Shown here: positions 1 to 64,000 of the stretch, piece by piece
How positions within the stretch are numbered: the stretch's first letter is position 1
Layout of the letters: every line of letters starts with the position of its first letter
Assembly (NCBI GenBank): GCA_047495785.1
Contig: JBLDXI010000030.1
Coordinates: forward strand, 124,001 to 188,000
Length of the DNA: 64,000 bases
Direction: 5' to 3'
Origin: Lepidodermella squamata
Lineage: Eukaryota > Animalia > Gastrotricha
The notes under the pieces: generated by a model
Database searches by the model: none
What the model was told of the DNA's origin: nothing
What the model saw: only the letters and a program-made list of their open reading frames with translations
Made by a program: the position numbers and the translations under genes

Positions 1-950
1 TTTGTCGATAAATTATAAAATCCACATGTATCACGGCCAAATTCTCTAGTTTTTTAATTTCGAAGGATACTTACAATTGTGATAAAATGCCTTCATACTA
101 AGAGTGAAATATCGCATTAATAATAATCGAAATAAAAGTAGAAAAAGACCCAAATTACAAGTTTCACATTGTGGGATGAAAGTCTCAAAAGATTTCGGGT
201 TATTCTACAAAAAGTGCACAACTTCAAAGCTTTTCTATCACGTTTTTGGGACCACCGGAAATTGTTTACACAAGTTAAAAGTGTACAAGACTGAGGTGTA
301 CGTAGCAGGGGTAAAAGCGTGTATCTTCCTATACAAGCGAGCGGCGAGAATAGGGTAGGTAAGCGAAAAGTGTCATTGTATGCTAAGACGAATACTGCAT
401 GTGTTATGAAACGGTGCAACGCTAATCCAATAGAATACTCCATACTAATGTATAATCCAATGAAATGAAAAGGTAGAACCAGCTTACGCAAGGGAAAGAA
501 TATAGTTACAGCAGCTATCAAGAATCTAGAAACAAAGATTAAATCGATCTTATAACCATATCTGCGCCGCTTCTAATGCATAAAATGTATCAGGGTTGTA
601 TTGATATAAATTTCTCTGACTTTTTTATAATCTCCCGAAACTCTCGCCTTCCTCCTCATTCTGTGACGATGAAAGCGGTTAGAAATAACCTGAACTATAA
701 ATTTAGCTTTTCCAGGCGCGTGCGTGCTGCGTGGAACCGTCTGCCGTCTTGCGTGGTTAACAACTCTCACAGTGCTTTTTGCAAACATATAAAATTTAAT
801 TCGCCTTCATTGGTAAACTACGTGACTTCTGTGGTGAGGCGCCAAGAAACAACTTTCTGCTAAACTAAACTTAACTATTTGCTAACTGTTGAAAAACAAT
901 TTGCAATAAAAATGAGAATGAGAGAGAGAATGCTGAATACTGAATACTTC
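1..950 (+). mobile_element. Degenerate 3' end of a CR1/L2-type non-LTR retrotransposon (ORF2 C-terminus)
   Basis: ORF 576-863 contains FSFSRRVRAAWNRLPSCVV, matching the F.F..RV...WN.LP..VV motif at the end of CR1/L2 ORF2. It is followed by AATAAA (~905) and a short-repeat tail (aatgag/gaga/ctgaata). Upstream frames are broken. Confidence 0.7.
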
Positions 951-1051
951 TGAAACGAATCTTCTGACACAGAAACTAATTGATTAGTTTATACTGATCT
1001 ATTCTTATTTCCCTGGGTGTATAGGCACTCGGACGTTTTTCGGATGTAAGC

Positions 1052-3551
1052 ATGTTACCGGCAATCATTAATAAAGCTGCGTTAACTGCGTTAACGTTCG
1101 CCTGCTTCAACTTTGATTTGGGACAGACGTTGGACCTAGAACTATGCGTGTGGAACAAGACGACTGAATTCTCAACTGAAAGCCTAATTACTCCTATCGA
1201 CGGATGGGAGCAATTTAACTCAACGATGGAGACTAAATTCCCGCTCGGCACTATTGTTCATGTTACCTGCATCAACGATACAACGAAAAGTGCAACCATG
1301 TGCATCGACAGTGGTTGGTGGACTAAGAGAATTTCCAGATGTTCAGACTTCAGTAAGTTTTGTTTGAGACAAAGCATATTTAGTTCTAAATGTTCATTGT
1401 GCTCTTGTGATTGTGCTGAAAAGAGTAGACGGCCTTTCTGAACAATGCTATATTTTCGATGCTTTTAGAAACCGTCGGAAAAATGAGCAATCAAACTTGT
1501 TCCTGGCCTGGGTCACTTTCAAAGACACATGGTTACAACATTAGCATTGATTACGGATTAACTTGGTTGAGTACTACTAAACTGACTGGTATCAACAAGT
1601 TTGCAATGGTTAGAGATGAATGTCCGAACGGCGCTTACATACAAACGACGTGCATCAACGGGGCATTTAACCCAGATCCTAAAAAATATTCGTGTGGCGA
1701 GCCAGCCATTTCACCTCCATCCAAACTCGCAGCCTTCTGGCCTCTTGCAGCGGACACTAGGCTTCGAGCTCTGACACCTAATACCTCTGATTTCAAAGCG
1801 GTAAATGGGACAGCTTTATCTGCTGCATATGGACAATTTAAACAAAAAGGTTACACTATTGGCGGTTTGAAAAAGGCACTGTTGAAGGGGCCTGCAGTCA
1901 CCCAGCTTACCGGGAAATTCTGGAGTATCGCGGTCTTAGCTCGCGGTGCCTTTCAGCTTGACTTAATTGACAACAAAAGTGCACCTCTATATTCGATTTC
2001 AGTCAAAAACGGATGGGTGAACGTTATGCTTAATGGTGAAAAGATCATATTCGCGCCGCCTGTTGCTAGCGGTTTCGCTCTCTACTTGATCGGCTGCGAT
2101 GCCTCGAATGCACGGCTAGCTCTGTCAGTCAGTGGTGCAGACGTAGATTTTGAAAGCGATATTGTTGTTACAACGTCGGGCGCTGGAGATATCACAGATA
2201 CACCAGTTTCTGTCAACCTTAGTGGAGTGTTAGTCTTGAAAACTGATCTATCAACACGAATTGTTAATGTCTTTACAGGGCGGCTAATGATGGGGTCATT
2301 TCCTGTTTGATGTTGTTCAACTTTTATTATTCGGACCGGATTACGGCAGATGTGCTCATGCGGCATTGTAAGGCGGGTTCGTTGAGTTTTTTGTAGGTCC
2401 ATTCGATTGAAAATCGTTGTTTGTCAGCTACATCCTCACCAGATGTGACAATACCCAAGACCTGTCAAGCTTGCGTGTGGAACTACGACGAAAATCAATC
2501 GATTAATATTGCAAACTTCCGTATGCAATTGCCCCGTTTCCGTTTACAGTTACAGATTATTTGTTTAATGCATTGATAGACAAAGTTTACCGACGAGGTG
2601 CCGCGGCAATAACTGCCAACGGCCAGACTATTCGGTTGGCTGCGTTAGGGCAAAGTGGTGTGATTTGGTCACCCAACGTGAGGGCCTGAAATTACAATGC
2701 CGGAAAAGTATTTTCTTGCTTACTAACAGACTTTCAATCCATCCATCGACTTCCGAGTAGAATATCACCTTGCGTTGGATGATCAAAACGTGGAACTTCA
2801 GTTTTTGCTAGTCGCAAGCCAAAAGTCGCTGGATTTGAGCACTGGCAGCCATAAAACGGCAGCGTTCAATCTTAAGATGAATTCATTTGTTGGAATGATC
2901 ATCAGGCGCCAACCAAACGGGAATTTTCATATGAAATCCTCGGGCACTCCTGTTTCCGTTGATAAGGCCAAATGGGTCGACCTGAATATCAACAGCAATG
3001 GCTGCGGATTACTAGAAGGAATTATCTTCGAGAAAGTTGGGTCGAATTTGCATATTTTCTGTCAATCATCCAATTCTATTGACGAATTGACGAATGAACC
3101 CATTTCCATCGCAGCGTTCTCGAGCATCACTGAGAAGGTTAGGCTGGGGGTCTATGCCATGTACAACTACCACTCGTCGCCTGTTAGCACAATGGCCTAT
3201 CTGTACCAAATCAAATTCTATTCAAATAGTTTCAACATCACAACGCCGTCTGCTGGAAAATCAACTAGCTCGAAAACCACGGCAACAACGTCGACAGCGT
3301 CATCGTCAGCAGCTACTACCACTGAGCTGTCGAGTACCCAAACCAATATACCAATTTCCTTATCTTCTACGCTTCAAACCGGAGAAGATTCCACGACAAA
3401 GAACCCTAATCTGCCAAAAAACGACAAAAATAGCGGTAATGAAGTTCAATGTGTTCCTCCTCTCCTGGTGGTCTCTCTCATTTACTTCGTGAGAAAATGC
3501 CAAATAGTCGATGGTCATGACAGTTTTTTTCTGATCTTTCCGCCGCTTTAA
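1052..3551 (+). CDS. Lectin-mucin family copy 1: signal peptide, CCP-like Cys modules, LamG/ConA-like, L-type-lectin-like, short S/T stalk, hydrophobic tail; lacks SEA
   Basis: Six exons join in frame through GT-AG introns (first intron 1353-1468, phase 1). Motifs: KLAAFWPL and GAAAITANGQTIRLAALGQSGVIWSP-TFNPSIDFRVEY. Strong paralogy to 4266-7323. Confidence 0.8.
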
Positions 3552-4265
3552 GCATTCTCATAATATATGAGCCATGGGTGTGCTGTTCAAGATGCGAAAA
3601 ATTGCAATCAAATATTCTGCTTGATTCCCATGCAAAATTGATAGATAGAACTTAATTAGGACAATAAAGTCAAAAGATTACATGGCTTCCTGTATCTGGT
3701 AGAAACTACGGTTCATCTGCATCTCATATCTCATTTCAGCTTTCTCAATAAACAAAGAAATTCATGAATAGTCTACACTTCTTTTTCGGACACTTTTGAC
3801 GAGGCTAGAAAGTTCCAAACATCCTAGAATTTTCCAACCATCATGAATATGAAGCTGTATTCGCTGCTCGCTGCATTTGCTTACTGAATTCGATTGTGAA
3901 TGTGAAACGATGAATAATATGATGGGAAATATGCACGCTGAAAAATCTGGTCGTTATCAATTATTAAAATTTATGATATTTTTCAGGTATCCGTAAAAGC
4001 GGCCGCGCTATGACATTCCATGGAAGATGGTTGACTGTTGACTTTATCTTCTGCTGATTATAAAATGTTTTGTTCTTCTCATTTATGAAATGCGGCAGCG
4101 TAGGAAAACGGTTCCCTAGATTGCAGATCCACTGAACTTGATTGCGACATTTCGAAGCATAGTTGCCGCTTATGAGTAATTAAACAAGGAATCTAATGAT
4201 TTACTCAACTTTTTTCTTTCGAAAAAGCAGTTGCTTCATTTTCACGGAAAGCGCTAAATCCCGCT

Positions 4266-7200
4266 ATGCTGATGAGGCTGACAATAACATTAGCTATCGT
4301 AAGCTTCGGCGTTAAATTTGCAAAATCACTCGAACAATGCACGTGGAACCAAACCTCTACATCCATATTTACCACTGATAACTTGATTTCATACCTGGAT
4401 GGTTGGAAGACATTCACCTCGACGGCTGACGCTACTTACCCGTTCGGTACTATTGTCCACGTTACATGCAAAGCGGACAACACAATGAGCGCAACAATGT
4501 GCATAGACAGTGGATGGTGGACGAAAAAGATAAAGCTATGTTCAGATTTTAACGGTGAGCCTGTTCCTTTTAACTCATGAAAAACATTGATAGATGATCC
4601 CTAGATTCGGTGAAAAAAATGAGCAACCAAACCTGTAACTGGCCCACGGCACTCTTGAAAAATCATAATTACACTATCACGAATGATTTTGGAAAAACCT
4701 GGATGAATGCTAACGCAATTCTTAACAATATTGACAAGTTTGCAATGGTTAGGGACGAATGTCCGAATGGCGCTCAAATTCAATCCACGTGTATCAATGG
4801 GCTATTTCAGCCAGATCCTAAAGATTATCCTTGTGGTGAACCAACTTCTTCTCCCCCATCACATCTGGCAGCGTTCTGGCCATTAACTTCAGACACTCTT
4901 CTTCGTTCTCTGACGCCTGGAATGGTTGATTTTTCATCGTTAAATGGAGCAGCTCTCTCAACTCCTTATGCAAAATTCCAACAAATCGGCTTTAAGGTAG
5001 GCGGTTCGAACAAAGCTGCTCTTCAAACGAATGGGCCAGCGTTGTCGACTGGGAACGTTTGGAGTATCGCGATCTTAGCCCGTGGTGACTTTCAGGGTAA
5101 TTTGGTGAAGCTAACTGCTGGAGCATCGGCCAATATCATTAATGTCACCGCCGGGTCTGTAGTCGTTGATCTACAGGGCAACAAGATAAGCCACCCAGAT
5201 ACGGGCTTCGGCACTTTCGACGGATGGGTTCTTTACTTGATCGGCTGTGATGTCAAGCAAAGCTGGGTAAAGCTAACAGTCAGCGGGATGACTTACACCA
5301 CCGGCTATAGGAATACTGCTGGTGAAGGAGCTGTATCTAATGCCGTGATCACGCTCGGCGAATCGTAAGTTTTCACGAAATCGAGCTACGTTTTTAAGTC
5401 TTCCTTTAGAGCAACAAACGCTGGGGCCGTCGCTTGCCTGATGATATTCCACGCTTATTATTCTGACCAGAATACGGCCGACATTCTATTGCGGCATTGC
5501 AAATCATGTTAGTATTGTAGTTTTGTCTGTGGAATACTTAGATTTACAGGATGATTATGTTCTAGCAATTTCTTCGCCTGTGAAATCGACTACTAATGCA
5601 TGTCAAAACTGCGCCTGGACGTACGACGAAAACCTGTCTATAAATATCGCCAACTTCCGTAAAATCACACCATTTTTTTCATTTCCAATTAAAATTGTAA
5701 TTGGATTCAACGATAGACAAAGTTTACCGACGAGGTGCTGCGGCAATAACAGAAAACGGCATGACAATTCGATTGGCTGCGTTAGGGCAGACTGGGGTGG
5801 TTTGGTCGCCAGTTGTAAGTGGCAAGTGTCATAGCTGAGATGATGAAAGGATTAAATGCTTTCTTTCGTGTTAGACTTTCAGTCCATCCATCGATTTTCG
5901 AGTGGAGTACCACCTTGCATTCGATACCGCTAATGTGGAACTGAAATTTTGGTTTATCGGGAGTCAGACTTCTATGGATTTGAGCATTGGTTCTTTCGCA
6001 GCACCTGCGATCAATGGGAAGGCGGATTCGCTTATGGGATTGATGGTCAGACGCGCGAAAGACGGAAGCTATTTACTTAAAACATCAGGCACTCCAGCTT
6101 CAGTTAATGATATCCCAGGAGTTTCATTAGGGTCATCTGGTTGCAGCCCCGAAGCGCTTATTTTCGAGAAAGTTGGGCCGAATCTTAACGTTTTTTGTCA
6201 ATCCAGCAATTCTATAGTTAACGTTGGAGGAGCGTCTGTCGCCGCATTCTCGGGTATCACGGAAGAGGTTAGAATGGGAGTCTCTGCTACCTATTACTAC
6301 CACGCGTCGCCCGTTAACACAATGGCCTACCTGTACCAAGTCAAATTCTACACAAATGGATCCGTAACCACAACTTCATCAGTTGGCCCATCAACTACTA
6401 CAAGCTCGACAACTAGCTCAGTTAGTGCATCAACCAGTGGCGCAACAGCTAGCGCATCTACAGCTGCAACAATGTTCACAGCCGCAACAGTATCAACCGA
6501 AGCAACATCATCAGCAACAGAGACATCGTCCCCCGCTTTTACAGCTCCCATAACAGCTCCTATTACAGCTACGCAGTTAAGCAGCGAAGCTAATTCAAAT
6601 TCACTTTTCCCAACGTCTGCAACACAAATGGGGTCCAATTCTACTCCAACAACACAAGCGAATGCCTTAACCTTTGCGCAGCAAACAGAAGCGAGTACAT
6701 CTGCGTCAAAGTCGACAGTGCAATCCAACAACAAGCCTTATCAGCCTTCGACCTATTACGACTACTTGCTGACTTTGAATATGACGATTATGGGAGACTC
6801 TCTTTGGTTACCTGAGCCTAATATAACAATTAATGCCGATCCTTGGGATGTCAGCTTGGATCGACCTGATTCTACGAATTTCTTGGCCCTGTCTCAGTTC
6901 GTGAAACCACTAATCTGGCAGATTGCGAATGACACGGCTCAGTCGCTGAATTGCCAAGTGCTTTGGGTTAATATAACTGGCTTCCGAAAGGGCAGCATCA
7001 TCTCAGACTACATCGTTGCACTTCGCAGTCTGACACAGCTCACCGAGGGTGAGATAGCAGCTAAGGTGGCTGTTGCTACTGAAAAGCTGAAGAGCAAAGC
7101 TAACGCCAAGCTGTCGAATGGCTTGGAAGCTATGAAGTTCGGTGGAAATGATGTCCAGAAAATAACTGGCCCTTTGAAAGAGTCCACTTCGATTGCAGTC

Positions 7201-7323
7201 GCACCTCCAAAACCAGCCGGAGATGCCCCTAGCTCGGACAATAATAAAAACCGCGGAAATGAAGTTAAATATGCTTCTCATTTTCCTGTTATCTCTCTAC
7301 TCTGCTCGCTGCTGATTTTGTAG
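4266..7323 (+). CDS. Lectin-mucin-SEA family copy 2 (intact, predicted GPI-anchored)
   Basis: Introns 4555-4604, 5365-5409 and three more join in frame. Long S/T-rich stalk, SEA motif ITGFRKGSIISDY and a C-terminal hydrophobic tail with no cytoplasmic part. Confidence 0.85.
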
Positions 7324-7810
7324 ACTTCAACTTCTATATTCAGTTTTATAATTAAAGTTATGGGTATACTTGTACTGTTTCACTAAGCTGTCTAAATATC
7401 TGCTATGTTTTTTAAAATTAAGTGTTTGTTACAAAAAGAAGAAAGTTGTTACTCAAGGTTAGCACAATAAAAAGGATGAATAGGATGATCAGCCAGGGTC
7501 CGATAAGTTATGAGGTTTCTTCGACTGGAAAACATCCCAGCTTCAGAATTCTACTTCGCACACTTATTATCGATTTTCAGACTCGAATAACCTAGAACCT
7601 AGTATAATTTGAGTGGAAATGAGTACGCGAGGACAGAGTCGTAAAAAATTTGCGTTTTTCGTAACGCAATCCTCCCACGTGATACTACAGAGTGACCAAA
7701 ACGCGATACAGTTATTAGGACACCCGCACTTGTGTAAGCCTGATTTAAGCTAGTAATCTAGGCAAAATCTCAACCCTTTCATAAACATAGTCGGTTCATA
7801 AACATTCCCA

Positions 7811-8155
7811 ATGGCTCCAACTGCCCACAAAATATTTCTAGTCGTTCTCTTCTTGTTAGCAAAATATTCCGCCTCGCAAGTCTCGGATTTAGATCAGTTA
7901 AGTAAGTTTCAACCAAATTCTCCGCAGCATAGCTTTATTTCCAAATTTTCCTCAGAAAACGTGGTCGAGATATTGGTTCGAAACAATGATGCCGTAGGTC
8001 TGGCTAAACTGTACCGCCTTCAGCGAGAAGAGATGCAACGGCGTCGCATGGCTCGTTGCATAGAAATGCTAGGCTCGCGTGCTTTGTGTAACAACCAAGT
8101 TGGTTTCTACATCTGGGCTCAAATGCTTGCGAGGCAAATTCTCAGAGGCGAATGA
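7811..8155 (+). CDS. Small secreted protein, possible neuropeptide/prohormone precursor
   Basis: Single 114-aa ORF with a signal peptide (MAPTAHKIFLVVLFLLAKYSAS), a tribasic RRR site, then a C-terminal peptide with two Cys (CIEMLGSRALC). Confidence 0.6.
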   Translation: MAPTAHKIFLVVLFLLAKYSASQVSDLDQLSKFQPNSPQHSFISKFSSENVVEILVRNNDAVGLAKLYRLQREEMQRRRMARCIEMLGSRALCNNQVGFYIWAQMLARQILRGE

Positions 8156-8198
8156 TAACTCGCATTTCTGCATTTTTGTCTCACCTAAAATACTTATA

Positions 8199-8583
8199 CC
8201 GTACTGCCCGAAAAAAATGTCAGCCTCGAATAAATGACAGCCTCAAATAAATGTCAGAGGTTAGAGGTCGTTCGAAATAATAAATGTCAGGCCCGAAATA
8301 AATGTCAGGTCAATATGGGGACAATACTGAAGATCACTAATGAGGTCATTATAGCCATTCCGAATGGAGCTAATTTCTACTCTTAGCATTTAGAAAGGTC
8401 AGGGACCAATTTTGGGTCAAAATACGTAAAAAATGTATGCCATTTTGGTTACCTAGGCAGTTACTTATTGGTTCGGATAAATAAATGTCAGGCCCGAAAT
8501 AAATGTCAGTCCCTTTTAAATGTCAGGGGTTCATCAACGTTTGAAAAAAACAAATGTCATGGTTTTTGTTCCGGGCAGTACGG
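8199..8583. mobile_element. Tc2/pogo-type MITE
   Basis: TA|CCGTACTGCCCG ... CGGGCAGTACGG|TA terminal inverted repeats with TA target duplication. Internal repeated motif AATAAATGTCAG. Confidence 0.85.
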
Positions 8584-8772
8584 TAGTCGTCAAATAAAGA
8601 TTCACTCGAAATCCTACTTTTTCAATAGTTCTACGTTCCACAAACGCTCAATGTCATTTAAAAAATATTCCAATTAAAATAAGGATATAATGAGACTGCC
8701 ACTTCGATGGAAAAATCAATCATAGGCGTGTAAACCGCGAGACGGCTTTTACTAGACAATCCTGAAACGAGC

Positions 8773-11521
8773 ATGCTTAGGTTGGTTTTCGTGATTCTGA
8801 GTGTTAGCTTCTCCACGGCTGTTGAGCAGTGTCAATGGACAGCTGTAAATGATGCTCGAATGTCGGGCGTTTTCAGCCTGGCATTGCGCTACACCTACGT
8901 GCCCTTCAACATAGCTACTAATCGATCGTTCTACGTTGGAACTGAGATTAAACTGAGCTGCACCTCTTCGCCAAACTTCAGTGCACTAAAATGCATGGAC
9001 AATCGAAAGTGGTCCCGAAATACGCCATCTTGCAGTGAATTCAGTAAGAAAGTTTTGAATGTGATATGTATACTTAATAGGCATATTATATAAATTCTCA
9101 ATTAGGCAACGATGGGGTTTACAACAAAACTTGTAAGGGAGGTTTCCAGATGGTAACAGCTGGCAACCTCATCAGCTCCTCCAATGGCAAATGGAGCGGT
9201 ATATACCCAGCTCAGAATAACGACAAGCCGGCGTTGATGGTGTTTCGAACAATCTGTTACAATGGGTATTACAAAGAGATAACATGTTTAAACGGCAATT
9301 GGTTACCGAGCCTCGGAAATTCAACATGTGGCCAGCCGTTGACTAACAGCCCTTCATCACTTGTTGCTTTTAGGCCGCTCACCTACGATACGAACTTCAG
9401 TGCACCTATTGGAAAATTACTTGATTTGCAAGTTTCCGGGAGCATGAGCATTGAGACTCCAACTGGAGACTTTCCTATGACCGGGTTGATTCTTGGCACC
9501 ACAGATTCAGACTACGTTTATGGCAAACAATTGACTGGGGTTGGCGGGCAAAGCTGGTCGATGGGTTTCCTGTTTAAAACAAGCGCTTACAGTTGGTTGA
9601 TCAGCATCGATAATTCGGGGCTCAACAATGTCGCTGTACGATATGAAGCGAATGAGCTTATCATCCACCGATACAATGACATTTATAGAGCCCCGTTGAC
9701 GGATCCTAATACTTGGACGTATTGCTTGATAGCTATTGGTAACGCAAAACTAGCAGTTCTCAATATGGCTGGAGGCACTACTTCGTACACGACTTTCAGA
9801 TCTGTTGTCAGCGACTGGAGTTTCAATTCTTCGGCTACCTCAGATTTGTATATTGGCCATAGGTTTGACTATTGAATCCCCGTAAATTCTAGTTTCTAGT
9901 TTTTCTGTTTCAGGAACCAGGGCGAGTTCGGAAGCCCGAATGCGCGAATCGCATGCGTCAGTATCTTCAATACCGCGCACGTTGACGAGAAATCAGCTGA
10001 AATTTTGTATCGGCATTGCATGATGAGTGTGTTCTAAATATTTTTTGAATTTCATATCAAAACCATAATATATATTGCTATCCTCCAGCGATATCTACCG
10101 TCTCTCCAAAAATCAAAGCTGTCCCCGACACTGTGTGGCAATATGACGCGGCGAAATCATCAAGCATCGCCAACAATCGTGAGTTTGCGAGGCTTTCCCT
10201 TCAAAAAATAATTGAACTTACTAACGAAAGATAAACTCTATCTCCGCGGAGCTGCGACACATACTGAGGCTGGACTCTCTATGAGGCTGGCATTTGTCGG
10301 TCAACAAGGCTCCGTCTGGTCCTACAGAGTATGTAGAGATTCAGTGAATCATCAATTAAATAAGCGTTTTTGCAGTTCATGAATTCAAAAGAAGATTGGC
10401 GCATCGAATTTCAAGTGTTTGCGGACGGGGATGGTGGCACTGTCGAGTTTTACGTAGTGGCGGACAAATTAACCGCTGAACTCGATGTTGGAGATTTCAA
10501 AAATAGACCGTTAAACGTGAATGATACAAATTTCTTCGGGATATCATTGCGGTATGATCTCAGTACGAAGCAAATGACCTTCAACTCCCGAGATCCCGTG
10601 AGCAATGCGAAAATTGCTCTGGAAACATCCGCGGCACTAGCATTCAAGCCTGAAGTTGTAATCATCGAAAAAGCTGGCAACTCCTTCTACGTTTTCGTGC
10701 AAAGAGCTGACAGAGCTGTGCGGGTCATTCAAAGAAACGTGACCGATTTTAGCTGCATCACCCAATACCTGCGATATGGCATTGCGGCTGATTTACCATA
10801 CACCCTTGCCGCTGATATTCCGCCGATATACTTCTACCAGGCCAAGTTTTATATGAGTAATGGAACCTCGGTTTGTACCCCGGCTTCTACAGCCTCACCA
10901 TCAGCAAAAACCTCGTTGCTATCTGCAGCGGTGTCCACTACAGCGGATCCTTACCCAACCTTGCCTTTCAAATACGAGCTCTTTATGAATCTGAGCATAA
11001 CTGGGGACAATTTGACGATTTCTGATATTTGGCTCGATGTTACTAGTGATCCTTGGGATCCGTCCTTGAATGACCCGAGTTCAGCCGTATTCCAAGCTCT
11101 TGCAACTTACATTTCACCCGGTATCCAAAATATTATGAATCAAGTGGCTACAGCTAATGGCTGGGCTATAACTACCTTCACGATTGTAGGATTCAGGAAA
11201 GGAAGCATTATAGCGGATTATATCGTTGCTCTGAGGAGTTTGACTCAGCTGACTGAAGATCAAATAGCGGCCAAAGTTGAAGTAGCTGTTAACAAGCTGA
11301 AAGAAAGCATGGTTGATATGGCAGAAGGGCTTCCTACCACTCGTTTGGGAGAGGTCTCTTTAGTTCGAGTGAATGGGCCAACGCCTCTCCCACCATCTGT
11401 TCAGCCGCCGCTTGATGCTAAAACTGAACCAAGCAAACCCAAAGTTCAAACGCCGAACTCTGCTTGTGCATTGAATCAAACAGTTGCTTGTTTATTCGTG
11501 ATAACATTCCTTTCCCTCTAA
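8773..11521 (+). CDS. Lectin-mucin-SEA family copy 3 (apparently intact)
   Basis: Same six-exon layout and intron phases. Motifs SSLVAFRPL, RGAATHTEAGLSMRLAFVGQQGSVW, SEA VGFRKGSIIADY, and a hydrophobic C-terminus. Confidence 0.85.
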
Positions 11522-12055
11522 AAACGGGGGTTGAGTGGGATGACGGAATGTAGGAATATAGGCGAGTTGGTGAACTGTTCTTGGAAAGATTCTTATCAAT
11601 ACGTTAGGTATTGGGAAACCTATGGAGTATAGAGGGAACATAAACGAACGAAAAACCTTTTTAGTTGTCCTTGAACATCCATTAACAGCACAATAAAAAT
11701 AAAAATGAAAAAGGTGTACTGGAACACAGTCCACCTTTTTCATTTTCATTTTTTCCTAGAGCCAGCTCATTTTTCGTTCATTAATATCAACTTGAAGCCC
11801 TCAATAAAGAATCAGTTATTCATTCAACCGTGAATTAGCTATGCTATTGACTGGAGTCTGGGACACGAGAGGATCAACAAAATAATCAACATCCTAACAC
11901 TAGGATCTACTGATGAATCATCATCCTAATGAATCAACCTTGAACAATGGCTGAAGAAAAAATACGCCACACGTATAGGCGAGCTTAAAAGCGGATAAAA
12001 ACATTTACAAGTTCTAAACTGTGCCCACGCTTGTTTTCTTGAAATAATTTCTAAA

Positions 12056-13605
12056 ATGCGAATTCTCATCACGATTGTTACACTCATTTCCAAAGGAGTT
12101 CTTGCGCAAGATCTAGCGAGATCATCCGGTCTCCAGCAGTCATGCATCGTGCCGAAAGTCCCTGGAGGATTTGTAACCTTAGAAGATACTGACAAAGTTG
12201 TGAGTCCTGGAGCTGCATTGGAGATAGGCAAGATGGTGAGTGTGAAATGCAACTCCGGATATTCGTACTCCTCCTCCGTTACTAATGCGACATGCCTAAC
12301 ACCCTTCCACCCAATGATAAACGGCAGCTGTAATCCAACAGGTAAATATGTCCTCAGGCAACAAGAAGCGAAGTGGCGGATTTTTAGGCTTTTGGATAGT
12401 CATCTCCATTTCACAATTTCAAATTTATATCTATAGAAAAATATTAGAAAAACGAAGGCACTGCTTTGAGTTGTTGATCTTCTTACGATTTGTTACTTCA
12501 GACTGTGGACAACCCATATCGATAGATGGCGGATTCGTGAATTCAGGCCCGTCAATCATTGGAGCCATTCGAAACATAACCTGCAACCGGAAATTTATGC
12601 CACGCGGAAACACAATTATTAAGTGCCTTGAAAACGCAACGTGGTCGCAGCTTGGCGAATGCATTTCAGAGCTGCAACTGGTGAGCTGAACTCCAAAATC
12701 ATATTTGTCAAGATTTTAATTTCATTGTCGGGCAGTATCATGAGTTGTGGAATGCAACGGGCCGGATCGCTGACATTGAGCAAGTGCGGCGAATCGTAGC
12801 TGAGATCGACACAATTAGCGGCGGCAACTTCAACCCGAACTGGCGCAATCCTAACGAATCCGGATCTTGCAGGCGCATTTTTGTCACGCTTGTTAATGTT
12901 ACTCTGTTACACCGTTTGCTGCAGTGTGGTGATCAACAACGCAACCAGCGGCTTGCAATCGCTCAGCTGTATCTGGATCGCGGTGCTGATGTTAATGCGA
13001 ATACGCCGCTGATTCTAGCTGCCGAGAATGGCCATGCCGAAGTTGTACGACTGTTTCTCGACCACAACGCCGTGATCGATGCCGCGATGAGTGATAATTA
13101 CACGGCGCTGATGGCTGCGACCGACTTTGGGCATCTCGAGGTTGTCCGACTGCTGCTTGACCGCAAGGCGAGACTTGATGATAGGGATAATTTCTTTGGG
13201 TACACGCCGTTGATCCGGGCTGCTCTTCGTGGCTACGTCGAAATTGTCCAACTGCTGCTCGACCGAAATGCGCCGATTGACTCTTTGGATAATGGAAATT
13301 GGACAGCGTTGATGCATGCGGCTGACGCAGAGCAGGTCGAGGTTGTGAGGCTACTGCTAGAACGGAAATCCTCGCTTGAAGTCAGAAATCTCGACGGTAA
13401 GACGGCATTGCATATTGCGGCCGCGAAAGGGAACGTTCAGATTATTCGGCTTTTGCTTGATAAAGGTGCGAGAATGGACGCCGCAGATAACTACGGCCGT
13501 GCACCTCTCGACCAGGCTTTATGTGAGAATAGGAACGAAGCAGCTGATCTGCTGCGATCGCGAGGAGCGATCGAAATCGGAACCAGATGTTTCAACCTAT
13601 GGTAG
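12056..13605 (+). CDS. Predicted secreted protein: signal peptide, 2 Sushi/CCP domains, ~7 ankyrin repeats
   Basis: Exons 12056-12341, 12502-12680 and 12736-13605 join in frame (phase 1, then phase 0). Sushi motifs C..P....G....C..G/K...C...W...C. Ankyrin motifs TPLILAAENGHAEVVRLFL and TALHIAAAKGNVQIIRLLL. Confidence 0.75.
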
Positions 13606-13750
13606 CAATTGTATTTTAGAGCTAGCCGCGAGTGACAGCTGTAAAATAAGGCGTGATAAGTATGCATGGTACTGCTTATAAAAAATAGAAATTTTTCACA
13701 TGAATTTTACTATACACTGCATGAATAAAGTCTTTTAATAATACGTCAAG

Positions 13751-13945
13751 ATGTCGTTAGCGACGTTGAATAACTCGGATTTAGGCTTGTTTACTTCACT
13801 GTCAAGGTGAACTGTGGCAAGTGAAAAGTCATTTGTTTTTGCCTCTTTATTGACATAAAAAACAGCACTTTTTACTTGTCACCCATCACCTTGAAAGTGA
13901 AGTAAACAAGCCTAAATCCGAATTATTCAATGTCGCTAACGATGT
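13751..13945. mobile_element. Palindromic MITE (~80-bp inverted arms)
   Basis: gtcgttagcgacgttgaataactcggatttaggcttgtttacttcac... is mirrored by ...gtgaagtaaacaagcctaaatccgaattattcaatgtcgctaacgat. A related copy lies at 49694-49889. Confidence 0.8.
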
Positions 13946-14218
13946 GTTCATTATCATGCGACTCGAAACTACTAAAGCCGGCAATAAGTGAACAAAACAA
14001 AGCTCTTAACCGGTTATTCCTAACACAAATATATCCAGCAGACAATAGCCTCTATCTTTATGAAACAGCTCTTTTTGAATTTGAGCCTAAGCGGTGAAAA
14101 TGTAAGAACGCTCTACATCAAAATAAATCAAAATTTCAAACAAAACAATCAAAAACAAAACAATCTCATTCACAACAAATTATTGACTATAGATCAAAGC
14201 GTCTTTTGGATTAGCCAT

Positions 14219-17200
14219 TTAATGCTGTTGAATCATTTCTTCGAGTTCTTGAAATGATGGACGATCTTTCGCCAGCTCTCGCCAGCATTTCTTCATGACT
14301 TTCTCGTAAAACAGTTCGGAACATTTCGGCGGCTTTTCCAGCACTTCACCAGTCGTGATTCGGACAACAACTGCAGAAGTAGCCAATCCTCCATACGGAA
14401 TCGATTTACATCCTATTGCGCGAGCAAAGTTTGAAGTTTATTATGGTGGAAATCGATTAAATTTACCGGTAAATATCTCCCACATAGTTACACCGAAACA
14501 CCAAACATCGCTTTTTGGTCCAAATTTCATTTGCTCGATAGATTCGGGAGGGTACCATCGAATCGGTATCAGCAAATTACCGCCACCGTTGTGCAGCTTG
14601 TAATAAACATCATCGCTGTCGAGAATGCGAGACATTCCAAAGTCACTTATTTTCAAAACAAAATCATCTGAGACCAGAACGTTCCTACAGGCGAGGTCGC
14701 GATGCAGGCAGTTTTTCGAGGACAGGTAGACCATTCCTTGGCAAATTTGGAAGCAGTAGTCGATTAGTGTGTTTTCATCTGATTCGTCATCTGATTTCTT
14801 CAAAAATTGGTCCAGGCTGCCTTTAGCCATAAATGGAGCGACGATGCATGGTTGGCCGTTGAGAGCCGCTACTCCGATCAATGCTAGGACGTTACGGTGG
14901 GAAAATCCTTTCATGATAAGCGCCTCTTTCATGAAATCTGTTAATTTTGTTACAGAACCTGGCTTGACGCTCTTGATCGCGATCACAATTTCACTGTCAT
15001 CAGTGTCTCTGAGGCTGGCACGATGAACTGATCCGAACTGCCCCTCTCCGACGTAATTTTGCAGCTGGATCCTGCCCGGATCGATGCTGATAGGTTGGAA
15101 CTGCTCCATTAGTTGTTCTGCCTCGGGCACGTCCTTCAAAAGGCTAGCTAAATCAGCAATTGCTTCAATGTAGTTTGAAGCAGCAGCAGTGTTGCGAGAA
15201 AATGGCATGACGATGAGCCTTTTCACAAACTTCCTGGTTCGCCTTCTGTATAACACCACACTTATCACGATGATTATCCCCATCATTGCCAGAACGCCTA
15301 GAATAATTGCGACTAGTGTGACTATTTTGACAGAAAAAATAGGAATTTCTCGAAGAAGCTTAGATTCAAGAAAACCTGTGTAATTCTGCTGATCAAATAT
15401 CGGCGTTGTTGTTCCAAATTCCGGCAGCTCCTCTTCATTAACATCTCTTCCAATCTCAGGGTCATTTTTCAGTTTATAAATGTAAGGACAGGGCTGGCTG
15501 GAAGGGACAGAAAGACATCCAGCTGTTGTTTTGATTCTATCACTCAATGAATAGACGTTCCTAAACTTGATAGGAAGTCCAGTTTCGCAGTTTGGGTTGA
15601 GCTCTTTGAGGAAGATTCCAACCTATGTTAAATCAAATGCATTAATTATTCTGGAAGTTCTAGTACTTACCAGGACGAATCTTTTTCCGAGCTGTGTTAC
15701 ATTGTCGCTATCAATTAAAAGCAGCAAAGCAGAGCCAGGTAATACATCACAAGAGGAGATATTTGTAAATTTAGTTTTAAAGCGAAGCACCGATCCAATT
15801 GTTGGTTTCGATTCATCCGTAGTTATAGGCGAACAGTTGGTTTGTGGTAGCAATAAACCTGAAATGTAGCCATATTCAGCGTCACGCCTGGGTAGCCCGA
15901 CAATATAAGCGTGGTCGTTCCATAGGACCTTTTCATCGCAGCAAGTAGGTAGGCAAATGTTATTTGACTTGGCGAAAGGTTTCTCGAAACGAGCAATGGT
16001 GATTCCGCTAAAGGTTTCGGATGACTTTGAGGAATTTAGCATTTTTGAGCAGGAAGAACTCGTAATCAGAACTCTATCAGATAGCAAAGTTCCTACGCAA
16101 GAGGTTGAATAGACGATGAATGGAAATTCTCCAGTTCTCGCATCGGTTGGCTGTGTTACGGGAGCAGCGACGACTGGCCGATAATTCATTAGGGTTGTGC
16201 CACAAGCCGTTCGAGACACGATGTTGCGCATAGCATCTTGAACAGCAAACAATTCGTCCCGAGTCAGCTTGCAGTCGTGGATAGTCAAACCTGCGATTGC
16301 ATTATGCGCCACTGTCCAGTTTGAGGAGAATCCGTTGGATGAGCCCACGGTAAATCCTCTTACCACAGACCACCATTTCGCAGCTGAAGTATCGTCAGGC
16401 GATTGTTCCACTGTAAACACTGATGTGAAATTGTTGAAAACTGATAACCACGGTGTATTTTGCTCAGCGGAAAAAACAATTCCAACAAAGGTCCATTCCG
16501 ATACAGGGAAAATTCCAGGTGCGTTTATAACAATACCAGGTAATTTGATGACTAATATATCGGTATGCTGATATCCGAAACTAATCGAATTCGGGTGGAA
16601 TTCGATTATACCGCACTTTTCCGAGAAAAATTTGCTTCTTTGGTAGAAGAAGGTAAAAGTAAAACCCGAAGAAGAACGCATGGGCATCTTGAAATCTTCC
16701 ACTTCGAAAACCTCTGTATTGTACCAGACGCCAGCGTACCAGAATATATTTTCGCCTTTGGGTGGATTTTTATTATTCAGAGCGATGCTTGCCAGGCGGC
16801 GAGAGCCAAAATCATAGAACCCATGAAAATAAGTTATAGGCCAGAAGCCAACTAACGAGAAGGACCTTGGCATAGCCACAGCTGTAAATTAGACGAGGGT
16901 TAATTACGCGGTGGATGCGGTGGATACTTTCTGAACACACCTTGAGTCGCAGATGCAAGAGAGATGTTGTAATTTGCTATCAAAAATCGGACTTCCTCCA
17001 AGACAGCCTCTTCGCTAAAATTGCCATCGAAAGGATACGCTCGCTCGATAATGCTGGCAAACGATGCAAGTATACTGTTGCCAATGCCCTTTTCTAACTT
17101 TGATATAAGCGAGTTCGGTGTTCCATGAGAAGCGGCTTGCAGATTTTCGTTTAGCTGTATGATCCAAACATGGCAGATTTCAAACACGGCTAGCGCATGT

Positions 17201-17878
17201 TATACTACGACTCGATATATTACCGCATTTTCCGAAATAGCTTCATGGAGCATTGTAATTTATATCCTAAGAGGAGCGGTCTATGGTCTATTTTATTCCG
17301 GCCCTTCCGGAATTCGGTGTTTGCCCTAATCTTGTTAGATTCATTGTCTTACCTGTTCTGCGATCACCCGACTGGTTGTCACGTTCTGTATGCTATTTTG
17401 ACCAGCGAAATCTTGTGACCAGTCGAAGCCATGGTATACCATAGTTCCAACAATCCGAACTAGAAAAGCAAAGATTTTGTTAATTCAAGATGGCAAATTA
17501 GGTATCAGGTTCCCACAACCTATTTGCTTCACCAGGAATTCATCGTTTAGGCCGCGACAGGCGTCGACAATGGAGGCCAATTGATTGATGTTGAGGGGAA
17601 AGTTGTAGCAAACAAAGCATGAAAAGCCTTCTGTTATCTTGTGACCAGTCGAAGCCATGGTATACCATAGTTCCAACAATCCGAACTAGAAAAGCAAAGA
17701 TTTTGTTAATTCAAGATGGCAAATTAGGTATCAGGTTCCCACAACCTATTTGCTTCACCAGGAATTCATCGTTTAGGCCGCGACAGGCGTCGACAATGGA
17801 GGCCAATTGATTGATGTTGAGGGGAAAGTTGTAGCAAACAAAGCATGAAAAGCCTTCTGTTATGTCGACATCAGCGAC
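14219..17878 (-). CDS. Receptor tyrosine kinase (MET/RON-like kinase) with SEA-like, LamG-like and inactive trypsin-like ectodomain; 5' end upstream and uncertain
   Basis: Kinase motifs GEGQFGSV, IAIK, HRDLACRN, DFGMSR, YY, PIRWYPPES, SDVWCFGV. The last exon ends CWRELAKDRPSFQELEEMIQQH* (14219). TM segment IVTLVAIILGVLAMMGIIIVISVVLY then RRR. Upstream exons splice in frame via GT-AG introns. Confidence 0.85.
17410..17861. repeat. Perfect 226-bp tandem duplication inside the RTK gene
   Basis: 17410-17635 and 17636-17861 appear identical. Each unit carries the same 60-bp intron (17460-17519) plus flanking exon parts. Confidence 0.95.
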
Positions 17879-18622
17879 TATGGAGGAGAAAAGATGCATA
17901 TTTTCATGCTGAATTCGATTTATAATTCAGTTCAATTCGCTTTGAACTATGATAAAAAGCAATTTTTGTAGGTTAAAAGGTAGCCTCGCAAGGCTTAATT
18001 ATCTGTGGCTGGACTGGCTCCAGCTGAATCTTACAGCAGTAAGGCTAATTCTTCGAAATTCAACCCTGACACACAATAATGTCGACTTTTTGTCATTTGT
18101 GACTAGAGTTTAGATGTTTTACTTGTTTTCAGTTGCCAGTTGCCTTCCTCTATTAAGATTCTATGAAGAAGCTCTGTAACGACAAATTTTGATTACGAAC
18201 GATATTTTCTGGCGTTATTTTCATAGTTCTTCCTAGTAATTTCATTTTGGGGCTTTCTTTTGTTTTCTGATAATATATTTCATTTACAAGACATTTTACG
18301 AGTTTATATATATCAATCCTTCGCAAGATTATCTCAGTAGCAAAATGTTTGAAAATGAACATTTAACGGAATAAAGTTCTTTGGAAATTAGGGCCGATGA
18401 CCCCACGCTAGCGTGCCGTACCTTGAGCGGGTCTTAAAATCTGCGCTATAAAGCAGCCGAAAAGCGAATAGCTGACGTGCTAAATTGGTCGGAGTGCGCG
18501 TAGAACTTCCTTCCTGTAAATTGTTCGCAGTATTTTCGTAAAATCAGTGAATCCACGATGAACCTTAAAGATGTAAGTAAGGAAGTGAACGCTTAGGCTT
18601 TGTTCACCGCAGCTTGATGAAG

Positions 18623-19696
18623 TCACGCTGCCGAATCAGATCTTTTTATCGAATCAATGTTCTTTAAAAGGAGTTCCCAGTGAACTGTCAAAGGCCGTTG
18701 GCCGACAGTAATATTTTCTACAAGGCCAGAGAAACTTTTCTTCGGGTTCAAACTAGACCAGATGAATAGAGCACCCTTGGTTCCATAACCCGAAAGGTAA
18801 AATAAGCTCATTCTCAATTGTGCAACTTTTCCTGGCTTTCAAATGTACTAATGCAGATTGGGCTGTATCCCGCATAGAAAGAGATTAACCAATACCCAAT
18901 ACCATAGGGTTTCTGAAGGTCTCATTCCTGGTTGGAAGCAAGGTGTACTGCTGGCATGCTTTCTCGTGTAATTAAGACTAACCTTTTATGTAATCCTACA
19001 ACATACCAGGTCAAAATCATAGACACCCACATCTTTGTAACCAATTTCAAGGTTGTACGCTCTTGAAAGCTTCGCTGGAGGATATCCCGGCTCGTTCAAC
19101 GCCTGCACACCAACCGTGGCTAGCTTTGAGAGTTCATAATCGGGCTCCATGCCCATGAACACTGAAAAGTGAGATTTGTTGTAGCTGACTAAAGCCAGAA
19201 AGTGCCATTTCGCCGGCTGCCATGCATTATCGATATTTTTCGAGAAATGTTGCCAGTCGTGCTTTGTGCCGATAACCACACTGAAATTGGCGACTTGAAA
19301 CTTGACGTACAATGTGAAATCGTTATAAACCCCCAGCTTGACGATGCCTCGGGGTTCAGTGATTATCGCCGGCGAGGAGGCATACGTGAAGAAGAACAAG
19401 GTCAGCGTAAGCTGGCGTATTTTGAAGAAGCGATTGTTCAATTCATACGTAGACAACATACTTTCCCAAGTGTTATAGGCACTTTCGAGGTAGCCAAACG
19501 GACCTGCTTGTTCCATAACTCGAGCTGACGGCGCGTGTTCTTCATCAATAACGAAAGACTTCGACACATTGGCAATATTTCGCGTGCCATATTGACGATT
19601 GTAAGGCACTAGGAGTAACGGTGACCCGAAGCTTGAAACCCTGGCGATGATCGCCAATATTAGGATCTTCAATGTTATGAAAAATCGCTTCGTCAT
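18623..19696 (-). CDS. Signal peptide + LamG/ConA-like domain; either the 5' exons of the RTK or a separate secreted protein
   Basis: MTKRFFITLKILILAIIARVSS signal. LTLTLFF and WQPAKWHFLALVS are LamG-like motifs. Donor GTATGT at 19006. The splice path to the 17878 exon was not resolved. Confidence 0.6.
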
Positions 19697-20196
19697 CTCC
19701 TACTGAATAACGAATAAAGTGTAGGACACGCGCTATACATAACTGATATAGTGGACCTTAATGGAATTTGATGGAATCGTCTGAGAAGATAGAACATAAA
19801 TGGAAAATCAAAGATGTGGATAAAATCGGACAAAAACTATTCTGAGCAGGGAAATTCACGAAAAAGCACCGAATCAAATACCATCGAGTTTTCCCTGTTT
19901 TCTTAATATTTTTCCCGATTGCGCGTTTTTCTACAATACGTAAGCTTTTTTCATACCGTATAACGTATTACTGATATTTTATCTCGGCTCAAGTTAAATT
20001 TATTAACTCCAGTCTTAGATAAAAATTGCGCTGGCAATAAATTGAATTTTCGATAATTTGTATTACTTGTAATAAACTGAAGTTCAGATAATGACGCTAT
20101 ATTACGAGAAGCTTATTAAAAAGTCGGAAATAAGCAAAAGAGATTGTTATCGGAAAGTAGATCTATGATGAAGATAACTAGCAGCCGCCCAAGATA

Positions 20197-20496
20197 CCGT
20201 ATTTCTCGAAAATATTTCCATTGATAACTCATTTTGTTAGTAGGACCCAACTTCACTTTATAACTTTTTAATTGTTCAACTTTGTTAAATGTTCACTTTT
20301 TCATTGAATCGACAAATAAAATGATTTAAAAACGTCATCTCAATATGAATCACTCGCAGCTTTTTGTGATGATTCGCAATTAAACAGCACACCCACAGCA
20401 AACAGCAAACAGCACAGCCCACTCCCTAATACAACCCGAATCAAAAATCATTCGTTCATAAATATAGTATCATTGGTAAATTTCCGAGGAATCCGG
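20197..20496. mobile_element. Degenerate Tc2/pogo-type MITE
   Basis: TA|CCGTATTTCTCGAAAATATTTCCA ... TGGTAAATTTCCGAGGAATCCGG|TA imperfect TIRs with TA flanks. Confidence 0.6.
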
Positions 20497-20655
20497 TATG
20501 CCTCAGATAGGCAGGTTAGCCTTCCGCTCTTAAAATATCTTCAACCGTTAAATTTTAAAAAGTTGATTGTTTACTCTTCAATCCATATGAAGAACCGAAC
20601 TCCGAGCCGCGGATATATCGCGCGTTATTTATTCTGTTTCGGAATTTAGCACACA

Positions 20656-23423
20656 ATGATTTGTTATATGTGCTTGCTACTCATCGCTAGCTCATCCTCC
20701 GCTGTTGAGCTATGCCAATGGCCAGCGCTGGATGAGCCACTGATGTCAGGTGTCTACAGCAGAGATTTACGGTGCAACAGTAAGCCATTCAATGTGGCCA
20801 GCAACACGTCGTTCTACGTCGGAATTGAGATTTAGCTTAGCTGCTCTTCTTCGCCTAGCACAAGTGCTCTAAGATGCATGGATAACCGGAAATGGTCTCA
20901 AAAAGTACCTGTTTGCAGCGAATTCAGTAAAAACTTTCGAATAGTCATTCATCCTACTATTTTCTGAGAGTTTAGAGAACGTTGGAGTGTTTAATGCTAG
21001 CTGTAGAGGGGGTGGTCAGGCTAATACAACTGGCAATCTAGTCAGTTCCTCCCCAGGTACGTGGAGTGGTGTGTACCCGGCTCAGAATACCAACAAGCCT
21101 CACTTAACCTTGCTTCGCCCTTTTTGCAAGAATGGCTTCTACAGAGAGCTGACTTGCTTGAACGGGGAATGGCTACCAGGCCTTAGAAACTCAACCTGTG
21201 GCGAGCAATCAGTGTACAGCCCAGCGTCAATCTCCGGGTATTGGCCGCTTACCTACGATACTAACTTCAGTACACCTTCTGGAGATTCACTCGACTTGAA
21301 CGTTTCAGGAAGCATGAGCATTGAAGCTCCAACCGGGAACTTCCCTATGACCGGGCTGGTTCTGAGTGACAAAGAATCAGACTACGTCTATGCAAGTAAA
21401 ATTGGTGGGATCGGCGGCAGGAACTGGTCGATGGGCTTCCTCTTCAAAGCAACATGGCCCGGTTGGCTTATTAGTATCGACAATTCAGGGCTTAACAATG
21501 TTGCTGTCAGATATGATTCCAATCAGCTCATTATCCACCGATACAATGACTTCTATAGTGTCCCGCTAAAGGAACCTAATTCTTGGACGTTTTGCCTGCT
21601 AGTTGTAGTCAGCAAAAAACTAGCAGTTCTCAACATGGCAGGCGGAACTGTATCATACACAGCCTTTAGCTCTGTTGTCAGCGACTGGAGCCTCAACTCT
21701 TCTCTTACTTCCGATATTTACATTGGTCATAGGTTAGGGCTTCTGAATCTAACGCTGGGAAACAATTTTTGTTCAAATCAGGAACACAGGTGAGACTGGA
21801 AGTCCAAACGCAAGAATTGCGTGTCTCAATTTCTTCAACATTGCGCACATTGACGAAAAATCGGCCGAACTGCTGTATCAGCAATGCATGATGAGTGAGA
21901 GGCTACATTTTTTGTTATTGATTATGCATCTTTTCCTATTTCTCAGCGATATCTTCCGTGTCACCATTAATGAAAGGTATTCAAAGCGCTGCTTGGCGAT
22001 ATGATGCTACTAGATCGATTAGCATTTCAAACAGCCGTGAGTTTCATTTTTAATTGAATTTTGACATTTATTTGGATTGCATTTATAACGAAAGATAAAC
22101 TCTACCTTCGAGGGGCTGCAACGCAAACTGAAGCGGGGTTATCGATTAGACTCGCATTTGTAGGCCAACAAGGCTCGGCCTGGGCATACAAGGTATATTT
22201 ATCTTCGGATTTTCTAACCTTGCTTTCATGATAGCGAGTTTTTAAAGCTGCTCGACTCAACGAAAGATTGGCGCATTGAATTTCTCGTCTACGTCGAAGG
22301 AAGCGCCGGTTCTATTGAATTTTTCGTAGTCGCCGAGAATGCGACCCTTGATCTCGCGAATGGTGATTTCAAAAACAAGCCCTTCAATGTTGACGAAAGG
22401 AATTTCTTCGGAATATCTCTGCGATTTGACCTGAGCTCGAAGCAAATGGTTCTCTACGCCCGCGACCCAGCTACGAATTCTAAAACCGTCATAGCTACGT
22501 CTACGGCGTTTCAATTCAAGCCTGAAGTTGTAATCATTGAAAAAGCTGGAAATATGTTCTTCATTTTCATTCAACGAGCCGACAATGCTGTGCCGATCCT
22601 TCAAACTTACGTTCCTGATTTCAACTGTATCCCCTCGAGACTGCGATATGGCGTTGCAGCGGATTTACCAATCAATCTTGCAGATGACACTCCTCCAATT
22701 TACTTTTATCGATCCAAGTATTACTACAGCGGTGCCAATTCGAAATGCAACGCGACGTTGACTATAAATTCCGTAACGTCAACGCCGACTGTTCGGACGA
22801 ATACAGCGGATCCTTACCCAGCTTTGCCGTTCAAATACGAGCTCTTTATGAATCTGAGCATAACTGGGGACAATTTGACGATACCTGATATTTGGCTCGA
22901 TGTTACTAGTGATCCTTGGGATCCGTCCTTGAATGATCCGAATTCAGCTGTTTTCCAAGCTCTTGCAGCTTACATATCACCCGGCATCCAAAAGATTATG
23001 AATCAAGCCGCTTCAGCTAACGGCTGGGCTATAACAAGTGTCACGATCGTTCGATTCAGGAAGGGTAGTATAATAGCGGATTATATCGTCGTTCTGAGGA
23101 GTTTGACTCAACTAACGGAAGAGCAAATAGCTGACAAAGTTCAAATTGCTGTTATCAGGCTGAAAGAGAAAGCCGAAGAGTTATTACCAGGTCTCCGAAT
23201 ATCACGTCTAGGACAGGTTAATCTCGTTCGTATGGATGGGCCAACACCTGCGCCACCTGTCATTTCTTCTCCTGATTCTAGGAAAGAGACGAAAAAAGCT
23301 CAAGGGAGCACTTCTAACGCCAACTGCGGATATAAAAATCATTCCCCAGTTCTATCGCTGCTAAAGCTTCTTTTGTTCGGACTCAGAATCCTGGCTCCTG
23401 GCGATATGATGACTCTAAGTTAA
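20656..23423 (+). pseudogene. Lectin-mucin-SEA family copy 4, closest to copy 3; premature TAG in exon 1
   Basis: ATG at 20656. In-frame TAG at 20833-20835 where copy 3 has AAA (GTEIK). The remaining exons look open, including SEA VRFRKGSIIADY. Confidence 0.8.
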
Positions 23424-23723
23424 CATGTGTCATCATACCTGTTAATGTTATAAAATAAAGCCCTTTGTAAAATGAATATATGAGTTTCCAGAAAAAAGAA
23501 ATATGGAACTCTCAATTTCGAAAAACGCGCGGAAAATGAATTCAGGTGATTTGTTTGCTCTTTCATGCGATTTATTGTCATAGGATATGCCTGTTTGAAT
23601 GAGCAAACACTCGTTTCTCGAACAGTGAATCGTATGTGGGAGTGTTTAACTAACGATGTTGACATTACAGAATCCGACTTCTTGAAGAGAATCTACTGAG
23701 ATAATGCAGTCGAATCAAATATT

Positions 23724-24896
23724 ATGCTTCCTCACCCGCTATTCATGTTGATGGTTGTAGATGCTGTAATGTCAGAGGCCGCATTTTGGCCGCATGAAGG
23801 GTTATTAAAGCAACACTTTGCGAATAGTTGCGGCATTCTAACGGATGCAAGGCCAGTAAAACGTGGCGGCGATGCAATAGAGATAAATATTGTGTTCAAC
23901 CCAATTCGTTTGCGGCAACTCGACGAACGCGAAGAGAGGCTCAATACTCTGCTTATATTTTCGATCAACTACCAACACCCATGTGTTAGTTGGGACCCTC
24001 AAGATTGGGCTGGCACTCGGCAATTTCGAGTTGATACCTCTGAAACCTGGAGGCCTTCCCTCTTCCTTATCAACGCAGATTCTGACATGTCGATGAAAGA
24101 ACCCTACGAGAATTGTGCTGGTTTTGCGTTCTATAGTTCTGGATTCGTTAGCATGGTAACAAGCGTCAGCCTATCCACTTTCTGCTTGCTTGAGTAATGC
24201 TCAATTCCATTTATTCCCTTCTTGTAAAACCAAAAACCGCTTTTTCAGTCTCGAAAAGTTTCCTTTTGATACTCAAAAGTGTCCAGTGCTGTTTGAGTCA
24301 AACGAAAGAATCGATGTTCAAACAATCACACTGAATGAAACCTACTCAAGCATCACAGACTCCGCGGATGCTCCGTTCATTTCTCCAACTTCAGTGTTGG
24401 CTCAGAAAGGGTTACATACGAAGCCTATGCGGATTCATCCTATGATCGGGTCTTTTTCGAAATCGAAATACGCCGTAAGCCTGGCTCTTACGTAGTCAAC
24501 ATTTTCTTCCCATGCTTTGCTCTGTCTGCCCTTCTGTTCATGTCAGTTTTCATCGAGCCAGAAGCGCCTGATCGAGCAATGTACTGTGTCACTCTGCTGC
24601 TCGCATTTTCCGTCCTGCAGTCAAGCATAGTGGACATGATCCCAAAAACAAGCGTAATACCCTACGCTGTAATGTTTGTTACAGCTCAGCTGTCAGCCGG
24701 AGTCATACTATCATTGTACTCACTGGTCGCTATTTGTTTAGCAACAAAATCGTGGTGCCGACGCAAGCTGTTTTATGGCCCTGAGTATCTGGCAGGTGTT
24801 AAGTTCATCAGAGTTCTGGACGCAATTATCTATGGAATTAATGGGACAATGCTGCTAATCGCTGACTCGATCATTTTTGCGCGCATGTTGCATTGA
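23724..24896 (+). pseudogene. Cys-loop ligand-gated ion channel subunit copy 1, frameshifted
   Basis: Cys-loop CLLDLEKFPFDTQKC spans the intron. A ~22-nt deletion at ~24397 relative to copy 3 (TTGG microhomology) shifts the frame to a stop at 24495. M1-M4 remain in another frame. Confidence 0.8.
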
Positions 24897-24928
24897 CACT
24901 GGGATGAGCTGGCTATAAGCTTATGATA

Positions 24929-25787
24929 CACCTTTTTTCCTTTGCAATTTCATTATTTTCGTTAAAGAAAAACGCGTTTATTTTTTCATGATCATCAGCG
25001 TATTCATTTAATTCATTTTCTTACTTTTTTCTACCAAAGAATTTACTCGATCTTCGAAGGTTCGCTGTATGCGAATACGAAACCCGAATGGAATGAATTA
25101 TATATCAAATTGAAGCTAGATATATAATCTTTTCAAATATTCGATCAGATCGGCAAAATCATTATTTGTTTCGCAGAAACTAAGCAGTAAGTAGAATGAA
25201 CTGCAAAGATGTTTTCCTTGGATAGTTTTTATATTTTATAGGTATAAGGCCCCTCCCTCCTCCCCAAAAATGATTAGAACAATCAGGCGAAGGTGATATC
25301 TCTAGTAGAAGCGATAGAACCTCAAAAAATTCGGCTTTAGTAGCATTTTGGGCAATAGCTTACGCGGGTGCTGAGGAAGTTTTCACAAATATTGCTTTGG
25401 TTTCATCATGAAATGATGAAATTAGCGAAGACTAAGTAATAGAATAGTTCCTTAGCAGTTATTTGTTGAAAAATAAACATAATTGTAGGTAAAATCAGAA
25501 GAAACTTTCCGAACAACCAGTCGGCTAAAACGTTGAATACCTTCAAGAACAAAATGGCATCCAGTATTTTAATATCACAGCTAGATAGATCAGATCTCTA
25601 GCTTCAATTTGATATATAGTTCATCCCATTCAGGTTTCGTATTCGCATACAGCGAACCTTCGAAGATCGAGTAAATTCTTAGGTAGAAAAAGTAAGAAAA
25701 TGAATAAAATGAATACGCTGATAATCATGAAAAAATAAACGCGTTTTTCTTTAATAAAAATAATGAAATTGCAAAGGAAAAAAGGTG
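24929..25787. mobile_element. Non-autonomous DNA transposon with ~200-bp TIRs, TA target site
   Basis: TA|CACCTTTTTTCCTTTGCAATTTCATT... (24929-~25130) is mirrored at ~25587-25787 ...AATGAAATTGCAAAGGAAAAAAGGTG|TA. Confidence 0.9.
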
Positions 25788-26579
25788 TAGCTGTTTGGAT
25801 GGACTATTGATTAACAAAAAGAGAAATAAATAACATGTAGATAATCATTGGTAAATCATAGACAGACGCATGAAAAATAACTTGATTTCTTTTACTATGA
25901 AGACCTCGGGGACCTTCGAGACATTAGCACAAAACAAAATGCCTGAGGTCAATCCAAGTGGATATCTTTGATCAGGAGCAATAACACTATGTTTCTTGAA
26001 TACATTTTGATCTGAAGCGGAGAAGCGGTACAACTTACATCATCGATTGTGCTGAGGTCGTGTGATGACGAAGCCTGCTTGCCATTGGCAACAGTCGGGC
26101 AGGCGTCAGGCGTTCGATTCCGAATTGTTTTCTGGAGATGATGGCTAGAAAAGGTCATCTGGCGGGGGTTCAGGGTTAAATTCACGTGCCACTGAAGCTT
26201 CTGTCTCATCGAAAATCACCGCATTCATCGATCAATATGTCAACTGCCAGTCGTTTCAAATTACCTATTCAAATATTAGCGCAGATGTAATCTAATTTGA
26301 ATTTATCTTTTTCTATACCTGTTTTCTGTTTATATACCAAAATAGAATATAGGAAATTTTCCGTCAAATGAATATGGGGTTCTCACGTGAAAAGAATAGA
26401 ATACAAATCCGAGTACCAAAACTACCAGAAATAAATTGCGGCTTTATCCAGGTGCCTTTTGCTCTCTTTTATGCGATTTATCGCCATAAGATACACAGGT
26501 TCGATGCCCGCAGAATCTGTGCAAACACTAGATAAGTTTTCGGAATAGTGAATGCATACAAATTGCTGGCATGTATCTA

Positions 26580-26867
26580 CAGGGTGACTTTTTTATAGTG
26601 GAAATAATCTTTGTTAGCATTAATCGGGACTAGTACTGTCTAGTATTGCGAGTACTTGCACTGCACTAAAGTCGATTTCTCCAAACTCTTCAAACTCTAT
26701 CTGATAATTATCGCGTAATACCAGGCCATTCATAAAATTTTATTGCTAGCACGAGTTCGTTAAGTTTGGAGAAATCGACATGCAAGTACTCGCCATACAA
26801 AGATGATTCAGTACTAGACGCAATTATTGCTAACATGGATTATTGCCACTATAAAAAAGTCACCCTG
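26580..26867. mobile_element. Tc1/mariner-type MITE
   Basis: TA|CAGGGTGACTTTTTTATAGTGG ... CCACTATAAAAAAGTCACCCTG|TA. Inverted symmetry continues internally (gtcgatttctccaaact / agtttggagaaatcgac). Confidence 0.9.
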
Positions 26868-26946
26868 TAGTTGTTTGACTAGCGATATTGACCTGAAAAA
26901 ATTCGACTTGAAGCGATGAGAAATGAAACTTATATTGAATTTAAGT

Positions 26947-27758
26947 ATGCTTCATCTCTGGCTTTTAATGTTGATTGTCGTTGAAGCTATAATCTCAGAC
27001 GGCTCATTTTGACCGCATGAAGAGTTATTGAAGCAACACTTTGCAAATAGTTGCGGCATTCTAACTAAAGCTAGACCTGTGAAGCGCGGGAGTGAAGCCA
27101 TCGAGCTGAGCTTCATCTTCAATCCCATCCGTTTACGGCAGCTCGATGAACGCGAAGAGAGGCTTAATACTCTGCTGATTTTTTCGATAGCCTACCAGCA
27201 CCCGTGTGTCAAATGGGACCCTCAAGACTGGGGTGATACCCGGCAATTTCGAGTTGACACATCGGAAACCTGGAAACCTTCAGTTTTCCTAATGAATGCA
27301 GACGCTGAGGGTTCAATGAGAGAACCCTACGATAATTCGATTGGTTTCACGTTTCTTAGTTCTGGAGATGTTACCATGGTAACAAGTGTCAGCATTTCTA
27401 CGTTCTGCTTGCTCAAGTAACTGTCTTTTCTTTCTATCACATTATAAGCATTGGCAACTTTCACAGTTTTGAACAAGGTTTCCTTGTGATACTCAGCAAT
27501 GTCGAGTAATATTCGAGTTCAACGAAAGAACCGATGTCCAAACAATGACACTGAATGAAACCTACTCAAGCATCACAGACTCCGCGGATGCTCCCTGCAA
27601 CTAAGCCGTGGTACCGACGCCACCCGTTCGGTAGCCTCAAGTGCCTGGCAGGTTTTGAGATCATAAGGGTTCTAGATGCGATTATTTATGGAATGAATGG
27701 GATGATGTTGCTAGCCGTGGACTCGTTCATGTTCGCACGCATGGTTTATCAATACTGA
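26947..27758 (+). pseudogene. Cys-loop channel copy 2, pseudogene
   Basis: TGA at 27010-27012 replaces the Trp of copy 1 (AFWPHE). A large deletion at ~27593 removes loop C and M1-M3. Confidence 0.85.
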
Positions 27759-28418
27759 CAATGGACATCGCTCTTTCGATCCTTGAGGGTTATGAAACCG
27801 CGTTTTCATATTATTGTGGAGTAGATTACGAACGCGTCAAACGGTCATTTTAGTGTGTTGGGTGTTGGAACTCTGTATGTCAACTGAATTCGACCAGCCG
27901 CCGCAGCCGCCCCCGATGAAGTTGATGGATACGATGAATTCGAAATTCGATCATGGTAGGCTCAAGTACCTTGTAGAATAGATTGGTTACGGGCCTGGAG
28001 ATTGCAAATGGGAACCTGCTGGCAATATCGTGACAACATCGTGGCAACATCTAGTAGCCGAGTTTCACCCGAGAAAGCCGGCACCATGTCAGATATTTGC
28101 ACATACTGGTTGACGCTTTTAATCGAAAGCTGACCAATATGGAACTTTGAAGAGGTTGGGAGTTCAACCAAAACGCCTCCCGAAGACGCACAAATAATTT
28201 ATTATTCAAATATTTTTCAAATATTTAAAAAAAGTAGGCAAGCGAATAAGGTTGCAATTCACTAAAGGCTGGGGAAACTGAGGAATATATACAAACAAAT
28301 AACACGTATGCAGGGAGTTTTAAATAAAATATAATTGCCTTGTCGACAATATTTGCATTACAGTAGACCTGACAGCTGAAGGTATACAACCGGTAATTGA
28401 ACTAAGAATATATAAGCA

Positions 28419-29605
28419 ATGTTTTCTCATGCGCTTTTGATGCTGATAATCTTCGAGGGCGTGCTCTCGTTTATTCCCCCTGAAGAACAGTTGAAGCAAC
28501 ATTTCGCGAATAGCTGCAGCATTCTAACTGAAGCTAGACCTGTGAAGCGAGGGAGTGATGCCATGGAGCTGAGCTTCATCTTCAATCCCATCCGTTTACG
28601 GCAGCTTGATGAACGCGAAGAGAGGCTCAATATTCTGCTGATTTTTTCGATAGCCTACCAGCACCCGTGTGTCAAATGGGACCCTCAAGACTGGGGTGAT
28701 ACCCGGCAATTTCGAGTTGACACATCGGAAACCTGGAAGCCTTCAATAGTCCTTATCAATGCCGACTCGGCAACTTCGATGCGAGAACCTTACGATAATT
28801 CGGCTGGTTTCACATTCTATAGTTCTGGATATACTATCATGGTCACAAGTGTCGGGCTATCTACATTCTGCTTACTCGAGTAAGTCGGTCGCTAAATCTC
28901 TATATTCATGAGTAACCAGCATTTTACAGTCTTGAACAATTTCCTTTCGATACTCAAAAATGTCCAGTTATATTCGAGTCCAGCGATCAAACCGATATTC
29001 AAACGATGACGTTGAATAGAACTTATTGCAATATCACTGACACCGCAGACGCTCCATTCATATCTCCAACCGCTGTTTGGTCATTAGTCAGGTTCGGAAT
29101 TGGAGCAGAAAGGGCTACCTACGAAGGCTTTGGAAATGCATCGTTCGATCGTGTATTTTTCGAAATCGAAATACGCCGCAAACCTGGCTCTTACGTAGTC
29201 AACATTTTTTTCCCGAGTTTCGCCCTTTCGGCTCTGCTGTTCGGATCAGTTTTGATCGAGCCCGGAGAGACGGATCGCGCAATGTTTTGCGTCACCCTAT
29301 TGCTCGCTTTTTCTGTGCTGCAAACAAGCATTGTGGATATGATACCAAAGACGAGCGTAATTCCTTACGCTGTGTGTTTTGTTACAGCTCAGCTCTCAGC
29401 CGGAGTCATACTGTCATTCTACGCTTTGGCCTCCCTTTGTTTAGCAGCTAAGCCGTGGTACCGACGCACGATGTTCGGTAGCCTCAAATACTTACCAACT
29501 CTACAGATCATCAGGATTTTAGACGTGATTTTCTATGGAGGAGGTGGCATAATCTTGCTAATTGTCGACTCAATAATATTTGCCCGCATATTTCGTCATT
29601 CCTGA
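28419..29605 (+). CDS. Cys-loop ligand-gated ion channel subunit copy 3 (intact; nAChR-like fold, no vicinal Cys)
   Basis: Exons 28419-28879 and 28930-29605. Signal peptide, WKPSIVLIN, Cys-loop CLLDLEQFPFDTQKC, RRKPGSYVVNIFFP (M1), DRAMFCVTLLLAFSVL (M2), then M3 and M4. Confidence 0.9.
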
Positions 29606-30153
29606 GATAAGAACGCGGAAGACCCTTCATATGTTCTCGGACAGCTCATTGAATATTACTTGGTAGTTTTCTGAAACAAATAAAACAAAAGAGATGGAAT
29701 TTCGCTTCGCAACCACAGTGATCGAGCCGCGTATTGTTTGTCCTCAATTTGAGCCCTCGCTTGTTCTGAAACCTTTCTGATCAAGGATCAAGGTCTTTCT
29801 GAGGTCTTCGAGGTTTAAAACGTTTTTTATTCATGCGGCATTATGCAATATGATAACGATGCGATATACGGGATAATTCCAGACGGTGTGCAAATAATCG
29901 AAGCCGCTTTTAACGTCCGTCGAGAAATCTAGAAATTAATGATATGTTTACTTGGCAATTTTTAAATTAAATTTTCCTGCAAAACAGTTAATTAAAATCA
30001 CGAATAACTTGCCAAGACGCGTTATTGCCTTGGCACCTGCGCTTACAGGTTGGCAAAGGCTTTAATTGTTAGCAAACTTTCAGGCGATGTGTATTTTTAA
30101 AGTGATACACTTTCTTGGTGAAAATTCAGATTGAACCTCTATGCGAATATCGG

Positions 30154-33100
30154 ATGCCGAATTCGATGTGCGATTTACGCTTAACGTTTTTTTTGTTTTA
30201 CATTGCAACTGCTGGAGCTATTGAGGAATGCAAATGGAATACATCAACTTGCCAGACGAGCAGCGGGTTTTCGGCAAATGGAGCCTCTCAAGGTTTATCA
30301 TTTCTATCGAGCACCCCCGCGATTTTCAAGCTAGGGGAAGAATTATCTTTCATTTACGGAACAACCGTGAAGGTATTGTGCTCCAGGAGTTCTAACAAAT
30401 TCGATTTGTTGGGTCGTTGCAGCGACAACGGTTGGTGGACAAACACCATTGACTGCAAAGGTAACTACTTATTTTTCGATTGTTCAAGGCGATTATTTTA
30501 AATTATTTGCAAGCTGTTTATAATCAACCCACTGGAGACTGTGCGTGGAATCAAACCTTGAAATTTTACGGCTACATGATCAGCACGAACTCGGAAAAGG
30601 TCTGGACATCTTTTGACACCACGATGCCAGATAAATCTTTACCTGATCATACTGTCGTGAGAGTTTTCATCTGCCCAGATGGATCTTACCGCCAGACGAC
30701 GTGCCTCAACGGAAAATATCAACCCGACCCAACAGGATTCCGTTGCGGCAAAATTGAAGCATTTAGCGAGTCTAAACTTGTCGCTTATTGGCCGCTTGGT
30801 TGGGATACGCGGTTGCTGCCCCTGACCGCTGGCACGCCGAGCTTCAAGACGGTTGGGAGTGCAGCTTTCGTAAATCCATCGGTGAAAATCACAGAATTAG
30901 CTCACTCAGGGTATAAAGTTGGATCTACTACGTTCAAATCCCCAAAATACCTCAGCGCGACTGGGCTCACTGGAGTTGGAGGCCCTGTTTGGTCATTCTG
31001 TCTCTATTTTCAGCCGACAGACAATGGAGAATTGATGGCAATAGAATCTAGTGGTGGGCAGAGAATTCAAATATTCAGAAATGGCAATCAATTTGGTGCA
31101 GCAAGTGGGCCCGATAAAGCTTACGCCGATCATTTGAAATATGTCGCAAATGATTGGGTATTCCTTCTGGTCACTGTTGAGAATTCGGCGATTACAATCA
31201 CTGCTCTTACAACCGGGGGCTCGACGACCTACAGATCCTACAAAACAGCCTTCTCTGGAATTTCGCCGGAACATCAGCTGGACGTTTATCTTGGAAAAGG
31301 GTAGGTAACATCGCGTTTGATCATCGAATTTCAAACCTTTTTCCTGCAGAACTTCGTCGAATGCGGGAAGCGATTTTATTACGTCTTGCGTCATGTTTTT
31401 CAACTCGAACATGTCCAACTTTGCCGAAGTTCTATATAAGCATTGCATCAATGGTAATGAAGATATTTGATTGTTGAGATTCACTTTACCGTAATTGATT
31501 TCAGCTACATTCTACCCAGCTGGTACGTTAACAGGCTGCTCGAGTTGTGCTTGGACCTACGACACCTATCGATCGCTTCACATAGCCAATACAAGTCGGC
31601 CTTTCGTCGATTTTTTCGTTTTCCTATGTTACTCATCTTTTCTAGATAAGCTTTTCCGCCGTGGAGCAGCAGTGCTTACAGAGAATGGCCTAACAACCCG
31701 GCTTGCATTTTTGAATCAACAAGGCGCTGTCTGGTTGTTTGAAGTAAATTAGGATTGTTATTCGTATCTACATATAGTTACACCTTCAGTTTTCCAGCCA
31801 ATTAATTCCGCTACCCAGAATTGGCGCGTTGAATTTCATTTTATTGGTGATAAAGGATTGGGCGATTATGAGTTCTATGTCACGCCGTCGACAACAAATT
31901 CGTTTCACCCTGTTGATAGCCCAGTTGGCTTGAACCGATCGAGTTTTTGCGGGTTGCTTGTTCGGTATTCTACGCCATCCAAATTCGCTCTGTATGGAAA
32001 TCCCAGTCTGATAGATATCCGAACTGCCCTCCCGGCACCACTGACTGAGAAAACCAGTGCTACCTGGCAGTATCCTGTAATGGTTGCCATTGATAAGATC
32101 GGCGATGTCTTCTACGTCCATTCGAGGAGTGGGATGACTTTTGAAACCGTGCTAAAGGCAAGCTTCCCCACCTTCTCAAAAATAACCTCTCCCCTCTACA
32201 TCGGTATGGCCGCGATCTGGGGGCACTACAGCCAAACGGCTCCATTGTTTCCCTACCTGTATCAAATCAAATTCTACACCGATGGTCCTGTCGTGACAAC
32301 AAGCACCTCTACAACTTCAACGACTTCACACTCAACGGCCTCAAGTTCGTCCACAACATCGGTTACTTCGGTATCGACTGCATCGCAAAGCATTCCAGTG
32401 ACGACTTCTACAGAGGAGACTCCGATTGTTACCACAACTAATTCTCCTGACACGGATCCTACCGAGGGCTCCACAGATTCCTCAGGAATCGGGACAGGCG
32501 AGACAACCTCGCAGCAGCCTACAGATTTACCTACCACCACTGATTTTGAGACTACATCCGAAGTCACGCCAACGACTGAGCCTATGTCTGTAAACACCGA
32601 TACTTCTACTTCTACTGCTACAGCTGCTACTACAACTAATACAACTACTACTGCTACCAATAATCTAACTTCAATCACTTCTATAAGTTCAACAACTGCT
32701 ACTAAGAAAGGGGTTACCACTACAGCCAGTTTCAACTACGACTTGGACATGTCTCTCAAAGTTTACGGCGACAACATCACAATACCTGGGCAAAATCTCA
32801 CGGTGTCTTCAGAGCCATGGGATCCTAAGCTCAACCAGTCTGGTTCTGATGTATTCAAAGCTATGGCGAACTACATGCAGCCTCTCCTCGAAGATCTTAC
32901 CAACAAATCAGCTAAAGATTTGGGCGGAGAGGTGCAATATGTCAAAATCACTGGTTTCAGAAAGGGCAGCATAATATCTGACTACATTGTAGCTCTAAGA
33001 AGTTTGACGCAGCTAACAGAGAAGGAAATAGCTGAAAAGGTTAGCGCTGCAACGGAGAAACTGAAAACAAATGCAGTGCAGCTGTTAAACGGCCTCAGTG

Positions 33101-33306
33101 CTTCTCGATTAGGCGGATCAACCCTGGTGAAAGCATCGGGACCTTTGATCGGGAGCACAGTCGCAAATCTGAGATCGCCTGTTAACATTGCGCCTTCGAA
33201 GAGCGATAAAGCGAACCCGCCATCGAAAGAAACGTCATCATCAGGAACTAATCGTGGCCTAACTGGTTTCAGTCTCGTGTTAGCTTTGATTCCCATCTTT
33301 TTCTAG
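30154..33306 (+). CDS. Lectin-mucin-SEA family copy 5 (intact, long Thr-rich stalk)
   Basis: Six exons in frame. Motifs SKLVAYWPL, RRGAAVLTENGLTTRLAFLNQQGAVW, ITGFRKGSIISDY, and tail GLTGFSLVLALIPIFF*. Confidence 0.85.
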
Positions 33307-33717
33307 ACTGTTTATTCTCATAGCCATCACCTTTTAAGAAAAAATGAATAAACTCGACTGTCTGTAGCGTAACAGCGAAACGAAGCAGCTTCGTATTCCT
33401 CATTTTATTCAGAAGCGGCATGATGCTTGGCTATTCCACCATAAACAGGAAATATATTGATAGGCAATATTGATTCAGACGTTAAAGGAAACGCAAACTT
33501 GATCACTATCAATACGGTTAAGTTAACAAATAACAAGTCTGATAGATTATAGATTATATAGCATCTAACGTGTTGAATATTCATATTATTTACATTATCA
33601 AAAATATCACTCAGCCGCTACACAAATTGATCAATAAAAACATTCGGTAGGTATTAAGCATGTTTTCAGCCCTTTTTCAGTTCGTCCATCTAGCGACCAA
33701 AATGCAATCTTGACGTT

Positions 33718-36700
33718 TTAGCTTGGCCACGTGCAGAATATGTAAATATTGTTCAGGCAAGAACTCGTATACATCCGGTTAGTGCTATCTGATGATACAC
33801 CTACAAATCAGAATAGAAACAAGTTAAGCTAGATATTGAGCCTTTGTGGAATCACACATTTGATCGGCTTAACACGAATAATACCATTGGCTCAACACGA
33901 ATGTCATAGTGAGCAGGAAAGTAAACTTCCCCGAAAGGTCAATATCATGCAAATCTCTAACACTTTTGCAATTTGAAATCCGTCAACTCGCCCAAAACTA
34001 GATGCAGAGTTATGACAAATTTAAAACTTACAGGGACTTTTGAGTTCATTGGTCGGTTCAGTCGTGTACCATGGCGGCGTCAAACTGTTTAGCGGTATAG
34101 CGTCGCCATCTATAAAGGTGTAAGCTAAGGAAAACATACAAGTTTACTCAACATCGAAGGCTTTGCTTCCCACAATTTGCTTCCTCACCTCCTTGCGATA
34201 TCGGAACTCGACTCGCGCCGACGTAGATGCCTGTCACCGACTGCGCATTCATTGCGGCGACGGCCTGCCCGTAGGCCGCCTTCGTTTTCAAGTTCAGCAT
34301 TGTCCCGCCTGATGTTCCGCACGCCGCCTGGTTTTGATTCCACGACAAAGAAGCACCCGGCGTGATTGTCACAACACCGGCCTGTAACAGTTTCAGAATT
34401 TGCATTACAATCGTCAACATTTGCCGTAGTGAAAAAAATGATTCGGGCACCTTTTTCTGTGCGAGTGACTTACGCTGTTTTGGCACGCCGTAACAGCCAG
34501 AAGAGCTGTAGAGCATGCTACAGTGCGATAGCCAGTCCATGTACCGTCTGACGCCAAATAAACACCTAGAATAATGATAAGTAAATCAGGTCTTTCCTAG
34601 AGTGTTACAGAAAAGATAGGATAGTAATGACTTTGTAGACTCAAGAGTCCTTAGTTTTAGGTTGCCAATTAGTTTCAACATACAATCAGTATTATCAGCG
34701 GGCTCTCCGGATACATACCAGCCGGGCGTGGTCTTCGAGGCAGCAGCATCGTCAGCAAGATCAGAAAGTAATACCGAACCATCAGGCCACACCCATTTAC
34801 TCATGCCCACATAAAAGTTGTTTGTACCAGCGAGAGTCCGCGCCTCCTGGTATTTGGCATTGGTCGTAAGTTTCGCGAGGACACCGCCCTGTTGCCGGCA
34901 CGCACGTATGGCGTTCGGGAAAGTCGTCTGGCTACCAGTAGCTTTGAAAACGTCTGTCGAAAGACAAATTCACACGTGAATTGATAAGTGCAAGTAATAG
35001 TTAACCTATTTACAGGTTTAAATAAAACTTTAAAATCAACTTACATGTACATGTGGGACCACTAGCACCGGGCGGGCAGGAACATTTTGTAGAGGCACCA
35101 TTGGCGATGCAAGTACCACCGTTCAGGCATGACGGTGAACATACTTGCGCTGGAAATATTTAAGATTAATCCACGAAATGGCATCGATAAGCATTCTGTG
35201 CGTATTGTTCCAGTAGTTTTTATACAAAGGTTTTTCATCACGATTCGAAGCCGTGAGATTGCAATTTTGAAGTTATTTCTATCGCATCATCAAGGGATAG
35301 TGAAAGCAGGTTGGTGGCGAATTTCTGCTTTTACTGCGTGGCTAAGGAATTAGTAATGAATGAAAAGATGTCAATTTACCTGTAGTGCAATCGGAACCCT
35401 TCCATGCAGGAGTGCAAGTGCAGGTATTTGGGCCAGTGCACGTGCCGCCATTTTGGCAAGGAGTTGAACAGGAAACTGAAATTGAAGTTTCCAAAAAAGT
35501 GAAGTAAAGTGAGAACAAATATCACTTACATTGCGTGCATGTGGGTCCGCTCCAGCCGCTCTTGCAAGAACAAGTATTCGATGCTGAAGGGTTGATATCC
35601 CTGACCTGGTTCGGGGGAAACTAATAACAGCGATTAGACTGAATAATATACAAGGCAGTTCAGTAAAGCCGATCAACTGATTACTTTATTGTCATGATTT
35701 AGGGCTTATATAGCCAAGAGGACGCCAAATTAGATGAGTTGTAATGAAGTGCGTCACGTGATATTACTGTCACGAGCGCTAGCTAGAATAATAAGAATGG
35801 ACTACTGAACTAATAATTGGGACAGGGTACATAGCGATCCTCTCAGATGCTATGCAATCACCACCGTTCTTGCACGTATCGCTGCAAGTGACTGAAAAAA
35901 ATGTGAAAAATATGAGAACAACAATGCTTCCATTTGCTGAGCAGGTTACATGTAGAGCAGTCATCTCCGGTCCAGCCAGATGCGCATTGGCATGTATTCG
36001 GGGCTGAGCAAGCGCCACCGTTCCGACATTGTTGTGTGCAAATAGCTGAAAATAGTTAGAATAAAAGATGAATGAAGTTGGAAAATATCGGGGGTGTGGC
36101 CTAATAAATGGAATAATATCAGCTCAATTTACGTGTACTGCAATTTGAGCTTGTGTATGAGGGAGGGCAGCTACATGTGTTGGGGCCGATGCAGGTCCCG
36201 CCATTCCAACACCACGGTTCACCGCAGTAAACTAGTCAGATAAACCAACATTTTAACTCTAATTTGCTCGTTTGGAAGAGAAACAAACTAACATTCGTCA
36301 CAGTTCGGTCCCCGCCAGCCACTTGGACACTTGCAATGGTTCGGGCCATCACACGTGGCCCCATTTTTACAATTCGAACACGAATCTACAGGCGAAAAAT
36401 GGCATTCGAGGCTTTTGCACGTCGTCAGTAGAACTTACACTTGTCACACAGCGTGCCACTATAACCGGACGCGCATTGGCATGCAGTAGCCGTAGAATCA
36501 TAAGTTCCCCCATTGGCGCAATTCTGGTTTTCCAAAAGTGAGTTAGTTGGAGAGAGCCTTGAATGAAGAAACTCACAAGAATGATTTTCTGCTGCGATGG
36601 AGCGCAGCAAAAGCAACAGCCAATTATGCATGAGCCTTTGAATGGTAGAAAAACCAAAAATAAAATAAAATAGCAAAATTAACGAAGAATATACCTGTCG

Positions 36701-36719
36701 CTAGAAACAGCAGCAGCAT
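33718..36719 (-). pseudogene. Multi-EGF (7) + 2 C-type lectin gene A; one EGF exon interrupted by a solo LTR
   Basis: Start MLLLFLAT|GSCIIGCCFCC. One EGF (C...C.NGG.C...N.C.C..GW.G..C) per phase-1 exon. CTL motifs ACRQQGGVLA, WVWPDGS, WY..GEP. Last exon ends IFCTWPS* at 33718. Confidence 0.7.
35585..35845 (-). mobile_element. Solo LTR (261 bp) inserted into an EGF exon
   Basis: TG...CA termini with a 5-bp target duplication GATGC (35580-35584, 35846-35850). TATA-like then AATAAA on the - strand. Removing it restores GGDCIAS-NTCSCK. Confidence 0.8.
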
Positions 36720-38028
36720 TTCTAAAATTGTTAAAGCTAATTTCTAAAAGTAGCATTCGATGAAAAGATCAAGTGATACAGTAGCTCTGATCGAGTTGAT
36801 ACTCGTAAATCATTCATAAAACCAAAATCCGGAATATTTCTCCAATTGGCGATCGGTGTTCTCGGATCATTCAACACACCTCCCAGCCCGCGTGTTAACT
36901 GGGTGCTAAAGTCCGGCTGTATCGAATGTTCCGTTTTTCTAAGAATCTCAGTGTGACATTCACCTCATGTGGTGATGGCGAAATCTGCTCCTTGAGCAGA
37001 TGTACCTGTGAAAAGCAGTGCAGCTGCTGTAGGCTGGCGCGAGGCCGATCGAAAACTTGCAGAATACTATGAGAACAATCAGAGCAATATCACTTGGAGA
37101 AACTAAAGCAATGCTCGCCTTCCAAAACTAGGCGAGGTATTTCGAAAGTAAAAAAATGAAATAACGATAGTGGCGTTAATTACATCTTTTATTGAGATTA
37201 TTGTCTGGTGACCCGAACTCATGCCGCCAGCTCATGTGATGGCGGCGACGAGTCTGACGCCCGAGTTTTTTTGTCGATCAGTGGATAATACTCATGCCGG
37301 CAGACGCGGCTGCTTGGACACGTTTAACTCAGCCACAAGTATCACGCAGCGTTAATTCGCGTGGACGATATTTGTATACCCACAAAGATGGAGATGAACT
37401 GCCATCTGCCATGCATGCTTACATGCTTGTATAACCCAGGCAGGACATCAGTAGACCGAGAAATATCAACATAATTCAGGGGTGCTGGGGTGTCGCGTAA
37501 CCCCAGCTCCGAGAACCCAACCAGAGAAAGGCTGAAAAAACCCAAAGGGGGGACCCTTTGGTTTCTTCAGCTGGGTCCTAGAAAAAGTAGAAGAAAAAGT
37601 AGTAGAAGAAGTAGAAAACACCTCAGCTCCCGGATCCTACTTCGCAAACTGACATAGTTTACTTAAAATCTATCGAAAATGATCGTTGCAAAGAAAAGGC
37701 GATCAGACCGACACTGCATGAGTCATATTTTGTTCAAATTCAGAACGGCATTTTTTTATTCTTGTGAAGCTGCCCTCGATAAAACGGCGAAAAATAAAAA
37801 AACTCATTTTTACTTATCTAACATTACGCAACGCAAAATCAAACATGTCCAGTATACCCACAGATTCTTCAGCAGAGGCATGTATCAATGGCGCTATCTA
37901 TTTCTGCGCCCGACTCTTTCCGTCTCAGGTTCGATTACATGGTCATCACATTTTAAAATCTGGAAATGTTCTTTTTTTATTTTTTTTTTATTTCTCAACT
38001 TGATAAATTTGATAAAACTAAACGATTT

Positions 38029-38501
38029 CGTCATGAGCGCGAGAAAATGTCTAAAGTCCACAAAACCACTTTTCGAGAAAAACAACAAAACGTTATCTAC
38101 AAGTCGATTGGGAATTTTTGACGGGCTCTCCGGTCATCCTCTAGGCTAACTTTTTACGGCGGTCATTATAGGCTATTATTAATTCATAAATATTTCACCT
38201 GAAAGCGAGGGCAACACATTTTAGTGGACTTTAGACAGCGAAAAAATGAAAATAAAACACTTTTCATTGTTTCATGCAACAGCTTGTGCTCATTATGCAA
38301 CATGTGCGAGCGCTAATTCAATTAGAGGACAATGAAAGATCAAAGTAAATTTGCCGATGGGACTTTATACACCATGTTCTAGAACGAATCTTAAAAAACG
38401 GTTTTTACCACGAGATCGGGCGTATCGAATATAGTAATTAGCTCTCAATAACTCATTTCGTAAAAAAGTGGACTTTAGACATTTTCTCGCGCGCATGACG
38501 A
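38029..38501. repeat. Inverted repeat (~34-bp arms), probable transposon remnant
   Basis: tcgtcatgagcgcgagaaaatgtctaaagtccac versus gtggactttagacattttctcgcgcgcatgacga, with a third partial copy at ~38224. Confidence 0.6.
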
Positions 38502-39196
38502 TTTGCAAAGTTTGAGACCGATGGAAAGATGCTTGTGTTTTGTGTGCCTTGTGCCTATGCTCCATGCGTTGTGGAATGAGGCATGACCGAAAATCGGCCT
38601 CTTGAATTTATGACTATAACAGGCTACCAAGCGGCGTTCAACGCGCGCGTTTTTTCCATCCACTGTCATGCGTGTTGAGAGTATAATAAGCTTACCAGCC
38701 AAGAGAGCACGACAATAGCCGACTATCGTGATGCTTGGCTTAGACATGATGAGCCGTCCAGACGGTGGGGGGCGGTGAAATTGAGCAGATCATCTCCTTG
38801 AGTGCAAGCCAGTCATGTGTTTTTTTCATCTGACTAGTATTGCCGACGTAGGTTTACGCCGACGTGAGCAGCCGTTGTTCTCAGCCAACCCTTCTGCGGG
38901 TAGCCACACATCGCAGACATGAACCTTCCAATCTATGAAATTGCAATTCATTTCAAGTTTCTTTCTGTCTTTGCAAATTTCTCGCAACTGAAGTGAATAA
39001 CGTCTTCCTGTCTATTATGTGAAGTCTTTCCATTTCCTTTACATGTACTTGTTTTGAAACACTTTTAACCTAAAACTTCTGACACTGGGATACATCCATT
39101 TCTTATGATAAACGCTCAATACTATAGCTCAATGTTGAATTCTACTTCAGTGGCATGTCTTGCCTTCATTTTAAATTGCTTCAACTGTTTCTTGGC

Positions 39197-39455
39197 TCAG
39201 TTTTGATCGAGCCGGGAGAGACGGATCGCGCAATGTTTTGCGTCACCCTGCTGCTCGCTGTTTCTGTCCTAGAGTCAAGCATTGCGGACATGATACCAAA
39301 GACGAGCATAATACCTTACGCGCTGTGAGTTTCGTTACAGCTCAGCTTTCAGCCGGAGTCATACTGTCATTCTACGCTTTGGCCTCCCTTTGTTTAGCAG
39401 CTAAGCCGTGGTACCGACGCGAGATTTTCGGTAGCCTCAAAAATACTTACCAACT
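39197..39455 (+). pseudogene. Orphan fragment of a Cys-loop channel (M2-M3 region), near-identical to copy 3
   Basis: tcagttttgatcgagccgggagagacggatcgcgcaatgttttgcgtcacc... matches ~29247-29497 with small indels. Confidence 0.85.
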
Positions 39456-40792
39456 CAAAGCACGCCAGCAGAAAAGAAGACGTGTTCCCTATTTTCCTCA
39501 TCATTATTCGGAATATGCTGCAGTTTAAAAAAATGGCGGGGCTCAATTCGAAAATGTTTAATAATTAAAATTTTAAAATTAATTCCGTGTTACAAGTTTT
39601 ACAAAAGACTAGTTTTTATTGCACGATGTTTCGGAATCAATACAGATTTAATCATCAGGTGAATTGAGTTTGAAAGTAAACAGAGTTTTTTCAGAAAAGA
39701 TAAGTGACCATTTTAAGATGGAAATGATCAAAATCAGCAACGACCAGGAAGTTCGTCAATGAAATTAAGGTACGAGCTCGGTTTGTGAATTCTCGGTGTT
39801 AGATAAGGTGCTAGTAGAACCAGCATAACCGGCATTGCGCCAGTCACATAAAAAATCAACGCCTTGATTAGACACTTGAGTGACGCCGTCCCGTTCGCAG
39901 CCATATTTGACTCCATTGATTGAAGGGGAAAATGGTTTTTCCGAAAATTTGCCGTTAACCCCAACTGCACTACAACCATACCATGATACCATGATCCTAA
40001 GATAAGTTTCACGCAGTTCTTCTGAAGACGAGGATTCTCGAAATCGCGCTTTCTTCGGCATCGGGAACAGTGCCAGTCAAAAAGACCGACATAACCAGCA
40101 TCGCGCCAGTCACATTGGAGTTCGATGTTTCGGAGAGACACGAACGAGAAATCGTTTCCAGTATCCACAAGTTGGAACCCATCCTCGAAACCATTTGCCA
40201 GGTCGATCGTAGCGTGATTACCATAGATGATGTTTGAACAAGAGGTTACTAAACCAAGATACTTGCCAAACGAATAGTTGACGCAGCATTCGCCCAATCG
40301 CTGGTTTTTTCAGCCTTCCTCTGTTTGGAGTTCTGGAGCCGGGGTGTCAGCGCCCCTGTACTCTGCTGGACTTCGCACCCTTCGCACCATTAAATTTGAA
40401 ACGATGAACTTTGTCCCTTATTAGTCTGACTTCAGTTTTTCAGTTTGTCCGAAAACCTCTTAGTGCGGCGTCCTATCTACGTCACATGGCTAAGGGATAT
40501 ATGGGATAATTCCAGCGGCTGTGCAGAGATTTGAAGCGTTGACCGGGAAAAAATCGAGAAATTGATGAATTGTTTACTATGCAATTTTAAAATTGAATTC
40601 GAATGCAAAGCCGTTAATTAATATCAAGAATAACTTTGTAAGACGCATTATTGTCTGGGATCGTGCGTTTACTTATAGCTCGGAGAGTGTTTCAATTGTG
40701 TGCAAACTTTCAGGACTTTGTCTTTCTCAAACGTTACATTTTCTCGGTGGATGTTTCTCAGGGATATATCTAAATCACAAAGACAATTTCGA

Positions 40793-43700
40793 ATGGCTAC
40801 TGCCATGAATGGTTTTCGCATAGCGTTACTGCTGTTTTACCGTTCACCTTCAGGTGCTGTTGAGGAATGTAAATGGAATACATCGACCTACACATCGAAC
40901 CTTGTATTTTACGCAAGTGAAGGCTCCCAAGGGTTATCATATCTATCGAAAGAATCTGGATTCAAGCCAGGAGACAATTTAACCTTCATCTACGGAACAA
41001 CAGTGAAGCTAGTGTGTTCGAAGGCGGCTGTAAAACTGACTTTGCTGGGTCGCTGCAGCGATAACGGTTGGTGGACAAACAATCTTGACTGCAAAGGTAA
41101 CAAATTTGAATTTTGCAGTTTTTCGAGGGGTTTATTGTTTCTTGTTTGCAAGATGTTTTAAATCAACCCAGTGCACAGTGTGACTGGAACCAAACCTTGA
41201 AATTTGATGGCTACATGATTAGCACGAACTCAGAGAAGGTCTGGACATCCTTTGACACCACGATGCCTGGTACATCTTCACCAGAGCATACTGTCGTGAG
41301 AGTTTTTATCTGCCCAGACGGATCTTACCGACAGACGACGTGCCTCAACGGAAAATATCTTCCCGATCCAACGGGGTTCCTTTGCGGCAAAATCGAGGCA
41401 TTTAGCGAGTCGAAACTTGTCGCCTATTGGCCGCTTAGCTGGGATACGCAATTGTTGCCCCTGACTGCTGGCACGCCGAGCTTCACGACGGTTGGGGATG
41501 CAGCTTTCACGAAAACATCGGTGACAGCAAACGAATTGGCCCACTCAGGGTATAAAGTTGGATCTAGTGCGCTCCAATCCCCAAAATACCTCAGCGCGAC
41601 TGGGCTCACTGGGGTGGGAGGCCCTGTTTGGTCTTTATGTCTCTATTTTCAGTCGTTGAACAATAGAGAACTGATGGAAATAGAATCTAGTGCTGGGCAG
41701 ATAATTCAAATTTACAAGAACGGAAATCAATTTGGTGCATCAAGTTCGTCCGATAAAGTCTACGCCCAACATTTGAAATATACGGCGAATGATTGGGTAT
41801 TTCTACTGGTCACTGTTGAGAACTCGGCGATTACAGTCACTGCTCGAACAACGGGAGGCTCGACGACCTACACATATCCTACAAAACATCCTTCTCTGGA
41901 ATTTTGCCGGAACACCAGCTGAAAGTTTATCTCGGAAAAACGTAAGTAAAATCGCTGTTGTTCATCGAATTTTCTCCTAAACATTTTCTCATAGATCTTC
42001 TTCTTTTGCGGGAGGCGATTTTATTACGTCTTGTGTCATGTTTTTTAACTCGAACATGTCCAGCTATTCCGAAGTTCTGTATAAGCATTGCATGAATGGT
42101 AATGAGGAGATTTGATTGCCGAGCTTCAATTTACTTTATTGATTCCAGCTACATCCTACCCAGCTGGTGAGTTAACATACTGCCCGTCATGCGTTTGGAC
42201 CTACGACACCTATCGTTCGCTCCATATAGCCAATGCGAGTCAGCCTTTTGTCTTCGACTTTTCTTTTCCTTACATCTCTTGTTTAGATAAGCATTTCCGC
42301 CGTGGATCTGCAGTTCTCACAGAGAATGGTTTAACAACCCGGCTTGCATTTTTGAATCAACAAGGCGCTGTCTGGTTGTTTGAAGTAAATTAGGATTGGA
42401 AATTCGTATCTGCATGTCGTTAAACACTCACTTTTCCAGCCAATTAGTTCCGCTACCAAGAATTGGCGCGTTGAATTTCATTTTATTGGGAATAAATCAT
42501 TCGGCGACTATGAGTTCTACGTCACACCGTCGACAACTAAATCCTTTCACCCTGTTGATAGCCCAGTTGGCTTGAACCGATCGAGCTTTAGCGGGTTGCT
42601 TGTTCGATATTCTGCACCGTCTCAATTCAAACTTTATATAAGTACCAGTCTTATAGACATTCGAAGTACCTTCCCGAAACAATTGGCTGAGAAAACCAGT
42701 TCAACGTCACAGTATCCTGTGATGGTTGCCTTAGAAAAAGTAGGCGATATCTTCTGCGTCTATTCAAGAAGCGGGGTCACTTCTGAGAACGTGATAAAGG
42801 CAGGCTTTTCTAACTTCACAGCGATAACCTCGCCCCTTTACATCGGTGTGGCTGCGATCTGGCAGCACTACGCCGAGCCAGCTATATTGTTTCCTTACCT
42901 GTATCAAATTAAATTCTACACCGATGGCCTTGTTGTGACAACAAGCACCTCTACAACTTCAACGACGTCACGCACAACGACCTCAAGTTCATCCACAACA
43001 ACAACAACTACTTCGGTATCGACGTCATCGCAAAGCAGTCCAGTGACGACAACTTCTAAAGGGGAGAGTCCAATCGTTACCACAACTAATTTTCCTGACA
43101 CGGTTTCAACCGAGGGCTCCACAGATTTGTCAGGAAGTCGGACGAGCGAGACAACTTCTCAGCAGCCAACATATTTTACTACAACTACTGATGTCGAGGC
43201 TACATCCGAAGTCACGAAAACGGCTGAGCCTATGACTGTTAACACCGATACTACCGATACTACTACTTCTACTACTACAACTGCTGCTACAACAACTAGA
43301 GATGCTAGCACGACTACCAATAACACAACATCGATCGCATCTATCAGTTCAACAGCTGCTAGTAAGAAAGGAATTACTATTTCGCCCAGTTTCAACTACG
43401 ACTTGGACATGTCTCTCAAAATTTACGGTGACAACATCACAATACCCGGGCAGAATCTCACTGTGTCTTCAGAGCCGTGGGACTCTAAGCTTGACCAGAC
43501 CGATTCTGAAGTATTCAAAGCTATGGCAAACTATATGCAGCCTCTTCTTGAGGATCTTACCAACAAATCAGCAAAAGACTTGGGCGGAGAGGTGCAATAT
43601 GTTAAAATCACTGGTTTCAGAAAGGGCAGCATAATATCGGACTACATTGTAGCTCTAAGAAGTTTGACGCAACTCACCGAGAAAGAAATAGCTGAAAAAG

Positions 43701-43966
43701 TCAGTGCTGCAACGGAGAAACTTAAGAAAAATGCGGTGCAACTGCTGAATGGTCTCAGTTCTTCTAGATTAGCCGGATCAACCCTGGTCAAAGCATCGGG
43801 ACCTTTGATCGGCAGCACAGTCGCAAATCTGAGATCGCCTGTTAACATTGCGCCTTCGAAGAGCGAGAAAGCGAACCCGCCATCGAAAGAACCGCCATCC
43901 TCAGGAACTAATCGTGGCCTAACTGGTTTTAGCCTCGTGCTAGCTTTAATTCCCATCTTTTTCTAG
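40793..43966 (+). pseudogene. Lectin-mucin-SEA family copy 6, closest to copy 5; 2-bp frameshift in exon 2
   Basis: acc tac aca TA tcc tac (~41875) versus copy 5 acc tac aga tcc tac gives a stop at 41920-41922. Downstream exons stay open, including SEA and tail. Confidence 0.75.
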
Positions 43967-44078
43967 ACTGTGTATTCTGACGACTTAATTAAAGAAAAAT
44001 CGATAAATTCGATTGTCTGTCGTTGAAACAAGCTGTTTCGAGTCAATTGTGTGCGGTGAACCAATTATTTTCATCAAA

Positions 44079-45309
44079 TCAATACAACATCAAACTGATA
44101 ATAACGCTATCAAATATAACAACGATAAGTGAAATTAAACTGTAAAAACCAGCATCAAGAAGGCGGATGTTAGCGATTTTGGGGAGCGCTCTATTTTTGC
44201 CACTCCAACTACATGGCTTAATCCACATTTCCTGTGTGGATAAATGACACGTGGCCAGTGCGTAGATTGTACAGACAACTCCAATTAGCAGTTTAAAGGC
44301 AAGAAAAATAATGATATATGCCACTTGAGATGATTTCGGGATCGATTCACTGATCGCCCCGTGCAATACCGTGTGAGCTAGTACAACTAAAAGCAAAAAA
44401 TCAAGAAAAATATTAAAAATTGGAAATAATCTTTCACCTACCTGTCATACAAAATATTGGCCGATCAGTATATTTAGGATGGATAAGGGAGGATGCAAGT
44501 AGCAGGATGATTAAACAAACAGACGGCAAAAACACTGATATCATATACACGTCGTGCTTGCGCGCCAAATGAAAAGTAAACTCGATTCGGTTGTAAAATT
44601 TGCCATCAAGGCCAGGGTAAGTAACATCGTATTCTGTCTCGTTCACTGCAAGCAGTGTCCAAACAGCTGAAGGGTTGATGAAAGTATCGAAATCATCCAA
44701 CTGTATGCCGCCTGATTTCAATCGAACAACGCCAGAGTTTTGCCAAGACTCAAGCTTTAAAGTACATGACTGATGATCGAATGGGAAACGGCGAAAGCTA
44801 TTGTTACAAAAAAATCGGAATGATGTACGGAAACAGGCGGCTAAAACTTACTCCATTTGGCAGGATACAGTCATTTCGCTGATAACAGGCCAAGTTACGC
44901 CGCCGGATTTATCGAAAAATATGTACGTTTGACTGAGAAGATTGTCGAAATACGTAACTTGAGACCCAGCGTTCATTAGATTGATAATAGGCCTCCATGG
45001 GGTGTTGGCAGATTCCCGGATTTCGGCGACATTTTCGTTCCATTTCGTGCAAGGATGAGACCAAGCGATGTCGACCTCGGTTAGTAAGGAAAATTTTTGC
45101 TGAAGGTCGTCGATGCCCCTGAAGCTCATAGGAATAAGGGTGACAGAGACATTGACTGCATCTGATAGTTGTTCAACAGGTCGAGAACTTTTCGAGTAAA
45201 TGTTGCATTCATCAATTAGGCGTAGTCGGATCACTTCTTCCTCGGATTGGTAGGCTGAACTCGGCAGACCAGTGCAAAGGAAGGATAACAATAAGAATGC
45301 TCGACCCAT
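44079..45309 (-). CDS. Divergent Cys-loop ligand-gated ion channel subunit (intact, 3 exons)
   Basis: MGRAFLLLSFLCTGLPSSA signal, WRPIINLMN, Cys-loop CQMDFRRFPFDHQSC, LESW, RKHDVYMISVFLP (M1), DRPIFCMTVVLAHTVL (M2), M3, M4. Confidence 0.85.
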
Positions 45310-46624
45310 GCTTATAAAAAGCTTTTTCAACGGGTCGAGAGTAAAATTTGAGGAAATTACAGGGTTTTTCATTATTGTCTGGTGGTAATGGTAGTAGTGG
45401 CGATTTTTTGTTTCATTCATTAGACCAAACCAATTACCCACGGGATTAATAGCTCGCGTTTTTTTGCAGCTGATATCATCTGAGCGTCAGGTGTGTATTG
45501 ATTCGCACCATCATAAATTGCGTAAAACGACAGACTGCGCGTTGCCGAGAGGCGATGGTGGCCTAAATATTGTGCAACGGGAATACGTTTAGCTTTCAGC
45601 CGCAATTCGCTCAACTATAGATAAAGATCGCTGAACGAAAAAGTATGACGAAACAAAACAAAGATTGGATTTTGATTAATTAACCCAGAATTTTATTAGA
45701 AATGACGACAAGATTATCCGTTCTTTAAAGGTAATGTTCTTCAGCTGAATGCGGATAAATAATGTATTATCTATTATTATGAATTGGATTGTATTTAAAT
45801 GCTGAAATTAAACATGAGTCACTAATAATGCTTTCGATAGACCATTCCGGTATATAGCTCTCATATCAAAACCGGGAAATGAATATTTAGACTTCGTAAG
45901 CAGCATTCCTATTGACATTTGAACTCTATCAGCCCTGCAAAAGCTTCAAGTTTTGTTTTAGAGCAATCCTAGATCAAAATGTAACGAAGCAATTAGAAAA
46001 ATACTGCATAGACAGTAAAGACAATTCCTGGACAATTCTGAAATCGCGGAAATCCTCATGCTGCTCAAAGACAAATCAATTTAGGTTCTCGCACAAACTC
46101 GTTTCTATTTTTTTCTTACGCATGCGAGGAAAAACATACGCACACAGCGAATCACACACACCCACCATACACTCACTCACAAACTGATATCATTTTTCCT
46201 CGTATGTAATTTTTTTGCTCTTTCAAGTCGTCGAAAAAAAACGATGGCGGCACGTTGAGACGAACCTTGACGCTCTCCCAAACATCGATAAGCGGTTATA
46301 TCGACTTGGCTAAGCAGTCAAGCTGAATGTGTGACATGTATCGCGATCATAAAAAAGTCCATGTTTTTGATATAATAAAATGTGCAGAAGGCAGAAGTCA
46401 ATTTATTGTGTCCACAAGTTGATAAGTGTATGAAAAAAGAAATAATCACCAGGTTATGCTTAAATGAACACGAAATAGTGCGTTGACACACGTAAGTTGA
46501 TACCAGGCGGAAATATCGAAGTATTAAGAAGGAAATGAACAATCAATTGCATGTTTCCCAATCAATGTGTAAGTACATTTCGCCTAATTGTAGTCGGAGC
46601 TGTATTTCGGATGAGTTCATTGTC

Positions 46625-57507
<10,883 letters not shown>

Positions 57508-58157
57508 TTTATTGTGGAATCTAAAATATTGTTGACTAAGAAATCCTTTAGCTAGGTCTCAGCTGCTGTTCTCCTCGCTTGGGCGGCGCTTATCTCATCT
57601 GCATACCGGAGAGCGCTTAATGACATCATTCATCATTATCCACGGGCTTGTATGCGTGAAACTCTGATCTATTAGTTATGCTTAATCTTCATCATCGTCC
57701 TGCTCATGCACTCGAGCACACGGCTATGCATACTTTGACTCCAAGTTTCTAAAGCAACGTTTTTTCGTGTTAGTTATTCAAGTTATGCATATTATTGCGT
57801 GATCGCGTAGAACGTGTGAATGTGCATTCCTTCATAACTTTGGCGAATAAATATGAGCAAGCATGCGGCATAATTTTCTTCAAAAAATTAGAAACGATTT
57901 CAGAAAAAGAGCAATATTCAATATTCATGTTAAAAGAGAAAGATGAGCTCGCGGGATCTCAATACATCCGAGATCGAGCCTTCCTAGCGGGGGATAGCAG
58001 GAAAACATTCTAGCCCAGGCGATGACACAATCTGGTTCTACCTGAGCTCGCCTCTTGCACTACTCTTCGGTTCGAAAATACCCGCATAAGTAATCCCTAG
58101 CTCCGGATTCCCACTTCGCACAATGGCCGCAGCTGATAACCTCTAAATCATCGAAAA

Positions 58158-58403
58158 CAGTGTGCGACTTTCAAGGGGGATTGGGGGTATCATCCCCCCA
58201 GCTCGGCCGGGCCAGACGACAAAATGAGAATTTATCCCCCAATTTTGTCAACTTTGAAAGGTTCTGGAGCGTGTTTTAGTGGAAAATCTTCAAAATTTTC
58301 TCGCTTCCCTCGGTTATTCGCCAAAATAATTAGTAATTTTGGCAAATACAGCAAAAACATTTTTTCCATCCCTGGCAGCTCGGGGATCCAAGATCGCACC
58401 CTG
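58158..58403. mobile_element. hAT-type MITE
   Basis: TIR CAGTGTGCGA ... TCGCACCCTG with an 8-bp target duplication ATCGAAAA on both sides. Related ends at ~7494-7564, ~37477-37651, ~40330-40390 and ~58096-58125. Confidence 0.85.
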
Positions 58404-59041
58404 ATCGAAAATGACAGTTTTTAAGGAGGTCGCTTCTTTAAAAATAAACGGCTTTTATCCCATTTCGTCTACCCAGTTGCATTCATGTCATATTGTAGCA
58501 AATCAAAGAATGACTATGGAGCCACTGTCAATCAGTAGCCTGACAATGGCCCAAGTTTGATTTCTGGCAGCTGCTATTCCTCGCTTCTAGACTTGCCACT
58601 CACATCTACGACTTTGACGATGACTGTGGTTATTTGGGGGTTTTCCACTGGCCTTGTGAACTGGGGAGTATAATACTCCTATTCCCACCGGCGATTCGCG
58701 TACTCGACCAAGCGACGGTTATCCGAAAGGGTTCGCCTTTTGCCTGCGTATGAAATTATCCTTGAATGCAGTTAAATTGCTGTAACTCGAAGATTTCTAA
58801 AGCAAATCTGAAAATCAAGCTTTATTTGGCTCGAAGACAATTATATCTCATATAGGTAAAGTATGTCAAGTATATGTGCAATTAGGTAATTAGAATCCTG
58901 AAATGTGGTATCATTTCTTTAAGAGAAAACGTGAACGTGATAAAGTTGTGGAGTGCCGCATCAAGTTTTTAGTTCTTATTTCAGTTCTTCTTCCCAGCTC
59001 CGATTCGGTAGAATGGACCACCGGAATGCCAACTGGACGAT

Positions 59042-64000
<4,959 letters not shown>

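Follow-up and report, generated by a model that had tools for sequence, protein, structure and literature searches.

The activating ligands of MET and RON, HGF and MSP, are S1 pseudoproteases. Elsewhere, the S1 fold with a dead catalytic triad has been reused for binding or scaffolding, as in the arthropod serine protease homologues (SPHs; masquerade, clip-SPH) and in haptoglobin, azurocidin, and protein Z. To our knowledge, none of these arthropod SPHs or vertebrate binding pseudoproteases forms the ectodomain of a kinase. Lineage-specific radiations of receptor tyrosine kinases (RTKs) with shuffled ectodomains have been described in choanoflagellates, sponges, nematodes (KIN-16), and other groups (PMC8662651), in a paper that mentions neither trypsin nor protease, and our full-text literature search found no described receptor kinase class with an S1-derived ectodomain. 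The locus presented here appears to encode a lineage-specific type I RTK whose ectodomain was taken whole from a rare secreted family that combines LamG domains with a trypsin-derived pseudoprotease, a reading in which we have moderate confidence.

Within the 64,000-nucleotide stretch of DNA that was analyzed (the window), the region from 14219 to a probable start at 19696 on the minus strand is, judged from its coding sequence, an animal gene for a single-pass RTK (Table 1). The exon chain X-Y-Z-E1, where E1 is the large ectodomain exon, runs in a single stop-free frame, and the exons of 403 and 385 codons likewise contain no stops. GT-AG boundaries and a preserved frame characterize the three introns of the part encoding LamG2, the pseudoprotease, and the kinase, as well as both proposed 5' introns. 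This structure is read directly from the DNA, including the 48-bp intron at 15670..15623 with its in-frame stop, which an earlier note on this DNA had identified correctly. The exon 14467..15622 has no Met or signal peptide ahead of the membrane helix, so it must splice to the exon 48 bp upstream and cannot begin the gene. The earlier note had also set one limit of the gene at 17878; this position is an internal splice acceptor, not the gene start. The start probably lies upstream at 19696, the sole upstream ATG with a signal-like hydrophobic beginning, which would add a signal peptide and a second LamG domain. A tblastn search of the window with the receptor protein found no paralogue there. 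The surrounding genome is compact and of animal type, with introns of 48-60 bp and Cys-loop receptor genes.

Table 1. Exons, introns, and repeat of the receptor gene (positions in the window).
Feature	Position	Strand	Description
Candidate first exon	19007..19696	-	ATG, signal peptide (MTKRFFITLKILILAIIARVSS), first LamG-like domain; donor GTATGT at 19006
Exon X (module part 1, no family assigned)	17746..17877	-	Acceptor AG ends at 17878
Perfect tandem duplication	17410..17863	.	2.0 copies of a 226-bp unit, 100% identical (Tandem Repeats Finder, score 908)
Exon Y (module part 2, no family assigned)	17353..17459	-	Donor GTAAGA; frame-consistent join to X and Z
Exon Z (module part 3, earlier 'SEA-like' stretch)	16941..17154	-	Followed by a 59-bp intron, 16940..16882
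Large ectodomain exon (E1)	15671..16881	-	LamG2 (~16870..16214); from Cys at 16204, the first three quarters of the trypsin-derived pseudoprotease
Phase-0 intron, 48 bp	15623..15670	-	GTAAGT...ATAG, direct sequence reading; in-frame TAG at its end
Uninterrupted exon	14467..15622	-	Pseudoprotease C-terminus (15622..15485), stalk, TM helix (15325..15248), juxtamembrane region, most of kinase (15070..14468)
Intron inside kinase domain, 54 bp	14413..14466	-	GTAAAT...ATAG; joining restores the WEIFTG|CKSIPY kinase sequence
Last exon	14219..14412	-	End of kinase C-lobe (CWRELAKDRPSF), stop TAA at 14221..14219; Pfam PK_Tyr 2.1e-9

The kinase half of the protein is intact. Pfam PK_Tyr_Ser-Thr (PF07714) matches the exon 14467..15622 at 3.3e-66, and the piece on the last exon corresponds to profile positions 203-257. 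The characteristic motifs are all present (GEGQFG, AIK, HRDLACRN, DFG, a YY activation loop, PIRWYPPE, and SDVWCFG). The receptor ends about 10 residues past the kinase domain (...RPSFQELEEMIQQH), leaving no C-terminal tail and no docking tyrosines. A single TM helix spans residues 503-528, with a mean hydropathy of 3.1, and is followed by the stop-transfer sequence RRRTRK; seven NxS/T sequons lie outside the membrane and none inside. A TM helix followed by an intact kinase without a docking tail is what the earlier note had described.

Its 'MET-like' label does not hold as a family assignment. In a phmmer comparison with the PDB, the kinase scored 170 bits against a JAK, 164 against MET, and 160 against EphA2, so that MET is the top human receptor match by 4 bits over Eph while ranking below a JAK. 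The best database kinases among the matches listed are chelicerate 'Ror-like' proteins at 36-38% identity; none exceeds about 41%, and a Trypsin domain occurs in 0 of the 120 matches listed. Membership of the MET/RON family by ectodomain was also considered and rejected, as no Sema-PSI-IPT Pfam match was found on any ectodomain exon and docking tyrosines are missing.

The ectodomain probably holds two LamG domains. With a profile built from PF13385-matching relatives, LamG2 scores 55.7 bits, and none of 300 shuffles scored as high, in support of the LamG-like domain proposed earlier. The candidate first exon reaches 21.3 bits against the LamG profile of the same relatives, again with none of 300 shuffles as high. 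Atlas scores for the two LamG-like stretches are 0.75 and 0.96, the latter for Laminin_G_3 features on the candidate first exon, which BLASTP also aligns to LamG1 of the relative L003 (E 4e-5). Neither LamG-like exon gave a direct Pfam Laminin_G match, and Pfam assigned no family across all ectodomain exons. Foldseek searches with the model of exon 15671..16881 returned only ConA-like jelly rolls at TM 0.25-0.29, including the lectin-like subdomain of clostridial neurotoxin binding domains and a sialidase CBM; these model-based matches are read as reflecting the LamG part and nothing more.

A SEA domain in exon Z, the 'SEA-like' stretch of the earlier note, was rejected: it has no Pfam match at E<=1, a profile built from five SEA domains of the window gives it about 1 bit, and it reaches at best 0.60 in Atlas with no family. 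The proposed architecture SEA-LamG-SPH-TM-TK gives way to one with no SEA domain, probably two LamG domains, and a truncated S1-derived module.

The trypsin ancestry of this module is real, as its database relatives (described below) indicate. All three catalytic positions are lost, as had been noted before (His57 to Ser, Asp102 to Gly, and Ser195 to Pro), and the S1 cleft is altered at two further positions (Gly193 to Val and Asp194 to Leu). The earlier alignment of GITIARF with the DIALL motif of trypsin is supported by L-INS-i. An activation cleavage site (R/K|IVGG) is absent, the aligned stretch (...VTQPTDARTGEFPF) containing neither a basic residue nor IVGG, so no Ile16 N-terminus can form. 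Cysteines 42, 58, 122, 168, 191, and 220 are kept together with the propeptide cysteine, and Cys182 is missing; the Cys191/220 pair straddles the 48-bp intron. The N-terminal barrel lacks about 35-40 residues between Cys58 and the Asp102 region, a deletion that would remove two of its strands.

The match to the trypsin family is uneven along the module. The N-terminal part scores 30 bits against the family profile, and the C-terminal half matches weakly, marginally above shuffles: the stretch after Cys58 reaches only 8.8 bits, with one of 300 shuffles scoring higher, and the start of exon 14467..15622 scores 2.1 bits against the tails of the relatives, a value equaled or exceeded by 34 of 1000 shuffles. 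On the ectodomain exon (residues 1-403, which exclude the last ~45 residues of the pseudoprotease), Pfam Trypsin (PF00089) has no match at a threshold as lenient as E<=1. Against the PDB, the protease-like part gave five phmmer matches, all trypsins, at E ~0.4 and over the first ~45 residues only, which is not significant by itself. Of the 'whole trypsin pattern' claimed earlier, the N-terminal motifs and the losses at the catalytic positions are borne out; the pattern is not there as a whole, given the missing residues, the Pfam result, and the weak half after Cys58.

AlphaFold was run twice, on exon 15671..16881 with an 11-sequence alignment (pLDDT 41.7) and on the protease-like part alone with 9 sequences (pLDDT 39.2). 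The earlier note had expected PK_Tyr and a trypsin fold in the spliced protein; Pfam, run exon by exon, returned PK_Tyr and no trypsin domain. The larger idea of the note, a lineage-specific RTK with a dead trypsin module, stands as to sequence ancestry; the module is truncated and its fold is not confirmed at pLDDT values of about 40.

It is possible that the protease-like stretch is no longer a trypsin fold but a degenerate, cysteine-stapled spacer, in which case only the LamG domain(s) would bind and the receptor would still be functional. The deletion of ~35-40 residues and of the strands they form points this way, as do the missing Pfam match, the low score after Cys58, and pLDDT values below 50 over the whole stretch in both AlphaFold runs. 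However, all seven retained cysteines, including the 191/220 pair across the intron, occupy canonical S1 positions, and the recognizable motifs all remain in their original order. The failure of the models carries little weight, as both inputs left out the last ~45 residues and only 9-11 sequences were used. We give this reading a tentative standing.

To find relatives of the ectodomain, we scanned 1.84 billion proteins exhaustively with HMMER (phmmer). Only three emerged: P0001 (1.3e-9), P0002 (2.6e-7), and P0003 (1.1e-4). By Pfam, P0001 and P0003 are secreted Laminin_G_3+Trypsin pseudoproteases, and P0002 is a true trypsin with trypsin repeats. Such secreted pseudoproteases, namely P0001 and P0127 on L001 and the spliced gene on L003 that contains P0003, are known from metagenome assemblies only. 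Among 5.8 billion clusters, the relatives of P0001 were limited to its tandem paralogue and one true protease, and a scan of JGI metagenomes with the family alignment produced 600 pattern matches, none of which was confirmed.

The module shared with these secreted proteins is directly observed. The order is the same, a LamG domain and then the S1-derived domain, and the ectodomain exon is collinear with P0001 from end to end (P0001 residues 24 to 474). A linker motif (...QD.C/M R....CG) and a C-terminal Cys-x-x-P...C-P/S tail are common to the receptor and the secreted pseudoproteases, and the His57-to-Ser change is shared by the receptor, P0001, P0127, and L003. In L003, a 55-bp phase-0 intron lies at the position aligned with the 48-bp intron of the receptor, so that position and phase both agree. 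Identity, in turn, is only ~23-27%. The S1 domain of the secreted relatives is full length and passes Pfam Trypsin at 6.6e-24 (P0001) and 1.5e-19, whereas that of the receptor is ~35-40 residues short and fails. The secreted proteins stop 1-5 residues past the last cysteine and have no TM helix or kinase as far as their contigs reach, whereas the frame of the receptor runs on into the stalk, the TM helix, and the kinase. Since the secreted LamG-pseudoproteases already carry Ser at position 57, the module was dead before it was fused to the kinase.

These comparisons suggest a route by which the receptor may have arisen. An ancestral secreted family would have joined a LamG domain of ConA-like jelly-roll type to a trypsin-derived pseudoprotease in which His57 was already Ser, and the pseudoprotease would have served as a non-enzymatic binding module before it joined a stalk-TM-kinase cassette. 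Fusion would then have come about by C-terminal read-on, the secreted frame continuing into the stalk, the membrane helix, and the intact kinase. In the resulting receptor, the LamG domain(s) may bind an extracellular ligand, plausibly a glycan or a protein, while the eroded pseudoprotease would provide a scaffold or an additional binding surface. Ligand-driven dimerization would lead to trans-phosphorylation of the YY activation loop, and, given that there is no docking tail, the output would pass through a juxtamembrane tyrosine and tyrosines of the kinase domain. Expression of the gene, folding of the pseudoprotease, the ligand, and signaling are all features that we infer. That the locus encodes an expressed and functional receptor, with a whole secreted binder (LamG plus a folded S1 pseudoprotease) wired directly to a tyrosine kinase, is put forward tentatively. 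If true, it would be the first RTK class with a trypsin-fold ectodomain, and a clean case of a soluble recognition factor turned into a signaling receptor by C-terminal read-on into a TM-kinase cassette.

A decaying or otherwise non-functional copy is an unlikely description of the locus. The repeated unit of 226 bp takes in the last part of exon X, the 60-bp intron at 17745..17686, and the first part of exon Y. Retaining the duplicated 166-nt piece (17685..17520) as an exon causes a frameshift followed by a stop; skipping it leaves the frame open. For the frame to survive, the duplication must be skipped or must be an assembly artifact. In addition, the sole signal peptide lies ~1.8 kb upstream of exon X with no settled exon chain between them, and the S1 module is eroded. 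Against decay, more than 850 downstream codons are free of stops, the kinase motifs are all intact, the introns are in frame with GT-AG boundaries, and the sequons keep their asymmetric distribution. The duplication itself, being 100% identical, is either very recent or an assembly artifact, and it can be spliced out.

The proposal of the earlier note that the dead protease acts as a tethered ligand in cis, in the manner of HGF and MET, or senses proteases or their inhibitors as a decoy, draws on the analogy with HGF and MSP and on MET being the best human receptor match of the kinase by a small margin, but it is highly improbable: the receptor has no Sema, PSI, or IPT domain to receive a cis ligand, its kinase is not specifically that of MET, the module came from secreted relatives in an already dead state, and, because Gly193, Asp194, and Ser195 are all replaced, neither the inhibitor cleft nor the HGF-beta-like 'active-site region' surface is conserved, so that with Val193, Leu194, Pro195, and no Ile16 N-terminus the binding of canonical inhibitors is unlikely.

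The preferred reading, a receptor built on a secreted LamG-pseudoprotease ectodomain, has consequences that depend on the state of the module. An expressed and folded receptor would extend the modules known from receptor kinase ectodomains by one of S1 origin. It would also offer a way into the function of the secreted family, which is otherwise unstudied, because the receptor and the secreted proteins should share a binding partner. Should the protease-like part be a mere relic, the locus would reduce to a lineage-specific receptor kinase of the ordinary kind, with LamG in its ectodomain.

Set beside the known systems, the receptor resembles the HGF/MSP-MET/RON pairs in placing an S1 pseudoprotease in RTK signaling and in its YY activation loop, with MET as the top human receptor match. 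HGF and MSP, however, are separate ligands activated by cleavage, whereas here the pseudoprotease sits in the receptor itself and has no activation site, and the Sema-PSI-IPT ectodomain and docking tail of MET and RON are both missing. Masquerade, the clip-SPHs, and the vertebrate binding pseudoproteases differ in being soluble and mostly full-length S1 proteins, many of them dependent on cleavage. As in the lineage-specific RTK radiations, the TM-kinase cassette is conserved and the ectodomain attached to it comes from an unrelated extracellular family. RTKs diversify by such ectodomain swaps, and it is rare that the donor can be identified. In this case the donor family can be seen, and the step from soluble binder to receptor can be reconstructed because the secreted donors share the dead His57, the tail, and, in one of them, an intron.

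The receptor gene is an intron-containing animal gene on the minus strand, and the join of 16879..15671 (large ectodomain exon), 15622..14467 (exon 2) and 14412..14219 (last exon) gives an 852-residue open frame. The 48-bp intron proposed in the earlier note was confirmed by reading its boundaries from the sequence; because it ends on an in-frame TAG, it must be spliced out.

That the intracellular half is a tyrosine kinase behind one membrane helix is not in doubt. Pfam PK_Tyr_Ser-Thr matched exon 2 at 3.3e-66 and the last exon at 2.1e-9, and the motifs GEGQFG, AIK, HRDLACRN, DFG, the YY activation loop, PIRWYPPE, SDVWCFG and CW..RPSF are all kept. A single hydrophobic helix spans residues 503-528 (15325..15248) and is followed by RRRTRK, with seven NxS/T sequons outside the membrane and none inside. 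The protein ends about ten residues beyond the kinase domain. The earlier description of a membrane helix, intact catalytic motifs and no C-terminal docking tail is thus borne out. The label "MET-like", by contrast, is not specific enough to assign a family: against solved structures the kinase scored 170 bits with a JAK, 164 with MET and 160 with EphA2, the docking tail is missing, and no Sema, PSI or IPT domain occurs in the receptor. The top "EGFR" row of the structure search is not comparable per domain, because two stretches were matched. Among the matches listed from 5.8 billion clusters, the best were chelicerate "Ror-like" proteins (36-38% identity), and unnamed ENA proteins reached up to about 41%.

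For the ectodomain, Pfam returned no match on the 403-residue exon, even at E<=1. An exhaustive HMMER search of 1.84 billion representative proteins gave three relatives only: P0001 (517 aa; E 1.3e-9), P0002, an ostracod protein of true trypsin repeats (E 2.6e-7), and P0003 (E 1.1e-4). P0001 and P0003, both from metagenome assemblies, carry Laminin_G_3 followed by Trypsin (Trypsin 6.6e-24 and 1.5e-19), and the window ectodomain is collinear with residues 24 to 474 of P0001 at 23% identity. Since these relatives are LamG_3-Trypsin proteins and a true trypsin, the trypsin ancestry of the module is real on sequence grounds, although most of the support comes from its first ~60 residues. This part scored 30 bits against the family profile and the remainder 8.8 bits (1 of 300 shuffles higher). 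A PDB search with the protease-like part gave five matches only, all trypsins, at E about 0.4.

The state of the module was read from an L-INS-i alignment with P0001, its paralogue P0127, the relative on metagenome contig L003 and the true protease P0128. The reported loss of the triad was borne out, with Ser, Gly and Pro at positions 57, 102 and 195. All three relatives likewise have Ser at 57, with Asn at 102 and Glu at 195; P0128 retains both His57 and Asp102. The alignment also supports the proposed pairing of GITIARF with DIALL at Asp102. Gly193 and Asp194 are substituted as well, and the R/IVGG activation site is absent from the aligned module. Cysteines 42, 58, 122, 168, 191 and 220 and the propeptide Cys are retained. 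The "whole trypsin pattern" was an overstatement, given the low-scoring remainder and ~35-40 residues absent between Cys58 and the Asp102 region, a deletion that should cost the N-terminal barrel two strands. P0127 and P0001 are 69% identical tandem paralogues of a secreted LamG-pseudoprotease family (L001 1356-2921 and 3343-4896), both with His57 to Ser, Asp102 to Asn and Ser195 to Glu.

Of the expected trypsin fold and tyrosine kinase, only the kinase was recovered. Two AlphaFold runs, handicapped by inputs that ended before the last ~45 residues, which are encoded beyond the intron, gave pLDDT of 41.7 and 39.2, and Foldseek with the first model found only ConA-like jelly rolls (TM below 0.3); the trypsin fold is therefore unconfirmed.

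The argument for fusion of the ectodomain and kinase exons in one gene is structural. Exon 2 has a single open frame that begins at its first base and continues across the helix into the kinase; it cannot start a gene, because neither a Met nor a signal peptide precedes the helix. The sole exon within reach lies 48 bp upstream, in phase and with canonical splice sites. A phase-0 intron of 55 bp interrupts the L003 relative at precisely the corresponding point of the alignment (...HLIQ/ versus ...RFVL/). The C-terminal tails of the module and its relatives align as A-C-x-[LS]-[VP]-P/G...C-P/S; the L003 protein ends one residue beyond the last Cys and P0001 five residues beyond it, and the window frame continues through a ~50-residue stalk to the helix and kinase. 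Taken alone, the start of exon 2 scored 2.1 bits against the tail profile (34 of 1000 shuffles as good), which is suggestive rather than conclusive.

Features of the receptor gene and of its surroundings in the window
Feature	Position	Strand	Remarks
Exon X	17877..17746	-	stop-free join to Y
Exon Y	17459..17353	-	stop-free join to X and Z
Exon Z	17154..16941	-	stop-free join to large exon (from 16881)
Tandem duplication	17410..17863		226-bp unit, both copies 100% identical
Intron 1	15670..15623	-	48 bp, phase 0, GTAAGT...ATAG, TAG in frame at its end
Intron 2	14466..14413	-	54 bp, interrupts kinase
Stop codon	14221..14219	-	TAA
SEA-domain ORF	5902-7323	+	Pfam E 0.006, under Pfam cut-off
SEA-domain ORFs	10370-11521, 22446-23423, 31858-33306, 42572-43966	+	Pfam E 3e-6 to 5e-9
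Cys-loop ligand-gated channel ligand-binding exon	44851-45441	-	Neur_chan_LBD 2.7e-11
EGF-repeat ORF	53043-53654	-	PEAR1/teneurin-type EGF, 3e-13; part of another extracellular protein gene

Position 17878, taken earlier as the 5' limit of the gene, is a splice acceptor rather than the point where the gene begins. Exons X, Y and Z form a single stop-free frame with the large exon and encode ~150 residues without an assigned fold. The "SEA-like" domain placed here failed in the exon Z stretch by Pfam, by a profile of the window's five SEA domains (about 1 bit) and by Atlas (0.60). The duplicated unit extends from the end of exon X across a 60-bp intron into the beginning of exon Y, and its length is not divisible by three; the frame breaks if the extra 166-nt piece is included and stays open if it is skipped. 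Either the duplication arose very recently or it is an artefact of assembly. The X/Y junction (17459..17440) reads ...KQIV-RIVGT..., resembling R/IVGG, probably by coincidence because it lies ~120 residues upstream of the pseudoprotease, before LamG2.

The sole candidate for an upstream signal peptide is at 19696, at the head of an exon reaching to 19007. This exon is LamG-like: it scored 21.3 bits, a value that none of 300 shuffles equalled, reached 0.96 in Atlas and matched LamG1 of L003 at E 4e-5. On L003 5237-7849, two called genes join in frame over a 134-bp GT-AG intron, and automatic calling appears to have split what reads as a single gene. Spliced across this and the 55-bp GT-AG intron, it encodes a stop-free 806-residue protein with a signal peptide, LamG1, an S/T-rich linker, LamG2 and the pseudoprotease. 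By this analogy the receptor gene probably starts at 19696.

Elsewhere in the window, five large SEA ORFs share the nearly identical stretch GFRKGSII.DYIVALRSLTQLTE and apparently form a family of SEA-domain surface proteins, dispersed or in tandem, that occupies much of it. A Cys-loop channel ligand-binding exon is found on L003 too (3301-3561), which suggests an animal that has neurons and a compact genome.

Most likely, a secreted LamG-pseudoprotease that served as a binding protein and had already lost catalysis became a receptor when its reading frame was extended into a stalk-TM-kinase cassette. The LamG domain(s) would bind ligand, the eroded S1 remnant would serve as scaffold, and the kinase would be activated by the dimerisation of the receptor that follows binding. 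Alternatively, the remnant could be a mere spacer, or the locus could be in decay. The earlier idea of the pseudoprotease as tethered ligand or decoy fares worst, as none of the elements that make an S1 cleft competent is present and a tethered ligand has no Sema-type partner in cis.

The three ectodomain relatives all lack a kinase, and none of the at least 120 kinase matches listed has a Trypsin domain. In a non-exhaustive search confined to the literature, we found no description of a receptor kinase with an S1-derived ectodomain. Lineage-specific receptor kinases with borrowed ectodomains are themselves a well-known kind (PMC8662651).
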